Virus record (IMG/VR): IMGVR_UViG_3300026292_000006
Span: 1 to 64,000 of that record
DNA from: a virus
Reading direction: 5' to 3' (one strand)
DNA: 64,000 bases
The notes beneath the pieces were generated by a model. That model made no database searches. It saw nothing but the letters and a program-made list of their open reading frames with translations, and had not been told where the DNA came from. This document shows positions 1 through 64,000 of this stretch, piece after piece. The translations under genes and the position numbers were made by a program. Numbering within the stretch: position 1 is the first letter of the stretch; each line of letters begins with the position of its first letter.

Positions 1-2345
1 GTACCATCTGTATGTGTGTTACCGTTGTCAGTATCTACATCAAATACGCTGACACCAGCATCAGTTTGTATATCAAATTTCTTATTGTCTGCTCTGATAG
101 TAAGGTTGTCAGTGATCTCAGTTGCTAATTGAATATCAACTGTACCTTGTATGACTGTATTACCATTATCATAATCTACAGTAAACTTATCTACACCTGC
201 GTTAGTCTGTATATTAAATGACTTATTATCTGCTCTAAAGATTACATTGTTATTAATTTCTGATTGACCTGCAATGGTAGTAGTGCCACCAATGTGGACA
301 TTCTCACTTACACCTACACCACCTGTTACGACCAGAGTCCCCGAAGTGGTCGAGGTAGACCCTGTATTAGTTGTGAGCCTGAGGTTACCAGCGATGATAG
401 CAGCATCAGTACCAGCATATACTTCAGACGTGTTGGTCGCATTGTAGATGAACCTATAACCACCAGTGCCCGACCACAGGTTAGCATCAGCATAATCTTC
501 GTCCCAACCGAAGAATCCGAATCTTTCTTGCGAATCATAATATCTAAATTCTATACCACGATCCTTATTATCGTCAACTGTTAGAGTATCTTCTCCACCT
601 AGTGTAATAATTGGGTCTTGGATAGTAGTTGTTACAGAGTTAACAGTAGTAGTTGTACCATCTACCTGTAAGTCACCACGAATTTGGACTAGACCTGTAA
701 CATCATCGTCATCATTAGGGTCTAATACCAACGTAGCATTAGTGGTTGACAGGGTATTATCCTGGAACCAATAGTCTTCTACATGGACTCTGTTGGAAAC
801 ATTAGTAGCAGAAATAGTGATATCATTATCAGCAGTAATGCTTAAAGTAGCATCACCAGCACCACTATTAGTAGATGCAATTCCTAGATTCCTTGCAAGT
901 CCAGCATTTTGAGTAAGATTGAAATTGAGATTACCATCACCAGTCTTATCAAGAGTCTGGTCAACAGTACCATCAAGTGTGATATCTGGGTCAGATATAT
1001 AAGTCCTTACATTAATATCAACTTCACCAGCACCACCATCACCAGTATTATTAGCACCGAAGAGAAGGTTGCCTGAAGTGTCGTTAATCTTCGCATAGTT
1101 TAAGTAATTAAAACCTCTATAACCAGTAACAGCAGTCAGCTCCTGGTCTAATTCAAAGTCTTCTTTGGTGTTACCATCTGCAAAGGAGACACGATTGTTT
1201 TGAAGTTGTAGATTATCTACACCTCTCTCTGCGATGGACACATGTCCACCTTCTATATTATTACCTGCGTCCCATAGAGATACATCAAAATCTTCCTGAC
1301 TGAATGAAGCAATACCTTTCTGTGGTGCAAGAGCACTACTTAGGTATCTCCACGAACCAGTGTCAGATGTGTCTGTATGGGAAGGTTCCCCGCCACCAGC
1401 TGAAATATCAGCAATTGCTTCATAGAGTTTATCCGCAGCGTTTTTAACTTTTGAGTACCTAGGATAAGTCGCTGCGTTATCATAAACAGCAACTGTGGTA
1501 CCTTGTTTAGCAGTAGCAATAGCAGAGGTCTGAGCATATGTCAGACGACCATATCTATCTACTGTAAAGTTTGTTGTGTTGACAGTCTCATCACCAGTAG
1601 TTGCAGAGATGAGAGGTGTATCTAGGTTACCTACGGGGTTATAGGTACCTACAACAACTGTAGTATCAGCAAGGTCGATGAATGGATTCTGTGATGCACC
1701 ATCACCATACTGTACAATAATTCTTTGACTACCACCCGTGATAGTTCTTGATACAATAGTACCTTCTGCTTGACGTGAAATCAAACCGAAGGAGGTCATT
1801 GAAGCTAGTGATGTTAGATCACTATCCAGTGGTTGTGCATCAGTAATACCATAAGCACCTAAGCTTGTAGGGTTTGTTGCATCAATAATACGACCACGAG
1901 AGTCAACTGTAACCTGACTGTATGTGCCTTGTGCATCTAGATCATTAGGATCGTAATGAGGTAGAGCAACAACATAATTCAACTCAGCAGTAATGGTTAA
2001 GTTAGCGGATCCATCGAACGTACCACTACCCGACATATCACCACCTAAGGCAATCTGTCGAGCATTTGCTAGTCTTGTTGCTGTAGCACTGTTACCAATA
2101 ACCGATGCAGTAATGGCACCTGCTTCAAAGTTACCGTCAGCGTCTCTCTTTACTAGGGTGTTTGCAGTGTTTGATTCAGTTTCGAGTGGTCTTTCATACT
2201 TGAGTGAGTTCCAAGCGGTTACACCATCTCCTATCTTCAAGCGAGAAGTATCGATTTCGATACCTAATTCTCCTTGAGCTAGAATCGGGTTGACGTTTGC
2301 CCACTGCTGAGCTCCATCACGTCTTAATTGTATTCTATTTGCCAT
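1..2345 (-). CDS. Tail fibre-like virion protein (partial; runs off left edge)
   Basis: Not in the ORF track because it is open at the edge. ATG at 2345 reads MANRIQLRRDGAQQWANVNPILAQGELGIEIDTSRLKIGDGVTAWNSL, an Mtd_N/hyaluronidase-type N-terminus typical of cyanophage fibres, followed by G/T/N-rich fibre-like sequence. Late promoter upstream. Confidence 0.85.
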   Translation of the reverse strand, partial: MANRIQLRRDGAQQWANVNPILAQGELGIEIDTSRLKIGDGVTAWNSLKYERPLETESNTANTLVKRDADGNFEAGAITASVIGNSATATRLANARQIALGGDMSGSGTFDGSANLTITAELNYVVALPHYDPNDLDAQGTYSQVTVDSRGRIIDATNPTSLGAYGITDAQPLDSDLTSLASMTSFGLISRQAEGTIVSRTITGGSQRIIVQYGDGASQNPFIDLADTTVVVGTYNPVGNLDTPLISATTGDETVNTTNFTVDRYGRLTYAQTSAIATAKQGTTVAVYDNAATYPRYSKVKNAADKLYEAIADISAGGGEPSHTDTSDTGSWRYLSSALAPQKGIASFSQEDFDVSLWDAGNNIEGGHVSIAERGVDNLQLQNNRVSFADGNTKEDFELDQELTAVTGYRGFNYLNYAKINDTSGNLLFGANNTGDGGAGEVDINVRTYISDPDITLDGTVDQTLDKTGDGNLNFNLTQNAGLARNLGIASTNSGAGDATLSITADNDITISATNVSNRVHVEDYWFQDNTLSTTNATLVLDPNDDDDVTGLVQIRGDLQVDGTTTTVNSVTTTIQDPIITLGGEDTLTVDDNKDRGIEFRYYDSQERFGFFGWDEDYADANLWSGTGGYRFIYNATNTSEVYAGTDAAIIAGNLRLTTNTGSTSTTSGTLVVTGGVGVSENVHIGGTTTIAGQSEINNNVIFRADNKSFNIQTNAGVDKFTVDYDNGNTVIQGTVDIQLATEITDNLTIRADNKKFDIQTDAGVSVFDVDTDNGNTHTDG

Positions 2346-2386
2346 TGCTTATAAGGATCCGAGCACTGCATACAGTATTACTGATT

Positions 2387-2393
2387 TATTTAT
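2387..2393 (-). promoter_or_regulatory. T4-type late promoter (ATAAATA)
   Basis: ATAAATA on the minus strand ~40 nt upstream of the fibre ATG. Confidence 0.6.
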
Positions 2394-2608
2394 GCGTTGT
2401 CGTCAGTGCTTGGTTCCTCAGTTTTCTCTTCGGGGGGCTTCAGATACTCCAGAGTTTCGATAGCACCAAGCAGTTTCAACGCTTGTGATTCATTATCTTT
2501 AATCTTTTTAGCGAGTTGCTGATTCTCACTAATCAAGTTTTGATATCTTTCACGGAATTGACCAAGCAGTTCTTCTTGATCCATAGTTTCTTTCACGTCA
2601 GCTGGCAT
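2390..2608 (-). CDS. Small coiled-coil hypothetical protein
   Basis: ORF track 2390..2623; ATG at 2608 (MPADVKET) chosen to minimise overlap; heptad-like sequence. Confidence 0.7.
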   Translation of the reverse strand: MPADVKETMDQEELLGQFRERYQNLISENQQLAKKIKDNESQALKLLGAIETLEYLKPPEEKTEEPSTDDNA

Positions 2609-2870
2609 TGTTTTTTTCTCCAATTGCTAATTTAAGTAGTTCCTTGATGTCACTTATATCTGATTTTAACTCAGAAACCTCACTTTGTAAAGTGTCGAAC
2701 TTCGCTTGCTGTTTTTCACGCTTCGCATATGAAGCCATATATTGGTCATATTGCGTTTGGTTACAATTAACAATAGCGTTCGAATCAGGGTCCCTATACC
2801 AACCTTCCTTGCCATCGACAGGGATTAGGTCTTCTTTAAAGGGTTGGATGTTGTCTTCAGGTTTTGACAT
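2598..2870 (-). CDS. Conserved cyanophage hypothetical protein (V.G..GWYRDPDSNAIVN motif, C-terminal coiled coil)
   Basis: ORF track 2598..2879; ATG at 2870; usual position downstream of the VrlC-like gene. Confidence 0.75.
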   Translation of the reverse strand: MSKPEDNIQPFKEDLIPVDGKEGWYRDPDSNAIVNCNQTQYDQYMASYAKREKQQAKFDTLQSEVSELKSDISDIKELLKLAIGEKNNAS

Positions 2871-2872
2871 AC

Positions 2873-2901
2873 TTGACAAAGGGAATAATAATAATTATAA
2901 T
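2873..2901 (+). promoter_or_regulatory. Perfect sigma70-type promoter, antisense to the VrlC-like gene
   Basis: TTGACA (2873-2878), 17-nt spacer, TATAAT (2896-2901). Confidence 0.65.
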
Positions 2902-2929
2902 CAACCATGTAGGGTTGCATGAGGGTTCT

Positions 2930-5900
2930 CTATGAAGCTAACGCTATAGCCCTCAGGTCAGCAATCAATGGTATTCTTGCTTGACTCCAAGACCTCATAA
3001 CAATTTTAATCTGGAAAGCATTAAAAGTTAACCCTCGCTTCTCATAAGAAATATCTTTCCATAGAGGCTCATCAGTAGCAGTATCATCATACTGTGCTGC
3101 ATTAGTCTTCACGGGGTCACCTATCAATGCCCAGTCAGTAGTTGATGGGTCAGCATTATCACCTGTCTTAAATGTGCGGAAATAAACTCGCACTTCAGTA
3201 GATGGGTGTCTAGTGATTTGATAATCAACTTTCAACGTCCTTGATTCAGAACCGAGGCGAGCGAGTCGAGTCACATAGACTGCATCATTTTGGTCACCCT
3301 GAGGTAGGGTGGATACATCCATAGTCCTGTCAATCTGAGATTGTTGTCCATAAGGAGCAGGACCACCAGGCCACCAGTTGATTCTATTGGTGGTTGTAAT
3401 TAATGATAATCTATCAAGGTCGATACATGGAGATACCGTATCCTTTTCAGTAGTCATATCTAATGACATTGTTAATGACTTGTTACCATCCAATTTATTC
3501 TGCTCATTAATCTTCGAGCAAATCAAATTAGGAATACTAAAGGTATTCAATTCATTAAGAACAACGTCTACATATTGACCATTGTTAATAAAGGAATTAC
3601 TATCACGTGGTTGTGATGCACCTTCTCCACCACCCGATCCAACGGATGTACCTGATGTAGTATTAACACGAGCAATAATCTCTGTCTCAGGTAATACCAT
3701 TGTAGAAATGGTAGGTGTTAGTGTTTCAAACTGTACGTTTTGTGATGCCCATACATCTGTACCACCACCTCTAATGCCATTAGTAGCAGCGAAGTCAGTT
3801 GATAGCATGTAACTATCAATCCAAGGACACTCAAGTTTAGTATGTACTTTATTAATTTCTGTTAGTGGGATGCCATCAAGGTTGTAACATTCAACTACAG
3901 TACCAGATGCATGCTCTACATCAGCAGTAGCATTTGCTCCTCTACCAGATGTGGCAACAGTAATTACCTGACCACTTGCAGAGATTGCTGAGTATTTAAT
4001 AATCTCCTCTCCAATCTTAAGGTATCCTGGATTCAAGTTACCAATAGATGTGCCACCAATGATAGCATGGAATTGAGAAGCATCTTGTAATTGAATAGAA
4101 GTTGCACCAGCAGACAGTGTTGATGTCAATGTAGTGCTTGGTACTTCTGATATTACACCAGTGATTTCAACGTTATTAGCACGTTGATGCATACCGTGGT
4201 TTCTCTGGAATATCACAATCTCCTTATCATCTTCTGGGAAAGAAGGTGCTTGAGTAGGATATGCAGTATATGAGTCACCACTATATCCGACGCTAGTAAT
4301 AGTTGCTGATGTGCCACCTGGCTCAGACAACGTATCAGATACGTCAAATGCTTTTGTAATATAATTAAGAGTCAGTGTCTGTGTACCTACATTATATGAA
4401 GTCACAGTACCTTGTGCAGCAGAAGTAGATCCTGTTACAACATCACCAGCTTCAAACGTCCCGTTGTAGATAGCAGACAATACAATCGTTGCTACAGACT
4501 GGGATGAAGCAAGACCTTGGAATGGGTCATTGTTAGCATCTAGGAAACCTGCTGCAAACTGGCCATCGATGTCAGTAACCGTTATTTTTTCTGGGTCTGA
4601 CACTGCATCAAACTCCTTAATGGTAGCAGATGCACCTGATGGACTCTGTGTTATTCTTGCACCTATAGTGAAGTTAAAATTCTGTCCCACAGGTAGAAGT
4701 AGAGTCTGTTTTGGTTTCAATGTTAGGACTGGATTCTCAATCAAGTTGTGAATTCCACCATTACCACGTCCTAATTCTGCGTTATTAAGTATCGCAGTAC
4801 CACTCATCTGAGTAAACTTAGCACGGTAAACCGTAAACTTCATATCCTCAAACTGGTCTGCTGTCCATGTAGATGCGTTTTGTGATTTGAATAACACACC
4901 TGCATATGGCTGCTCAGATATAGTCCTTGTTCCTGAGACATCGATGTCACCCATTCGGGATATCCATACGTTATACTCGTTGGAGTCAGACAATAATACA
5001 AAGCAATATTCTACAGAAGACTTGATGTATACTGGAGACCTAAATGTAAATCTTGATGGGATAGCAGCGTTGTCTGATAATTCTATTTGATCTGGATTGA
5101 TGGTTGTATCAGAGAAAGGTAGAATATCCTTAGTAGGATAACCATTCTCCATAGTCCTTATCTGCATAGAGATAGGAATGTTAGCATCCTTACTCTTGAA
5201 GAATACATCAATACCAGTTAGGAATACACCACCTTCCTCATCAACAATAAAGGATTGAGCAAGAGGGTCATACCAACCAATCTGTCTAACCTCTGACCTA
5301 GTAGTAATAACAGTCCTTTCATCAGAAACTGTATCTCTTACTAACTCAGCATTTCTAACAGCAAGGATATTTTCTCTAATAGTCCTCAGTGTACCTTGTG
5401 CTGTGTATGTGCCATCAGCAGATGATGTAACAGCACCTGGTGCCTTACTATTATCTTCTGCTGTTGTGAATCTAACTGTCCTAGTACCAGTTGCCCAACG
5501 TGGGTTGGAATCATTACCTGGGTTAGGAATAAAGAAACTACCTTGGACGTTACCAATATTATCAGTAAGAATACGACGGTCTTTAACCTTTCCACGAGCA
5601 CCAGATGTTTGACCAACCAATACTTCACCGACGTTTACATTACCATAGTAGTTTGGATTGACACTCTCAGCAGCAACTGTAGTATCAATATTAATATATC
5701 CAGTTTGTGATGCATAAGACTCTGCTAGAGTTGAAGTACCTGTCCCGTATGGGTCAGTTGCATACCCGTCATTTGCAGGAGCAATCTTAAGACGACATCC
5801 TGATACTTCTCCGATAACTGTCTCACCAACAACGAAAGGTGTCTCGTTAGTTTGTGGGTCAGCAGTAGAAGATTTGATTAATTCAACAACTTTAGGAGTA

Positions 5901-8900
5901 ATGTAATTAGATACATTAACACCATCGAAGAAGACATAGAATCTTGTGCGAGGCTTAAGTCTTTCAACGTTAAAGGAAACGTTACGAGACCTAATCCAAG
6001 GAATTACACTACGTGACAATTCAGTATCACCTAATGACTTACGGTCAATCTTAGGTACGACACGAGTCCTTACACCTTGACGTGCTTGGTTATTAACAAC
6101 CCTCCAAGTCCTTCTTTCATGTACGAAGAGTGGTTGTCTTCCTTGTCCGTGACCCAATCTACCGAGTCTACGACCACCTGCACTGAATGAACCTGACCTA
6201 TTTCTCCATCTACTTGTAGATTGTAGTGATTCACCTGTCCAGTTAGTCCTCCATGAACCCCACTGAATAGGAGCGAATCCATTTTGGTCAACCTGTAGGT
6301 CTCTACTTACAGCAGAGAAGTCACCTTCTACGTTTTCTACACGAGCTGGCAATCTCTTAATATCAACCCAGTCATCTGATGCTGGAGTTAAATCAATACG
6401 ACCAATGAAAGTAAACACGTTAAATGGGTTTACATTCTCTGTCCTAGATGCATATGGTTGTGTAATGATTGCCAAATCTTCATAAGGAAGAATGACCATA
6501 TTACCAGGAGTCTTAACTATATTACTTGAAGCAGATTCGTTAAGCTCAAGAGGGACATTGGTAGTATAATGTGATGGACGTAAGTGACCCATTCTGAAGT
6601 CCATAGAGCACTTGTAGTCAACACTGAGCACGTCACCAAGTGTGTGGTCAGTAAAGTCGTCTACAACATATCCATTCTTCAGACGGTCGAAACCGTTGTC
6701 ATCATATGTCTTAGTGTTTTCTGCTTGTACTTCAAGTAGAGATAGGGAAGTATAATACTCAACGTGAGATAGACGTGTCTCTAAGTCACCAATATCTTTC
6801 ATCGTATAACGACGAATAATCTCAGGTGTAATTAGAATATCTCTTTCTACATCATAGGTATAAGGTCTATACTCAATAGTTGCAAGAAGCATAGCATTTT
6901 GAATACCATCTGGAGGTGGTAGATCCTCTGAGGATACACCATTAACAATTTTCAGTTGGTTATCATGCGTTAAGAATAGTTTGTCTGCACGTGGGAGATA
7001 GTATGAATAGTCCATACGAATCTCAGTTGCTACCTTAGGAATATCAAAGATAGTGGATCCACCTACACCACCAGACGTATCGAATACTCTGGCCGCAAAG
7101 TCGAGCGAGGCACAATTTACATAGAAGGGAGCACTTATGGTACCAGTACCACTTGCTAACTCACCGACACCTGGACGGAAGTCCACCTGATCCCTGAGAT
7201 AGTTAATAGATCCATCAAGTTTATACTTAGGAATTTCCTTATATCCAATACCTGTGTATGACTGTGCTGAGAAGTAATCTCCAGATGATTCATGCACAAA
7301 GTAATCAAAAATGATCAGGAGCTTTCTAATAGGAGGAGTAAACGCTGGAAGTCTCTGTAAACGACACACATCATAGTAGTGTGCCTTCTGTCCTGCATCA
7401 AGCTCATACTGGGATGTGACTACTTTACTACCTTTGGCCACTGACCCTTCAGCGTCGTCGATAATTGCAGTCAATGGGTTACCATCATCATCAACTCCAT
7501 CTACACTTTCACCAGGAATGAAAGGTATCTCATTCAACTGGACAAAATGGAGTCTCAAAGTTGAGTTAATAAACTGTATAACCCTACCTCTAGCACCTGA
7601 TGTCTTACCTATTACAACTGACCCACTATCAAAGAAGGTCGCTTCGGTAAGCACACAGTAAGGTGCAAATGCTTCGCTATCGTCTTCAGATTCAAATACA
7701 GCATGAATCTTATAGACATCATTCAATGCGAATGAAATATCTTCGTCTTCAATACGTGTGCCATACAAGTTACCATAGGCAAGACCGTATTTTTGGACAT
7801 CATTATTCTCACGAGTTCTGATGACCTTCAATGCCCTCATCTTGGCAGCAGTCTTAATCTTCTTGGTAACAATATTCTTAGATACCAATGCAGTTAGTTT
7901 GACAGTAGATACGTTTGCTAAACCGTCAATAGTAACTGACTGTCTGTCAGCACCAAAGGTTACAGTCAAAGTGCCTAAGTCATTCAATGCATCTATGTTG
8001 AGGTTATCACCAACACTCCATGCACTTCCAGATTCTGCTACGATTGTAAGGATATAGTTTTCATCATCTAGTGTTGCAAACTGCTCAGACTCAGGTAGAG
8101 ATACAGTAACACCACCAGATACAACAGTCTTATTAGCGAATGTCCTATAGACAAAGAATGACTCGTCACTGATAGACTTCATAGAAGTACGTGGACAGTC
8201 AATAGACAATTCACCATTCTGGTAGTCCTTCTGGAATATAAAAGGACGCATCCTAATCACTGAGCTGTATTCGCTCGGAGCACCAGTTATACTACCCTTA
8301 GTCAGAGAATGATCAACTCTGGCCGTTTGGGTAAGGTAGTCGAAAATATTATACGATGATCCTGCATGTGAGTTACCAGGATATACCTTGATGTATTGTG
8401 GGTCTACTCTCTCAATACGAGTCGAGTTTTCACCCTCTCCAGAAGTGTTAGTATGGGTAATAACATCACCTGGACGTAGGTCTTCAGCATATTTACTACG
8501 GAAACCTACTAAGGTCTTAGTACCTGAAGTAACGTCTAAGGTGTGTGTTGACCCTTCTAATTCTTTAAGGTCGTTAAGTACCCAGTTAGCACCAAAGATA
8601 ATAGTGTTACCTGCGTTTCTACCACGACATGACCTAGTGTCAGTAAGGTTGAAAGTATGTGCAGCATCAAGTGTACCAACTACACGACCATCTCTTTCAA
8701 TAACTTCACCAGGAATAAATGTACCTGATACTTGCTCTAGTGAGCAATAGTTACCAGCACCAGCATCTGCAACAAATCCCTTTGCATTAGATGTCCTACC
8801 TTTGAGTAAATCACCAACTTGTACAGTAGTATTACCTGCTACAAAGTTAATAGCAGTCCACATCTGTGCATCAAAGATCCACATATCCCATGTGTCTGTG

Positions 8901-10258
8901 GTATCTTCTTGTAACTGGACAGTCCTACAACGACCAATCTGTCTACCTACAACAGAGTTAGTAGTGTTTAGTGTCCAATCATCATACAACTCAAGTGTTT
9001 GATATGCTTCTGATACACCCTCACCAGTTAGGTCGGGCCATCCATATACATCATATACCTTTACAAACTGTCCTAGACGGAATGCTAGGATAGCGTTATT
9101 TACTGATTCAAAATCTCTTGGTTTCTTAGCATCAACATATTGTGGTACTAAAAACTCAGTCCTATAACCCTTAACATATGCTCTACCTGGGCTAATTTCA
9201 AATGAAATTAAATCATCTGATGCAATGTTACCACCTGAGGTAGTTTGACCTGCACGGTAGACACCATTGTTGAAACCATCATCTAAATTTTCTCTTGCTG
9301 TGACGCTGAAGGTGTCGATAACGTAGTCGCCTGACTCTTCATATGTCCTTCTTGCGAGACTCTTCTCAAGCTCTGAATATGCTGTGTGAGTAACAAACTG
9401 CTCAACTTTTGAATTGTTGATACGGAGTAACTCAATGAAGTTCTTATCTGTTTCATCTGCGATTGGCTTTTTAGTGAGAGAAGTCTTAATTCTAAACCTG
9501 TGACCGCCTGGAGCAGAATAGTTAGATGTGCCAGCTGCGTTGTCATTAAGAGACGGATCATCCTCTGGCGTAACAATAGACTCGCTGACTTCCAATCCGA
9601 CCCTGTAGGAAGGATTGTTTGAATACTGTTCAAGGATAAGGTGAGACGACGGGACATCTACAAAGTGACCTCTGATAAAATATACACCCTGATTGATATA
9701 TGCAGTAGAAGCAACAGCAGTTGCATCAACAGGAAGTAATTGTGCAAATGGGGATCCAACCTCAATCAGTGTAGTTCCGAAAGTAATCTCATTTTCGGCC
9801 AATAACTGCTCATTGGGTTGAAATGTTTTGACGGTTGTGTCACTGGTAGTATCACCTGACTCAACATACTTAACATACAGAGTGACATAGCCACGTGAAG
9901 ACTCTGATGATGGAATTGAGTAAAGGACTTTTGCTTTAATACCAGTTGTAATACCTTCAATAAGTTGACCTGTGAGTTGATTTCTATAGGTCTCGATGTC
10001 TACACCAAGGAAAGATTGTTGTAATACAATCGCTTGCACCTGTAGGTCGTAACCAACCTGACCAGGAATAACCATAGCACCTTCTTTAAAGAAGTGCTGA
10101 CCAACAGACTCCAATTGATTCTGGAGAATCGACTGCATCGTGGTGAGTTCACGTGCTTGGATAGGGTATCCAGGTCGGAATAGCACCCTATAAAAGTTTT
10201 TATCCTTATCAAAGTCGTCAAAATAAGGACTAATGTTTAAATTAGTATTCTGTGGCAT
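2930..10258 (-). CDS. vrlC: VrlC-like (DUF4815-type) large virion structural protein
   Basis: 2442 aa; N-terminus MPQNTNLNISPYFDDFDKDKNFYRVLFRPGYPIQARELTTMQSILQNQ and DPLAQSF motif typical of this family; directly downstream of gp8. Confidence 0.85.
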   Translation of the reverse strand: MPQNTNLNISPYFDDFDKDKNFYRVLFRPGYPIQARELTTMQSILQNQLESVGQHFFKEGAMVIPGQVGYDLQVQAIVLQQSFLGVDIETYRNQLTGQLIEGITTGIKAKVLYSIPSSESSRGYVTLYVKYVESGDTTSDTTVKTFQPNEQLLAENEITFGTTLIEVGSPFAQLLPVDATAVASTAYINQGVYFIRGHFVDVPSSHLILEQYSNNPSYRVGLEVSESIVTPEDDPSLNDNAAGTSNYSAPGGHRFRIKTSLTKKPIADETDKNFIELLRINNSKVEQFVTHTAYSELEKSLARRTYEESGDYVIDTFSVTARENLDDGFNNGVYRAGQTTSGGNIASDDLISFEISPGRAYVKGYRTEFLVPQYVDAKKPRDFESVNNAILAFRLGQFVKVYDVYGWPDLTGEGVSEAYQTLELYDDWTLNTTNSVVGRQIGRCRTVQLQEDTTDTWDMWIFDAQMWTAINFVAGNTTVQVGDLLKGRTSNAKGFVADAGAGNYCSLEQVSGTFIPGEVIERDGRVVGTLDAAHTFNLTDTRSCRGRNAGNTIIFGANWVLNDLKELEGSTHTLDVTSGTKTLVGFRSKYAEDLRPGDVITHTNTSGEGENSTRIERVDPQYIKVYPGNSHAGSSYNIFDYLTQTARVDHSLTKGSITGAPSEYSSVIRMRPFIFQKDYQNGELSIDCPRTSMKSISDESFFVYRTFANKTVVSGGVTVSLPESEQFATLDDENYILTIVAESGSAWSVGDNLNIDALNDLGTLTVTFGADRQSVTIDGLANVSTVKLTALVSKNIVTKKIKTAAKMRALKVIRTRENNDVQKYGLAYGNLYGTRIEDEDISFALNDVYKIHAVFESEDDSEAFAPYCVLTEATFFDSGSVVIGKTSGARGRVIQFINSTLRLHFVQLNEIPFIPGESVDGVDDDGNPLTAIIDDAEGSVAKGSKVVTSQYELDAGQKAHYYDVCRLQRLPAFTPPIRKLLIIFDYFVHESSGDYFSAQSYTGIGYKEIPKYKLDGSINYLRDQVDFRPGVGELASGTGTISAPFYVNCASLDFAARVFDTSGGVGGSTIFDIPKVATEIRMDYSYYLPRADKLFLTHDNQLKIVNGVSSEDLPPPDGIQNAMLLATIEYRPYTYDVERDILITPEIIRRYTMKDIGDLETRLSHVEYYTSLSLLEVQAENTKTYDDNGFDRLKNGYVVDDFTDHTLGDVLSVDYKCSMDFRMGHLRPSHYTTNVPLELNESASSNIVKTPGNMVILPYEDLAIITQPYASRTENVNPFNVFTFIGRIDLTPASDDWVDIKRLPARVENVEGDFSAVSRDLQVDQNGFAPIQWGSWRTNWTGESLQSTSRWRNRSGSFSAGGRRLGRLGHGQGRQPLFVHERRTWRVVNNQARQGVRTRVVPKIDRKSLGDTELSRSVIPWIRSRNVSFNVERLKPRTRFYVFFDGVNVSNYITPKVVELIKSSTADPQTNETPFVVGETVIGEVSGCRLKIAPANDGYATDPYGTGTSTLAESYASQTGYINIDTTVAAESVNPNYYGNVNVGEVLVGQTSGARGKVKDRRILTDNIGNVQGSFFIPNPGNDSNPRWATGTRTVRFTTAEDNSKAPGAVTSSADGTYTAQGTLRTIRENILAVRNAELVRDTVSDERTVITTRSEVRQIGWYDPLAQSFIVDEEGGVFLTGIDVFFKSKDANIPISMQIRTMENGYPTKDILPFSDTTINPDQIELSDNAAIPSRFTFRSPVYIKSSVEYCFVLLSDSNEYNVWISRMGDIDVSGTRTISEQPYAGVLFKSQNASTWTADQFEDMKFTVYRAKFTQMSGTAILNNAELGRGNGGIHNLIENPVLTLKPKQTLLLPVGQNFNFTIGARITQSPSGASATIKEFDAVSDPEKITVTDIDGQFAAGFLDANNDPFQGLASSQSVATIVLSAIYNGTFEAGDVVTGSTSAAQGTVTSYNVGTQTLTLNYITKAFDVSDTLSEPGGTSATITSVGYSGDSYTAYPTQAPSFPEDDKEIVIFQRNHGMHQRANNVEITGVISEVPSTTLTSTLSAGATSIQLQDASQFHAIIGGTSIGNLNPGYLKIGEEIIKYSAISASGQVITVATSGRGANATADVEHASGTVVECYNLDGIPLTEINKVHTKLECPWIDSYMLSTDFAATNGIRGGGTDVWASQNVQFETLTPTISTMVLPETEIIARVNTTSGTSVGSGGGEGASQPRDSNSFINNGQYVDVVLNELNTFSIPNLICSKINEQNKLDGNKSLTMSLDMTTEKDTVSPCIDLDRLSLITTTNRINWWPGGPAPYGQQSQIDRTMDVSTLPQGDQNDAVYVTRLARLGSESRTLKVDYQITRHPSTEVRVYFRTFKTGDNADPSTTDWALIGDPVKTNAAQYDDTATDEPLWKDISYEKRGLTFNAFQIKIVMRSWSQARIPLIADLRAIALAS

Positions 10259-10261
10259 GTC

Positions 10262-11797
10262 TTAGAACTCGATTACGATTTTGATGTCTTCGATTTGGTC
10301 TCCTGCACGAGTAATCGCTCCTCGGTTATCTATGTAGATAACTTCGCCAGAGTTGGGGTCAACTTCTGCCTTAGCATAACCGTTGGTAAATGCCATACCC
10401 AAATCATATTCAGCATTGTTAATAACCCTTGTAGAGGATCCAGAAACAATAGGGAAGTTGATATCAGGGTCAGCAGATGCACCTGAGGTTGAACCCACAA
10501 CTGGGTTACCACCTTCAAACTCAATAAGGTTACCAGTGAATTCAGGGAACACACCGTCAATCCTATTTTGATAATACTTAAGCACCTTAGTGGTACTATT
10601 CCATGAAATAACCCGACCTCTAGCAGTCACTTGCTGACCACCAACAGTACGGGATTGAGTTACAATCTCATCAGTTTGGAAATTACCTGTAAACGTAGGA
10701 GGGAAAATAACTGCCTTCGTTGCAGATAACGTAAGCTCAGAAGTTAACTCCTGAGTGCCATACTTATTTGGGTTAATGACTAGACCAATACGACGATAGT
10801 CGTTATCAGTTGGGAAGTCACCACTACCCTCATCGTATGTAAACTTGGTGTTAATCATGACTCGGAAACCACCTAACTCGGTAGCTGGTTCTGCACCATG
10901 ACCTTGGACGGGAGGAATTACAACTTCGACGCTACCACCTGTTCCTGTGCCAGCTCCGATACCGTTAACCTCGTCAATAATAACTTTACCAAATGTATAA
11001 CCACTACCACCAGAGGTAACAGTAGCAGATACAATTCGACCACCATCAACAACAAGTGAAACTCTACCACCTACACCGTCTCCTTTAATGGGGACGTTTT
11101 CGTAAGTACCATTGTTATAACCTGCACCAGATGATGCAATAATAACTGTATCAATTTCTCCACCAACAGCGTCAGCAACAACAGCAGTGTCACTCAACAC
11201 AGGCATGTATTCATTAGAGAAGAATTTTAAGACCTGACCAACAGGGATCGTATACATATACTTCCAACGGTAACCATCAGCAGTTGTGATAATTGAAGTG
11301 GAGGTACCAGTAGGCTCAACAGTAGAAGGTTTACCATTAGGATCGCTAGGACTTGTCCCGTTGTAGATGCACTTATAAACTTGATAAGACGAGTTGACCA
11401 CGTAGAAGTCAGCGTCGTAGAGTTTAGTCGCACCCGATGATGCAGTTTTAGTCGAGGAGTAATCATGGCGATACATATCATAAACATAACCTAGTCCACC
11501 AGTGGTTTGCTCTGGGGGAATCCAGTCAGTACGACGAATAACTTGAATGGTGTCATTTGCTAACACTCTCTTCAAGGATATCATATCCGAATAGTCATCG
11601 GAAAATTCTTGGAATGAATCTACTGGGTCTGGAGGGGCATTTTCGTTGTCCCAAGGTTGGGGACGACCGATAAAGACGTAAAGACGATCCCGACTAGCAC
11701 CTGCCAATAGGTCAGATTGAGTCGCATCAGGACCTTCAAGAGCCTTCCTAAACCTCTCGGCAGTAAATATTCTAAATTGGTCGGTAAGTAATGCCAT
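10262..11797 (-). CDS. gp8: Baseplate wedge subunit gp8
   Basis: 511 aa; LYVFIGRPQPW, YDMYRHDYS, YQVYKCIYNG, DGYRWKYMYTI and IEDIKIVIEF end are characteristic of cyanophage gp8. Confidence 0.9.
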   Translation of the reverse strand: MALLTDQFRIFTAERFRKALEGPDATQSDLLAGASRDRLYVFIGRPQPWDNENAPPDPVDSFQEFSDDYSDMISLKRVLANDTIQVIRRTDWIPPEQTTGGLGYVYDMYRHDYSSTKTASSGATKLYDADFYVVNSSYQVYKCIYNGTSPSDPNGKPSTVEPTGTSTSIITTADGYRWKYMYTIPVGQVLKFFSNEYMPVLSDTAVVADAVGGEIDTVIIASSGAGYNNGTYENVPIKGDGVGGRVSLVVDGGRIVSATVTSGGSGYTFGKVIIDEVNGIGAGTGTGGSVEVVIPPVQGHGAEPATELGGFRVMINTKFTYDEGSGDFPTDNDYRRIGLVINPNKYGTQELTSELTLSATKAVIFPPTFTGNFQTDEIVTQSRTVGGQQVTARGRVISWNSTTKVLKYYQNRIDGVFPEFTGNLIEFEGGNPVVGSTSGASADPDINFPIVSGSSTRVINNAEYDLGMAFTNGYAKAEVDPNSGEVIYIDNRGAITRAGDQIEDIKIVIEF

Positions 11798-11819
11798 TAC
11801 TATACAATTGCCTTCTTTT

Positions 11820-11826
11820 TATTTAT
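11820..11826 (-). promoter_or_regulatory. T4-type late promoter (ATAAATA)
   Basis: ATAAATA ~23 nt upstream of the gp8 ATG. Confidence 0.65.
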
Positions 11827-11831
11827 GGTAG

Positions 11832-13682
11832 TTAATCATCCTCATTTCTGAGGTACGTATTATATTCGATATAATCGATAGTTGCCTGAGCACCAGTCGA
11901 ATTTCCTCTTAATACTTCTCCCTTCTGGAACTTATAATTAGCACCGTTGGAAGTCAGTGATTCCATTGTTAAAACGATTTCAGTGCTACTACCACCCTGA
12001 GCTAATGTTAACCCAGTGGCAGTTACACCTGTTGTCAGACCTTGGAGTTGCTCTGTAGCATTAAATGCAGCAGAGGAAGTTTGATAGGTTGCTTGAATAG
12101 TTGCAGTAGATGTGTGGGTATCTCCGTCACCCAACGCACCAGCACCTTGTATGGTTGCAACTAAAGAATTCTGACTACCGTCATAGATTTGATCACCAAT
12201 TTGGAATAGAGTAGTATTCGTGCCACCAAGGGTCTCTTCAATACCATATAGGGATGATGCTATCCCTCCATCCAAACTAATTTGGTTTTCAAACTCTGTG
12301 CCAGTATTTATCAGGTCTGCTATACCATCTCCAACACCGTCTAATTCATCGTCATCTTCAAACTTTCTATTAAGAATCTGACTAAGTGGTACTGTAAAAG
12401 CAACAATATTGTCACCTTCAGATTCTACTAATGTATGAGGAGCAACACCAGTATCACTAGCACCAGCAGTACCTGCTACGAATGCAATGATTTTTGCTTT
12501 CTCATTTGACCTACCACCATCGATGAATGCTAATTCATCAACTTGGAATGTAAGATAAAGTGCTCTCTCACTTGGATCCCAGTCGTATACAATAGCGACT
12601 CGGTTTGATTCACTCTCTATAACTCTTCTAACTTTGTCAGTTACTTGGAAATCATATTGAGTTAAACCTGTATTTGGGTCATCCTGTAAGTTGTCTAGGA
12701 TGACTTTTTGGTCAAATCTAAAATTGATACCTCTGTCACAACCAGTAAAGGAGGTTGCAGTTTTACCAGTGTATCTAATAACTTCTCTACCTATCAGTAC
12801 CTTACCTGAACCTGGATAAGGATTGGTAGTTTCAACATGTATAGTTGATTGTCCTGATGTAGCATCCTCTAATAGACCTGTTAAACTATAATAGACAGAG
12901 TTAAGAGATTGTCTATTTCTAGCAGCTCTAATAAGGTTAGTATCTCTAGTAAAGATAACCTCTGGGTTAGCAGTATATCCACCACCACCTGATAAGAGGT
13001 CAATATTTGTAATAACACCTAGGTTAATAAATGCTTCGGCCGTTGCACCACTACCACCGCCTTTAATTATCTGAATAAGGGGAGGTGTCTCGAAGAATTC
13101 ACCTTCATTAGTTAGAGTAATAGAGGTAACTTTACCAAATCTATTAACACTAGCAACACCAGTAGCACCGTCTCCACCACCACCTGAGATGATGATATTT
13201 ACGTCTTCCTCAGTGTAATTTCTACCTTCTTCCTCAATGGCAATACCAGTTACCAGTCCAGTAACTGCCACAAGCTCACTACCAGACCCACCACCACCTT
13301 CAATACGAGCATCAGCATCAAAATACTGGTCGCCAGGAGTAGTAATCTGGACAAAATCTAATGCACCAGTCCCGTCATCTTTAAGATATACGTTGCCAGC
13401 AGCAGTTTTAGAGGAACCATCATCATCAATAACAAGACGTAACGGGTCATACCCTTCTCCTGGATCTAATACTTCTACAGCAACAATCTCTCCATTATTT
13501 GCAATGACTGCTCTTAGAACAGCATCACGAATTGGAGTACCACAGTTCTCCACACGAAGTCTAGGTGGGTCATTCTTATCATAACCTTCACCACCTGAAT
13601 TGACATATACATCTCTAACCCCAAAGATACTATTGAATATCGGGGTTATAGTTGCACCGCTACCTGGAACTGTTCTTGGCAT
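11832..13682 (-). CDS. Baseplate-associated structural protein with Gly-rich G.GY/GGGGSGA repeats
   Basis: 616 aa; shares the repeat type seen in gp7; located in the baseplate cluster. Confidence 0.75.
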   Translation of the reverse strand: MPRTVPGSGATITPIFNSIFGVRDVYVNSGGEGYDKNDPPRLRVENCGTPIRDAVLRAVIANNGEIVAVEVLDPGEGYDPLRLVIDDDGSSKTAAGNVYLKDDGTGALDFVQITTPGDQYFDADARIEGGGGSGSELVAVTGLVTGIAIEEEGRNYTEEDVNIIISGGGGDGATGVASVNRFGKVTSITLTNEGEFFETPPLIQIIKGGGSGATAEAFINLGVITNIDLLSGGGGYTANPEVIFTRDTNLIRAARNRQSLNSVYYSLTGLLEDATSGQSTIHVETTNPYPGSGKVLIGREVIRYTGKTATSFTGCDRGINFRFDQKVILDNLQDDPNTGLTQYDFQVTDKVRRVIESESNRVAIVYDWDPSERALYLTFQVDELAFIDGGRSNEKAKIIAFVAGTAGASDTGVAPHTLVESEGDNIVAFTVPLSQILNRKFEDDDELDGVGDGIADLINTGTEFENQISLDGGIASSLYGIEETLGGTNTTLFQIGDQIYDGSQNSLVATIQGAGALGDGDTHTSTATIQATYQTSSAAFNATEQLQGLTTGVTATGLTLAQGGSSTEIVLTMESLTSNGANYKFQKGEVLRGNSTGAQATIDYIEYNTYLRNEDD

Positions 13683-13683
13683 A

Positions 13684-15174
13684 TTACACCACCACTAAGT
13701 TGCCTACCATGCCAGCATGGATTGTACATTGATAAACGTAAGTAGTACCAGCAGCCAGTGTTTGTGGGACTGTCCAGTACTGCACACCTGTTTGTGATCC
13801 AGTAATACCATCAGTAACAGCAGTACCACCATTGCTTTGTCTTATAGCAAATGGGTGACCTGCACCTGTCTGGTTATAGAATCTGTATGTGAAACCTCTA
13901 TACACATATATTGTTGGGTTACCTGTTGATGAATTAACTCCACCACCAGTAAATGTATATCCACCACCTGAACTACCAGAGATTGAGAATCCAATAGTAG
14001 GACCTTGAGTTACAACCCAGTTACCATTTTGCTCATCATATATGAGGTTATCATTCTCACTAGCAGAAGCTGGTAGAGGATTAACAACACTGAGAGTTAC
14101 AGTGTTTGATGTAACAGCAGTTGATATATGATTTGTTGCACCTACAACGTTAAGAGTTGAGGTTGCTAGAGCAGCAGTTGTTGTGCCAGTATCGCCAGCA
14201 ACTGTCCTGTATGCTTCTTGTACTACATTGGGGGAGTCATTAGTAATCGTAAGGTCACTTCCTGAAATAGCAGTACTAATACCAGACCCACCAAGAACAT
14301 TAATAGTAGTAGTTGCACTATCTGCGGTTTTGTTTCCTGAGTCACTTCCTATTACTCCGTAGGCATTTTGGTTTGTATCACCAAGTGCCCCTGTCATAGT
14401 TATGGTGAGGGTGTCTCCGACGATTGCAGTCGAGATATTAGTGCCTCCCGAAACTGTAAGGATATCAGTAGCAGCACTAGCAGTAGTACTGCCAGTGTCA
14501 GCAATGAATCCTTCAAAGAGGTTTTGAGTCGTGCCACCGCCTCCACCAGATGCAGTTTCATCATTTGCAGCATACCAATGTGAATTACTTGAAGACCATT
14601 TCAATACTTGTCCGTCGGAAGGTCCTCCACCGACAGTCATATCTACATCACTTAGGTGACCTATACTACTATTCTCACTAATTAAAGGTACCCAAGCACC
14701 ACCGTGTGCAAAGTATCCCTTTCCTTCAGTATGAGCATGGGCAAACATACCATGATGATTAGCTGCATCTGGTAAAGAAGCAACATCATCGAAATGATTA
14801 GACCACTTTAACTTACCGTCAGCACCATCGATGTATGTTAGAGCAGATCCTGTGCTACCAGCCCAGAATTTAATATGACCGCTACCATTTGGTTGAATAG
14901 TTATATCACCATTTGATGTTGATACAATATTATGTCCATTGACACTTAAATTTTCAGTAAGTGCATTAAGACCCCCTTCAGCAAATGCTGTGCCATTCCA
15001 TTTTAGGAATTGACCAGTCGAGGGAGAGCCGACATTGATTTGTAAGTTGGTGTCGTTGCCGAGAGCAGTGTATAGCTCGTCAATGATGCTATTAAGCTTA
15101 ATAGCACCATCTCTGAGACTGTCACCAGTCCCATCGTTTGCCGACGACCCAATATTTAGATTCTGCTTAGGCAT
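13684..15174 (-). CDS. Virion protein with gp9/gp10-like N-terminus, three internal ~50-aa repeats and C-terminal cupredoxin-like domain
   Basis: N-term NIGSSANDGTGDSLRDGAIKLN; repeats QN.(F/Y)....DTG.TTA.....L.V.GG..ISTA; C-term GHPF...YQCTIHAGMVG. Confidence 0.75.
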   Translation of the reverse strand: MPKQNLNIGSSANDGTGDSLRDGAIKLNSIIDELYTALGNDTNLQINVGSPSTGQFLKWNGTAFAEGGLNALTENLSVNGHNIVSTSNGDITIQPNGSGHIKFWAGSTGSALTYIDGADGKLKWSNHFDDVASLPDAANHHGMFAHAHTEGKGYFAHGGAWVPLISENSSIGHLSDVDMTVGGGPSDGQVLKWSSSNSHWYAANDETASGGGGGTTQNLFEGFIADTGSTTASAATDILTVSGGTNISTAIVGDTLTITMTGALGDTNQNAYGVIGSDSGNKTADSATTTINVLGGSGISTAISGSDLTITNDSPNVVQEAYRTVAGDTGTTTAALATSTLNVVGATNHISTAVTSNTVTLSVVNPLPASASENDNLIYDEQNGNWVVTQGPTIGFSISGSSGGGYTFTGGGVNSSTGNPTIYVYRGFTYRFYNQTGAGHPFAIRQSNGGTAVTDGITGSQTGVQYWTVPQTLAAGTTYVYQCTIHAGMVGNLVVV

Positions 15175-15196
15175 GATAGGTAGTTTTCTACAGTTT

Positions 15197-15203
15197 TATT
15201 TAG
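15197..15203 (-). promoter_or_regulatory. Late promoter variant (CTAAATA)
   Basis: CTAAATA overlapping the stop of the upstream gene, ~23 nt before the next ATG. Confidence 0.5.
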
Positions 15204-16798
15204 GTGCCATCAAAGGTTTGCTGCGTGGAATCCATAGTAGACTGAGTGCTATCAAATCTGTTAGCAAGTGATCCACCATCTCCACTACCAGTAACAGTTA
15301 GAATGGCATTTTGTGAGTCCAAAGGTGAGTTTTGTGCTGCGGTACCTCCAACAGGACCTGTTATACGACAACGATACCTGTATCCAGTCATGTATGCTAG
15401 GGCAGTGACCGCATAAGTGTTAGTCGTTGCACCTGTAACAGCAGCAAATGCATATCCTCCATCAGTAGACCTATACCATTGATAAGTCATAGGACCATTC
15501 TCAGGTAATATCTGAGAATTGATGGTAAATGTAGCAGTTTGATTGGCATTTACTGTTACATTCTGAGGTTGTAGAGTAATTTGAAGGGTAGAAGGAGCAG
15601 CTCCACCACCATCTCCACCATCTCCACTATCTTGCACAGGATTTGACCCGTTATTTGTGGGTGTATTGATGGTTTCTCTAGTCTCAAGTCCCATAATGAA
15701 TGGAAATTTGACCACACTAACGTCAGTTTGGTCTACAGTAAGGAAATATGCGTAAGTTCCGTTAGGATATTCGGGTGTTACACAAAATCTACCATTATGT
15801 CTGTCTAAATCTCCAGTTCCTTCGACATATTCCCAGTCCTGCATGAGTGATCCAGCAGGTGGATTGTCAGAATCATTACCATAATCGGGTCTTCCAGGTG
15901 CTTCAGTTGATTTTACTGAATAACCAGTCCTCATAACTCTTGTGCCACTCAAACTATCCCAAGAATGGTCATATGCATAGGGTCCATAGATGGGAAATCC
16001 ATCAAATGCTATCCCTACTATCTTAGAATGACCGTCTGGGTGACGAATATTGTTACCATTAAACTGAGTTGACCCATAATAATCGTTATATGCTGCCATA
16101 CTAGAGTTAGATTTCCAGCATGATAAGAAATCTGAGTCATGATAATGATACATTCCTTGCTCTTGTGTCTTACCACCGCAAGTATCTTCACCAAAATTGA
16201 TAAAACTCTGAGCAGATATACCAGCAGATACCCAATTGAATCCAGCTGGAGGGTTACCGTTAGGACCAGCAGATGGATTGAATATAGGTACACCATTACC
16301 AGATATACCAATAGCACCTAATGGTGTAGCATCACGACCATTTCTCTGATCATGATATGTGTATGTACCATTAGCACCAGTGTTGGTGTCTGCCATTATA
16401 ATATCAATTCTACTATCAGTTGCTAACCAAAATTCTCCGTCAATAGAAGTAAATGTAGTCCCTCTAAAAATATACTTTCTTTTTATATCTCCAAAATTAA
16501 AACAAACTTCATCACCAGGTTGGATGTTAGGTTGCACACCAGTGAAATTGTTAAGATCTGTGACACTGATATTAATGCTTCTAATAAACCCATCTTGAGT
16601 CCAAGTGTTGTCATCGAAGACCCTAGAGGTACCAAATGTACCACCACGATATAAGAAGCTATGATCCCAATCATGTGTAACAATGGTATTTGCATTATTA
16701 TCATTAGGGAACGTACCGCTATTCACGGGAGACGGAAGACAATCCGAGCTCACCGAGAGTTGTTGGGTACCTTGATTAATTGTTGCGGTAGCAGCCAT
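15200..16798 (-). CDS. YHYH-domain protein with C-terminal Ig-like domain
   Basis: 532 aa; GMYHYH, HSKIVGIAFDGFPIYGPY, DLDRHNGRFCVTPEYPNGTYAYF; Ig-like QPQNVTV...YQWY...YRCRI. Confidence 0.8.
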   Translation of the reverse strand: MAATATINQGTQQLSVSSDCLPSPVNSGTFPNDNNANTIVTHDWDHSFLYRGGTFGTSRVFDDNTWTQDGFIRSINISVTDLNNFTGVQPNIQPGDEVCFNFGDIKRKYIFRGTTFTSIDGEFWLATDSRIDIIMADTNTGANGTYTYHDQRNGRDATPLGAIGISGNGVPIFNPSAGPNGNPPAGFNWVSAGISAQSFINFGEDTCGGKTQEQGMYHYHDSDFLSCWKSNSSMAAYNDYYGSTQFNGNNIRHPDGHSKIVGIAFDGFPIYGPYAYDHSWDSLSGTRVMRTGYSVKSTEAPGRPDYGNDSDNPPAGSLMQDWEYVEGTGDLDRHNGRFCVTPEYPNGTYAYFLTVDQTDVSVVKFPFIMGLETRETINTPTNNGSNPVQDSGDGGDGGGAAPSTLQITLQPQNVTVNANQTATFTINSQILPENGPMTYQWYRSTDGGYAFAAVTGATTNTYAVTALAYMTGYRYRCRITGPVGGTAAQNSPLDSQNAILTVTGSGDGGSLANRFDSTQSTMDSTQQTFDGT

Positions 16799-16803
16799 AG
16801 TCT

Positions 16804-16810
16804 TATTTAG
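16804..16810 (-). promoter_or_regulatory. Late promoter variant (CTAAATA)
   Basis: CTAAATA at the gp7 stop, immediately upstream of the YHYH gene. Confidence 0.4.
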
Positions 16811-19800
16811 ATGTCATCAAAGATTTGTGTTGGACTGAAGTTGGAGATTACAGTTGCACCAGTCTGGACTGTTAGGACAGCAGATAGTGAGTAAACTGGG
16901 GTTGCACCAGATGCTGTGATAGCGACTCTGTATTCATCACCATCATCATTTTGTGCGGTATTACCTGTGTTATAAGTTGCTTGGTTAGCACCAATAATGT
17001 TGCTCCATGTTTGTGTGCCATACTCTTTCTTCTGCCACTGATAATTCATTGTCTCATCGTTAGTTACAGTAGAAACAACTGTGAATCCAGCAGTCTGACC
17101 TTGGTTAACAGTTACGTTAACTGGGTCTGTAGCGATTGCGATTGTGCCAGGAGTAACTCCACCACCCTCTTGTCCTTCTGGACCTTCGCCAGCGAGAACG
17201 TCAAATCCACCGTTGATAGGACTACCAATAGGAGGTGTCCAATCGTCTGGGACTTCGTTATCAATTGCAACAACAGGAGACTGGTAACCAGTACCAGCAG
17301 TCTTAACATCAACACGAGATACACCCATAAGTGCCTTCAAGCGAGCATCAAATCCAGAGGAGGAGATAACGTCAACGTTAGGACGTGAGGTGTAACCATC
17401 ACCAGGATTGGTTAGTACTGCGTTAGTAAGTTGACCAGATGTTATGTTAGCAAGAGCAGCAGCATTTCTACCCTTAACAGATCCAGTGTATTCAAATGTG
17501 ATTAAGGAGTTAGAAGACTCAATTAGAGCAACTTCTCTGGAGAATTCTTCACCCTCTATATCGAGGTTATCACCAGCTTCGATTGGTGGGACAACAGTTG
17601 CTGCGATAACGTCTGCGTCACTACCAATGTATGAGAAACCAACGAATGTTGCACCGAATCTTGGGACTTCAGCGAAGATGATACGTGAACCAACAATCTC
17701 GTATGCGATACCTGGTTCCTGAATAATACCGTTGAGTGAAACGATAATATTATTCTCAGGACGGATGACGTTAGAGGAAACACCCTCAGTCAATGTCAAG
17801 GAGTAGAATAGACCTTGACGCTTGAGGTTGAAGGAAGATCTCAATGAGTCAAACTCGAAGGAGATGTCATCTAACTGACGTAGTTTACCAACATAGTAAC
17901 CGATGTATTGTGAACCAATTACAGGTGGCTCAGTAAACTGAATCTTATCAGAGAATGCAACGTATGCATTAGTTGCACCTGGAGGTTGTAGAATACCATT
18001 AACAAATGCGAGTAAGTGACCAGCAGGGTCTGGGAAGTATGCTTCACCATTAGCAACAGTAAGGTCAAATGTAGTTTGGACTCCATCGAATCCTCTGAAG
18101 TACCTATTAACACGACCTTCAAGTGTGCGAGCAGATGAAACGGCACCACCCCATCCATCATCAGAGATGATACTCATATTATCTACGAATTCACCAACTG
18201 CATCTTCTACCCAAATAGTAGCAGTAATACCTTGTTGCTCGATAGCAACAACCTTAGCGTAAGATGAGAAATCAGTAGTTGTGTAACTAGAAACACCAGC
18301 ATAGATTGATGGGAAGTTAGACCCAACAACCAACTTACCAATGTTATTATTGGGGTCAGTTATCTCAGAGATAGGAGCACCAATTCCAACTGGAACTAGA
18401 TTACCAATCCAAAGTTTGTGAATACCATTATCAGGGTCATTAGTATACTTGGTTACAGTTGCATGGAATCCTGGATTCTTCTCTGTTGTACCTTGTAGGA
18501 GGATAACCTCATCACCAACGTTGAATGTGTCATTAACACCAGTATCAATAATAGCAGTGCCAAGGTTTAATTCGTAAACTGCACGACCGTGGACAAACTG
18601 GTTAAGTTGAATCTGTGTTCCACTGATACCCTTAACATCTAAGATGTAAGAAGTAACACTACCGTAAATAACGTCTCCAGGAACCCATGGATCCTTAATT
18701 GTTTCAACGTCAATTGTGATACGACCACCAGTGTTACCAGTTAGACTACCAGACTTATTAGCAAATTCAGAGATATAACCCTCAACAGAAGAATCTCTAT
18801 CGAAGAACCAGTCACCCTGATTAAAGCTTCCCATCTTAAGATTTGTGAAGAAGCGATCTGATGAACTGTCAACAGTAGCAGTAGTGCCACTTGTAGTACC
18901 TTCAAGGACATCATTCTGGTTAATTGCTCCTGAGATTGTATGAATCTTCAAGAAGGATGTGCCTGTCTCACTAACTGCACCTGCTTGTAATACAAATCCT
19001 TTATTGGTTACTGCACCCTGAACCACAACCTCTTCACCGTTAGTGAATGTCTGATAAACAGAGTTATTTTGTGACTGATTAGAAGTTACAAAGTGAGTAA
19101 AGATTTGTCTGATGTTTGCTGCATTCATTGTGATAGCAGATATCTCAGCAGAAGCATCAGATGTGCCTCCGAAGATAACATCAGCAGGGTTGAATCCACC
19201 TTGAATTGGAGTTACAGATGGGTCTGATGGATATGTAGGAGCAGTTCTATTAATACCACTACGTCTTTCAACAGCAAATATTTGAGCACCTGAGTTAGAA
19301 GTATCTAACTGGAAGGTTCTGAAACGTCCATCATGAATTGGTGATACACCAATCTCAAACCACTCAGCAGTAGCAGTCAAGCAATAGAAGTATGGTTGAG
19401 TTGCTAATCCTTGTAAGGATGTCTGAGATGCAGGGATGTAACTTAGTATGTCACCACGTCTAAAGTTGTTAGCACGATTGATACGGACTCTATATTCTGC
19501 TCTTTCAAATCCAACTTCAACTTCTGGAGTTAGTAGGACAAGTGCAGGGTCTGTATTCCAATCCTTACCTACTTCATACTTGTTGCTTAGGTTAACAACG
19601 TCAGTAGATGAGATGAATTGGATTCTTGCTTCAGTAGCAAATGTAGATCTTTCAAGAGCAAATTCAATTGGGTTGAGTGAAGAGTCAACCATAAATTCAA
19701 CAGCTTCCTGATTCCACTCGAATCTATCGGTTGGAATGTATACATCATAGTTTGCCCATACAGCATCAGATGTATGGAGATACATTACAGACTTGATATA

Positions 19801-22800
19801 CTCACGAATGCGAGTTAAGCAATACAAGATGTGAGATCTAGTTGTTGTTGGGAATGCAATAAATGTGCCTTCTCCATCAAACCATCCTTGAGATAGTTTA
19901 AATGCACCAGCATTACCACCAGTTACCAAGTCATATCTAACTGCCTTAAGGACATCGAGTGCGAAGTCAATAGTTAAGTTAGTAGTTGGATACTGTTGTT
20001 GTGTCTCAGTGAATGCTCTCTGTGATATAGATTGAGTGTTAAAGAGTAAGACATTAGCAACACGCTTCTGGTTAACCATTCCAGCACCAAGAGTATGAGT
20101 CATGATGTCGAATAAAGTCTCAGTTGCAGATGTGCAATCGTAACAAGTACCTGCTTGATATACTGTATTTCCGTTGTATGGGAATGTCTTAGTTACACTA
20201 GCAGTTAAGTAGTTAACATTATTCTCTGCTGCCTCTCTAATAGTATTGATAAAGATATCAGTTAGGGTGCTAAGAGCAGATGCAGATTCTGGGCAAGTTT
20301 GATTCCAGTTACCAACTTGTCCTGATCCACCATTATTAGCATCCCAAGTAACAGACAAGTCTCTAACAACAACATCAGGTGTATACTTGATAGGCCAACA
20401 GATTGGCATCTGATATGCACGTCCATTAACTATACCAGGATTCTGAATACCATCAGTAACAAACTGAATTAGAGAAGTAATTTCACTTTCAACATTAGAT
20501 GATTCTGTACCTGTATAGTTGTAATCAACAAGTCTTCCTCTCCAGTATTCTAGTTTTGTGCTAACTGGGTAAGCCCATGAGTTAACAGCAGTAATAGGTA
20601 AGACTCTATCATCTGCATAGTCAGTTGCACGTGGATAATAATGATTAGTTGCATTCTGGTCACTTGTGCAAGTGAATACAATTGACCTAGGAGCAAGAGT
20701 AATATTGTCATTCTGAGTCAATGTATGACCAACAACAGTAAGTGTTAGGTCACCTGTTACAGGATTATAGTAACCATCTGTAGGTGTTAGTTGTACTCCA
20801 CTATCAACAACAGTGATAGCATTTGAAGCACCAGATACCCATGTGTGTCTGTAGTCACCACCCTTGATAACAGCACCGTTGATAGCAGATACAAATGTAT
20901 GTGCATAACGGTTACCAACTCCACCAATACCAACGTTAATTGTAATAGTACCAGTCTGTTTCTTAACTCCACCAGTCTTAGCAGCCACGAAGGTATGGTC
21001 AGACTTATCAGGAGATTTACCCATGAATAAGTCGAATGTAGTTGCAGTGCAATTGCTGACTGCTAACCATTCATCGCTACCAGGATCAGTTGCTCTTGGA
21101 TATGCATGGATAGACTCATTGTCATCTCTATCACATGTCATATGAATTGCACCATCTTCCAACCAGACATAAGTATTTGCTTTCTCAATACCATTTGAAG
21201 TAGCAGATACAAACTTATGGTCGTAGTTACCACCACCAATCAATACTCCAGGTATTGCACTGACAAATGTATGTGCATACTGATTATTTGCAGCAGCAAC
21301 ACCAACGTCTAATGTAATCCAACCATTCTGTCTGTGGACACATCCTGCAACAGCAGAATCAAATGTATGAGTAAAGTCACCACCAACCTTAACAGCACCA
21401 GAGGTTGCAGATACAAATCTATGCTCTCCGAGGTAAGTAGCAGCACCAACATCGATAGTAATTTCAGAATCCTTCCAATGAATACCATCAGTAACAGCAC
21501 TTACAAAGGTGTGTGTATATTGACCACCACCTGATACAGCACCAACTGATGTACCACCAGCCCAGTTGTGGACTGAAGTATTAGAAGACTTACCAATGTT
21601 AATGGTAATAGTATGACCAGTTACAGAATGAATAGGAAGTGCAGTGTCATAATATGGATCCTTCTTATGAGTAATTCCGTTAGCAGATGCAGTTTGGAAT
21701 GTGTGAGCAGTTACGTTAGTTGAAGGAATAGTATCCAATACAACTACGTCAAATGTATTAGTAGTTACGTCACGAATCTGAATCCACTTACCGCTAATTG
21801 GGTCACTGCTACGTGGATAAGTATGGTCACTACCATTACTATCCTGCATACATCTGAATGTCAGTGAATTATCAGCAATCTTAATCCAATCATTTTCATT
21901 GTATCCATGACTTGCAACAGTCAGTCTCAAACGACCTGTATTTGGATTGTAATCAGCAGCAGTAACTGTAGACTGAGTAACTCCAGCAGCACGAGGATAT
22001 GTATGAGTAGTAGAGAAGTTGTCCTGAGCACACTTGAATGATAATCCATCATCAACAAGTTTGACGGAAGATGTTGCTCTATGAAGACCATTAGCAACTG
22101 CACTTGAGAATACATGAGTATGCTGACCACCACTGATTACACAGTTTTGTGCAGATGCAGTGAGGACAAAGTTATGTGCAGTAGTATCTGTAATAGCACC
22201 CTGTCCACCGTTAACGTTGAGTGTTATGGTTGTGCCAGTTACAGCAGTGATTGTTATTGCAGTGTCATAAACATAGTCACTACCACCAGTACCAGTTGCA
22301 GCTGATCCAGCAGCACGAGGATATGTCTTCTGAGTTGTGTTACCGTCACCATTGTAATCACAAGTGAATACTAAGGAATCTGCGACGAGTTTAACACTCT
22401 CATTAACCTGTAGATGATGGTCACCGATTGTCAAGACCAAATCACCACTTGTAGGACTGTAAGTAGCGTTAGTTACACTGAATGTTTCTTGAGGAGTGTT
22501 ACCAACATATACATCAAATGTATTGGTTGTTATATTCTCAACATCTACCCAAAGGTCTGCTAGTGGGTCACTAGGACGTGGGTATGTTTTGTTAGAAATA
22601 TTACCATCCATTCCACAGTTGAAGCTGATGCTATCAGGTGTGAAATGTACTCTGTCACCAATTACAAAACCGTGGTCTGGGACTGTAACAGTCATCATAC
22701 CAGTTACAGCATCATAAGTTGCACCTGTAATAGTATGTGCAGAAGCAGACCTGAATGGATGAGGACCTATATCCAGAGTCATTAGACCAGTGGTAGGCTC

Positions 22801-25800
22801 ATAAGTTGCATCACTTACGTTGTAAGGTGCAAGAGGAGTTGCTCCAACATTTACATCAAAGTTATTACCAGATACGTTGGAAATCTCAAGATACTTGTTA
22901 GATGCAGGGTCAGTGCTACGTGGATATGAGTGCTGAGTAGCATGTCCATCCATATCACAAGTGAAGATAATGGAGTTATCTGCTAACTTAATCATATCCC
23001 CATTACTGAATGGGTTGTTAGCAACAGTCAGTGTTAATACACCAGTAGTTGCAACGAATGATGCAGCAGTTGCAGTATACTTAGCATCTCCAGTATTCTC
23101 AATTACGATTGAATGGTCATATGCTCTGTCACGCTTTTGCTTAATGCTACTACCTACAGCAGACTGGAAGGCATGTGTATAAGCACCACCAGACTTGAAT
23201 GCTGCACGTTTGATAGCACCCTTATGAGCACGGATAAATGTATGAGCAGAAGTATTAGTAGAAGGAGTCTTATCGAGAACCTTAACACGGAATGTGTCAG
23301 TAGTTACGTTATCGATAGTTAACCATGTGCCAGATGAATAATCTGTAGGACGTGGATATACATGCTCAGTAGCATGTGAATCCTTATTACATGTAAAGAC
23401 TAAACTGTAATCCTCAAACTTAATTGCTTCACCGTTTGCCATACCATGATTCTCAACGGTAACAGTCATAAATCCTGTTGTGCCATTGTAAGAAATAGCA
23501 GTAGGTGTTACACCAGCATGCTTAATGAATGTATGAGCAGTTGTGTTGGTAGAAGGAGCACTACTTAAGATATTGAAGGAGATGCTACCTTGCTCAACAG
23601 CAGTAACTGTTACTGGAGTATTATATGCAGGGTCAGAAGTCCTTGGATATGCATGTAAAGTCTGATGATTATCTTGAGCACAAGTGAATACAAATCCTTC
23701 CTTAGCAATCCAAATCTTCTCACCAACCTCAACGTTATGAGGTCCTGTGATGACCTTCATCACACCTGTAGATGGGTTGTAATCAACATCTTGTGGGTCG
23801 TAACCTATGAATGGAGTCTTACCAACATTCACATCGAATGTATCAGTTGTTACATTCTTAAGTTTTAACCACTTACCAGATACAGGGTCAGAGGAGCGAG
23901 GATATGTATGGTCAGATGTATTACCATCAAAGTCGCAACGGAAGGTTAATCCATTATCATCAATCTTGATTAATGATCCATCATCAAGACCATGACCTGC
24001 AACAGTAAGAGTTAGATAACCAGTATCTCCATTATAAGAAGCATTGGTTGCAGTATGAGTATCAATAGTTGTGCGAGGATATGTATGGTTGCTACCGAAG
24101 CTGTCCTGAGCACATGTAAATGTTAGAGAACCATCTGCTAACTTGATATTCTGACCAGACTTAAGGTTATGAGCACCAATGTTAAGCTTTAACTTACCAG
24201 TATTAGGATCGTAATCTGCATCATTAACATTCTTAGTAGTATTAGCAGTTGTGCCAACGTTAATTCTAATAGTGTTAGCATCAACAACACTCAATTCTCT
24301 CCACTGTCTGCTAACTGGGTCAGATCCACGTGGATATGCTTTAGCAGATGAGTTACCATCCATTGTGCAAGTGAAGAGGATTGAATCATCCTCAATCATT
24401 ATCTTGTCACCAGCAGAGAAACTATGACCAGTAATTGTTAGGTCAAGGTTACCGTTAGATGGTGTATAAGATGCACCTGTTGGAGTATGGTGTGTTACAC
24501 CATTGCTGATAATCTTAAGAGACTCCTTATATGCAGGGTCAGTTACACGAGGATAAGTATGCTCAGTAGCATTACCATCCATTGAGCATGTAAATGTTAA
24601 TCCATCAGTAGCAAGTGAAACAGTATCATTTGCCTTCATAAAGGTTGCAAGAAGGACACTGTTTGTAGCAGCAGACTTAAATGTATGAGCAGTTGTGTTA
24701 GTAGATGGAGTGTTATTTAATACTTTAACATCAAATGTATCGTTAGTTCTAGCTAAGACTTTCAACCATCTATCGTTAGCTGGGTCAGTCTTTCTAGGAT
24801 AAGAGTGATAAGAAGCACCACTATCTTGCTGACATGTGAATGTGACAGCACCCTCATGAAGTTTGACATAGTTACCAATATGAATTCCATGATCTGCAGA
24901 AGTGATAGTCATCACACCTGTTGATGGATTATATGCAGCATCAGTAGGAGTGAGGTGAGTAGCAGATACAAACTTATGGTTATAATCACCACCTGTGTGG
25001 ATTGCACCAGAGTTAGCACTTACAAATGCATGAGCATAGTTACCACCAGCAATCACTGGAGTTAATCCAGCAGTACCAACGAAGATATGTTGTGTCTGGT
25101 TAGAAGACTTACCAACGTTAACACGAATCTTACCAGTCTGATGGTGAATACCATTAGCATCAGCAGATACAAATGTATGATTGTATACATCATTAACACC
25201 AGATATACCAACGTTAACATCTATAGTAGTTGCCTGAGCATTAGAAACTGTTAACCACTGGTCAAATGTTGGGTCAGTGACACGTGGATATGTGTGGTTA
25301 GTAGCGTTGTTATCCTTATCACATTTCAGTGTAATAGAATGAGGAGCAATCTTAATTCTGTCTCCATTAGACACACCATGAGATGCACCAAGAGTAATGG
25401 TCATTACACCTGTAGTTGGGATGTAATTTACATTAGTTGCTGTCTTTCTCTCACGAGTTACATCTTCAACCTTGATTGAATTCTGATAATATGGGTCAGC
25501 ACCAGCAGTGATTGCTAAATCACCAGAGTAGTTAGAACCAGATGCTCTAGGATATGTGTGGTTACTACCATGTCCATCCTGAGCACAAGTAAAGATTAGA
25601 GAATCATCGTCAATTCTGATTGAATCACCATCTCTCCATACAGCGTATGTGTGGACAGAAGATGCAGCAGCAGACTGGAATACGTGAGTTGTTACGTTAG
25701 TAGAAGGTACGTCAAATAAGACTTTAACATCAAATGTATTCGTTGTTACATTCTCAATAGGAATCCACTGACCAGATACAGGGTCAGTATTACGTGGATA

Positions 25801-28800
25801 TGGATGATCTGATGATTGACCATCTTGGTCGCAACGGAAGGTTACTGCATTATCATCAAGTTTAACTCTATCACCTTCAAGTAAACCATGACCATTAATA
25901 GTCAGAGTCATGATACCTGTTGTTGGGTTGTAACCAGCGTTAGTTGGAGTTAGAGCATTTTCAGCAACGAATGAATGGACGTGGTTTCCACCAGTCTGCA
26001 CACATCCACTAGCAGCAGATACAAATGTATGCTCAGTTGTATTAGAAGAAATACCAACCATCAATGTAACTGTGCCATCAGGTCTCTCAACACCAGAAGA
26101 CTTAGCAGATACAAATGTATGAGTAGAAGTGTCTTGAGACTTACCTACATGGACATCAAATGTATTTTGATTAACATTAGAAATAGGTAACCACTCATGA
26201 TGAGATGGGTCAGACATTCTAGGATATGCATGGTTGGTAGCATTACCATCCTTAGCACATGTAAATGTAATGGACTCAGGATCCATCTTAATCTTATCAT
26301 TTGCTTTCCAGATACCACCTTGAGAACCTGAGCTGAAGGTGTGGACTGTATCGTTAGTAATTGCATTATGTCCGAAGAAACGTCCAGTTGTGATATCAAA
26401 GTAATCACCTGTTACGTTATGGACAGTTACCCACTTACCGCTAATTGGGTCAGTGCTACGTGGATAGGTATGAGTTGTAGAATTATCATCCTTCTCACAT
26501 CTCCAAGTAACAGCACCATCTGTAAGCATGATTTTGTCTCCATCATGCAATCCATGACCTTGGACAAACAGGGTCATGACACTGGTTGTTACATCATAAC
26601 TTCCATCAGTAGCAGTCATAGTAGATGGAGCAGTAAACCCATGATTAGGTACTGTCAATGTCATTATACCCAACTGTGGGTTATAAGCTGCTGTAGTTAC
26701 TGTATGGAGAGATGTGCCAACTGAATGGACTGGAGTAGGTTTGTTATAAACTGGGTCAGCACCACTATTAAGAGTGTAGTTAGAACCAGATGCTCTAGGA
26801 TATGTGTGGTTAGTAGCATGGTCATCCTGAGCACAAGTAAATGTTAGAGAGTTAGTTTGTACTTTAACTGCATCACCACCCTTGATGATGTTTCCTCTAT
26901 GAATACTATTAGCAACAGCACTCTGGAATACATGAGTAGTTGTGTTTGTGCAAGGGACATTCTCTAGGACTTGAATACTGAAGTTAGTATTAGTGCAATT
27001 AAATACCTGAATCCACTTACCTGAAACAGGGTCAGTAGAGCGAGGATATGCATGGTCACTTGCTTGACCATCTTGGTCGCAACGGAATACTACTGCATTA
27101 TCAGAAATCTTAATGTAGTCACCATCTGAGAGGTAGTGAGTACCAGAAGTGATAGTCATCACACCAGTTGCTGTATCAAATGTAGCACCTGTAGGTGTAA
27201 TGCCAGTCTCAGGAATGAAGGTATGAGCAGACTGGTTAGTAGATGGGACAGAATTCAATACTTGGACATCAAATGTATCCTTAGTAACGTTAGTAACATC
27301 TAACCACTGAGTTGCAGCAGGGTCACCAACACGAGGGTAACGGTGCTCACTAAACCCACCGTCAAGGGTGCAATTGAAGTTGATAGAATTCTTAGCAATC
27401 ATAACTCTATCACCATTGCTGAATCCGTGGTCAACAATAGTAAGAGTCATAATACCCGTAGTTGGGTTATATGCAGCACTTGTATTATGATGTGTCTCAG
27501 GACCTTTCAACCAGTTGTTGCCCAGAGTCATCTTCATCAAACCTGTAGTAGGTGTGAAGTCAACAGCAGAAGGAGTTAAATTAACGCTAGTTGACATACC
27601 AACGTTAACATTAAATGTATTTGTTGTAGATCCAGTTACAGGTAACCATTGTCCAGCAACAGGGTCTGTAAGTCTTGGATATGAGTGCTCAGTTGCATTA
27701 CCATCCATGTCACATGTAAAGGTCAAGCTGTTAGGCTTAATCTTAACCATGTCACCATTACCAATATTATGTCCATTAGATGTGATGGTCATAATACCAG
27801 TAAGAGGATTATACTGAGCATTACTTACTGGATATCTGCTACGTCCACGTAAATCATGATTACCAATATGTAATACTAAGTCACCTGATAGAGGATCGTA
27901 ATCTGCATCTGTTGGTGTGAAATTAACCTGAGGTGTAGTACCAACATTAAGAGTAATACTATTAGAAGTTGTGCCAGTAATTGCAATAGGCTCATTATGT
28001 ACTGGGTCAGTTATCCTAGGATATGGGTGAATGGACTTATAGTTGTCCATTGCACATGTGAAGTTAAGAGAGTAAGGTGTAATCTTAACGTGTGTACCAG
28101 TGCTTAATTGGTGAGCACCAATAGTAAGAGTCAACTCACCAGTTGCTGAATTATAAGAAGCACCTGATGGTGTGAAATGTTTGATAGGAGACTCACCGAT
28201 ATTAACCTCGAATGAATCCTCAGTAGCATTCTCTACTGCCAACCACTTACCACTTGCAGGGTCAGTAGACCTTGGATATACGTGGTTAGTATAATGGTTA
28301 TCCATGTCACATGTGAATGTCATGGAGTTATCCTGAATCAGGATCTGGTCACCATTACCGAATCCATGCTTAGAAGCATGAATCTTAAGCATACCTGTTT
28401 TAGCGGTAAACTCAGCATCAGTTGCTACATGGTTAGTTGCCTCAACAAAGTTATGGTCACCAACATCAAGCATTAATTCTCCAGTTGCTTGGTCGTAGGT
28501 AGCATTAGAGACATCATATTCTCTCTTAGCAGTTTGACCAACTTGGACTTTAAAAGTATTGAGTGTTACTTCTTCAATTGCTAACCACTGGTCGCCAGCT
28601 GGATCCTTCTCTCTAGGATATCCATGATTAGACCCATGATTGTCCTGAGAGCATGTGAATACTAAAGATCCAGTATGAATCTTAACTTGGTCACCAGTAC
28701 TGAATCCATGTCCAGGAATAGTTACTTCAAGAATACCACTGTCAGGGTCATAGTCAGCATCAGTTGCAGTATGAGTTGTAGAATCAGCGAAGTTATGACT

Positions 28801-31800
28801 TGGTACTGTAACTGTCATTACACCCGAATGTGGGTTGTATGCAGCATCAGTAGGAGTGAATGGTAGAACTCCAACATCAATAATATCTACTGCTGTATTA
28901 CCAACAGGGTCACCAGAGCGAGGATATGAATGATTAGTAGCATTACCATCTTGTGTGCAACTAAAGATTAAGGAATTAGTCTTAAGTTGAATCTTAGTAT
29001 TATTAGTAAAGTCATGTGAACCAACATTCAATACTAGGTCACCAGTGCTTGCATCGTAATCAGCATGTGATACATCGTATGCAATCTTAGGTGTAGGTCC
29101 GACATTAACAACGAATGTATTAGTCTGTACTGGCTCTCCGTTTGGACGTGAGCTGGTAGTAACACCGAATCCAGCATAATCTGCATCAGCAAAGATACCA
29201 CTACCACCAGTTAAACCAGTGTTAGTCTGACCAGGTGTAGTTGCTTCACCAACAGGGGTGCCATCAATCCACATCTTAACACGTCCTGGACCAGTACCGA
29301 TGTCACCACCAACACGAATCTCAAATGATATTTCGTGGTCACCACCATCAAAGTAAGATGTTAGATTACTAATTTGTAGGTCAAGCATTGCAAGACCAGT
29401 ATCTGATGTATAAGAAGCACCACCAGAATATGAATTTGTTGCAGTACCTGCACGAAGTCTTAGATATGTGCCACTGTCTCTGATACCTAACCAAACACCA
29501 GAAGTTGCACTACCTGCTTCAAACAATGTGCAATCTACAGGAGAGGAACTTGGAAGTGTAGTTACAAGACGGAATACAGCATCTTCATCAGGTGTAATAC
29601 CAATACTACTATCTGAAGTGGAAATATTAGATTCACCGAAACTAAAGTCTCTAGTTAGGCTATTATTCATAGTGGTTGTAATACCACCACCTCCACCACC
29701 AGCACCTTGTCCAGTACCAGCTGGGTTAGAGATAAACAGTCTGTTAGTAGGCTTAGGTGTTGCGTCGTAGAATCTTTGATTTACTGAGTGACCAGCATTA
29801 TTAGTAATAATCTGATCCTTCATCGCACGGATTGCATATTCTTTTGCCTTATTAACAATCCATACAGACTCAGTTGCCTGAGATGTTACGTGTAGTAAGT
29901 TACCACCAGAGTTAACATAGAATTCTGTACCATACTGTAGGTAGTTGTTTCCACCATACTTAAGGTTGAATACCATTGCACGGAGGATATCAGTTACGTC
30001 ATGGACGCAGTTGATAGGACCACCAGGAATGTTTAACGACGGGAATTGTTTAGTGCCTTCTGCAACCGCTTGTTCAGCAATATAGCGTATGTTTCCATCA
30101 ATAGCATCTCCACAAAGTTTATAAACTTCTTCTCTAGGATTCTGCTCATAAGTTTCTACAGGTTTGAATTCTGGGTTACCCTCATCATGGTAGTCTCTAC
30201 CTAATGCATTACGCATTACAAGAGCACACATATCACGAAGTAGTTTAACTACAGTGATAGATGCTTCCCATTCACCTTCGATATGCTTAAGTGAGTTATC
30301 CTCTGTTTCGATATACAATGCAGCAGCATCGTATGTTTTCTCGTTACAGTCATACTGTATATCATGACTGATAGAATCAATCATGTCAAGTACGTCATCC
30401 TCACAGTTAACAGCCCCGCCAGGAATGTTGAGTCCTTCAAACTTAGAAAGGTCATTCATGACTCCAACAACTTCTTTAGCAATGACGTGCTTGTTACGTT
30501 GAATCATTTCAACAGCATCAAGGAATCTGTCATTTTGTGAGCGAGTTGCATAAGGGAATCCTTCATCCTCAATTACAATTGTGTCATCTCTATATGCAGT
30601 ATTAGTTGTGTATAGTGGTGAATAGTAATCCTCCTGAACTTGAGCAGGAACTCCAAACTCAGCAGCAACTTCACCTGGAGATAGAAGAAGGTTATTAAGT
30701 GCCTTCATGCAAAGCATCTTGGCAAACTCAATAGCGTCAAGCATAGGATTAATCTCATGCTCAACATGTAAAATGTTCTGGTTGGAATCTAGGTAGTTAT
30801 CGATGACATGTTGTGTCTGATAAGTACCACCTGTGCAAAGGTCATTAATTACAGCTGGGAGAATATGGTCTTTAATATCTCTCTCACAATATGGTTGACC
30901 ATATCCAGGCATTTCAAGGAAATCATAATTAGTAGAATTGATTGTCTGCTGATACTTGTTCTGAATATACTCAGCAGTTTCTTCTGCAATATAATCTCTA
31001 TTCTTCCAGATCAAGACACCTGAATCTCTAAACCTAACATCGTTAGGAGCAACAACTTCAAGTAAATCTCTACCTAATGCTTTAATATAATCCTGTACCG
31101 CAGTAGATGCAGGTGTAGAGAAGTTATTAGGTACTCTTAATTTACTTGTGTATGTACCAGCAAGATCTGAGCTTGTAGTTGTCAAGACTGTGATACAAAG
31201 GTCAACAACTTTATCCCATGTATACAATGCTTGAAGCACTTCTTCCTGAATGTGATCTAACTTACCTGAAGCAGTTAGATAAGTCCTTGCAGTATAAAGG
31301 GTATGATAGTTTCCACCTTCATGAAGGTCTTTAATGATAGCACCTAAGATGTAATCTTTAGTGTCTCTAATACATGTATTGGTACCACCGTAGAAATTAG
31401 AAGCAGGATCGTCACCTCTAATTGTAAAGTCACTAAACGTAGCCTTCATCATACCAACTGCTTCTTCAGCAATCCAAGGACCATTAAGGTCAAGGATATC
31501 TGCACAGTTTCTATATTCTTGACGACCTAAGTCAACATCTTCAATAATGATATCACGCTCATCATAATCAACTTTCTTAGCAGTAGCAGAAGAAGTATTC
31601 TGTCCAGTGTAAGTTGCATATACAGAAGTTGTAGATACAATAAATGGTGCTTCACCATCTAATCCTAGGACAATATTAAGTTCGTTAGGATCAAATTGAT
31701 TAGAAGGTGTAAATCCAGAAGAGTGGTCAGCAACACCTTTCTTAACGTAGAAGTTATCAATATGTCCAGTCCATCCACTTAAAGTCTGGAATGACATTCC

Positions 31801-34800
31801 AAGCCAGAATGGTGCATATTGGTAATCATTATTATCAGTCCAGTTAGCACCAACTTGAGCACCGTTAACATATGCCTGAGTAACGTTAGATGATCTAACA
31901 ATCTCAATATGATACCAAGTACCAGTTGTAGTGAATACGTTAGTAGAAGAGATACCTAAAGTTGTGCCATTATAAACTTTTAATTGTTGTCCATCAAAAC
32001 GGACATTAAGTCCAGAGTTAACATCAAGACGACGTAAATCAAACAGATATTGAGTACCAACGTTAACTCCTGGTCTAAACCAACCAGAGATAGTAAAGTC
32101 ACCTGTACCGAAGTTATAATCGTAACTATCAGCAGCAGCGATATATCCAGATGTAGGAATGTATATTGACTTAGTTCCTGTCAATTCTGGTTTCTTAACA
32201 ATCACAGACTGTGTTACAGCACCTTGGACTGTTAAGGTAGAATTGGTAATAATTTCATTTAACTGGAAGTTTCCAGTGATACCTGAGGTAAATATCCACT
32301 TAAGACCAGAGTTAGCACCAATAGAAGTAGCACTAGCACCAGATGTTACACCTTTAATTACATCACCAGTAGCAAACAATCCAGTGGACTTATCCTTATA
32401 TGCAAGTTTTGTAGTTCTTACAGTCTCACCATCTTGGAATGTACCATCTGTGATGCTTGCAAGTGCATTAACATTGGTAAGGTTACCAGCAGTCATTGCA
32501 GTAGTTGCAATACCAGCTAAGGTGTCAATATAGGTCTTAACGTTTGCACAGTTAGCAATATCCTGATTATTACCTGTACCGTAGTTTGCATCGTAACGAT
32601 GTGCAGGAGCAGTACCACCAGAGTAAGTAGTTGGGTCATTTAAGTTATATCCAATACCACTTAAATCCTTCCAATACATCAAGTTATTGATAGCACGTTT
32701 CGCCAATTCTGCTGCTTGTGTGAAAGCATGAACTGCTTCTGCTTCTTCACCAACAATACCGTTAGTTAGAGGCACACCAGCGTCATCGAAGAATTTCTTA
32801 GTGAATTCAACAATATTAAAGTTACCACCAGATCCAAGGTCGTTAGCAAGAGCATCAATCATATAACCAAGGTCACGACGACACTTCTCTTGGTGAGGTG
32901 AATATGTGCCTTCTGTTTCATCAGGCAATTCACCAAGGTTACCATTAGTAAGAGTAGTCTCTACAATATTCCATAAAGTAGTAACTGCTGCTTGGACATC
33001 AGAGCAATTGTTAGCATCGGTATTTGAAGCATTACTACCGTTTGTACCGTAATCATCGCCAGGTGAAGGGTCAGCAGTAATAGTAGTGTCTTGATATGCA
33101 GTCCAAGAGTCACCAGAGTTTACAGCACTGATTGTTCCTGAATACTGGTTAGCAAGAGCAGCATTCATTCTATCAGTCGCTTTTTCGTAAGCAAACTTAG
33201 TTTCTGCACTTTGGCCATTGATGTATGTGAAGGTGCCATTTACATCGAAGTACTGCTGACAGAACTTACGAGTATAGCGGTTACCACCTGCATACATGTC
33301 AATTGCTAATGCATCAACGAAATATTCAATATCTCTCTTACATTTTGCATCTGAAGGAATAGAAGAGCTAGGATACTGCGTCTTCATATCATCAAATGCC
33401 ATTCCAGCAATCATTGCTTTATTCTTCTGAATTAAGCGATATGCGTCTTTAAATCTACTCCAGTTGTTAGTAATAACATCTGAAGGGAAATAATAGTCAG
33501 GATAGTCAATTGCAATGCTTGCTTCGGCAAAATCGATGATTTCTTGCTTATTATTAGCAACGTTACGTTTTGCGTCTAAAAATCTGTTTCCAGCGATTCC
33601 GTGGAATGTAGAAACGGGGTTTCCATAATCTACGTCTTTAGAAACGATTCTATCGCCAACTTCGATATTTCCGTTAGCAAGATTGGTATAAGTGATTTCT
33701 GTAGTTCTTACTTCTTCAAAATCAAGGAAATCAGCGTTAATACGCTCTTCATCATTATAAAGCTCTGTAGGAGTAATAGAAGACTGTGAAATGTCATCTA
33801 GGATAACATTTGGATTTTCAAGACTTACAAGACGCTCAAACAGTAATCCGAAGAAAGTAGACCCTCTATTAATGATTAATTCGTCAACAACCTCAGAAGT
33901 GATAGGATCAACGTATGGAGAGATAAATGTAATCTGTCCAGCAATCTTAGAAGATGCAGAGTAGATATACTCGTTAAGTTTAAGATCAAAGATACCAGTC
34001 TCAAATTTAGCAGTACCTGAAGTCTTAGAAACAACTAGACGGTCATTTACAACACCATCGACAACGTTAGTCTCTTCAATGATAGCAGTGTCACCTTCAA
34101 GGTTAGTAACACTTTCACCGAATCTAAAGATAGTTTCAGTGTTAACTAGAGTTACAGATTCAACTAGAGCAGAGAAGATTTCACCTCTTACAATTTCTTC
34201 GTTAAGTTGGAAGGTACCAGGACCGACATTAATAACATCAATATGATTCAATCCTGAATCAATTACAGTACCAAAAGCATCAGAGAATACACCTTGGACT
34301 GTTTGTCCTAAAGTTGGGAAAATACCGTAGTTAGATCCACCACCAGAAGTGTAAAGTGCAATTCTGTAGATAGGTGTAGGAGTAACTCCTAAGATTCTAT
34401 AGTTAACTTTAGATGCTGGTTTAGGTGGCTCAGAGAATACTAAGTTAGGACCAACAACTTGATAAGATTCACCAGGTGCCTGAATAACACCGTTAAGTGT
34501 AATCATCAACTGATTCTGTTGGACAATTACTTGCTCACCTTCAACAGTAATTGGGAATTGCTTGTCTATACCATTAAACTGTGGTGAAATATCATCTAAT
34601 TTCTTAACAATAGAAGTTAAGATTTCCTCAGAAGATGTCAAACGCTTCTTACGGAAGAGAACCTCGGTATTGTTGTAATCAGTATAGATTGGTTGTGCAG
34701 CACCAAATGATGTGATTTGGTTTACATTACTATAGTTGTTAATGTTAACCTGTTTAGTAAACTCAGTACCAATCTTACGTCCAGATACGTCCTTACCACC

Positions 34801-37800
34801 AGTCAGTTGTAACTGACCAAACATGTTGAAACCTGCTGGGTGGTTATTCTCAAGGACTTGAGTTTTCCACTCAGTAATTGGTGTTTCAGACTTAACAACA
34901 TAAGAGAAATTCTGATAGAAGAAACTATCTTGAATCTTCTGGACAATCTCAGATGGTTTACCAATATCATCGATGAATCTACCTGGAGTTTCAGTTAGAG
35001 AACCAATATTCAATACACCACGAGCAATACTCAAGTTATCGATAATACCAGATGCTTTAGAGATAATACCAGTTACCTTTTCACCTGCTTTCCAATCACC
35101 AGTATAATCAACAATCTTAAGAATCTTAGGACCTATTTGCCAACCAGTATTTGTAGAAACAATACCTGTAGCAGTAGAAGTTTCAACAGTAGATCCTTGG
35201 AATACTTCTTCACCTTCAAGGAATCTGGAGGTTTCTACAACAGCAGTTGCTTTACCACCAAATACTTCAGTAAGAAGTGTCTGACGACCTTCACCTTGAG
35301 TTAGGAAGGTAATATAATCACCAGCTTGTGCTGATTGTAAAGTAAGACCAAATCTTATCTGGTCAGATTCAAGACCTGCTGCTTCACCAGCAATAGCATA
35401 GTAAACCTGTCCTTCAACCAAACTGGTTAAACCTGCGGTACTTGGTTTTGGTAATTCACCAACTGTAGTACCAATTGTATCTGCCCTAAACTGAACTTCG
35501 GCACCAGTTGTAATACCGTGCGGGAAGTTAAATTGTAGATAATTAAGGTCTAAGTTAACAACGTAGTTAAATTCTGATTTAAGAGTAACAGTTGGTTCAG
35601 AAGAGTAACCAGAACCAGGATTCTTAATGATAATCTCATTAAGACGATTATTCTTAACAACTGCTTCAGCAGAAGCACCAGATCCACCACCACCTGTGAT
35701 TACAACAGCAGGAGTTGAAGTATATCCAGAACCTGGATTTGTGATAGTAATCTGACTTAGAATTGAAGTATTAAAGAGTTGTAAGTTAACAGGGAATGTA
35801 ATCTCTGGTTTTAGAGTATAGTCATGAGAATAACCGAAACCAAATTCATTATTCTTCAGTCTCTTAATCTTACCAATATTAGTACCTGTTAAGAATACAG
35901 ATGCACCTGTGCCTTCTTCTGGAATAACAACATTAACTGCACCACCAGAACCTGCTAACTGACTACCCAATATACCAGGAATAGCATCAATATCAATAGA
36001 TGCAGTTGTATATCCTTTACCTGGGTCAGTTACAGCAACGTTGGTTAGTGTGCCAGATCCAACAGTATCATCAACTTCAACGGTAACAGTACACTTAGCA
36101 CCTTCACCATCTCCAGCGATAGGGACATCATAGTAAACACCTGGAGCATATTCAGTACCACCAGAGGTAATAACAACCTTCTCAATCTGTCTGAATGATG
36201 CAATGTCACTAATGATAGGTAACTTCTGATAGAAACCACCAGCAGATACCAGTTTAATACTATTGATAGGTCCAACTGCTCTTAGAGAAGTAGTTGAATA
36301 ATAGGAATATGGATTATCAAATTCGTCGTTAATTATTTCAGCTGATTGTCTCTCTGGCTCTTTAAGTAGAGGGAATTTGAATTCAGTATCACTTACAATC
36401 TCAGAGATTGCAAAGGTACCATCGAAAGGAGTTGTGATAACATCGATGAATGAATTCTCCCCAACAGGTGAATTAGCACCAACCCTAGATGGGTCAAAGT
36501 AGTAAGAGATATTAGTTACATCACCCAATACAGAGAATTTAACGAATGGGTAAGATCCACCACCAGAAGGAACACCAGGAGTACCAGACCTTTCAATGTT
36601 ATTGAAAGAGTATTCTAGTTTATACTGGTTATCTTGAGAGAATGATAGGTAATATCCGAAGTTAGTTGTATCAGAGATATCAAAGACATACTGATGACTT
36701 CTAGTAAATTCTAATGTAGGATGCTTCGCATATATGTTAATGTTACTAATAGCATTAGCATTAAATGCAGGATCATCTAGTGCAACTTCTCTAATACCAA
36801 ATGTAAATTCTCTAGTGCCAATTACTTGGTCAACAAAGAAACTACCATTGAATTGTAAACCTTGGAATCCTTCAGTGAATAGAATATCACCTACTTTAAA
36901 TCCATGAGCACTATTTGATGTGCAATAGATTTGATTAGTTCTGGCCGTTGCTGTGCGTATGAGGTCTTTTTCCAGACGAGCAGTAACAGTTATCTTCTTA
37001 ACTGATGCAAACCCAGAGATAACAACACTCTTCTCATCTTCAGCAACAGTAACGTTACCAGAGTTAAGACTTACAACGTCTTCTGGAATATAAGTTGATC
37101 CAGGATGAATCTCTTGAATTTGGACTGAATAATTATTACCTTGGTCATAAGGAAGATGTCTTGTATAAGTGGCAATGGATTCGCTAGTAGAAACGTGACT
37201 CCAAGTTACACCACCATCTGATGCATCTCCAGTATCATGAACAGGTGGTGTAGTGCCAGCAACTCCAGCACCACCCGATGCAACGGTATAAACGTTTAGT
37301 TTATGCCAAACTTTTTGTCCTTCAACATATAGAAGACCACTATCCCATTCAGGCATATCCATGCCAAGATACTGAGGACGTGGATAAGGATGCTGAGTTA
37401 AATCAATAGTAAACTTACCTGCATCATCAATGAATGCCCAGTTGATTACGCCATCACTCTGGACACCAGCAGTATGTTCTGGAGTAATAGTACCAGAAGT
37501 ACCAGCACCTTGTGCTTCGTAAATCTTCTTATCACTGTATACTCTATCACCCTGAGCATATGCTGTACCTGCTGCCCAAGGAGATTCAGGCTCTTCAGTA
37601 TTGAAATATGTACCAGCAATCTGGTTAACATCACCAACATCAGTCCTATAACGGTCTGTGTTATTGAATGTACCGTAAATCTTACCAACTTTATACTTGG
37701 TGCCAACACCAGGATTTAATAGAGTTCCTGTTGGAACTTCTACAATGGTGCCATATGCTTGAGTTACACCAGCTGTGTTGAATTGTTGGATAATAGAACC

Positions 37801-40800
37801 CTTAGTCAACTTAATATCTTGACTGAAGGTAAACTCCATTACATTATCAATCTTCTGATACAATGCATCACGCATGTAGAACTTACTGATTACATCAGCA
37901 GTAATGAGTAACTTCTTACCTTGTGGTGAAGGAATAGTAGAAGTCTTAGATGCATATTGATATTGTTTCTGCGTTAATGTGTATGTGCCAGGAATATAAG
38001 TGGAAGGTGCCTGAGACATATCCAATATCTGAAGACCACCAGGACCTGCTTCCCATAATGTAATAGCACCAGCACTGAGAGCAACCCATGTAGTTTGAGT
38101 TGAAATATCAGTTAGAGCAAAATTAGTATACTTATCAATTCCAGTAGCAGTATATGATCCACGACGACTGTGAAGTCTATCAAACTTAACTAAAGCAATA
38201 TCAGAATCAGATGTGGTTACTGGAAGTTGGTCAGAAGGCATTGTATATGCAGCAGTAGCATATGGTGCCTTATCATCAACTACAAGGTCATCAATCCAAC
38301 CAATGAATGAGTTACCAGCTACAGGTCCAGAATACTTACCAGCAATGGTCATATCCTGTAAACTAATATCAGATGTGCTCTGATAACTTACTTGTTGGTT
38401 ACCATTAATGAATACTTCATAACGGTATAAACCAAGTGACTCTTCTCTCTTCTGGAAGGTTACATGACACCAAGCAGCACCTGCAAATGCAGTCCAGTTA
38501 GTAGCAGAGGTAGAAACTGCAACCTCAACACTATTAACGTATAATACCCATTTCTCGAAGTTTGCACTATTTGAATCTCCATCAAGCTCAACTTGAATAG
38601 AATCTCCAGCAATAGGAGTTAAATCAAAGAATATTGGTTTGGTATTCTGTGCAGACTGTTGTGCAGTTGCTAGAGAGAACCAACCTTGGAAAGACCACTC
38701 AGGATTTTGAAGATTATAACCTGAAAGTTTAATTGGGCAAACTGCACTTAGTTTTAGTGCGGAAGTACCAAATCTGTAGAATGATGTATCTAATGATGCA
38801 TCAGGTACAGAATAAATGTTGAATGTTGCTGTATTCTGCTTAGTGTTATCAAAGTCAATATCACCAGCAGTATCAAAACGATATGATGCTAATTGGTCAG
38901 ATTGCTTACGATTAAGAGTAACAATGCAATCACCAGAGTTATCAACAACATGGTCTTTTGCTTGCCAACCAATGTTGACTGTATCATCAACTTTAGTTTC
39001 TGAGATAATACTACCATCATACTTCATGTAATGGATGATAGAATAACGCTGATTCTGACTCTCTACTACATCACTGATAAGAGTATAGTTGCCAAATACG
39101 TCAACACTAATACCAGCATGATTGATTGAATCAATACTACCAGAAACAGTAACAGTCTTAGTCCATTCCCATTGAGTATTAGCAGTTGCTAATGGGAATT
39201 TATTAATTTGAATGCTGTCAAACTTAGCAGCACCATTATCATAGATGTCCCAAATAAGGACAACATCTTGATATTCGTCAATAACGAAACGTGGATTTCT
39301 TACATATCCACCAGTAACAGGGACTTGACGAATCCAACTAATTTCAATGTTTGCACCATCATAATAGAAGACACCAAATAATACATCATTATTTTCTTTG
39401 TTGACACCGACAAACATAAAGTTGTCATCAGATATCCACTGAATTTGATGTAATTCCTCATCACCATCCTCAGATGCAATCTTACGTTTCTCAACTAAGT
39501 CTCCATCCAAGTCACACTGGATAACCCACATATCATTAGGATCTGGTGAGTTAGAATCAGTATAACCTGCAAGGTAGATATTCTTATCTTGGTCTAAGCA
39601 GATAGAAGTTACCCAATCTCTACGGGTGCTACCAGAGATACCTGCAATTGCTTTCTGCCATTTGAGGATACCATCAGGAGCATTAGCATTATTAAATCCA
39701 GACTCATATAGACCCATCCAAACATCAGGATTGAATGTAGCATTGTTGGGGTCATAATAATGTCCTGTGACATATATCATGTCATTCTCAAGACTTGAAT
39801 CAAGATGCATTCTTGCAAATTCAAGTTTCTTCTGACCTACGTTTTGAGGTATTAGAGTCCTTTCCCAAATGAGCTGACCTAGGTCATCAAACTTGGCAAG
39901 GAATGCTGCCATATCACCATCAGTCTCAGTGATACTACCGCAAATATAGGTATATCGGTCAGGTGATTGAATTGTATGATGTACATTAATTGTACCAGTT
40001 GCCTCATGGTATTCAGACAACCAATAACGAGTCTTTTTAAATTGCTGTGGATGTGATACTCTGATTTGAGGAGGATTATCTTCATCATAACCATTACCAG
40101 AGTTAATGATATTGACAGTTTCAACTTGACCTGTCATCTCACGTCTAATCTCTAGTTGAGCATCCTGTCCTTGAGGAGTGATAACCTCAAATGTTGGTGG
40201 AATATCTTCAACGTATCCACTACCTTCCTGAAGGACGTTAATTCTTTCAACACCTGCTACAACCTTAACACGGTAGACTTTATTGGTGTTATCAATGACA
40301 GGACGTGAGTTAACAATAACTTCATCTTGTTGACGAAGCTCATGTCCCTCTGATGTAGTAATATGACCATAGGGACGGTCACCAATCATCTCCTTATTAT
40401 AAGAAACGATTTGTTGACCCTTAACAGATTCAATAAGTGCAGATGCACCAAAACCACCAGTACCTTCGTTATCGAAGAATACGGTGTCATTTACCTGATA
40501 AGATTCACCTGGATTCTCAACTACGAATCCGTCGATTTGAGCGTTTTCAAATTGGGTGGTTGTTTCAACTTCGATGTCAACTCTGGATTCCGTTGATACA
40601 GAAGGAAAGTAATCGTATATCTGTAGCGTTGCCTCCTCCGACATTTCAAGAATTTCTTGTTGCTCATCAGCATCAATAATTCCATCATTATTGGAGTCTT
40701 GAATTTCAAAGATTAAAGGATATCCTTCTATCTCAGTAGTAAGGACATCTGCTTCTTGGTTAGGTTGACGGTCAACATCAATGTCAACTTCAGCAAATGG

Positions 40801-43800
40801 GTCTCTATAACGGACAACACCTGATGGGATATTCTCCTGAGTTGCAACTTGAGAGAAGTTCCAATCATCTGGTAGTGAGTTAAACTGAGGACCCATAATA
40901 TATGGGAATTGTGCTATACCTGCGTCACTACTGTCGATAGTGATAAAGTAGGCATATGTGCCCTCTGGATACTCAGGTGTTTTACAGAATCTACCGTTGT
41001 AATTGTCAAGGTCACCAGACTGGAAATCGTAATAATAGTCAGCAACAAACTGACCAGCAGGATAGGTACTAAGTGATGGACCATCTATACGAGCAGGGTT
41101 AGGATTAGTTGTTTCATCATATACAACATTAGTCTTTAACTTATATGAGGTACGCATCCTTCTGATACCACTATTCTGGTCAGTAGGATCGATATATCCA
41201 TAAGGACCATAAATTGGGTTACCATCATAAGCCCAACCTATAATAGGAGAGTGCTTATAGTTGGATGCTAATTCTTGGAATTGTTGTGTAACAGGATTGA
41301 GGAATACGTTATCTCCAACAACATATCTCAATTCTTTAGGATCTGATAAGTGAGCATACTCACCACCAAACTGGTTGTTATATCCAGTGAATACATAACC
41401 ACTTGCTATGTCATAATTGTCAGCAAGGTCAAATTCTAGGTTTCTATTCCACTGATATACAGTAGGTGTAAATGACGCTAATTGACCCACTGCTTCGAGT
41501 CTAACGGTGGTCATTCCTTGTGTATACCCAATACCCTTGTTGGTAATAGTTACACCTAATACACGACCTTTATCTTCTCCGATTGTGCCGATAGTTGCTC
41601 TAGCAATAGCACCAAATCCATCACCATTAATAATGACATTAGGAGCAGTTGTATAAGAATTACCAGAGTTAATAATAGCGATAGATACGATTCTACCGTT
41701 AATAACGATTGGTTGTGCTAAAGCATTCTCACCAGAGTTAACTCTAACAGAAGGTAGAGAAGTATATCCTGTACCTGGATTAATAATACTGATGCTAGAA
41801 ATAGCACCTCTAACGTTTGCAGTTGCTTCTGCTCCAGTACCTCCACCACCTGTGATAGAAACACTAGGTTGTGATGTATAACCAGATCCTGGTTGCTCAA
41901 CTAGAATTCTTGTTACTCTACCACCAGTAATAACTGCTTGAGCAGTAGCACCGATACCACCACCTCCAACAATGGATACTAGAGGTGATTCTGTGTAACC
42001 AGTACCTTCAGCAGTTACATCGAAACTTTGAAGACTACCATTAACTATAACTTCAGCAACAGCACCAGATCCACCACCACCTGTAATTTCAAGGTTTGGT
42101 TTAGCACCAGCGTCATATCCTTCACCTACTTCATCTACACTGATATTAGTGATAGGTCCAAACTGGACATACTCTTTAGACTTGTAAGACCAGATAGAAA
42201 CACCATTAACCCAAGCACCAATTGAGGTACCTGCTGCAACGTCTTTACGTTCGGAAATAGTCTGTACAAGTCGTGGGAAACGAAGAAGTTTCCTTTGGTT
42301 ACCAGGAATAAGTGCAGATCCTGTAAAAGGTCCTATTTTGTAGTTTGGAAGACCAGATGCTGCAACATAAACGTATTCATCGTTAAAGAAGGAATTTTGG
42401 ATGTTAGTAGTGAATTCACTAACAACTTTGTTGATTGAAGTAACAGTTGACTTACCTCTATTCAAATCAACGGAAAGTAGGATATTTCCTTGAGGAATAA
42501 TCTCTGTAGGAGTTGCAATCTCATATGAGAAGGAATATGCGTCCAAACGAGATGTAACGACAAATGTGCCATTATAAACAACTGGGTTTGCACCATAGAT
42601 GGTTACAGTGTCTTCAACGAGTAATCCATGTGGATTATCGCAAACAATAGTCGCAGTTTGGTTATTAACTCCTCCTGGGGTTACAGATGCAACTTGGATG
42701 AGTTTTTTAACGTTATATAACCAAGAACTCAATCTTTGGTCTTCTGCGGTCGATCCAAGGTTTGCAACCTTCAATTTATCGCCTTTTAGGTAATAACTAC
42801 CCGTATTATCCAATACAGTCGTTCCAGCTTCGGCAATACCCAAAATACGCAATTTACACTCTTGTGCAGTGCCTCTATTGGTATAAACGAAAATATCCGA
42901 GTAAATAATCGTACCAGGATCCCAATCTTCGACAAGTCCGTTTTTAGAGCGAGTACACTCGATAAATTGGTTTAAAGACTTCTCTTTATACTGAACTTGC
43001 TCATCATCGTTAAGAATGATGGTACCATTCCTCTCAGGCCATCCAATAGTCGAGTCAACGGTAATAATCTGCCCTGTAGTCGTTAATGGCTCTACAAGTT
43101 TGGTTTTGTAAGGAATTACGAAGGATCCTTCCAAAGTTTCTTCGGAAATCGCTAATTCGTAGATAACATCAGTACCTTCGATGATTGTGATGACATTTTC
43201 AATCAGAGCACTTGCATCTTTGACATTATTGTCTACTGGGTCGGTATATTGATTAACTTCAGAGTCAATTAGGTTTGAAGGGTCTCCAGAAATCAATTCT
43301 GCCCTTAAAACGGTATCTACAACCCAAGTAGCGTGAGATGGACTAATAATCTCATCTTTTGGATAGTAAATATCGACTTCTTCACCAAATAGGATTTTAA
43401 AGAGGTATTGAGTCGCTAATTTAGTACCTTTTGAGATATAGAAGTCAGTAATATTCTTAATTACCTGAACTGGGTCAATTGACGTAAAATCAATGTCAAT
43501 AGTCGGTAAATACTGTCTCCTAAACTTATCGAAGACTTCTTTGATGAATAAAGAGTCTAAATTGACAACTGTCTGTCCACTATTATGATTTGACTGCCTT
43601 AGAGCAGCTTCACCAGCATAAATCTCGTTATGGAGGTTATCATAAGCAACAGGACCTGAAACTCCTCTAGAACACTCCAAGAAAGCACTAGGAGCATATC
43701 CTATACCCTCTTCTAGGATATCAAAACCAGTAACTTGGTCAAATCCTACATCTACCGATGCTCTTGCCTTCTGAGGTTCAGCAATGTAGATTTTAGGTGG

Positions 43801-45549
43801 GAATTCAGTCGAATATCCAGTACCAAAGTTGGTAATGTTGATATCAGTGATTTCACCGTTAAAAATGGTGGCAGCAGCAGTAGCACCAGTACCGCCTACA
43901 GGTACACCGTAAGCATCCTTGCGATCATCAACAATATAGACAGATGGAGCATCAGTATAACCCTGACCACCTGTTAACATCTCAATATTAGTAACAGAAC
44001 CAGATGCAACAGTCACATCAAGGACTTGAGCACCAATTGGGTCGATTATCTGGACTCTAGGGACGGAAGTATAACCTTTACCACGATTAACTACGTTAAT
44101 CTCATATAGTTGACCATCTTGGTTAATTTTTGCTATTGCTTGAGCATTGATACCGTCACCAGGTGCTGGATCAATGTAAACAGTTGGTGGATTACTATAT
44201 CCGAGACCCATCTCGGTAACACCGATGCTACCGATGTTAACTCTACCCTCACTATCGATAGTAGGTGCTGAAATCTTCGCTCCACCTGGATTCTGGAAAG
44301 AAATCGCAGGAATAAAGTCATAACCACTACCACTATTAGTAATAGTGATAGAATCAATCATACCAGTGGTGTCGTCAACGGTAAGCGACAGCTTCGCAGG
44401 TGTCCCGTTGGAGTTTGTAGGGGGAGCACACACTGGAACGGGTGGATTATATGAGGTATAACCTTGACCACCGTCAATAAGGGTTATATCCTTAATTCCA
44501 CCAATCAAAGACCTTGCTGTAGCACCACCACCGCTAGTTGATAGGATAGTTACCTTAGGGTTGAAGTCAATACGATATTTGCTACCACCTTCCTTGGGAA
44601 TTAGTGCTGTAATCTGCCCTGAGTCGTCCACAGAAGCGATTGCAGAGGCACCTGACCCATATTGGGGTGCGATATACTCTACAGAGCGAATATGGATAGA
44701 ATCAGCAGCACCAATAGGATTATTGAAGACAACTCTGTCTTGGAAAACAGTATAATCAGTATATGGCTCCTGAAGACGATTATTCTTCTTAATAATCAAT
44801 CCAATTTCAGAAGTTGGAGTATATGGTTGTGTATTTACTCGTAATGGATAATTTTTAGTATTCTGCCACTCTTCATAAGGAATAGCATCTGTAGTTTGGA
44901 CTACTTGATCAGAATAACCAATCAAATAGGTAAGTTGAGTAAATTGACTATCGTCTGCACCTGTCCTCATTCTAGGAGGCTCAGTAAAACGAATATTTGA
45001 CCCTTCTATGAAATAATCAACATTAGGCACCTTCATGTCATTGTAAGTAATGACAATTAAGTGTTCAGCAGAAGGTGGAGCAACAGGAGTACCTAAGAAT
45101 GATAATGGGAAGATGGTTTCAGTGCCATCAAACAAATCAAAGGGGTTTTCTAGTTGTTGCTTCTTCTTATTAAACTGACTAAACGAAATACCTGGAGTAA
45201 TAATGACATCAGGACCACGAGTCACGTCTTCGTAGTAAATGACCTCATTATCAATCATTATTGACCCATTTCTGGGTTGGAATCCATCAATTCCCTCTAC
45301 TTCAATCTTTTTATCATAGACACCAATATCCTTCAGCAGTTTAGTACTACTAGACAACTCCGTTGAGCTATACTGGTCAAGATCTAGGTATCCTAAAAGG
45401 TTGTTTAGGATATCATACGGTCTACCCGTTTTTTCTTGAGACTTGTAATACTCAAACAAGAAATTGACAAGTTGTCTGTCTTCCTGCCGAATGAAATCGG
45501 GTAGTTGGTATTCTACCCTATCCGATACGTTAATATTCTTCGTAGGCAT
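16807..45549 (-). CDS. gp7: Giant baseplate wedge initiator gp7-like multidomain protein (9580 aa)
   Basis: Uninterrupted 28.7-kb ORF directly after gp6. N-term QLPDFI...FLFEYYKSQE and IKNITDFYISKGT...LFKILFGE, plus KIQDSFFYQNFSYVVKS motifs typical of cyanophage gp7. Also contains YHYH-like, LamG-like, CBM-like, helical and beta repeats. Confidence 0.85.
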   Translation of the reverse strand: MPTKNINVSDRVEYQLPDFIRQEDRQLVNFLFEYYKSQEKTGRPYDILNNLLGYLDLDQYSSTELSSSTKLLKDIGVYDKKIEVEGIDGFQPRNGSIMIDNEVIYYEDVTRGPDVIITPGISFSQFNKKKQQLENPFDLFDGTETIFPLSFLGTPVAPPSAEHLIVITYNDMKVPNVDYFIEGSNIRFTEPPRMRTGADDSQFTQLTYLIGYSDQVVQTTDAIPYEEWQNTKNYPLRVNTQPYTPTSEIGLIIKKNNRLQEPYTDYTVFQDRVVFNNPIGAADSIHIRSVEYIAPQYGSGASAIASVDDSGQITALIPKEGGSKYRIDFNPKVTILSTSGGGATARSLIGGIKDITLIDGGQGYTSYNPPVPVCAPPTNSNGTPAKLSLTVDDTTGMIDSITITNSGSGYDFIPAISFQNPGGAKISAPTIDSEGRVNIGSIGVTEMGLGYSNPPTVYIDPAPGDGINAQAIAKINQDGQLYEINVVNRGKGYTSVPRVQIIDPIGAQVLDVTVASGSVTNIEMLTGGQGYTDAPSVYIVDDRKDAYGVPVGGTGATAAATIFNGEITDINITNFGTGYSTEFPPKIYIAEPQKARASVDVGFDQVTGFDILEEGIGYAPSAFLECSRGVSGPVAYDNLHNEIYAGEAALRQSNHNSGQTVVNLDSLFIKEVFDKFRRQYLPTIDIDFTSIDPVQVIKNITDFYISKGTKLATQYLFKILFGEEVDIYYPKDEIISPSHATWVVDTVLRAELISGDPSNLIDSEVNQYTDPVDNNVKDASALIENVITIIEGTDVIYELAISEETLEGSFVIPYKTKLVEPLTTTGQIITVDSTIGWPERNGTIILNDDEQVQYKEKSLNQFIECTRSKNGLVEDWDPGTIIYSDIFVYTNRGTAQECKLRILGIAEAGTTVLDNTGSYYLKGDKLKVANLGSTAEDQRLSSWLYNVKKLIQVASVTPGGVNNQTATIVCDNPHGLLVEDTVTIYGANPVVYNGTFVVTSRLDAYSFSYEIATPTEIIPQGNILLSVDLNRGKSTVTSINKVVSEFTTNIQNSFFNDEYVYVAASGLPNYKIGPFTGSALIPGNQRKLLRFPRLVQTISERKDVAAGTSIGAWVNGVSIWSYKSKEYVQFGPITNISVDEVGEGYDAGAKPNLEITGGGGSGAVAEVIVNGSLQSFDVTAEGTGYTESPLVSIVGGGGIGATAQAVITGGRVTRILVEQPGSGYTSQPSVSITGGGGTGAEATANVRGAISSISIINPGTGYTSLPSVRVNSGENALAQPIVINGRIVSIAIINSGNSYTTAPNVIINGDGFGAIARATIGTIGEDKGRVLGVTITNKGIGYTQGMTTVRLEAVGQLASFTPTVYQWNRNLEFDLADNYDIASGYVFTGYNNQFGGEYAHLSDPKELRYVVGDNVFLNPVTQQFQELASNYKHSPIIGWAYDGNPIYGPYGYIDPTDQNSGIRRMRTSYKLKTNVVYDETTNPNPARIDGPSLSTYPAGQFVADYYYDFQSGDLDNYNGRFCKTPEYPEGTYAYFITIDSSDAGIAQFPYIMGPQFNSLPDDWNFSQVATQENIPSGVVRYRDPFAEVDIDVDRQPNQEADVLTTEIEGYPLIFEIQDSNNDGIIDADEQQEILEMSEEATLQIYDYFPSVSTESRVDIEVETTTQFENAQIDGFVVENPGESYQVNDTVFFDNEGTGGFGASALIESVKGQQIVSYNKEMIGDRPYGHITTSEGHELRQQDEVIVNSRPVIDNTNKVYRVKVVAGVERINVLQEGSGYVEDIPPTFEVITPQGQDAQLEIRREMTGQVETVNIINSGNGYDEDNPPQIRVSHPQQFKKTRYWLSEYHEATGTINVHHTIQSPDRYTYICGSITETDGDMAAFLAKFDDLGQLIWERTLIPQNVGQKKLEFARMHLDSSLENDMIYVTGHYYDPNNATFNPDVWMGLYESGFNNANAPDGILKWQKAIAGISGSTRRDWVTSICLDQDKNIYLAGYTDSNSPDPNDMWVIQCDLDGDLVEKRKIASEDGDEELHQIQWISDDNFMFVGVNKENNDVLFGVFYYDGANIEISWIRQVPVTGGYVRNPRFVIDEYQDVVLIWDIYDNGAAKFDSIQINKFPLATANTQWEWTKTVTVSGSIDSINHAGISVDVFGNYTLISDVVESQNQRYSIIHYMKYDGSIISETKVDDTVNIGWQAKDHVVDNSGDCIVTLNRKQSDQLASYRFDTAGDIDFDNTKQNTATFNIYSVPDASLDTSFYRFGTSALKLSAVCPIKLSGYNLQNPEWSFQGWFSLATAQQSAQNTKPIFFDLTPIAGDSIQVELDGDSNSANFEKWVLYVNSVEVAVSTSATNWTAFAGAAWCHVTFQKREESLGLYRYEVFINGNQQVSYQSTSDISLQDMTIAGKYSGPVAGNSFIGWIDDLVVDDKAPYATAAYTMPSDQLPVTTSDSDIALVKFDRLHSRRGSYTATGIDKYTNFALTDISTQTTWVALSAGAITLWEAGPGGLQILDMSQAPSTYIPGTYTLTQKQYQYASKTSTIPSPQGKKLLITADVISKFYMRDALYQKIDNVMEFTFSQDIKLTKGSIIQQFNTAGVTQAYGTIVEVPTGTLLNPGVGTKYKVGKIYGTFNNTDRYRTDVGDVNQIAGTYFNTEEPESPWAAGTAYAQGDRVYSDKKIYEAQGAGTSGTITPEHTAGVQSDGVINWAFIDDAGKFTIDLTQHPYPRPQYLGMDMPEWDSGLLYVEGQKVWHKLNVYTVASGGAGVAGTTPPVHDTGDASDGGVTWSHVSTSESIATYTRHLPYDQGNNYSVQIQEIHPGSTYIPEDVVSLNSGNVTVAEDEKSVVISGFASVKKITVTARLEKDLIRTATARTNQIYCTSNSAHGFKVGDILFTEGFQGLQFNGSFFVDQVIGTREFTFGIREVALDDPAFNANAISNINIYAKHPTLEFTRSHQYVFDISDTTNFGYYLSFSQDNQYKLEYSFNNIERSGTPGVPSGGGSYPFVKFSVLGDVTNISYYFDPSRVGANSPVGENSFIDVITTPFDGTFAISEIVSDTEFKFPLLKEPERQSAEIINDEFDNPYSYYSTTSLRAVGPINSIKLVSAGGFYQKLPIISDIASFRQIEKVVITSGGTEYAPGVYYDVPIAGDGEGAKCTVTVEVDDTVGSGTLTNVAVTDPGKGYTTASIDIDAIPGILGSQLAGSGGAVNVVIPEEGTGASVFLTGTNIGKIKRLKNNEFGFGYSHDYTLKPEITFPVNLQLFNTSILSQITITNPGSGYTSTPAVVITGGGGSGASAEAVVKNNRLNEIIIKNPGSGYSSEPTVTLKSEFNYVVNLDLNYLQFNFPHGITTGAEVQFRADTIGTTVGELPKPSTAGLTSLVEGQVYYAIAGEAAGLESDQIRFGLTLQSAQAGDYITFLTQGEGRQTLLTEVFGGKATAVVETSRFLEGEEVFQGSTVETSTATGIVSTNTGWQIGPKILKIVDYTGDWKAGEKVTGIISKASGIIDNLSIARGVLNIGSLTETPGRFIDDIGKPSEIVQKIQDSFFYQNFSYVVKSETPITEWKTQVLENNHPAGFNMFGQLQLTGGKDVSGRKIGTEFTKQVNINNYSNVNQITSFGAAQPIYTDYNNTEVLFRKKRLTSSEEILTSIVKKLDDISPQFNGIDKQFPITVEGEQVIVQQNQLMITLNGVIQAPGESYQVVGPNLVFSEPPKPASKVNYRILGVTPTPIYRIALYTSGGGSNYGIFPTLGQTVQGVFSDAFGTVIDSGLNHIDVINVGPGTFQLNEEIVRGEIFSALVESVTLVNTETIFRFGESVTNLEGDTAIIEETNVVDGVVNDRLVVSKTSGTAKFETGIFDLKLNEYIYSASSKIAGQITFISPYVDPITSEVVDELIINRGSTFFGLLFERLVSLENPNVILDDISQSSITPTELYNDEERINADFLDFEEVRTTEITYTNLANGNIEVGDRIVSKDVDYGNPVSTFHGIAGNRFLDAKRNVANNKQEIIDFAEASIAIDYPDYYFPSDVITNNWSRFKDAYRLIQKNKAMIAGMAFDDMKTQYPSSSIPSDAKCKRDIEYFVDALAIDMYAGGNRYTRKFCQQYFDVNGTFTYINGQSAETKFAYEKATDRMNAALANQYSGTISAVNSGDSWTAYQDTTITADPSPGDDYGTNGSNASNTDANNCSDVQAAVTTLWNIVETTLTNGNLGELPDETEGTYSPHQEKCRRDLGYMIDALANDLGSGGNFNIVEFTKKFFDDAGVPLTNGIVGEEAEAVHAFTQAAELAKRAINNLMYWKDLSGIGYNLNDPTTYSGGTAPAHRYDANYGTGNNQDIANCANVKTYIDTLAGIATTAMTAGNLTNVNALASITDGTFQDGETVRTTKLAYKDKSTGLFATGDVIKGVTSGASATSIGANSGLKWIFTSGITGNFQLNEIITNSTLTVQGAVTQSVIVKKPELTGTKSIYIPTSGYIAAADSYDYNFGTGDFTISGWFRPGVNVGTQYLFDLRRLDVNSGLNVRFDGQQLKVYNGTTLGISSTNVFTTTGTWYHIEIVRSSNVTQAYVNGAQVGANWTDNNDYQYAPFWLGMSFQTLSGWTGHIDNFYVKKGVADHSSGFTPSNQFDPNELNIVLGLDGEAPFIVSTTSVYATYTGQNTSSATAKKVDYDERDIIIEDVDLGRQEYRNCADILDLNGPWIAEEAVGMMKATFSDFTIRGDDPASNFYGGTNTCIRDTKDYILGAIIKDLHEGGNYHTLYTARTYLTASGKLDHIQEEVLQALYTWDKVVDLCITVLTTTSSDLAGTYTSKLRVPNNFSTPASTAVQDYIKALGRDLLEVVAPNDVRFRDSGVLIWKNRDYIAEETAEYIQNKYQQTINSTNYDFLEMPGYGQPYCERDIKDHILPAVINDLCTGGTYQTQHVIDNYLDSNQNILHVEHEINPMLDAIEFAKMLCMKALNNLLLSPGEVAAEFGVPAQVQEDYYSPLYTTNTAYRDDTIVIEDEGFPYATRSQNDRFLDAVEMIQRNKHVIAKEVVGVMNDLSKFEGLNIPGGAVNCEDDVLDMIDSISHDIQYDCNEKTYDAAALYIETEDNSLKHIEGEWEASITVVKLLRDMCALVMRNALGRDYHDEGNPEFKPVETYEQNPREEVYKLCGDAIDGNIRYIAEQAVAEGTKQFPSLNIPGGPINCVHDVTDILRAMVFNLKYGGNNYLQYGTEFYVNSGGNLLHVTSQATESVWIVNKAKEYAIRAMKDQIITNNAGHSVNQRFYDATPKPTNRLFISNPAGTGQGAGGGGGGITTTMNNSLTRDFSFGESNISTSDSSIGITPDEDAVFRLVTTLPSSSPVDCTLFEAGSATSGVWLGIRDSGTYLRLRAGTATNSYSGGASYTSDTGLAMLDLQISNLTSYFDGGDHEISFEIRVGGDIGTGPGRVKMWIDGTPVGEATTPGQTNTGLTGGSGIFADADYAGFGVTTSSRPNGEPVQTNTFVVNVGPTPKIAYDVSHADYDASTGDLVLNVGSHDFTNNTKIQLKTNSLIFSCTQDGNATNHSYPRSGDPVGNTAVDIIDVGVLPFTPTDAAYNPHSGVMTVTVPSHNFADSTTHTATDADYDPDSGILEVTIPGHGFSTGDQVKIHTGSLVFTCSQDNHGSNHGYPREKDPAGDQWLAIEEVTLNTFKVQVGQTAKREYDVSNATYDQATGELMLDVGDHNFVEATNHVATDAEFTAKTGMLKIHASKHGFGNGDQILIQDNSMTFTCDMDNHYTNHVYPRSTDPASGKWLAVENATEDSFEVNIGESPIKHFTPSGASYNSATGELTLTIGAHQLSTGTHVKITPYSLNFTCAMDNYKSIHPYPRITDPVHNEPIAITGTTSNSITLNVGTTPQVNFTPTDADYDPLSGDLVLHIGNHDLRGRSRYPVSNAQYNPLTGIMTITSNGHNIGNGDMVKIKPNSLTFTCDMDGNATEHSYPRLTDPVAGQWLPVTGSTTNTFNVNVGMSTSVNLTPSAVDFTPTTGLMKMTLGNNWLKGPETHHNTSAAYNPTTGIMTLTIVDHGFSNGDRVMIAKNSINFNCTLDGGFSEHRYPRVGDPAATQWLDVTNVTKDTFDVQVLNSVPSTNQSAHTFIPETGITPTGATFDTATGVMTITSGTHYLSDGDYIKISDNAVVFRCDQDGQASDHAYPRSTDPVSGKWIQVFNCTNTNFSIQVLENVPCTNTTTHVFQSAVANSIHRGNIIKGGDAVKVQTNSLTFTCAQDDHATNHTYPRASGSNYTLNSGADPVYNKPTPVHSVGTSLHTVTTAAYNPQLGIMTLTVPNHGFTAPSTMTATDGSYDVTTSVMTLFVQGHGLHDGDKIMLTDGAVTWRCEKDDNSTTHTYPRSTDPISGKWVTVHNVTGDYFDITTGRFFGHNAITNDTVHTFSSGSQGGIWKANDKIKMDPESITFTCAKDGNATNHAYPRMSDPSHHEWLPISNVNQNTFDVHVGKSQDTSTHTFVSAKSSGVERPDGTVTLMVGISSNTTEHTFVSAASGCVQTGGNHVHSFVAENALTPTNAGYNPTTGIMTLTINGHGLLEGDRVKLDDNAVTFRCDQDGQSSDHPYPRNTDPVSGQWIPIENVTTNTFDVKVLFDVPSTNVTTHVFQSAAASSVHTYAVWRDGDSIRIDDDSLIFTCAQDGHGSNHTYPRASGSNYSGDLAITAGADPYYQNSIKVEDVTRERKTATNVNYIPTTGVMTITLGASHGVSNGDRIKIAPHSITLKCDKDNNATNHTYPRVTDPTFDQWLTVSNAQATTIDVNVGISGVNDVYNHTFVSADANGIHHQTGKIRVNVGKSSNQTQHIFVGTAGLTPVIAGGNYAHAFVSANSGAIHTGGDYNHKFVSATHLTPTDAAYNPSTGVMTITSADHGIHIGNYVKLHEGAVTFTCQQDSGASYHSYPRKTDPANDRWLKVLARTNDTFDVKVLNNTPSTNTTAHTFKSAATNSVLLATFMKANDTVSLATDGLTFTCSMDGNATEHTYPRVTDPAYKESLKIISNGVTHHTPTGASYTPSNGNLDLTITGHSFSAGDKIMIEDDSILFTCTMDGNSSAKAYPRGSDPVSRQWRELSVVDANTIRINVGTTANTTKNVNDADYDPNTGKLKLNIGAHNLKSGQNIKLADGSLTFTCAQDSFGSNHTYPRTTIDTHTATNASYNGDTGYLTLTVAGHGLDDGSLIKIDDNGLTFRCDFDGNTSDHTYPRSSDPVSGKWLKLKNVTTDTFDVNVGKTPFIGYDPQDVDYNPSTGVMKVITGPHNVEVGEKIWIAKEGFVFTCAQDNHQTLHAYPRTSDPAYNTPVTVTAVEQGSISFNILSSAPSTNTTAHTFIKHAGVTPTAISYNGTTGFMTVTVENHGMANGEAIKFEDYSLVFTCNKDSHATEHVYPRPTDYSSGTWLTIDNVTTDTFRVKVLDKTPSTNTSAHTFIRAHKGAIKRAAFKSGGAYTHAFQSAVGSSIKQKRDRAYDHSIVIENTGDAKYTATAASFVATTGVLTLTVANNPFSNGDMIKLADNSIIFTCDMDGHATQHSYPRSTDPASNKYLEISNVSGNNFDVNVGATPLAPYNVSDATYEPTTGLMTLDIGPHPFRSASAHTITGATYDAVTGMMTVTVPDHGFVIGDRVHFTPDSISFNCGMDGNISNKTYPRPSDPLADLWVDVENITTNTFDVYVGNTPQETFSVTNATYSPTSGDLVLTIGDHHLQVNESVKLVADSLVFTCDYNGDGNTTQKTYPRAAGSAATGTGGSDYVYDTAITITAVTGTTITLNVNGGQGAITDTTAHNFVLTASAQNCVISGGQHTHVFSSAVANGLHRATSSVKLVDDGLSFKCAQDNFSTTHTYPRAAGVTQSTVTAADYNPNTGRLRLTVASHGYNENDWIKIADNSLTFRCMQDSNGSDHTYPRSSDPISGKWIQIRDVTTNTFDVVVLDTIPSTNVTAHTFQTASANGITHKKDPYYDTALPIHSVTGHTITINIGKSSNTSVHNWAGGTSVGAVSGGGQYTHTFVSAVTDGIHWKDSEITIDVGAATYLGEHRFVSATSGAVKVGGDFTHTFDSAVAGCVHRQNGWITLDVGVAAANNQYAHTFVSAIPGVLIGGGNYDHKFVSATSNGIEKANTYVWLEDGAIHMTCDRDDNESIHAYPRATDPGSDEWLAVSNCTATTFDLFMGKSPDKSDHTFVAAKTGGVKKQTGTITINVGIGGVGNRYAHTFVSAINGAVIKGGDYRHTWVSGASNAITVVDSGVQLTPTDGYYNPVTGDLTLTVVGHTLTQNDNITLAPRSIVFTCTSDQNATNHYYPRATDYADDRVLPITAVNSWAYPVSTKLEYWRGRLVDYNYTGTESSNVESEITSLIQFVTDGIQNPGIVNGRAYQMPICWPIKYTPDVVVRDLSVTWDANNGGSGQVGNWNQTCPESASALSTLTDIFINTIREAAENNVNYLTASVTKTFPYNGNTVYQAGTCYDCTSATETLFDIMTHTLGAGMVNQKRVANVLLFNTQSISQRAFTETQQQYPTTNLTIDFALDVLKAVRYDLVTGGNAGAFKLSQGWFDGEGTFIAFPTTTRSHILYCLTRIREYIKSVMYLHTSDAVWANYDVYIPTDRFEWNQEAVEFMVDSSLNPIEFALERSTFATEARIQFISSTDVVNLSNKYEVGKDWNTDPALVLLTPEVEVGFERAEYRVRINRANNFRRGDILSYIPASQTSLQGLATQPYFYCLTATAEWFEIGVSPIHDGRFRTFQLDTSNSGAQIFAVERRSGINRTAPTYPSDPSVTPIQGGFNPADVIFGGTSDASAEISAITMNAANIRQIFTHFVTSNQSQNNSVYQTFTNGEEVVVQGAVTNKGFVLQAGAVSETGTSFLKIHTISGAINQNDVLEGTTSGTTATVDSSSDRFFTNLKMGSFNQGDWFFDRDSSVEGYISEFANKSGSLTGNTGGRITIDVETIKDPWVPGDVIYGSVTSYILDVKGISGTQIQLNQFVHGRAVYELNLGTAIIDTGVNDTFNVGDEVILLQGTTEKNPGFHATVTKYTNDPDNGIHKLWIGNLVPVGIGAPISEITDPNNNIGKLVVGSNFPSIYAGVSSYTTTDFSSYAKVVAIEQQGITATIWVEDAVGEFVDNMSIISDDGWGGAVSSARTLEGRVNRYFRGFDGVQTTFDLTVANGEAYFPDPAGHLLAFVNGILQPPGATNAYVAFSDKIQFTEPPVIGSQYIGYYVGKLRQLDDISFEFDSLRSSFNLKRQGLFYSLTLTEGVSSNVIRPENNIIVSLNGIIQEPGIAYEIVGSRIIFAEVPRFGATFVGFSYIGSDADVIAATVVPPIEAGDNLDIEGEEFSREVALIESSNSLITFEYTGSVKGRNAAALANITSGQLTNAVLTNPGDGYTSRPNVDVISSSGFDARLKALMGVSRVDVKTAGTGYQSPVVAIDNEVPDDWTPPIGSPINGGFDVLAGEGPEGQEGGGVTPGTIAIATDPVNVTVNQGQTAGFTVVSTVTNDETMNYQWQKKEYGTQTWSNIIGANQATYNTGNTAQNDDGDEYRVAITASGATPVYSLSAVLTVQTGATVISNFSPTQIFDDI
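20580..29125 (-). repeat. 27 nested ~100-aa Cys/His repeat domains within gp7
   Basis: Consensus TPTxAxYxPxTGxMTLTxxxH-GDxIKIxxxSLxFxCxxDxxxxxHxYPRxxDP-WLxIxxVT-NTFDVxVG-HTFVSA; 27 YPR cores counted by hand. Confidence 0.85.
29800..33590 (-). repeat. Helical repeat domains (RFxDA...N+..IA..A / CxRD+xY++xA+xxD+xxGGN) within gp7
   Basis: Six copies here (e.g. KCKRDIEYFVDALAIDMYAGGN, KCRRDLGYMIDALANDLGSGGN, TCIRDTKDYILGAIIKDLHEGGN) plus one degenerate copy near 19.8-20.1 kb. Confidence 0.75.
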
Positions 45550-45554
45550 CTATC

Positions 45555-47633
45555 TTAGAAACAAGATTCGCTGACTGGATACGTGAATGCATCCGTTGGA
45601 TAATCAATGATATTTATACCCCCAATGTTACCGTAATTGTAACCATTAAAGTTGTTAGGATCGAAGTTGGGGATTGACACATCGTTGATTGTGTAGTCAA
45701 TTGGATTGACTGTTGGGTTAAAGATTGAGGGGTCAACACCTGGTGGGATTGTAAGTGATCCACCAGCTGGAAGTACCTGAATAGGTAATCTGGTAGTGCC
45801 ATCAGGGGTGCCCTGAATAGCAATAGGTCCGACACAGACCTGACCTGTTTTATAATCAACTGTTCCGACAGCTGGATTGAGGATTACCTCAGTCTCATCT
45901 CTCTTCGTCACTAGAATCAAGTTTCCTTTACCGTCATCTCTAATATTTACTGCAACTAATACAACATTGTCAGTATTAGTTGAAATTACTGGACTACTTA
46001 TCTGAGCATTTGTAGATCCGTCAGAAAGTGTCAAATTAACGAGGTCTTCAGTGTAACCAGTGGCATAAAAAGTACCAGATTTGACTACAGCGAAGGATGG
46101 AGCACAAGCATCGCCATCTTTATCACCTGCAAGGTCAGATGGGTCAAAAAGTGGGTTTCCAAAGTCTAAGCATTGGGTAAATACGTTACCAAAGGTGAAT
46201 TTATCGAGATTTTGACCTAAAGTCATCTGAGTAACGTTACCTGATATAGCAGTATCACTACTATCAATCATAGAACCGAATTTAGACCCATCTAAGCGAT
46301 TTCCAAATCTATTATTCTGTTGAGTAGTGTTAAATTGGTCAATTGCCTGTAAAACCTTAGTTGCGAGTTGAGCACCAGTCAAAGATGTCTCTCCACCATT
46401 GTAGTAAATGTAAGATTTCGGAATAAGGTAGAAACTTGTTGGGTCAATGATGACTGGCTCGATAGAAGCAACAGAATACTTCTTCAAATCGTTTTTAATC
46501 CTTGCCTTTGTACTAGCATTGAGTTTATTTCCCGTTTTTGGTCTAATTGCAATGTAAACCTTACCATATATGGGTGGAGATAGTTTCTCACCACCATAAG
46601 CGGTCACAGATGCTGCCTGAGGGTAGATTTCAGATACTATATGCTCATAGTCATTCTCAGTAACTGCTCTATTCTGGGTTGCATACGCTCTAGGTGCTCT
46701 AAACTTGACTGATAGACCAGTTTCACGCTCTTCACCGTCTTGAGAAGCGTCTTTAGTATGAATAGAGATGCCAGCAGGGGCAATTACCCTTCCATCAGAG
46801 TCAATTATGTTGCCGATGTAGTCAAAATTACGACATCCGTTAGCTTCAACACCATAAGTGGTAACATAGTTGATTGTGATGAATTCTCCATCAATCAATT
46901 TACGTCCTAAGACCCCATCTCCGAATAAAAGACGGTATCTAAGGTCATCTGTCTCCTCCAAATAGTAAATTCTGGAGGTTGCATTCAATGCTGTAGCATT
47001 TGATACCAAATTATAGGTATCAGTCTCTGAAGATTGAGCATTTGGACTGATATCTACGGTCAAAAGACCTGTATCAACGTTTTCAGCAGGGATAACGAAT
47101 TCTTGTTTCTTAGTATAGTCCACTGTATAGTGGAATGACATCAAATTACCTTGATATACCAAGACATTATCGAAAGTTGCTAGTCCAGTAGAGGTATCTA
47201 CAGGGACTTTAATGTCCTGAAGCACTGCAAAGGTAAAATTATCACTATCATTCTCTGCAACAAAGACATCACCCTTCTGAAGAGTAGCAAATTCGGGGAA
47301 TGTAGTACCATTTAAGGCAGTAGTTGTCTGAGCAATGATTTTAAGACACGCCCTAGGTGCCTTAATTGACCTTGGGGTGTAGTTTAACTGCTTTGCAATC
47401 CTTACAATGTTATCTCTAACAGTAGCAGTCTCTAAAAATGCCTCATTTAATGCCATATTAGCATTGAAGGCAGTGTAATAAGTGTTATAAGCGAGGATGT
47501 CAATCAAATAAGACGCAGAGCTTCCCTCAAAATCATAATCTGTAAACTCTTTTCGAGTCCTAAGATAGGATTTGATGGATTCTTTGATTTCAAAGAAGTC
47601 TAGCGACGTTAATTGTGATGGAATAGCTGACAT
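45555..47633 (-). CDS. gp6: Baseplate wedge subunit gp6
   Basis: 692 aa; LDFFEIKESIKSYL...FTDYDFEGS...LIDILAYNTYY...NE.FL.TA..R, QNRAVTENDY and GKVYIAIRP are gp6 signatures. Confidence 0.93.
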   Translation of the reverse strand: MSAIPSQLTSLDFFEIKESIKSYLRTRKEFTDYDFEGSSASYLIDILAYNTYYTAFNANMALNEAFLETATVRDNIVRIAKQLNYTPRSIKAPRACLKIIAQTTTALNGTTFPEFATLQKGDVFVAENDSDNFTFAVLQDIKVPVDTSTGLATFDNVLVYQGNLMSFHYTVDYTKKQEFVIPAENVDTGLLTVDISPNAQSSETDTYNLVSNATALNATSRIYYLEETDDLRYRLLFGDGVLGRKLIDGEFITINYVTTYGVEANGCRNFDYIGNIIDSDGRVIAPAGISIHTKDASQDGEERETGLSVKFRAPRAYATQNRAVTENDYEHIVSEIYPQAASVTAYGGEKLSPPIYGKVYIAIRPKTGNKLNASTKARIKNDLKKYSVASIEPVIIDPTSFYLIPKSYIYYNGGETSLTGAQLATKVLQAIDQFNTTQQNNRFGNRLDGSKFGSMIDSSDTAISGNVTQMTLGQNLDKFTFGNVFTQCLDFGNPLFDPSDLAGDKDGDACAPSFAVVKSGTFYATGYTEDLVNLTLSDGSTNAQISSPVISTNTDNVVLVAVNIRDDGKGNLILVTKRDETEVILNPAVGTVDYKTGQVCVGPIAIQGTPDGTTRLPIQVLPAGGSLTIPPGVDPSIFNPTVNPIDYTINDVSIPNFDPNNFNGYNYGNIGGINIIDYPTDAFTYPVSESCF

Positions 47634-47634
47634 T

Positions 47635-48048
47635 TTACGCTCTTTCTAGTAGAAAGTCTACTGTTTGTGTTTGGGACTCACCTACAATCGTATAGTCAAT
47701 AGAAACGAATGCTGCATTCGTATCTGATTCATCTCGAATATTTACATTAGTAACCTCAATTCGTGGTTCTAGTCTTTGGAGACAATTCATTATCTCTCCT
47801 TTGATGGAATCCACTGAGAATGGATCCCATGGTTCGAATAATAGTGCTTTGACACGAGATCCGATATTCTGCTGAAATGGTCTCTCTCCAAATTCGGTAA
47901 GAATTAGATTACGCACCGATTGCTTTATAGCATTTACATTTTTTACCACGCCAATATCTCCAGTCGAAGGGTTAGCATTAAAGGATATTGCTAAGTCTTT
48001 GAATCCTCTGGAGACATATTTTTCAGATCTGAATCTGTATGATGGCAT
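47635..48048 (-). CDS. gp25: Baseplate wedge subunit gp25
   Basis: 137 aa; AIKQSVRNLILTEFGERPFQQNIGS...EPRI (GPW/gp25 family); upstream of gp6. Confidence 0.92.
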   Translation of the reverse strand: MPSYRFRSEKYVSRGFKDLAISFNANPSTGDIGVVKNVNAIKQSVRNLILTEFGERPFQQNIGSRVKALLFEPWDPFSVDSIKGEIMNCLQRLEPRIEVTNVNIRDESDTNAAFVSIDYTIVGESQTQTVDFLLERA

Positions 48049-48146
48049 TCTTGTAATTTGCTATGAAAATATTTATCACATCTAGGGTCGGTTATTAACA
48101 CCATACCTTGATCTATAACAAATTGGGCAATATCTACTCTTACCAT
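47991..48146 (-). CDS. Small hypothetical protein (MVRVD...GMVLITDPRCDKY)
   Basis: Part of ORF 47991..48227; ATG at 48146 follows a CTAAATA late promoter at 48149-48155. Confidence 0.5.
   Translation of the reverse strand: MVRVDIAQFVIDQGMVLITDPRCDKYFHSKLQECHHTDSDLKNMSPEDSKT
48070..48076 (-). promoter_or_regulatory. T4-type late promoter (ATAAATA) for gp25-gp6-gp7
   Basis: ATAAATA ~22 nt upstream of the gp25 ATG. Confidence 0.6.
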
Positions 48147-48156
48147 TTTATTTAGC

Positions 48157-48306
48157 TCACTTTCCTTGACCTTTGTATGCTTTCTTCTTGCCATTCCTAG
48201 AAGTTGCTGCATATTTGGTGTTTGCACTCCTCCCTTGACGAGTTTTCTTCGGGTTAGGAATCACATATGACCCAGTACCCCATGCTCCAGTTGTTGATTT
48301 TGCCAT
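48157..48306 (-). CDS. Small basic protein, 49 aa (MAKSTTGAWGTGSYVIPNPKKTRQGRSANTKYAATSRNGKKKAYKGQGK)
   Basis: Translated by hand (below the ORF-track cutoff); resembles the KKTRQG...KxY(K/R)GQG protein usually found between PAAR and gp25 in cyanomyoviruses. Confidence 0.75.
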   Translation of the reverse strand: MAKSTTGAWGTGSYVIPNPKKTRQGRSANTKYAATSRNGKKKAYKGQGK

Positions 48307-48321
48307 AATTAAATTAATTTA

Positions 48322-48855
48322 CTAAGATGCTAACACAGTTGGGTGCCCCCAGGCAACCACTGATGAACAAGGGTAACTAAATCCAGGGAATCCCACCCCT
48401 AGTGGATCCAGAATCCTTGCAATTGGTCTCTTGAGTGCAAAAACGGTTATCGTTGTTGCCATCAAAGTCCTTATATGTCCAATACCACCCATGTCTTCTA
48501 TAGTTAGGATAGAACACGGAATGGGTGTGGGAATAGGACACATCGCTTTACCGCACGGACAAATGTATACTACTATATTTGTACACACAGAAATGTGCGG
48601 AATGAACGTATCTCCCATCAAACTGATAGGAATCCCATTCACAAGCACAGTCGCCCGCAATGGGGTGATTGGCATCATGGGAATGAGAGGCATCGGAGGC
48701 CACCAACACGTGAAATTCTTAATAGTAATACTATAAGGTATTGGTGGAGTACCACATGCCTGTACAGAGTGGACAGTAGAAGGCAAGCAGAGTCCATGAC
48801 CACTACAAGGTAGTCCGTTAAGGGATGATACTGGTCGTAGGAAACCGTATGCCAT
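48322..48855 (-). CDS. PAAR-like (gp5.4-like) spike tip protein, Cys-rich
   Basis: CSGHG...TVLVNGIPISLMGD.F.PH...GH...TVFALKRPIARILD...C.S.VA.G.PTV; position before gp25. Confidence 0.7.
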   Translation of the reverse strand: MAYGFLRPVSSLNGLPCSGHGLCLPSTVHSVQACGTPPIPYSITIKNFTCWWPPMPLIPMMPITPLRATVLVNGIPISLMGDTFIPHISVCTNIVVYICPCGKAMCPIPTPIPCSILTIEDMGGIGHIRTLMATTITVFALKRPIARILDPLGVGFPGFSYPCSSVVAWGHPTVLAS

Positions 48856-51800
48856 TACTTAAAGTCCTCATTCAGTGTAGTACCGTCAGTCCAAGAGTCT
48901 TGCTCACTACATTCATCGAAATATGGATTACCATAATTCCGTATAGCTCTATCTAGTGCTTCAATACTACCTGTTAGATTATTCCGCACAGTCATTGTAC
49001 CATTATAGGGTCCCAGTAGCATTCTTGCATTGGTACCACTACCACTAATACGGTTAGGGTTAACCGCAATTGACGCATCCATACATTTGTCTAGTGCAGC
49101 ACATGAATCAAAGAGCTCTGATGTCTGACACCATGTGTTTCCTGCTAGACCGTTTCCGTTACTATCATATCCACAGTACACATCTAACGGTCCGTCTGCT
49201 GCATTCACACCACGTACGTAACTGTCCCAACACTCGTTAGGTGGTATAGTCCCATTAGTGGGTGTAGCAACGGTAATTGCTGTATAGTCCACACTGTGAG
49301 GTGTGCCAGCTGGGTCACCTGCTGTGGGATGTCCCAACCATGTCTGTACCGCAGCACTACTACTGATATTGGTACCCGCCCATATCTGCAATTGCTCTAA
49401 TTCTGTAAACCCTGCACGGTTATAGTCCCAAGTATTCTCATCTAATCCCACAGGTACGAATATAATGTCCGCACTATTGTTAGGGTCACGGTAACATCTT
49501 CCCTTAATAGAGCCTCGCTTGCAATTCCACATGCGTTTACCTGCATTATTTGGTGCGTCTCTGCGTTGCATCATAAAAGGTTTGGGTAAAGTCTTCATAT
49601 AATCCATAAAGTTACCGCCTTGAGATCCAGTAACCTTACCTTCACACTCAATAGACACTCTATATGACGCAAGGTCGTCGTGAGATGCACAGTATTTGTA
49701 AGGTAACCACCCAAATGCCTTCTGCTCACCGTCATCACCCACGTCAAGATACGCACATGGGATGTCAAACCACCTCTGAATGTTGTAAAGTTTGGGTTGA
49801 CCCGACTTAATACACCTATCCTTACCGAAAGGACCGTATAAGTGCGACTGATTCTCAACATATTGGTCAGTCTGCTGTGCAGCTTGCTGTGCGAAAGGCA
49901 TTACTTCCTTCTCAAACTGTGCAATTCCTGGATTTAAAGAGCTCACTACCTCAAATTGCTCCCTACCAGGTAGTGATGATGCGACTTGACCTACACCAGG
50001 ACCTATTTCGATACACCCAGCAGGTAGATTCATACAGTATGAGGTAGTATCATCTATTAATTCTGCTGCACGGATGTAACTATCAGGCACATCTACTGCT
50101 CTACCCGACTTAATAAGCTCAAATGATGAGTCAATATACTGTCTATTGCTTCCTTCCTCTTCCATTCCTTGCACACCACCCTCTATACCACCTCCAATAC
50201 CGTCGGTTAACTCTTTACCTGTGTCACCAAATGCCTGTGGGTCGGGTGCTCCGTCCTCTTTTTGTAGATCCCACTTGATATGCTCAGGTTCAACTACCAT
50301 TATCTTAGGTAAATCTGCCTGTGAATACCCTGCACCACCATCTACTACCCTTACTGCCTTGATTACACCTAGTGCATTCAACTCAGCTATCTCTAGGGTT
50401 GCTTTACGCATCTTCAAACGGTCTTTATTCTTATCCTGAGGGAGTGGAATTGCACCTGTATGGACACCAAAGGTCGATTGGGTGTCTCTAACTTGATCAT
50501 GGACGGTCTGAGAGGACTCTGGTGTCTTAAATGTCTTCTTCCAGTCCTCATCCATAGAGACTGAATCACCCATAAACTTAGCAGTATCGTTAGGAGAGAA
50601 GTCTTCCATCTCTCTAGGGTGGACTATAGAGATTGTAGGTTGGACAAAACCCCTACCACCATTAATAATATTGACCGCAGCGACACTTCCATCGTTATCT
50701 ATGACTGCTTCTAGCTTTGCTTCATCTAATGTCCTAAACGGAATGAGTGCTTTTGGGTTTATTTGGACTTTCCAGTAAGAAACCTTCTTGGGAAATTCAT
50801 ATACACCAGTAAAAGCGACCTTATTTGCTATTCCGTAACCTGCTAACACCTCAATTTCACCACCATCACTACTTGTAAACGCTTGTTGGTAAGTAAAATC
50901 CTGTCCAACCGCACCAAATTGAGTAAATTCCATTACTCCGCACTTCAATTGGTCTCCAAAATAGTAAACTGAGACAATATCCCACCCATTTATCTGGTCT
51001 CCGCTATTCCAATCACCAGTACGGGTAGTATAACGGAAGAAAATACGCTTACTTTCGGTGTCAATAGTGAAAAATGACTCCTTTACACCGACTGAGCTCT
51101 GGTCTGAGATGGTAATACGGGATTTTGTAGTCTCCCATGAGTCTTCACGTATCTCATAGAAGTGAGAATGGTAGGTCCACACTGGAGCACACTGTGGACA
51201 ACCCTCTGGGTCAGTGGTATTAGGGCAACACTTAGCATTACTGATGATATACTGTGAGGAAAATATAGGTCCATTCCACGGATACGACGTATCATACAGA
51301 TAATAGAGGAATTGTGAGTCATAGGAGTCCTCAAAACCGAGGAATCTAGGCACTGCTGCCTTAACAGCACCGCTTAAACCATATGACCACTCGAAAAATG
51401 CATCATTTGATAGTGCTTCTACGTTATCTGGGTTACCCCAACCGTTAACACAGGGTGGTCCTTCAACATTATTACCACTACTGTCACGCATCTGACGATA
51501 CATGAACTCAGACCATCCACCATCAGCTTCATCATAGTCCTGTTGAGCATCATTAGTATAGGCATACCAACCAGACTTATTAATACACTGCCCAGTAGGA
51601 CCTTTCTTACCAATATCAATGACTGTTTTGTTGGGTTGGTCTGGTATATCAGTCTTAAATACCCAAGCAAGGATACCCAGATATGAATATTCCTTGTCTA
51701 AAGCGTTTAGAGGGGCAACTGGTGAGTTGTCAGCGAGGTTTACTTCCTCACTTGGGTCTATACAATAGAAATGATCTGGGTCAGGATGCAAATATTCGTA

Positions 51801-52427
51801 TAAAGGGACTGGTGTTTCGCCTGGACCACAGTATGCTTGAGCATGTGCCTCTGTAGCAAACCCATATCCTAGTAAATTACACTCCTCATACTTGTTTCTA
51901 CCACAACCTGTGCCATTTAATCCAGTAGGAACGTTACTACCAGCACATAGTTGGGTATCATCAGGCCAATAAGAATACCATTGCTTGATAGGTACAGCAT
52001 TCTCTACTGCCTTTTTACTTAACCAAAAGACAGGGGCACCACTTCTAGGCTCTTTATTATATCCACTCGCTGCTTTCTTCCAAGATTCATTCTCGCAACC
52101 CATATCCTGTCTTTGTATCTCAGGAGTATTGGTATACTTGTGGTCGTCCTTAGACCCTCTGTAATGCCTGTATATGGCAGTCCTAGAAGCACCTAGGATA
52201 GTTGGGTCATCATCGCCTAGGTAATGAACTATATCCTTACCCAATGGCATACTTCCTGGACCATGACCCTCGAAAGTAATATTATAGTCTTGTCCAGTAC
52301 CTACCCCAGGGTAGTCTCCATGTGAACGATAGTCTCCGTTAGGTGGACGCTTAAACGTCTGCACAAAGTTACCATTCTCAGTAGGGTTGGGAAAACTTCT
52401 ACCAGTCTCCTGGACGTATGCGGGCAT
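48855..52427 (-). CDS. Large hypothetical (probable virion/baseplate hub-associated) protein
   Basis: 1190 aa; DH.Y and GGRGF/GGAGY structural motifs; coupled to the PAAR gene. Confidence 0.7.
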   Translation of the reverse strand: MPAYVQETGRSFPNPTENGNFVQTFKRPPNGDYRSHGDYPGVGTGQDYNITFEGHGPGSMPLGKDIVHYLGDDDPTILGASRTAIYRHYRGSKDDHKYTNTPEIQRQDMGCENESWKKAASGYNKEPRSGAPVFWLSKKAVENAVPIKQWYSYWPDDTQLCAGSNVPTGLNGTGCGRNKYEECNLLGYGFATEAHAQAYCGPGETPVPLYEYLHPDPDHFYCIDPSEEVNLADNSPVAPLNALDKEYSYLGILAWVFKTDIPDQPNKTVIDIGKKGPTGQCINKSGWYAYTNDAQQDYDEADGGWSEFMYRQMRDSSGNNVEGPPCVNGWGNPDNVEALSNDAFFEWSYGLSGAVKAAVPRFLGFEDSYDSQFLYYLYDTSYPWNGPIFSSQYIISNAKCCPNTTDPEGCPQCAPVWTYHSHFYEIREDSWETTKSRITISDQSSVGVKESFFTIDTESKRIFFRYTTRTGDWNSGDQINGWDIVSVYYFGDQLKCGVMEFTQFGAVGQDFTYQQAFTSSDGGEIEVLAGYGIANKVAFTGVYEFPKKVSYWKVQINPKALIPFRTLDEAKLEAVIDNDGSVAAVNIINGGRGFVQPTISIVHPREMEDFSPNDTAKFMGDSVSMDEDWKKTFKTPESSQTVHDQVRDTQSTFGVHTGAIPLPQDKNKDRLKMRKATLEIAELNALGVIKAVRVVDGGAGYSQADLPKIMVVEPEHIKWDLQKEDGAPDPQAFGDTGKELTDGIGGGIEGGVQGMEEEGSNRQYIDSSFELIKSGRAVDVPDSYIRAAELIDDTTSYCMNLPAGCIEIGPGVGQVASSLPGREQFEVVSSLNPGIAQFEKEVMPFAQQAAQQTDQYVENQSHLYGPFGKDRCIKSGQPKLYNIQRWFDIPCAYLDVGDDGEQKAFGWLPYKYCASHDDLASYRVSIECEGKVTGSQGGNFMDYMKTLPKPFMMQRRDAPNNAGKRMWNCKRGSIKGRCYRDPNNSADIIFVPVGLDENTWDYNRAGFTELEQLQIWAGTNISSSAAVQTWLGHPTAGDPAGTPHSVDYTAITVATPTNGTIPPNECWDSYVRGVNAADGPLDVYCGYDSNGNGLAGNTWCQTSELFDSCAALDKCMDASIAVNPNRISGSGTNARMLLGPYNGTMTVRNNLTGSIEALDRAIRNYGNPYFDECSEQDSWTDGTTLNEDFK

Positions 52428-52715
52428 CTATTGGGACTTCTCTTCTAAGGTATTTAGTCTCTCAAACAGATTATCCAGCAATTGCTTTAGGTTAGAATAT
52501 TGGTCGTCACCTGGAATTTTATACTTAATCATATCAGCACCAGGAGGAGGGATTTTTTGCAACGCCAATTCCAGGAACTCTACTCTCTTAGTAAGAGTCT
52601 TAATTGCTTCTGATTGTTTTTGAAATGCCCAGTTAATGAATTCTGCATCGCTCTCAAACTGAGGTATCTCTGGTTCTATTGTTTCGGTTACGTCACCATG
52701 CACGTATTTTCCCAT
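52428..52715 (-). CDS. Hypothetical coiled-coil protein
   Basis: 95-aa ORF; YKIPG...LDNLFERLN motif; abuts the next gene. Confidence 0.7.
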   Translation of the reverse strand: MGKYVHGDVTETIEPEIPQFESDAEFINWAFQKQSEAIKTLTKRVEFLELALQKIPPPGADMIKYKIPGDDQYSNLKQLLDNLFERLNTLEEKSQ

Positions 52716-52743
52716 AATGCCACTCGCTATTTTTTTCCAGACG

Positions 52744-52812
52744 CTAATTTTTTATAAGACTAATAATGTTAATAATCACTAATAGCGTTAAACAAATCTG
52801 ATTGTATCTCAT
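52744..52812 (-). CDS. Putative 22-aa membrane micropeptide (MRYNQICLTLLVIINIISLIKN)
   Basis: Translated by hand; ATGA overlap with the stop of the upstream gene; single hydrophobic stretch. Confidence 0.45.
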   Translation of the reverse strand: MRYNQICLTLLVIINIISLIKN

Positions 52813-52997
52813 TCATTCACACGGGATAAACAAAGAGACCCATCTGTCTCCTCTGTATATTCTAACACATCACCAACTTCCCAGTCAAACTCTGAAAGTA
52901 ATTCGTCAGGTAATTGTAGATATATCTCACCATATTCATCCTCATGTATTTCTAAGGTGTATCTTTTAGACATAATAGTTACATTTTCTTCACTCAT
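52809..52997 (-). CDS. AbrB/SpoVT/MazE-like small DNA-binding protein
   Basis: YTLEI.ED..GE.YLQLPDELL....WEVGDVLEY...DGSL.L pattern. Confidence 0.6.
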   Translation of the reverse strand: MSEENVTIMSKRYTLEIHEDEYGEIYLQLPDELLSEFDWEVGDVLEYTEETDGSLCLSRVNE

Positions 52998-53002
52998 CTG
53001 CT

Positions 53003-53488
53003 TTATGTAGTGCTCTCACGAATTACACCTACACAAGATGTCTGATATAACATACAAGAAGGATGTGTAAGGTCATCTATTCTACTTTCCTCTTGCCATA
53101 CCTGATGAAGAATAAACTTATTACCAAGATACATTGCACCATGATTGGGTGACCTATCCTTCAGTTTCACTGAGTAACCACCTCCCAATGCCTCGCTGTA
53201 TATCTTATAGAGGAGTAGGTCATTCTTCTGTATAACTGAGAAGTCTAATGGCTCACCCCACTGAGGTTTTGTAATCCATACCCCATTCTCTTCTGCTACC
53301 GCCTCATCCTTGAAAGACGTATACAGTCCTGCGAAACTCTTCAAGTCCCTGTCCAATTCCATCTTGACATACTTCTGTATAACCTCGTAGCACCCTGGAT
53401 AACGTCTACCAGGCCACGGGCGACCTATCAAGTCTTTATACTTTTCTTCTAGGTCTTGTTTTTCTTTCAACCTCTGGGGACTCGACAT
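53003..53488 (-). CDS. NlpC/P60-like (lambda gpK-type) peptidase
   Basis: LIGRPW...GCYEVIQKY...NDLLLY...NHGAMYLGNKFILH matches the Cys-His-His NlpC/P60 pattern. Confidence 0.65.
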   Translation of the reverse strand: MSSPQRLKEKQDLEEKYKDLIGRPWPGRRYPGCYEVIQKYVKMELDRDLKSFAGLYTSFKDEAVAEENGVWITKPQWGEPLDFSVIQKNDLLLYKIYSEALGGGYSVKLKDRSPNHGAMYLGNKFILHQVWQEESRIDDLTHPSCMLYQTSCVGVIRESTT

Positions 53489-53566
53489 ACTGGGGGAATT
53501 TTTTTACTGGGAAATATTTTTCTATCGGCAGGATACTGTTGTAGGTTAACGATAGGGAAGTTATTA

Positions 53567-53596
53567 ATATAGGGACGGAAATAACTGTCCCTATAT
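53567..53596. terminator. Strong hairpin between the early cluster and the structural module
   Basis: ATATAGGGAC-N10-GTCCCTATAT inverted repeat in intergenic DNA. Confidence 0.5.
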
Positions 53597-53626
53597 GTTA
53601 TTAACTGTTATGCTACTATGTATTAA

Positions 53627-53818
53627 TTACTCCACATATTGCACATCATAACATAACCCTTCCGCTATGTAATAATCACATAATTGTTGATACTGTAACA
53701 GGGTATCATTTAACCCCGTATCTATCAACAACTGTGCCATTTCGATTGTATCATTTAGTCCTAGTAATCCTTTATCGTAATTATCAAGAATAGATGCAAT
53801 CTTTCCTGGAATTGTCAT
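53627..53818 (-). CDS. Hypothetical protein
   Basis: 63-aa ORF, coupled to the upstream ORF. Confidence 0.65.
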   Translation of the reverse strand: MTIPGKIASILDNYDKGLLGLNDTIEMAQLLIDTGLNDTLLQYQQLCDYYIAEGLCYDVQYVE

Positions 53819-53991
53819 TAGTTTCCCTCCGTTAATCGTGTTGCATCAAGTAATGCTAACTTCTCAGATTTAAAGGGTCCATACTTACTACAATTAGGGT
53901 AATTATACGACCAAAAGTGTTTCCTACCTCTTTCCCACAGTTTAACATCTACAGGGGGAAATTGTGATTGAATTGTTGTTACTTTAGTCAT
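53818..53991 (-). CDS. Hypothetical protein (FWSY..P...KYGPFKS...A..DA)
   Basis: ORF track 53818..54006; ATG at 53991 preferred. Confidence 0.65.
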   Translation of the reverse strand: MTKVTTIQSQFPPVDVKLWERGRKHFWSYNYPNCSKYGPFKSEKLALLDATRLTEGN

Positions 53992-54061
53992 AGCAATAAA
54001 GGGCAAGAAAGGGCAAAGAATAGGGGGGCGATTAGGGGCATGTAGTTAACACATAGTGTGG

Positions 54062-54163
54062 TTAATCCTCATTGATTGTTTCATCTGTGGTGGTGTAATC
54101 GTCCTCGAATAACATATCATCAACCCAATCAGATTGCAAGGGGTTGTAGTTAGTTTCGTCCAC
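54062..54163 (-). CDS. Small acidic hypothetical protein
   Basis: C-terminal part of ORF 54062..54244; GTG at 54163 reduces overlap. Confidence 0.35.
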   Translation of the reverse strand: MDETNYNPLQSDWVDDMLFEDDYTTTDETINED

Positions 54164-54344
54164 TGTGATTGTCCTCCGTATGTGTTTTAAACTGTGTGCG
54201 GGGTTTGTTATACTTTTCCACAGGACTTGTGGAATCGTTAACATTTTGTTGCTTGTAATTAGACTTCGATTGTTTACGTTTTTCCCTTAAAGATTTCGCT
54301 TTATGTGATGAATAAGGGTCATTACGTTTGTAAGTCCTTCCCAT
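54150..54344 (-). CDS. Small basic (Arg/Lys-rich) hypothetical protein
   Basis: MGRTYKRND...KSLREKRKQSK; preceded by a sigma70 promoter. Confidence 0.7.
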   Translation of the reverse strand: MGRTYKRNDPYSSHKAKSLREKRKQSKSNYKQQNVNDSTSPVEKYNKPRTQFKTHTEDNHSGRN

Positions 54345-54365
54345 TGGAATTGTGCTAACAATGTA

Positions 54366-54394
54366 ATAATAACCGAAAACGATTGCAATGTCAA
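54366..54394 (-). promoter_or_regulatory. sigma70-type promoter
   Basis: TTGACA (54394-54389), 17 nt, TATTAT (54371-54366). Confidence 0.65.
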
Positions 54395-54429
54395 GGTATT
54401 AGTGGGTTTTGACATATTTCGTTAGGTTG

Positions 54430-54458
54430 TTGACAAAAAAATCTCGGTATGTTACGCT
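54430..54458 (+). promoter_or_regulatory. Divergent sigma70-like promoter firing into non-coding AT-rich DNA
   Basis: TTGACA (54430-54435), 17 nt, TGnTACGCT extended -10. Confidence 0.45.
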
Positions 54459-54630
54459 CTTAGATAACACTAACTAGAGTCTATATTACAGTCTTTAAAT
54501 AACACTCTAATACATTTATTTGCATATTTAAAATATACACTATTTTCCACAAGTATGTCCGCTAATTGTGAATTACCTGTGGAAAACTTCATTGAATTGT
54601 TGTTAATTAGTGAATGAATTAGCATTGTTT
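54430..54630. other. Candidate replication origin / DnaA-box cluster
   Basis: Promoter, AT-rich tract (~54470-54545) and inverted TTTTCCACA boxes at 54543-54551 and 54578-54586; further boxes at 54214-54236. Confidence 0.4.
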
Positions 54631-54634
54631 GTTA

Positions 54635-54964
54635 TTACCTCATATACAAATATCCACCTGCCCAATCACATTTAGCGAAGCAATCGTTAGGGTTAGTTAA
54701 TAAGTTATATCTTACATGTTTAGCAGGTTTGTTATAACTTGCTGCTTTATATACATCACCATTCTTTACATCTACAAAGCAATGTACTGAATTATCAAAT
54801 GTTAATTTGTAATACTTTCTTCCCTTGCTTACTTTACATTTAATCTCTCTACTTCCATATGCATTCTTATAACTATCATCTACACAATTTGCAAGAATAT
54901 ATACATTTTCTTCTATAGTCTGTGTGTCATTAATGTTAGAAACGATTGTTGATAATTTGGGCAT
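54635..54964 (-). CDS. Conserved phage early hypothetical protein
   Basis: GRKYYKL...SVHCFVD...GDVYKAAS...PAKHVRYNL...CDWAGGYLY motif widespread in cyanophages. Confidence 0.8.
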   Translation of the reverse strand: MPKLSTIVSNINDTQTIEENVYILANCVDDSYKNAYGSREIKCKVSKGRKYYKLTFDNSVHCFVDVKNGDVYKAASYNKPAKHVRYNLLTNPNDCFAKCDWAGGYLYMR

Positions 54965-55022
54965 AGTTGTTAGTTAATAAAAAAAATAGCGTGGGTAGTT
55001 GTTAATTAAGGGGAGATATTGT

Positions 55023-55145
55023 TTAATCGTTGAGTATACTTAATTTCCTGGATCTTGGGGCATTGTATACACTTTGGGGTTGTAATTTGATTGGATTAGT
55101 GTTAATTACTGTCTGATAGATTCTCAGCAATGTATCACTATTCAT
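55023..55145 (-). CDS. Small hypothetical protein, 40 aa (MNSDTLLRIYQTVI...)
   Basis: Translated by hand; below the ORF-track cutoff. Confidence 0.45.
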   Translation of the reverse strand: MNSDTLLRIYQTVINTNPIKLQPQSVYNAPRSRKLSILND

Positions 55146-55220
55146 TGTATCCTTAGTTGTTAGTGAAAGCATTGAAATTAACCTCGTAATGTGTTATTTA
55201 GTAGTGATACCAGTAGGTAT

Positions 55221-55248
55221 AAAGAAAGAGGGGAGATTATCCCCTCTA
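55221..55248 (-). terminator. Intrinsic terminator
   Basis: AGAGGGGA-TAATC-TCCCCTCT followed by TTCTTT on the minus strand, just after a small ORF stop. Confidence 0.7.
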
Positions 55249-55256
55249 AGTGTCAT

Positions 55257-55367
55257 TTATGATGCTGATAGGTAAGCATCAATTACTGCTAGTAATTCGT
55301 TGCCTGATTGACATTTAGCGAGATCTTCAGATAGAAAACGCAAAGCAACATTCACTGAGTTTGACAT
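55257..55367 (-). CDS. Small hypothetical protein, 36 aa (MSNSVNVALRFLSEDLAKCQSGNELLAVIDAYLSAS)
   Basis: Translated by hand; followed by a terminator. Confidence 0.55.
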   Translation of the reverse strand: MSNSVNVALRFLSEDLAKCQSGNELLAVIDAYLSAS

Positions 55368-55431
55368 AATTAAGGCAACAAATAAAGGACGTTGAATAAC
55401 AGTTTAGCGTCATGTTTAGGACGATTGAGTG

Positions 55432-55752
55432 TTAGTCTAACTCAACATTCATACCTGAGAAAAATGGCATTGTGCCCATTTTGTTTCCACTTAGATACCA
55501 TGTCCAGTCTTTTTGAAACACTCGGCAACCGTAAGAAACCTCGTCTAGCAATGCATTTAGACGTGATTTAGTTGTATTTGATTGCCATCCACCGTCAAAG
55601 ATTTGCACAAATGTGTCACCCACTCTAGCAATTAGATTGCCATGTAAGTATACATTAGCAATGCGATCTTCCCAAGTCACTTGTGTATTTGCTTTCGAGA
55701 AGTTTGTGTTACTTCTGATTGCTGAATTCATTTGTGATTCGATTTTACGCAT
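55432..55752 (-). CDS. Conserved cyanophage hypothetical protein (MRKIESQM...VYLHGNLIA...DGGWQSNTTKSRLNAL...FQKDWTWY)
   Basis: ORF track 55432..55866; true start at ATG 55752 because the upstream part is promoter sequence. Confidence 0.8.
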   Translation of the reverse strand: MRKIESQMNSAIRSNTNFSKANTQVTWEDRIANVYLHGNLIARVGDTFVQIFDGGWQSNTTKSRLNALLDEVSYGCRVFQKDWTWYLSGNKMGTMPFFSGMNVELD

Positions 55753-55809
55753 GTTTGAAAAGAGTTGTTTGTAAGAATGAAAATCGGTTGGTTTCCCTCC
55801 GATGTCTTT

Positions 55810-55868
55810 ATTATAGTGCATTTCCGTGTCCTGTGCGGGAATAGTGGACACTTTGCGGACTAGCACAC
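55810..55868 (-). promoter_or_regulatory. Early promoter cassette copy 1 (dyad + TATAAT)
   Basis: GTGTGCTAGT-CCGCA-AAGTGTCCAC followed by TATAAT (55815-55810). Confidence 0.65.
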
Positions 55869-57080
55869 CGCATGCGTGTGTGTGCCATCTATGAATATAT
55901 CATTAACTATTCTTTCGATTCTTTTATAACACTTAGTGCCATAAGATTTGTGAATAGGAATAACACAATAACCAGTGGATTTGCGATACAAACTAACATT
56001 GCCAGCAGGAAGATTGCCTTCTTTAATGTTAATGGAATCTTGCTTATTAAGTCTAATAACTCTACCAATACTTTGTGCCATTTCGATGACGTTAAGGTTT
56101 CGCAAGAATAAAGTATGAGTGAGTCCACTAACATTAATGCCTTCTGATAAAATCGAGTAATGAAATATGACGAATTTCTTGTTATCGTCTTCACCCCATT
56201 GTTTGAGAGTTTCAAAGAATGTCGTGCGATTGACTTTAGTTTTGTTAACATAAGCACCAAATTTACTTGTAATGTGTAATACTTCATACCCACGAGTTTC
56301 TAACTCTTTGAGTAGAGAAGTATGTCCTAACATGTTATTTAAAATCCTGGAAGATGGGACACTAATTAACACTTTAGGTGTATCAGTTGTTGTTATTGAA
56401 TCAATGTAATTTTCAACTGTTAATGCATGATGGACATATGCATTTACCTTATTAAAATGTGTATTAACCTCAAATGGCACTATAGTTGGTGGTAGAATAC
56501 TTCCATTGTTAATTAACTCTGGAGCAGGCACATTCTCAATAATATTACCATAAACTCCACTGTTATTCATCCCTCTATGATGTTTATAACTCACTCTAGG
56601 TGTTGCTGTAAAGTAATAACAACGTGATGCAATTTGACTTGCTGCTGCTACACTAATAAAGAAAGATTTACATGTTGAGTTATGTGCTTCATCGAAATAT
56701 ATGTTATCAATGTTAATACCACTCTCAATGATTTGCTTCAAAGAGTGATAAGTTGTAAACAGTAATTTGCTTCCTTCGTTGTTACTAACCCACTCTTCAA
56801 TCTCATGTGGTTTAGTAGAACTATCGTAAGAAGTGCGTCCGCTATGTATATGAAATATATTAATATTATCGTCTAATTGTTGTATAAAATCATCACATAA
56901 TTGCTGTGCTAATAGTATACGAGGTGCAACAATTACAGTGGTGTTGTTATCAAGATTTGCCTTGCAATCTTGAATCATAATGAAAGTTTTACCACCACCA
57001 GTAGGCACTACAATTTGACCTTTATTAGAGGTTTTCATTGATTCAAGTGCTCTTGCTTGATGTGGTCTTAACTTAATCAT
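55860..57080 (-). CDS. Superfamily 2 (DEAH/ResIII-like) helicase
   Basis: LRPHQ Q-motif, PTGGGKT Walker A, DEAH, TATP, LSEGINV, QSIGRVIR; ATG at 57080 (MIKLRPHQ). Confidence 0.9.
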   Translation of the reverse strand: MIKLRPHQARALESMKTSNKGQIVVPTGGGKTFIMIQDCKANLDNNTTVIVAPRILLAQQLCDDFIQQLDDNINIFHIHSGRTSYDSSTKPHEIEEWVSNNEGSKLLFTTYHSLKQIIESGINIDNIYFDEAHNSTCKSFFISVAAASQIASRCYYFTATPRVSYKHHRGMNNSGVYGNIIENVPAPELINNGSILPPTIVPFEVNTHFNKVNAYVHHALTVENYIDSITTTDTPKVLISVPSSRILNNMLGHTSLLKELETRGYEVLHITSKFGAYVNKTKVNRTTFFETLKQWGEDDNKKFVIFHYSILSEGINVSGLTHTLFLRNLNVIEMAQSIGRVIRLNKQDSINIKEGNLPAGNVSLYRKSTGYCVIPIHKSYGTKCYKRIERIVNDIFIDGTHTHAVC

Positions 57081-57264
57081 TATTAAATGGAATAAATGGG
57101 TTAATAGTAACATTATAACCTATTACATCAGCATTTACACCACATTCATACCAGTTTACAGATTGGATGTGCTCTTGAATTGCTTCACATAATTGCACTG
57201 GATTTGGTGCATTCTCTTTGTTGCATTTAATTCTACATTCAAAGATAAACTCTTGATTATTCAT
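57073..57264 (-). CDS. Hypothetical protein
   Basis: 63-aa ORF overlapping its neighbours by a few nt. Confidence 0.6.
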   Translation of the reverse strand: MNNQEFIFECRIKCNKENAPNPVQLCEAIQEHIQSVNWYECGVNADVIGYNVTINPFIPFNND

Positions 57265-57478
57265 AATTTGAGTCCTCTGGTTTAATGTTTATTTGAAATG
57301 AAAAACTACCGTAGTCATCAAATAGACCACAATTAGAAATAGTATCAAATACAATTTCTGATACTGTTTGTAAATCCTCTGGTAGGATGTTGCCATTTAG
57401 ATTAATAGTGCCATCATCATTGTAGTTGATTTCACCATTGAATCCTTCGGGCATTAAATCGTTAGCATTAGTTGGCAT
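57257..57478 (-). CDS. Hypothetical acidic protein
   Basis: 73-aa ORF in a tightly packed operon. Confidence 0.6.
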   Translation of the reverse strand: MPTNANDLMPEGFNGEINYNDDGTINLNGNILPEDLQTVSEIVFDTISNCGLFDDYGSFSFQINIKPEDSNYE

Positions 57479-57480
57479 GA

Positions 57481-57657
57481 TTAGGCAATTTCAAATGATT
57501 GTGTTTTGTCCCATAAGTCAATGTAATCTGTTAACCAGTCACGTTGCTCTATGGTGAGTTGTTGATAGTAACCATGTAGTAAATCATCAGCACTTAGAAA
57601 CTCTAAGTCTTGTGATTTACACCATGTTTCTAATAGGTCGGAGAGTGAGTTTAGCAT
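57481..57657 (-). CDS. Hypothetical protein, 58 aa (MLNSLSDLLETWC...LSADDLL...QRDWLTDYIDLWD)
   Basis: Translated by hand; fills the gap in the operon. Confidence 0.65.
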   Translation of the reverse strand: MLNSLSDLLETWCKSQDLEFLSADDLLHGYYQQLTIEQRDWLTDYIDLWDKTQSFEIA

Positions 57658-57672
57658 GATAATTAATAAGAA

Positions 57673-57849
57673 TTAAGCGAATAAAGGTCTCATGTAATCT
57701 TTGAATTCTTCTCTCATACTGTCTGCAAGTATGCGAAGTTGATTCTCATTTGAGTTGTTGCCACTTGCAACCAATTCATCGTAACATGCCTGAGATATGC
57801 CTTTATCTGTTAGGTCATATTCGTGAAGTGAAACATGCTTGAAAAACAT
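57673..57849 (-). CDS. Hypothetical protein, 58 aa (MFFKHVSLHEYDLTDKGISQACYDEL...KDYMRPLFA)
   Basis: Translated by hand; first gene after promoter cassette 2. Confidence 0.65.
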   Translation of the reverse strand: MFFKHVSLHEYDLTDKGISQACYDELVASGNNSNENQLRILADSMREEFKDYMRPLFA

Positions 57850-57883
57850 AATTAAAAAGTCCTTGTGAATTGCTTATACATCT

Positions 57884-57940
57884 ATTATAACCATAAAAAA
57901 CACCCTACGGTCGGTAGGGTGTGCCACTTTGTCAAGTGGT
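57884..57940 (-). promoter_or_regulatory. Early promoter cassette copy 2 (dyad + embedded terminator + TATAAT)
   Basis: ACCACTTGACAAAGTGGCACA, hairpin, TATAAT (57889-57884). Confidence 0.7.
57895..57921 (-). terminator. Intrinsic terminator within the promoter cassette
   Basis: CACCCTAC-CGACC-GTAGGGTG followed by T6. Confidence 0.75.
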
Positions 57941-58240
57941 TTGGTTGAAATGTGTGTTGTAGGAATTCTTACAATATGTTACAACTTGCTGTGCATAGGG
58001 TTGTAACTTCTTAATGTCATCAATTAGTGCATTGATTTCATAAGTGTGAATTTCCCATCTTAATTTGAAGTCTGATTTATAGTCTTCAAATTTCAACAGT
58101 GTAGATGGTCTCACTGTTTCAGTAATCACAACTTCTAAAGGTTTTGTTGATGTTGGATTTACTGGACTTGCTTTCTTTGCAGTTGGTTTACGAGTCCTTC
58201 TCTTGCGAGTGGTTGTCGTAGATGCTGCTCTAGTTGGCAT
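57932..58240 (-). CDS. Hypothetical protein with Arg/Lys-rich N-terminus
   Basis: MPTRAASTTTTRKRRTRKPTAKK...DY..DF..RW.IH.YE motif. Confidence 0.75.
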   Translation of the reverse strand: MPTRAASTTTTRKRRTRKPTAKKASPVNPTSTKPLEVVITETVRPSTLLKFEDYKSDFKLRWEIHTYEINALIDDIKKLQPYAQQVVTYCKNSYNTHFNQTT

Positions 58241-58254
58241 GTAGTCTGTTGTAA

Positions 58255-58367
58255 AGGACGAGAGGAAACAAAACGCACCTTGAATGCTTAAGTTCGATTT
58301 AAAAGCGTTTTCTGGTGTGGTATCCGCTACCTTGAAAGTCTTAAATCGAGGTGGTTTGTTTCCCCAC
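58255..58367 (-). ncRNA. Putative structured 5' leader / cis-regulatory RNA
   Basis: Nested stems: GGGGAAACAAA/UUUGUUUCCUC, CACCU/AGGUG, UCGAUUUAA/UUAAAUCGA, GGUA-GCGGA-UACC; starts just after a -10 box. Confidence 0.55.
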
Positions 58368-58371
58368 TATC

Positions 58372-58430
58372 AATATACATGAAAAAACCCCCATTTGGGG
58401 GTTTAGTGGTCACTTTGTGGATTGTCCACT
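58372..58430 (-). promoter_or_regulatory. Early promoter cassette copy 3 (dyad + embedded terminator + TATATT)
   Basis: AGTGGACAAT-CCACA-AAGTGACCACT, hairpin, TATATT (58377-58372). Confidence 0.65.
58382..58404 (-). terminator. Intrinsic terminator within the promoter cassette
   Basis: AAACCCCCA-AA-TGGGGG followed by T6. Confidence 0.7.
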
Positions 58431-58437
58431 GATTGTT

Positions 58438-58692
58438 TCAATTCATTACGAAATCAAAGTCATTTATTAAAATGTCTCTGACTCTCTCTCTGTCTAGTGA
58501 ATCACCATCACCCCAAGTATAAAAAGATCCTGCGGATGCTTTCATTAATCTATCGTTATACACTTTGCATGCTTGATAGATTTCACCCTTAGTGACCATC
58601 CTATTATCCTTAACAAGTGGATATAGGACATCATCAGGACATCCGTAGAATGAGAAAACGTAATCGATGAATTGCTTTAATACTGGATTCAT
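58438..58692 (-). CDS. Conserved cyanophage hypothetical protein (FIDYVFSFYG...LYP...WGDGDSLDRERVRDI)
   Basis: 84-aa ORF forming a single-gene cassette. Confidence 0.8.
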   Translation of the reverse strand: MNPVLKQFIDYVFSFYGCPDDVLYPLVKDNRMVTKGEIYQACKVYNDRLMKASAGSFYTWGDGDSLDRERVRDILINDFDFVMN

Positions 58693-58717
58693 TTAGAGTT
58701 TTTGTGTTGTTATCTCT

Positions 58718-58772
58718 ATTATAAAGGATATTCTAAGGTAATATTATTATCTTGTGCCACTAATTCAACTGG
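58718..58772 (-). promoter_or_regulatory. Early promoter cassette copy 4 (dyad + TATAAT)
   Basis: CCAGTTGAATTAGTGGCACA, 29 nt, TATAAT (58723-58718). Confidence 0.65.
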
Positions 58773-59142
58773 TTTTATTAATCTCGTCTTGTGCTGCTAG
58801 AATGCGTTGTGTTACCTCTTCATTAATATATCCTTCAATAAATATCTTACATTCTGCTAGTGTGTCATATGTGTCTATTCTTTCATATGTCCACAATGTC
58901 TTATTTTGAAATTTATACAAATGCTTATTATCTACTCTAGTTTGATAATACCTTTTCATACCTTCTATATTATTTAATTTACAAGGTAGTCTTTGATTTA
59001 ACTCAAATTTAGTATTATTTTCAGTAATAGTATATGCTGGAAGTTGTATACTATCCACAACAATGTTATCATCACTAATGAATATATTTTCGTGATGATA
59101 ACTAAATTCGTTGTTAATAACAGTGCTAGTTATTGATGCCAT
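58765..59142 (-). CDS. Hypothetical protein (paralog of 59126..59443)
   Basis: 125-aa ORF. Confidence 0.7.
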   Translation of the reverse strand: MASITSTVINNEFSYHHENIFISDDNIVVDSIQLPAYTITENNTKFELNQRLPCKLNNIEGMKRYYQTRVDNKHLYKFQNKTLWTYERIDTYDTLAECKIFIEGYINEEVTQRILAAQDEINKTS

Positions 59143-59443
59143 GAGTTAACATTATTTGTGTGTCTAATCTATTAATATGCTCAAATATCCATTGCTTTGC
59201 ATCTGCTACTGTATCAAATTCACTAACTTGAGCATAATCCCATTTATCAATATTATTATATTTAATACGATGTCTTTGTGATACTTTATAAGTGGTATTA
59301 TCTTTATTTGTAATAACAAATGCTGATAATCTCTTGTCACCATCCCATATGCTGTCATATGTAATGAATACATCTTCAACATATCCTGATACATGATTTC
59401 TCCGTTGAGAATCACATATATCTAATAATTGTAATGTATTCAT
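59126..59443 (-). CDS. Hypothetical protein (paralog of 58765..59142)
   Basis: ORF track 59126..59449; ATGA coupling at 59440-59443. Confidence 0.7.
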   Translation of the reverse strand: MNTLQLLDICDSQRRNHVSGYVEDVFITYDSIWDGDKRLSAFVITNKDNTTYKVSQRHRIKYNNIDKWDYAQVSEFDTVADAKQWIFEHINRLDTQIMLTHGINN

Positions 59444-59622
59444 TGACATAATTCTTCAAAACGTCTTTGTGCTTCCTCTGCTATTACTGGTAAATAACCT
59501 CTTTCACTAGATTGGTCTAGTGCATCTAATTGGTCAAATGTTAGACCATGCTCTTTAGCAAAATCAGTCCATGCTTCATCATAGCATGTTTCAAGTAGTG
59601 TTTCATGATGTAGTGATGACAT
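59440..59622 (-). CDS. Conserved cyanophage hypothetical protein (MS.LHHE.LLETC.DEAW...A..RFE.LCQ)
   Basis: 60-aa ORF. Confidence 0.75.
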   Translation of the reverse strand: MSSLHHETLLETCYDEAWTDFAKEHGLTFDQLDALDQSSERGYLPVIAEEAQRRFEELCQ

Positions 59623-59626
59623 TTAA

Positions 59627-59839
59627 TTAATCTCCAAGAATAGTGTGATTGTAACCCATACGAGATGCAACTTTGTTGTATACATCATTAACAATATAAT
59701 CCTCTATATTGTTGGATAATCCGTATTCATTATCCTTTGAGTATTTTTGGACATTTTCAGACATGTTATCATATTTATCTTTAACATATCCGAATAATGC
59801 CATAAACTCTGCATTTTCAAATGTAATAGTAACTGACAT
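59627..59839 (-). CDS. Hypothetical protein
   Basis: 70-aa ORF. Confidence 0.65.
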   Translation of the reverse strand: MSVTITFENAEFMALFGYVKDKYDNMSENVQKYSKDNEYGLSNNIEDYIVNDVYNKVASRMGYNHTILGD

Positions 59840-60247
59840 TTAATTACCTCTGTCAATTACTTTATCCCACACTGCTGAAAACTGGTCATGTGTGGTATCA
59901 CCATCCTCTACGAGTCTGGTATCGATATCCAGTGCTGCTGCACTGCTGAAGACTTGAGCAATCAAGTCAAAATCTTCTTTGGTGAGTGTGTTTGAAGTCA
60001 TTTTAAGGTTGAATTGCTTTGACTCTTCTATTATATCCGAAAATCGACCGTATGGTGACCAAGGTGGACACTTTGGAAACCGTCTCATTATTTCTGCTTC
60101 AACCTTCACCAGTAAATCGTGGTCATTCTCATTCCATAAGCACCCCTTAGGGACGTTACAGTCCCCTCTTTCCTCATAAGGTTTATACATCCTCTTGATG
60201 CTTAACCATCCTCTGATTGCCTTTAATTGGTCTTTGTTGAGATCCAC
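59840..60247 (-). CDS. Hypothetical protein (possibly two fused small ORFs)
   Basis: ORF track 59840..60316; GTG at 60247 follows the upstream stop; internal ATG at ~60001 (MTSNTLTKED). Confidence 0.55.
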   Translation of the reverse strand: MDLNKDQLKAIRGWLSIKRMYKPYEERGDCNVPKGCLWNENDHDLLVKVEAEIMRRFPKCPPWSPYGRFSDIIEESKQFNLKMTSNTLTKEDFDLIAQVFSSAAALDIDTRLVEDGDTTHDQFSAVWDKVIDRGN

Positions 60248-60248
60248 A

Positions 60249-60488
60249 TTATAATCGGTTGCCTTTAGGTATTTTACCACCACTGAAGTATGCATGCAAC
60301 TTTGTTGCCTTCTCACTATATTTGTTGTGAAATCTTACATACTCTTGTAATTCTTGTTGAAATTCAGTATAAATTTGCTCTGGTGATGCATCCGAGGTCA
60401 TATAATCTGCAATTAAATCTTTAATTGTATTTCTACGATTGAATGCGATTGTATCACCTTCATTTAGTTTATATTTGTGAAATTGCAT
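60249..60488 (-). CDS. Hypothetical helical protein
   Basis: 79-aa ORF. Confidence 0.7.
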   Translation of the reverse strand: MQFHKYKLNEGDTIAFNRRNTIKDLIADYMTSDASPEQIYTEFQQELQEYVRFHNKYSEKATKLHAYFSGGKIPKGNRL

Positions 60489-61126
60489 TAGTTACTAGGT
60501 GTAATGTTTGCTGTTAATGTAATTCTCTCATTCTTAGGGTTAGTATCATAACCATGAGTCAAATTAGCAGGAAATATAATAATATCACCTTCATTAATTT
60601 CAAATGTTGCTTCAGTCATATTATATGGTGTTAACTCTGTGCTATCAATTTGAATGATAGGATAATGTGCTGAAGCAATATTACGTCTCCATTTAATATA
60701 ACTATGGTCTTCCTTATTGTAGTTAATAAAATAACACAAACTAAACAAACAGTTACTAACTTCATGTGGTGCATAAATTGCACCTTCAGATGCTAACTCA
60801 AGGTAACTATCATTAATTGAGAAATTAGACTTATACTTCATACTATTATTATTATGCTTATCAACTGCATCTATAATAGTTCTGTGTAACTCAGGGATTG
60901 CATTTACACATTCATTATTATTACCTACTTGCACAACATTATGACAAATAGATTCTCTACCATGTTTTTCAAGTATCTTACTTTCATTCATCCATAATAG
61001 AATTTGCTCTTTCAATTCTTTATGATTAGGACATGTATATTTCGTTACTGGTGTAGGAAATAGTCCATAAGTTTCATGTTGAATCTTATCAAGTAGTGTA
61101 TCAGATAGTGGGTGATTGTTATTCAT
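60488..61126 (-). CDS. 2OG-Fe(II) oxygenase-like protein (TIGR02466-type)
   Basis: GLFPTPV, PH..SN..FS..Y, EGDIIIFPANLTHG, N..RITL..N. Confidence 0.75.
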   Translation of the reverse strand: MNNNHPLSDTLLDKIQHETYGLFPTPVTKYTCPNHKELKEQILLWMNESKILEKHGRESICHNVVQVGNNNECVNAIPELHRTIIDAVDKHNNNSMKYKSNFSINDSYLELASEGAIYAPHEVSNCLFSLCYFINYNKEDHSYIKWRRNIASAHYPIIQIDSTELTPYNMTEATFEINEGDIIIFPANLTHGYDTNPKNERITLTANITPSN

Positions 61127-61731
61127 GTCAGTGGTGTAATAAATGGTGAGTATAACTCTTGAATTGGTTTTAATGGATAAACTGCACCTAAACTAACTCT
61201 ATATCCTTCGGTTGGTGCTTCACCTCTATGATATTCTGCACTATTAAATATTACCATCCTTCCTTCCTTAAATGATATTCTTTCAACATCATTGCCCTCT
61301 TCATTAACAATAACTGTATCCCCACTATTTCCATGTGCCATGTATATAATTGTGAGATAATCTTTACTATCAGCATCGCAATGGTTACATCCATTTTGTC
61401 CTGGTAATTGTCCATTAAGTAATATTCTGTGGCAATGATTTATGTTTAATTCTTTACATATATCATTGTAAATACATCTATTAAAATAATCAACAAACCA
61501 ATAGTATGGTAAATCTTGGAACTTGTCATCCAAGTATAACATAGTACCAAAGAATCGTGCTTTATCAAAATCAGCATAAGGTGAGTTAGTATACTTTACA
61601 GGCATACTCTCAGTGTCCTTAGATACTATGTCAACTAACCAAGGTGGAAAGTAATCATCAATAACTTTAACTAATTCGTTAGTCACTTGCTCTCCATTGT
61701 TTATAGGAATTACGTTGTGCATCTTGTGCAT
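61123..61731 (-). CDS. 2OG-Fe(II) oxygenase
   Basis: VIDDYF, RILLNGQ, HCD, TIIY, GDT, GRMVIFNS..YHRG..P...YRVS. Confidence 0.85.
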   Translation of the reverse strand: MHKMHNVIPINNGEQVTNELVKVIDDYFPPWLVDIVSKDTESMPVKYTNSPYADFDKARFFGTMLYLDDKFQDLPYYWFVDYFNRCIYNDICKELNINHCHRILLNGQLPGQNGCNHCDADSKDYLTIIYMAHGNSGDTVIVNEEGNDVERISFKEGRMVIFNSAEYHRGEAPTEGYRVSLGAVYPLKPIQELYSPFITPLT

Positions 61732-61888
61732 CCTTGAGTATCTTCTTTAGATCCTCACATGCTTCAATTCTCTCACTTATATTGTCATTTAATGCATCAG
61801 CATTACCTGCAATTTGATTGGTTAATTCAATAACCTTTTGAAGTGCCTTTGCTGCCTCTTCTCCCTTCTTAGTAGGATCCTGTGCCAT
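61679..61888 (-). CDS. Hypothetical coiled-coil protein
   Basis: ORF track 61679..61954; ATG at 61888 (MAQDPTKK). Confidence 0.6.
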   Translation of the reverse strand: MAQDPTKKGEEAAKALQKVIELTNQIAGNADALNDNISERIEACEDLKKILKDAQDAQRNSYKQWRASD

Positions 61889-62204
61889 GATTAAATTTCT
61901 CTGTGATAAACGTCTTATCATATTTGGGGGCACCAACGAGCAATGAATGGGCATCTTTGAGCACTTTTAAGCGTGACTCGTGATGTGTTTCCAAATCATT
62001 TAGTGCTGTCTTCACTGCATCAACAAACTCACCTGCTGTGAGAGTTTGTGACTCAACATACTCTTCCAATACATCTTTAACTGCTGCTACACAACAATTA
62101 ATATCTGCTCTGTGGTCTGCTAGTGACTTGCTAGTCTCTTCATTTAGTGGTGAAGTTTGGTATGATGCTGCACTATCTTGTAGTGTCTCACTGCTGTAGG
62201 TCAT
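61869..62204 (-). CDS. Hypothetical helical protein
   Basis: 111-aa ORF. Confidence 0.7.
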   Translation of the reverse strand: MTYSSETLQDSAASYQTSPLNEETSKSLADHRADINCCVAAVKDVLEEYVESQTLTAGEFVDAVKTALNDLETHHESRLKVLKDAHSLLVGAPKYDKTFITEKFNHGTGSY

Positions 62205-62404
62205 AGTTCTTTATACTCCCAATTTGGGTCATCTTTTACATTAATCCAAAACCAAAAGTCTGGATTGTCTGGTGCTGATAGAAATATCTTATCAGACCTC
62301 TTGTGCTCTAAGGTAACAATATTTCTACTGTTTAAGTAGGTTGAAAACGTTAGTTTACTCTGCTTAGATATAGGTGTAACCCATACCTTACGTCTTAATG
62401 TCAT
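62201..62404 (-). CDS. Conserved hypothetical protein (V.VTPISK..K..F...FW.WIN..DD.NW)
   Basis: 67-aa ORF coupled to its neighbours. Confidence 0.7.
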   Translation of the reverse strand: MTLRRKVWVTPISKQSKLTFSTYLNSRNIVTLEHKRSDKIFLSAPDNPDFWFWINVKDDPNWEYKEL

Positions 62405-63239
62405 TTAATCTAGTAAGTAGATTGTCTTGAAGTGGTGCAACTCTATCTTTACACATATCATAATATGTATCATCAATTTCAAATCCAATGAAGTGTCTGT
62501 TTTCTTCTATTGATATTTGTGCTGTTGTGCCACTACCCATGAATGGATCCAATACTACATCACCTTCATTTGTCCATGTTTGAATGTGACCTCTTGCCAA
62601 TTCTTCTGGCATCGTAGCAGGATGTTTATAGGCATTCTTATTTGATTGTCCAAATCCTCCACTGTTGTTAATTCTCCAGATATTATTACGAGCACCAAAC
62701 TCTCGTATGGGATTCGTCTTCTTATCTCTTACAACTAACTTACCATCTTTACCACGTCCTCTTGCATTACCCCATGATGTAACACCTGCCCACTTATTTG
62801 GTTTATCACAAATAATATTAGTAGTCTTTGGTTTACCCTTAGATAATATAAAACAATATTCAAATGCTTGACTATATCTAACAGACTTAGGACCACTAGC
62901 AAATGCTATACCAGTCTTCTCATATATCATTGTATCATGTAATCTCAAACCACATACATCTTTAAAATGTAATGCTTGTCTGAATGATGTGCCTGACTCA
63001 CTACCATTTATAGTAGCATCATTAACATTCCACATAATAACACCACCAGGTTTTAGGACTCTCTCCAGTTGTGCTGCAACTGAATAGAATATATCCATTG
63101 ACCATTTACTGCTATCATTATATGTCCTAAGGTCATCATATGGTGGTGATGTCACAACCAAATCGACCGACTCCTCATCCATTTGTTGCATACCTGCAAC
63201 ACAATTTACATGATATGTTTTATCTAACTCTAATCCCAT
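62388..63239 (-). CDS. DNA methyltransferase, beta class (N4-cytosine/N6-adenine)
   Basis: DLVVTSPPY (motif IV), HPATMPEEL, VLDPFMGSGTT (motif I), FIGFEID; start at ATG 63239 or 63245, downstream of its own promoter. Confidence 0.92.
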   Translation of the reverse strand: MGLELDKTYHVNCVAGMQQMDEESVDLVVTSPPYDDLRTYNDSSKWSMDIFYSVAAQLERVLKPGGVIMWNVNDATINGSESGTSFRQALHFKDVCGLRLHDTMIYEKTGIAFASGPKSVRYSQAFEYCFILSKGKPKTTNIICDKPNKWAGVTSWGNARGRGKDGKLVVRDKKTNPIREFGARNNIWRINNSGGFGQSNKNAYKHPATMPEELARGHIQTWTNEGDVVLDPFMGSGTTAQISIEENRHFIGFEIDDTYYDMCKDRVAPLQDNLLTRLNDIKT

Positions 63240-63262
63240 GTACATTAAAAGAGGATACAAGT

Positions 63263-63291
63263 ATTATAAACTCATATCCTCCTATTGTCAA
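63263..63291 (-). promoter_or_regulatory. Perfect sigma70 promoter for the methyltransferase
   Basis: TTGACA (63291-63286, overlapping the upstream TGA), 17 nt, TATAAT (63268-63263). Confidence 0.75.
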
Positions 63292-63881
63292 GCACTTATG
63301 TATGTGCGTGTTGGTAATGGTAGGAAGTGTAACTTCTTCTGTGCAGGTTTTACAATACCATACTGAGATAGAATGCAATCCTCCTCACCTATCATTAACT
63401 CAAGTGTGCTGAATGAGTCCTTACGTCCCTTAGAAGACTTCCAAACATTTGATTCAGTCAAATCTGTGTCAATAACAACCATGCCGAAAGAATCGATTTG
63501 ATTGTCCTTAAAGGTGTATTTGATTGACCATACAATATTGGTCTTTGCACCACCGAAGTGTGATGTCTTGTTACCTGTTGCAAATGATGCCTTAGACTCA
63601 CCACCCATGAGTTTAAACTCTACTGGTGTGTCTCTGATAACATAATCATAACCTGATACTTCCTCACGTCTTCCATCAATTTCAAGTTTCTCAATACCTG
63701 ACTCAATTACTTCATTAACAATGTATTGAAATAACTTTGTGAAGTCTGCTGTATTCATCTGCTCTTTAATATCTTGAAGAGTCTTACCATAAATACGAAA
63801 CTCATCCTTGATATAACGATTTACTTCTTTAATAGTAAATTCTGTGAGTCTATCTAGGTCTTGTGTTAATACTGTTGTCAT
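63288..63881 (-). CDS. Putative PD-(D/E)XK endonuclease (type II restriction enzyme-like)
   Basis: 197 aa; NE...E helix then GYDYVIRDTPVEFK (D-x8-E-x-K); adjacent to the MTase. Confidence 0.55.
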   Translation of the reverse strand: MTTVLTQDLDRLTEFTIKEVNRYIKDEFRIYGKTLQDIKEQMNTADFTKLFQYIVNEVIESGIEKLEIDGRREEVSGYDYVIRDTPVEFKLMGGESKASFATGNKTSHFGGAKTNIVWSIKYTFKDNQIDSFGMVVIDTDLTESNVWKSSKGRKDSFSTLELMIGEEDCILSQYGIVKPAQKKLHFLPLPTRTYISA

Positions 63882-63908
63882 TTGTAGATGTATTTGTTTG
63901 ACTCTTTA

Positions 63909-63999
63909 ATAATACATCATTTTCTACGCCACACAACGCATCGTGTGACACTTCCTTAACTGGCACACTGCCCCAATGTCGAATCACCCCTGATATAAT
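63909..63999. promoter_or_regulatory. Early promoter cassette copy 5; bidirectional
   Basis: Dyad GTGTGACACTT-CCTT-AACTGGCACAC (63943-63968) with TATTAT on the minus strand (63914-63909) and TATAAT on the plus strand (63994-63999). Confidence 0.65.
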
Positions 64000-64000
64000 A

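What the first reader, a model, noticed from the sequence alone, without database searches (positions are those of the whole stretch)
20580..29125. Recursively nested ('matryoshka') domain tree inside the giant gp7: 27 domains inserted into each other's loops, balanced like parentheses
Seen: the repeat unit splits into segments A (TPTxAxYxPxTGxMTLTxxxH), B (GDxIKI..SLxFxCxxD..HxYPR..DP), C (WLxIxxVT), D (NTFDVxVG) and E (HTFVSA..GI). They are mostly not in tandem. Units open and are interrupted at a few fixed loops (after A, inside YPR-DP, after C, after D, inside E), and the missing segments reappear later in strict last-opened-first-closed order. Example: 1ABC[2A[3ABCD[4A[5ABCD[6ABCD[7A[8ABCD[9A[10[11]]9BC[12A[13]12BCDE]9DE]8E[14]]7BC[15]7DE]6E]5E[16]]4BC[17...26 subtree]4DE]3E]2BCDE]1DE. 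The runs of isolated GGxYxHxFVSA and GxITxxVG..HTFVSA near 20.8-21.6 kb are the closing brackets. The outermost unit is circularly permuted: D (TNTFVVNVG, ~29.1 kb) comes first, E-A-B-C last (~20.6-20.85 kb). My hand parse accounts for all 27 YPR cores at a depth of about 12. Inference: one polypeptide folds into a branched, dendritic array rather than a linear fibre, possibly a multivalent adsorption appendage on the baseplate. I know of no description of nesting this deep in a phage protein.
Basis: partly seen in the sequence, partly recalled or inferred. Interest (0 to 1): 0.95.

Follow-up and report, generated by a model that had tools for sequence, protein, structure and literature searches.

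The report
Twelve-deep nested barrel domains in cyanophage gp7
A 9,580-residue baseplate protein of a T4-like cyanophage carries 27 copies of a small beta-barrel domain inserted into one another's loops to twelve levels, about twice the deepest protein nesting I could find in the literature, and related cyanophages use the same design.

Summary
Window 16807-45549 (- strand) is one 9,580-aa ORF at the gp7 position of a T4-like cyanophage baseplate cluster. Residues 5477-8323 hold 27 copies of a ~100-aa unit with segments A-E.

- **Parse.** Ten units are intact and 17 are split into 2-3 pieces. HMM/PSSM tokens give A 27, B 27, C 26, E 27, none outside the region. A deterministic stack parse closes with 0 violations at depth 12. 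A first-in-first-out parse gives 28 errors, and up to 200,000 shuffles per null model never parse.
- **Permutation.** Only one of 107 rotations parses. In it the outermost unit is circularly permuted.
- **Structure.** AlphaFold2 models of two sub-trees build a unit split after D, and one split after A, as single barrels around their guests. The barrel resembles the E1 FCCH and phage endosialidase barrels (Z up to 8.0, in the range the tool calls common for unmatched models).
- **Spread.** P-SSM4 and P-SSM2 gp7 and dozens of IMG/VR contigs show the same nesting.
- **Precedent.** The deepest nesting I found in print is six levels, in cyanobacterial RNA polymerase SI3.

The nesting is well supported. 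The branched three-dimensional shape and an adhesin role remain inference. Other first-stage notes of this scan describe the same stretch.

The parts
16807..45549 (-). Giant ORF, 9580 aa, at the gp7 (baseplate wedge) position
   Evidence: PHROG 701/2885/18802 virion structural or baseplate wedge. Neighbours are PAAR-like and gp6-like upstream and gp8/9/10-like downstream. P-SSM2 and P-SSM4 homologues are annotated gp7.
20581..29121 (-). Nested barrel tree, aa 5477-8323, 27 units. Also the span of unit 1 (depth 1, circularly permuted): D aa5477-5484 (nt 29098-29121), then the whole tree, then E-A-B-C aa8232-8323 (nt 20581-20856)
   Evidence: Only this rotation parses.
20884..29070 (-). Unit 2 (depth 2): ABC aa5494-5559 | DE aa8200-8222
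20980..28854 (-). Unit 3 (depth 3): A aa5566-5587 | BCDE aa8124-8190; the two pieces lie about 2,540 aa apart
   Evidence: Split halves co-folded with weak support.
21202..28767 (-). Unit 4 (depth 4): ABCD aa5595-5671 | E aa8108-8116
21256..28509 (-). Unit 5 (depth 5, three guests): A aa5681-5701 | BC aa6973-7014 | DE aa8077-8098
   Evidence: D placed by eye
24961..28425 (-). Unit 6 (depth 6): ABCD aa5709-5785 | E aa6855-6863
25015..28170 (-). Unit 7 (depth 7): ABCD aa5794-5870 | E aa6837-6845
25072..27915 (-). Unit 8 (depth 8, three guests): A aa5879-5900 | BC aa6640-6698 | DE aa6806-6826
   Evidence: Collinear paralogue of unit 10 with its guests.
25960..27825 (-). Unit 9 (depth 9): ABCD aa5909-5984 | E aa6522-6530 (weak E, NHVHSFVAE)
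26014..27573 (-). Unit 10 (depth 10, three guests): A aa5993-6012 | BC aa6225-6277 | DE aa6492-6512
   Evidence: AF2 sub-tree model has pLDDT 50-83 on these pieces.
27208..27483 (-). Unit 11, intact leaf (depth 11), aa6023-6114
26917..27195 (-). Unit 12, intact leaf (depth 11), aa6119-6211
   Evidence: VIA hits on model residues 125-230.
26104..26697 (-). Unit 13 (depth 11): A aa6285-6305 | BCDE aa6416-6482
   Evidence: Two VIA rows span model 289..504 with 67-68 aligned residues.
26326..26613 (-). Unit 14, intact leaf (depth 12, the deepest), aa6313-6408
   Evidence: VIA hits on model 318-428, Z 7.5.
25669..25947 (-). Unit 15, intact leaf (depth 9), aa6535-6627
25162..25440 (-). Unit 16, intact leaf (depth 9), aa6704-6796
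24670..24948 (-). Unit 17, intact leaf (depth 6), aa6868-6960
21352..24483 (-). Unit 18 (depth 6): ABCD aa7023-7099 | E aa8058-8066
21406..24222 (-). Unit 19 (depth 7, two guests): AB aa7110-7159 | C aa7475-7487 (degenerate) | DE aa8028-8048
   Evidence: C and D placed by eye
23158..24051 (-). Unit 20 (depth 8, two guests): ABCD aa7167-7243 | E aa7456-7464
23518..23796 (-). Unit 21, intact leaf (depth 9), aa7252-7344
23227..23505 (-). Unit 22, intact leaf (depth 9), aa7349-7441
21496..23073 (-). Unit 23 (depth 8): ABCD aa7493-7569 | E aa8010-8018
21553..22815 (-). Unit 24 (depth 9, two guests): A aa7579-7599 | B aa7828-7853 | CDE aa7963-7999
22099..22728 (-). Unit 25 (depth 10): ABCD aa7608-7683 | E aa7809-7817
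   Evidence: AF2 model of aa7604-7824 has pLDDT 85 and pTM 0.71; VIA rows span 1..221 with 73 aligned residues.
22159..22473 (-). Unit 26, intact leaf (depth 11), aa7693-7797
   Evidence: rows spanning model 85..204
21688..21963 (-). Unit 27, intact leaf (depth 10), in the YPR-DP loop of unit 24, aa7863-7954

Best explanation
Residues 5477-8323 of the gp7-position baseplate protein form one polypeptide built by recursive domain insertion.

**What is shown**
- The unit is a ~100-residue beta-barrel of about eight strands: A is a hairpin, B is three strands ending in H-x-Y-P-R, and C, D and E are one strand each.
- Its N- and C-termini are adjacent in the fold, so a whole unit can sit in a loop of another.
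- Four loops accept guests: A|B, YPR|DP, C|D and D|E.
- Guests are themselves hosts, which gives a rooted tree of 27 barrels. A five-barrel trunk (units 1-5) leads to two main boughs, with 10 intact leaf barrels and a maximum depth of 12.
- Every parent-child junction is held by two short covalent linkers of about 5-13 residues.
- The root barrel is circularly permuted (cut in its C|D loop), so the whole tree hangs as an insert in the rest of gp7.
- Part of the tree grew by copying a split unit together with its guests into itself (unit 8 and its grandchild unit 10).

**What is inferred**
- Folding must proceed from leaves to root, because outer barrels cannot close until everything inside them has been made.
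- The conserved His (A), Cys and His (B) and His (E) may form a metal site that clamps the separated pieces.
- The array is probably displayed at the baseplate periphery, once per gp7 copy, as a multivalent binder of host surface glycan or as a rigid spacer.
For: **Parse.** A, B and E each number 27. The LIFO stack parse gives 0 errors against 28 for FIFO, one of 107 rotations parses, and no shuffle parses. The brackets are typed (A|BCDE, ABC|DE, ABCD|E and three-piece units), so the order of closers tests last-in-first-out, not just equal counts.

**Linkers.** Parent-to-child and child-to-parent gaps are 5-13 residues, against 0-3 inside units.

**Structure.**
- AF2 of aa7604-7824 (27-row alignment) gives pLDDT 85 and pTM 0.71, with the closing E piece at pLDDT 86-90.
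- VIA-align matches ~75-residue contiguous barrels (4p22_B Z 8.0, rmsd 2.5, 73 aligned; 4hiz_A Z 7.7, rmsd 2.0, 73 aligned) to a model range of 1..221. That range covers the N-terminal ABCD plus the C-terminal E of the outer unit.
- AF2 of aa5990-6520 gives pLDDT 77. Two rows (9e7m_Ja Z 5.0, 68 aligned; 4ac9_A Z 4.9, 67 aligned) span model 289..504, which is split unit 13 around intact unit 14.
- BFVD models of S-SSM7 'baseplate wedge initiator' and M4SQ89 match the whole nested pair at TM 0.84 and rmsd 2.3-2.7 over 218-219 columns.

**Split halves.** The A piece (aa5560-5594) co-folded with its BCDE piece (aa8119-8198) scores ipSAE 0.52, against 0.01 for the best of 3 controls; verdict 'weak support'. 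The mark was reached by 58 of 80 solved complexes and 2 of 110 mismatched pairs. At 0.60 or under it was reached by only 7 of those 80 solved complexes and by both mismatches that passed. Runs agree in at least 94% of contacts, and partner pLDDT is at least 67. I supplied my own alignments, so the counts hold only roughly.

**Family.**
- The same nesting occurs in P-SSM4 gp7 (11 units, depth 6) and P-SSM2 gp7 (about 10 units).
- It also occurs in IMG/VR contigs. L013 parses with 0 errors (12 units, depth 5). L018 has 1 error (18 units, depth 9). Block-shuffle fractions are at most 0.003 for L012, L013, L014, L018 and L022.
- The 531-aa sub-tree of unit 10 is collinear at 40-42% identity in 12 independent contigs.

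**Growth.** aa6109-6442 aligns collinearly with aa6525-6823, with a 416-aa offset and 40-73% identity in 30-aa windows over the first ~150 aa.

**Conserved residues.** H22, C41, D44, Y52, P53, R54, D57, H90 and F92 are invariant in the 10 intact units. The A-piece His, the Cys and the E-piece His are invariant or nearly so across about 100 family pieces.
Against: - No atomic coordinates or contact maps were available. Assembly of split units is read indirectly, from alignment ranges and pLDDT.
- The three-piece unit 10 got only moderate confidence (pLDDT 50-83), and no fold hit spanned it.
- Similarity matrices of A pieces against E or B pieces under the LIFO pairing are not significantly correlated (p 0.19-0.92). 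Sequence therefore gives no independent proof of which A pairs with which closer.
- The co-fold test passed only weakly. Paralogous pieces would probably complement each other too, so it does not show specificity.
- The top fold Z of 8.0 sits at the upper end of the 7-8 that the tool reports as typical for models with no clear match, so the named fold is a lead.
- Shape, stoichiometry, metal binding and ligand are all untested.
Confidence: 0.8

Rival explanations
1. The nesting is real, but the 27 barrels pack into a compact or rod-like body (a two-pass, there-and-back stalk with side knobs). That body would serve as a rigid structural spacer or shield of the baseplate, not as an open dendritic adhesin.
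For: Each junction has two short linkers, which favours stiff domain-domain contacts. pTM is 0.71 for the two-barrel model. The trunk (units 1-5) and several runs (6-7, 18-19) are unbranched. Relatives hold tandem four-deep unbranched nests (L045, L053).
Against: Four units carry two or three guests in different loops, which forces branching. pTM falls to 0.52 for five barrels. The fold resembles a glycan-binding phage barrel. Unit number varies from 4 to 28 among relatives, as is usual for host-range parts (general knowledge).
Confidence: 0.3
2. The split pieces do not pair last-in-first-out within one chain. Instead they complement in another order, or in trans between gp7 copies (domain swapping), and so cross-link the baseplate.
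For: Pieces of one type are unlabelled, and the sequence-congruence tests for the LIFO pairing were not significant. Some relatives start with orphan E pieces and end with open AB pieces (L035, L039, L042, L046). Those could close in trans as well as by circular permutation.
Against: The typed closers appear in exact reverse order of the openers, with 0 errors against 28 for FIFO. Linkers of 5-13 residues leave no slack for other pairings. Monomer AF2 models close split units in cis.
Confidence: 0.07
3. The region is a decayed tandem repeat. The lone A and E pieces are remnants of eroded units with no structural partner.
For: The DNA copies are old (60-85% identity), and a few tokens are weak (E9, E19, E24, C19).
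Against: The counts are exactly balanced, and the invariant His of the A and E pieces is kept in the lone pieces. The topology is conserved at 40% identity across independent contigs. No shuffle parses.
Confidence: 0.03

Closest known systems
SI3 insertion of cyanobacterial RNA polymerase beta' (rpoC2): recursively nested hybrid-motif (SBHM) domains
   Same: One small beta domain family is inserted into itself recursively. Hosts are also guests, and some hosts carry several guests. It is described as a six-level recursive architecture of 8-10 domains, and is the most complex case shown in a survey of 2.7 million classified domains (PMC13114784).
   Different: SI3 is a different fold family; no RNA polymerase chain appeared among the top 50 fold hits. 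SI3 has half the depth and about a third of the domains. It is a cellular enzyme insert, not a virion protein. It has four fewer typed insertion loops described, and no circularly permuted root is reported.
Beta-barrel domain of phage endosialidases (K1F, phi92; Pfam PF12195 End_beta_barrel)
   Same: It shares the small barrel fold (4hiz_A Z 7.7, rmsd 2.0, 73 aligned; Z 7.2). It is a phage tail protein domain that is itself inserted in a host domain and binds sialic acid (general knowledge of endoNF structures). There is one weak Pfam hit.
   Different: There is no significant sequence match (17.5 bits against a cut-off of 35; none for single units). The endosialidase has a single copy, not a self-nested array. 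The His/Cys/YPR signature is not known there.
E1 ubiquitin-activating enzyme FCCH domain (Pfam PF16190), also annotated on some phage proteins
   Same: It is the best fold match (4p22_B and 9mc4_A, Z 8.0, rmsd 2.5, 73 aligned). It is also the nearest named ESM-Atlas cluster (score 0.91, 91% viral). FCCH is also an inserted domain.
   Different: There is no Pfam-level sequence match, and Z 8 lies within the range the tool calls common for unmatched models.
gp7 'baseplate wedge initiator' of Prochlorococcus phages P-SSM4 (7,312 aa) and P-SSM2 (5,195 aa), and 'virion structural proteins' of other Kyanoviridae
   Same: Same gene position, same domain family and same nested grammar.
   Different: They have fewer units (about 10-11) and shallower nests (depth 4-6). 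Identity is at most about 32%. I found no paper that describes their nesting.
T4 gp7 baseplate wedge protein
   Same: The gene order is gp6-gp7-gp8. There is a weak N-terminal Baseplate_wedge match (E 6.7e-6) and a PHROG 2885 match.
   Different: T4 gp7 is about 1,030 aa and has no such barrel array (general knowledge). The Pfam score of 26.2 is just under the cut-off of 27.

Membership tests
Recursive (nested) domain-insertion architecture, A1-B1-C-B2-A2 type | A host domain's sequence is interrupted by a complete guest domain and resumes after it | tested here: met
   17 split units. The parse gives 0 errors. AF2/VIA rows span the guest with about 70 aligned residues.
Recursive (nested) domain-insertion architecture, A1-B1-C-B2-A2 type | Guests are themselves hosts (recursion) | tested here: met
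   Depth 12, and 16 of the 17 hosts are also guests.
Recursive (nested) domain-insertion architecture, A1-B1-C-B2-A2 type | Split hosts still adopt the fold of intact copies | tested here: inconclusive
   Supported for a D|E-split unit and an A|B-split unit. The three-piece unit 10 is only moderately confident. No coordinates were seen.
RNA polymerase SI3 / SBHM (hybrid motif) family | Domain has the sandwich-barrel hybrid motif fold or sequence | tested here: inconclusive
   No RNA polymerase or SBHM chain is among the 50 listed rows of either VIA search. A family that is not listed is not excluded.
Pfam PF12195 End_beta_barrel | Sequence score above the gathering cut-off | tested here: not met
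   17.5 bits against 35 for one stretch. No hit for 10 single units at E up to 10.
Pfam PF12195 End_beta_barrel | Same fold | tested here: inconclusive
   4hiz_A gives Z 7.7 and 7.2, rmsd 2.0-2.2, 73-78 aligned. Foldseek on the PDB gives E 0.07 only.
Pfam PF16190 E1_FCCH | Sequence score above the gathering cut-off | tested here: not met
   No hit. Only a fold match at Z 8.0 and an Atlas feature score of 0.91.
T4-type gp7 baseplate wedge protein | Gene lies between the gp6 and gp8 homologues of a T4-like baseplate cluster | tested here: met
   phrog_219 (gp6-like) lies directly upstream, and wedge and connector genes lie downstream. P-SSM2 shows the same order.
T4-type gp7 baseplate wedge protein | Sequence match to the wedge domain (PF23786) | tested here: inconclusive
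   26.2 bits against a cut-off of 27, aa 689-734. PHROG 2885 matches strongly.
Structural metal-binding domain (His/Cys site) | Conserved ligand set brought together in the fold, with metal bound | not testable with these tools
   The ligand candidates are conserved, but no coordinates and no chemistry were available.

The most novel reading that the evidence does not exclude
gp7 encodes a genetically specified protein dendrimer. It is a self-similar tree of 27 barrels grown by copying sub-trees into themselves, and it folds from the leaves inward. Each barrel is clamped shut by a metal site whose ligands lie up to about 2,600 residues apart in sequence. The tree is displayed at the baseplate as a multivalent bush that grips the cyanobacterial surface. 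This would be the deepest recursion known in any protein, and a general, previously unnoticed building principle of marine cyanomyovirus host-recognition gear.
Probability: 0.4. Interest if true: 0.92.

Novelty: new variant of a known kind. Interest (0 to 1): 0.82.

Why it matters
**Precedent.** Recursive domain insertion is known, but the most complex published case I found has six levels and 8-10 domains (PMC13114784). Here one chain holds 27 domains at 12 levels, with four typed insertion loops and a permuted root.

**Spread.** The same grammar runs through a whole family of abundant ocean phages, including isolates sequenced twenty years ago.

**Questions it opens.**
- How does a chain fold when a hairpin must wait for about 2,500 residues before its barrel can close?
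- How does such an architecture evolve? Here there is direct evidence for self-copying of a sub-tree.
- Do double-linked domain trees give stiffness or multivalency that beads-on-a-string arrays cannot?

**Practical consequences.** Linear repeat finders and domain callers mis-describe these proteins. The architecture also points to the likely host-range hardware of Prochlorococcus and Synechococcus myoviruses.

Tried and rejected
**Sequence-family and structure searches**
- Pfam, NCBIfam-style and PDB sequence searches give no family for the unit. Pfam has no hit. A PDB profile search gives only a spurious iota-carbonic anhydrase match at E 6e-5 with 0 significant stretches. An NCBIfam call failed on a frame error and was not repeated.
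- Foldseek against the PDB finds nothing at E 0.001 or better. Only VIA-align gave usable fold matches.

**Searches for relatives**
- A search for close orthologues with identical topology finds at best 40-42% identity.

**Test of the LIFO pairing by sequence congruence**
- Mantel-type tests of A-versus-E and A-versus-B similarity matrices among split units were not significant (p 0.19-0.92).
- Only anecdotal reciprocal-best pairs turned up, for example units 2 and 5 in both A and E.

**Family-wide automatic parsing**
- Many relatives show 1-12 errors. These trace to missed weak E or A tokens and to ORFs cut by contig ends.
- Block shuffles are not significant for the error-laden arrays, nor for arrays with a single bracket type.

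**Structure limits**
- The three-piece unit 10 is not confirmed by the 531-residue model.

**Readings considered and set aside**
- Assembly artefact. The repeats are only 60-85% identical at DNA level, and independent contigs share the topology.
- Decayed tandem repeat (see rivals).

**Literature**
- Searches for a prior description in cyanophages found none.

Full report
**The locus.** The window holds a single open reading frame on the minus strand, 16807-45549, of 9,580 codons. Directly upstream on the coding strand lie a PAAR-like gene and a gp6-like wedge gene (phrog_219). Downstream come wedge and fibre-connector genes. The ORF matches PHROGs 701, 18802, 2885 and 5342, which are virion structural, baseplate wedge and tail fibre families. 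Translated searches find relatives in 315 Synechococcus and Prochlorococcus phage records. Among them are the genes annotated gp7 'baseplate wedge initiator' in P-SSM2 and P-SSM4. The finding's coordinates, 20580-29125, correspond to residues about 5475-8324.

**Checking the observation.**
- A profile built from five uninterrupted copies (103 columns) finds 39 whole or partial matches. All lie between residues 5495 and 8327, and none in the other ~6,700 residues even at E 1000.
- I cut the profile into segments: A (columns 1-22), B (23-52, ending YPR), C (53-68), D (69-78) and E (79-98). I iterated the models and added PSSMs for the short D and E cores.
- This gives 27 A, 27 B, 26 C and 27 E tokens. 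The best off-region E scores 8.5, against 9.9-27.7 for the accepted ones.
- D is too short to be reliable. At the threshold used it gives 27 hits outside the region, so I did not rely on it.

**The grammar test.**
- The parser is deterministic. An A opens a unit. Any other token must extend the most recently opened unit in the order A<B<C<E. An E closes the unit.
- Applied to the A/B/C/E tokens with the last A-B-C moved to the front, it consumes all 107 tokens with no violation, nothing left open, and a maximum depth of 12.
- Because units are cut at different places (A|BCDE, ABC|DE, ABCD|E, A|BC|DE, AB|C|DE, A|B|CDE), openers and closers are typed. The test therefore bears on their order, not only on equal numbers.
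- None of 20,000 permutations, 20,000 random interleavings of 27 ordered chains, 20,000 block shuffles or 200,000 shuffles of the 38 partial blocks parses. The minimum error counts are 23, 22, 3 and 1.
- A first-in-first-out discipline gives 28 errors.
- Only one of the 107 rotations of the token string parses. In that rotation the first D (aa 5477-5484) belongs with the last E-A-B-C (aa 8232-8323).
- Guests sit after A (9), between YPR and DP (2), after C (5) and after D (10).
- Gaps inside units are 0-3 residues. Gaps at host-guest junctions are a uniform 5-13 residues.

**Do the split pieces really form one domain?**
- I folded residues 7604-7824 (unit 25, ABCD, then intact unit 26, then E) with a 27-row alignment of like modules from the window and related contigs. 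The result is pLDDT 85 and pTM 0.71, and the closing E piece scores 86-90.
- A search of 48,161 PDB representatives with VIA-align gives, as best rows, contiguous ~75-residue barrels: 4p22_B and 9mc4_A (E1 FCCH domain, Z 8.0, rmsd 2.5, 73 aligned) and 4hiz_A (phi92 endosialidase barrel, Z 7.7, rmsd 2.0, 73 aligned).
- Those rows align to a model range of 1..221. The roughly 73 aligned residues are therefore drawn from the N-terminal ABCD and the C-terminal E. Other rows cover 85..204, which is the guest.
- A second model, residues 5990-6520 (unit 10 with guests 11, 12 and 13[14]; 34-row alignment), has pLDDT 77 and pTM 0.52.
- Most of its fold rows fall on intact units 12 and 14. Two rows (9e7m_Ja Z 5.0, 68 aligned; 4ac9_A Z 4.9, 67 aligned) span 289..504, which is unit 13's A piece plus its BCDE piece around unit 14.
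- The three-piece unit 10 is only moderately confident and is not hit.
- Independent predicted structures in BFVD match the whole nested pair at TM 0.84. They are a fragment of S-SSM7 'baseplate wedge initiator' and M4SQ89.
- I also co-folded the most widely separated pair as two chains: the A piece aa5560-5594 and its BCDE piece aa8119-8198, about 2,530 residues apart. The score is ipSAE 0.52 against 0.01 for the best of three controls, and the verdict is 'weak support'.
- On the tool's calibration, the mark was reached by 58 of 80 solved complexes and 2 of 110 mismatches. At 0.60 or under it was reached by only 7 of those 80 solved complexes and by both passing mismatches. Runs agree in at least 94% of contacts, and partner pLDDT is at least 67. 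I supplied my own alignments, so the counts hold only roughly.
- That test shows compatibility, not specificity, because paralogous pieces would probably fit too.

**What the unit is.**
- No Pfam family matches and no PDB sequence is significantly similar.
- The fold is a small closed barrel of the E1-FCCH, endosialidase-barrel and FNR-barrel kind. These Z values lie in the range the tool calls common for unmatched models, so the fold name is a lead, not a membership.
- The nearest named ESM-Atlas cluster is a viral 'E1 FCCH domain-containing protein' set (score 0.91).
- In 10 intact units H22, C41, D44, Y52, P53, R54, D57, H90 and F92 are invariant, and H50 nearly so.
- The A-piece His, the Cys and the E-piece His stay invariant or nearly so across about 100 family pieces.
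- These candidate metal ligands lie on different pieces of split units. A metal clamp is therefore an attractive but untested idea.
- The family is small: 703 representatives at E 0.001 or better among 1.84 billion clusters.

**A family trait.**
- The same tokens and parser were applied to 78 IMG/VR loci and two isolates, and nesting appears throughout.
- L013 has 12 units at depth 5 and parses with 0 errors.
- L018 and L019 have 18 units at depth 9, with 1 error.
- L045 and L053 hold tandem four-deep nests.
- L015 and L021 have 27-28 units and an opening topology like this gp7.
- P-SSM4 gp7 has 11 units at depth 6, and P-SSM2 gp7 has about 10 units.
- Where tokens are clean and brackets are typed, block shuffles rarely do as well (fractions at most 0.003 for L012, L013, L014, L018 and L022). 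Elsewhere, missed weak tokens spoil the test.
- Twelve independent contigs keep the 531-residue sub-tree of unit 10 collinear at 40-42% identity. The topology is therefore conserved, not decaying.
- Some ORFs begin with orphan E pieces and end with open AB pieces (L035, L039, L042, L046). These read as rotated nests like the permuted root here.

**How it grew.**
- DNA copies are 60-85% identical.
- Several repeat pairs share a 1,248-nt offset, a lead from another first-stage note.
- At protein level aa6109-6442 aligns collinearly with aa6525-6823. The identity reaches 40-73% in 30-residue windows over the first ~150 residues.
- The aligned stretch runs from the end of one unit through intact unit 12, then B and C of unit 10, then the A piece of unit 13. 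Its counterpart runs through unit 15, then B and C of unit 8, then the A piece of unit 16.
- Unit 8 is the grandparent of unit 10. A split unit with its guests was therefore copied into itself.

**Comparison with what is known.**
- A 2026 survey of 2.7 million classified domains reports that most insertions are single-level. It presents as its most complex case the six-level, 8-10-domain hybrid-motif nest in SI3 of cyanobacterial RNA polymerase (PMC13114784).
- The present array works the same way but is not a member of that family. It has twice the depth and about three times the domains.
- It is a virion protein, uses four insertion loops and has a permuted root.
- Six literature searches found no description of it in cyanophages. 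The searchable library lacks many subscription papers, so this is not proof of absence.

**Verdict.** The nested-insertion reading is well supported (0.8). The dendritic shape and the adhesin role are plausible inference. Recursive insertion itself is a known kind, so I rate this a new variant of a known kind, but an extreme and general one.

Noticed in passing
window 29860-33342 (aa ~4070-5230) and 19870-19962 (aa ~8530-8560): A second repeat family flanks the barrel tree. These are helical-looking motifs such as CKRDIEYFVDALAIDMYAGGN, CRRDLGYMIDALANDLGSGGN, CIRDTKDYILGAIIKDLHEGGNY and CERDIKDHILPAVINDLCTGGTY upstream, and LDVLKAVRYDLVTGGNAG downstream. Other first-stage notes claim these are split around the tree as a further nesting layer. 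I only saw the motifs.
   Followed up: no
window 29230-29682 (aa ~5290-5440) and 31744-32151 (aa 4467-4602): A Laminin_G_3/ConA-like domain lies at aa4467-4602 (Pfam E 1e-13). A similar-looking beta-rich stretch ends about 35 residues before the first D strand of the barrel tree.
   Followed up: no
window 40933-41367 (aa 1395-1539): A YHYH domain (PF14240, E 1e-27) sits in the N-terminal third of gp7. The downstream 532-aa ORF (15200-16798) shares this region through PHROG 2576/2885.
   Followed up: no
L035, L039, L042, L046 (ORF residues ~547-1480): Relatives whose barrel array starts with orphan closing E pieces and ends with 5 open AB units. These are whole nests that look circularly permuted, or that might close in trans.
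   Followed up: partly
L045, L053, L060, L070, L075, L078: Relatives built of tandem copies of a regular four-deep nest, [AB[AB[ABC[ABCE]E]E]E], up to six in a row. This is a different, periodic use of the same grammar.
   Followed up: partly
window 20580-29125, intact leaf units: Seven of the ten leaf units share a VLxxxPSTNxxxH(T/V)F link between D and E. Units with a guest after D instead carry GGxYxHxFVSA before the closing strand. The leaf-type loop may be the functional surface.
   Followed up: no
window 2930-10258 (-): A second giant ORF of 2,442 aa (phrog_358, unknown function) lies in the same tail gene block.
   Followed up: no
window 48322-48855 (-): A PAAR-like protein (phrog_281) lies just upstream of the gp6-like gene.
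   Followed up: no
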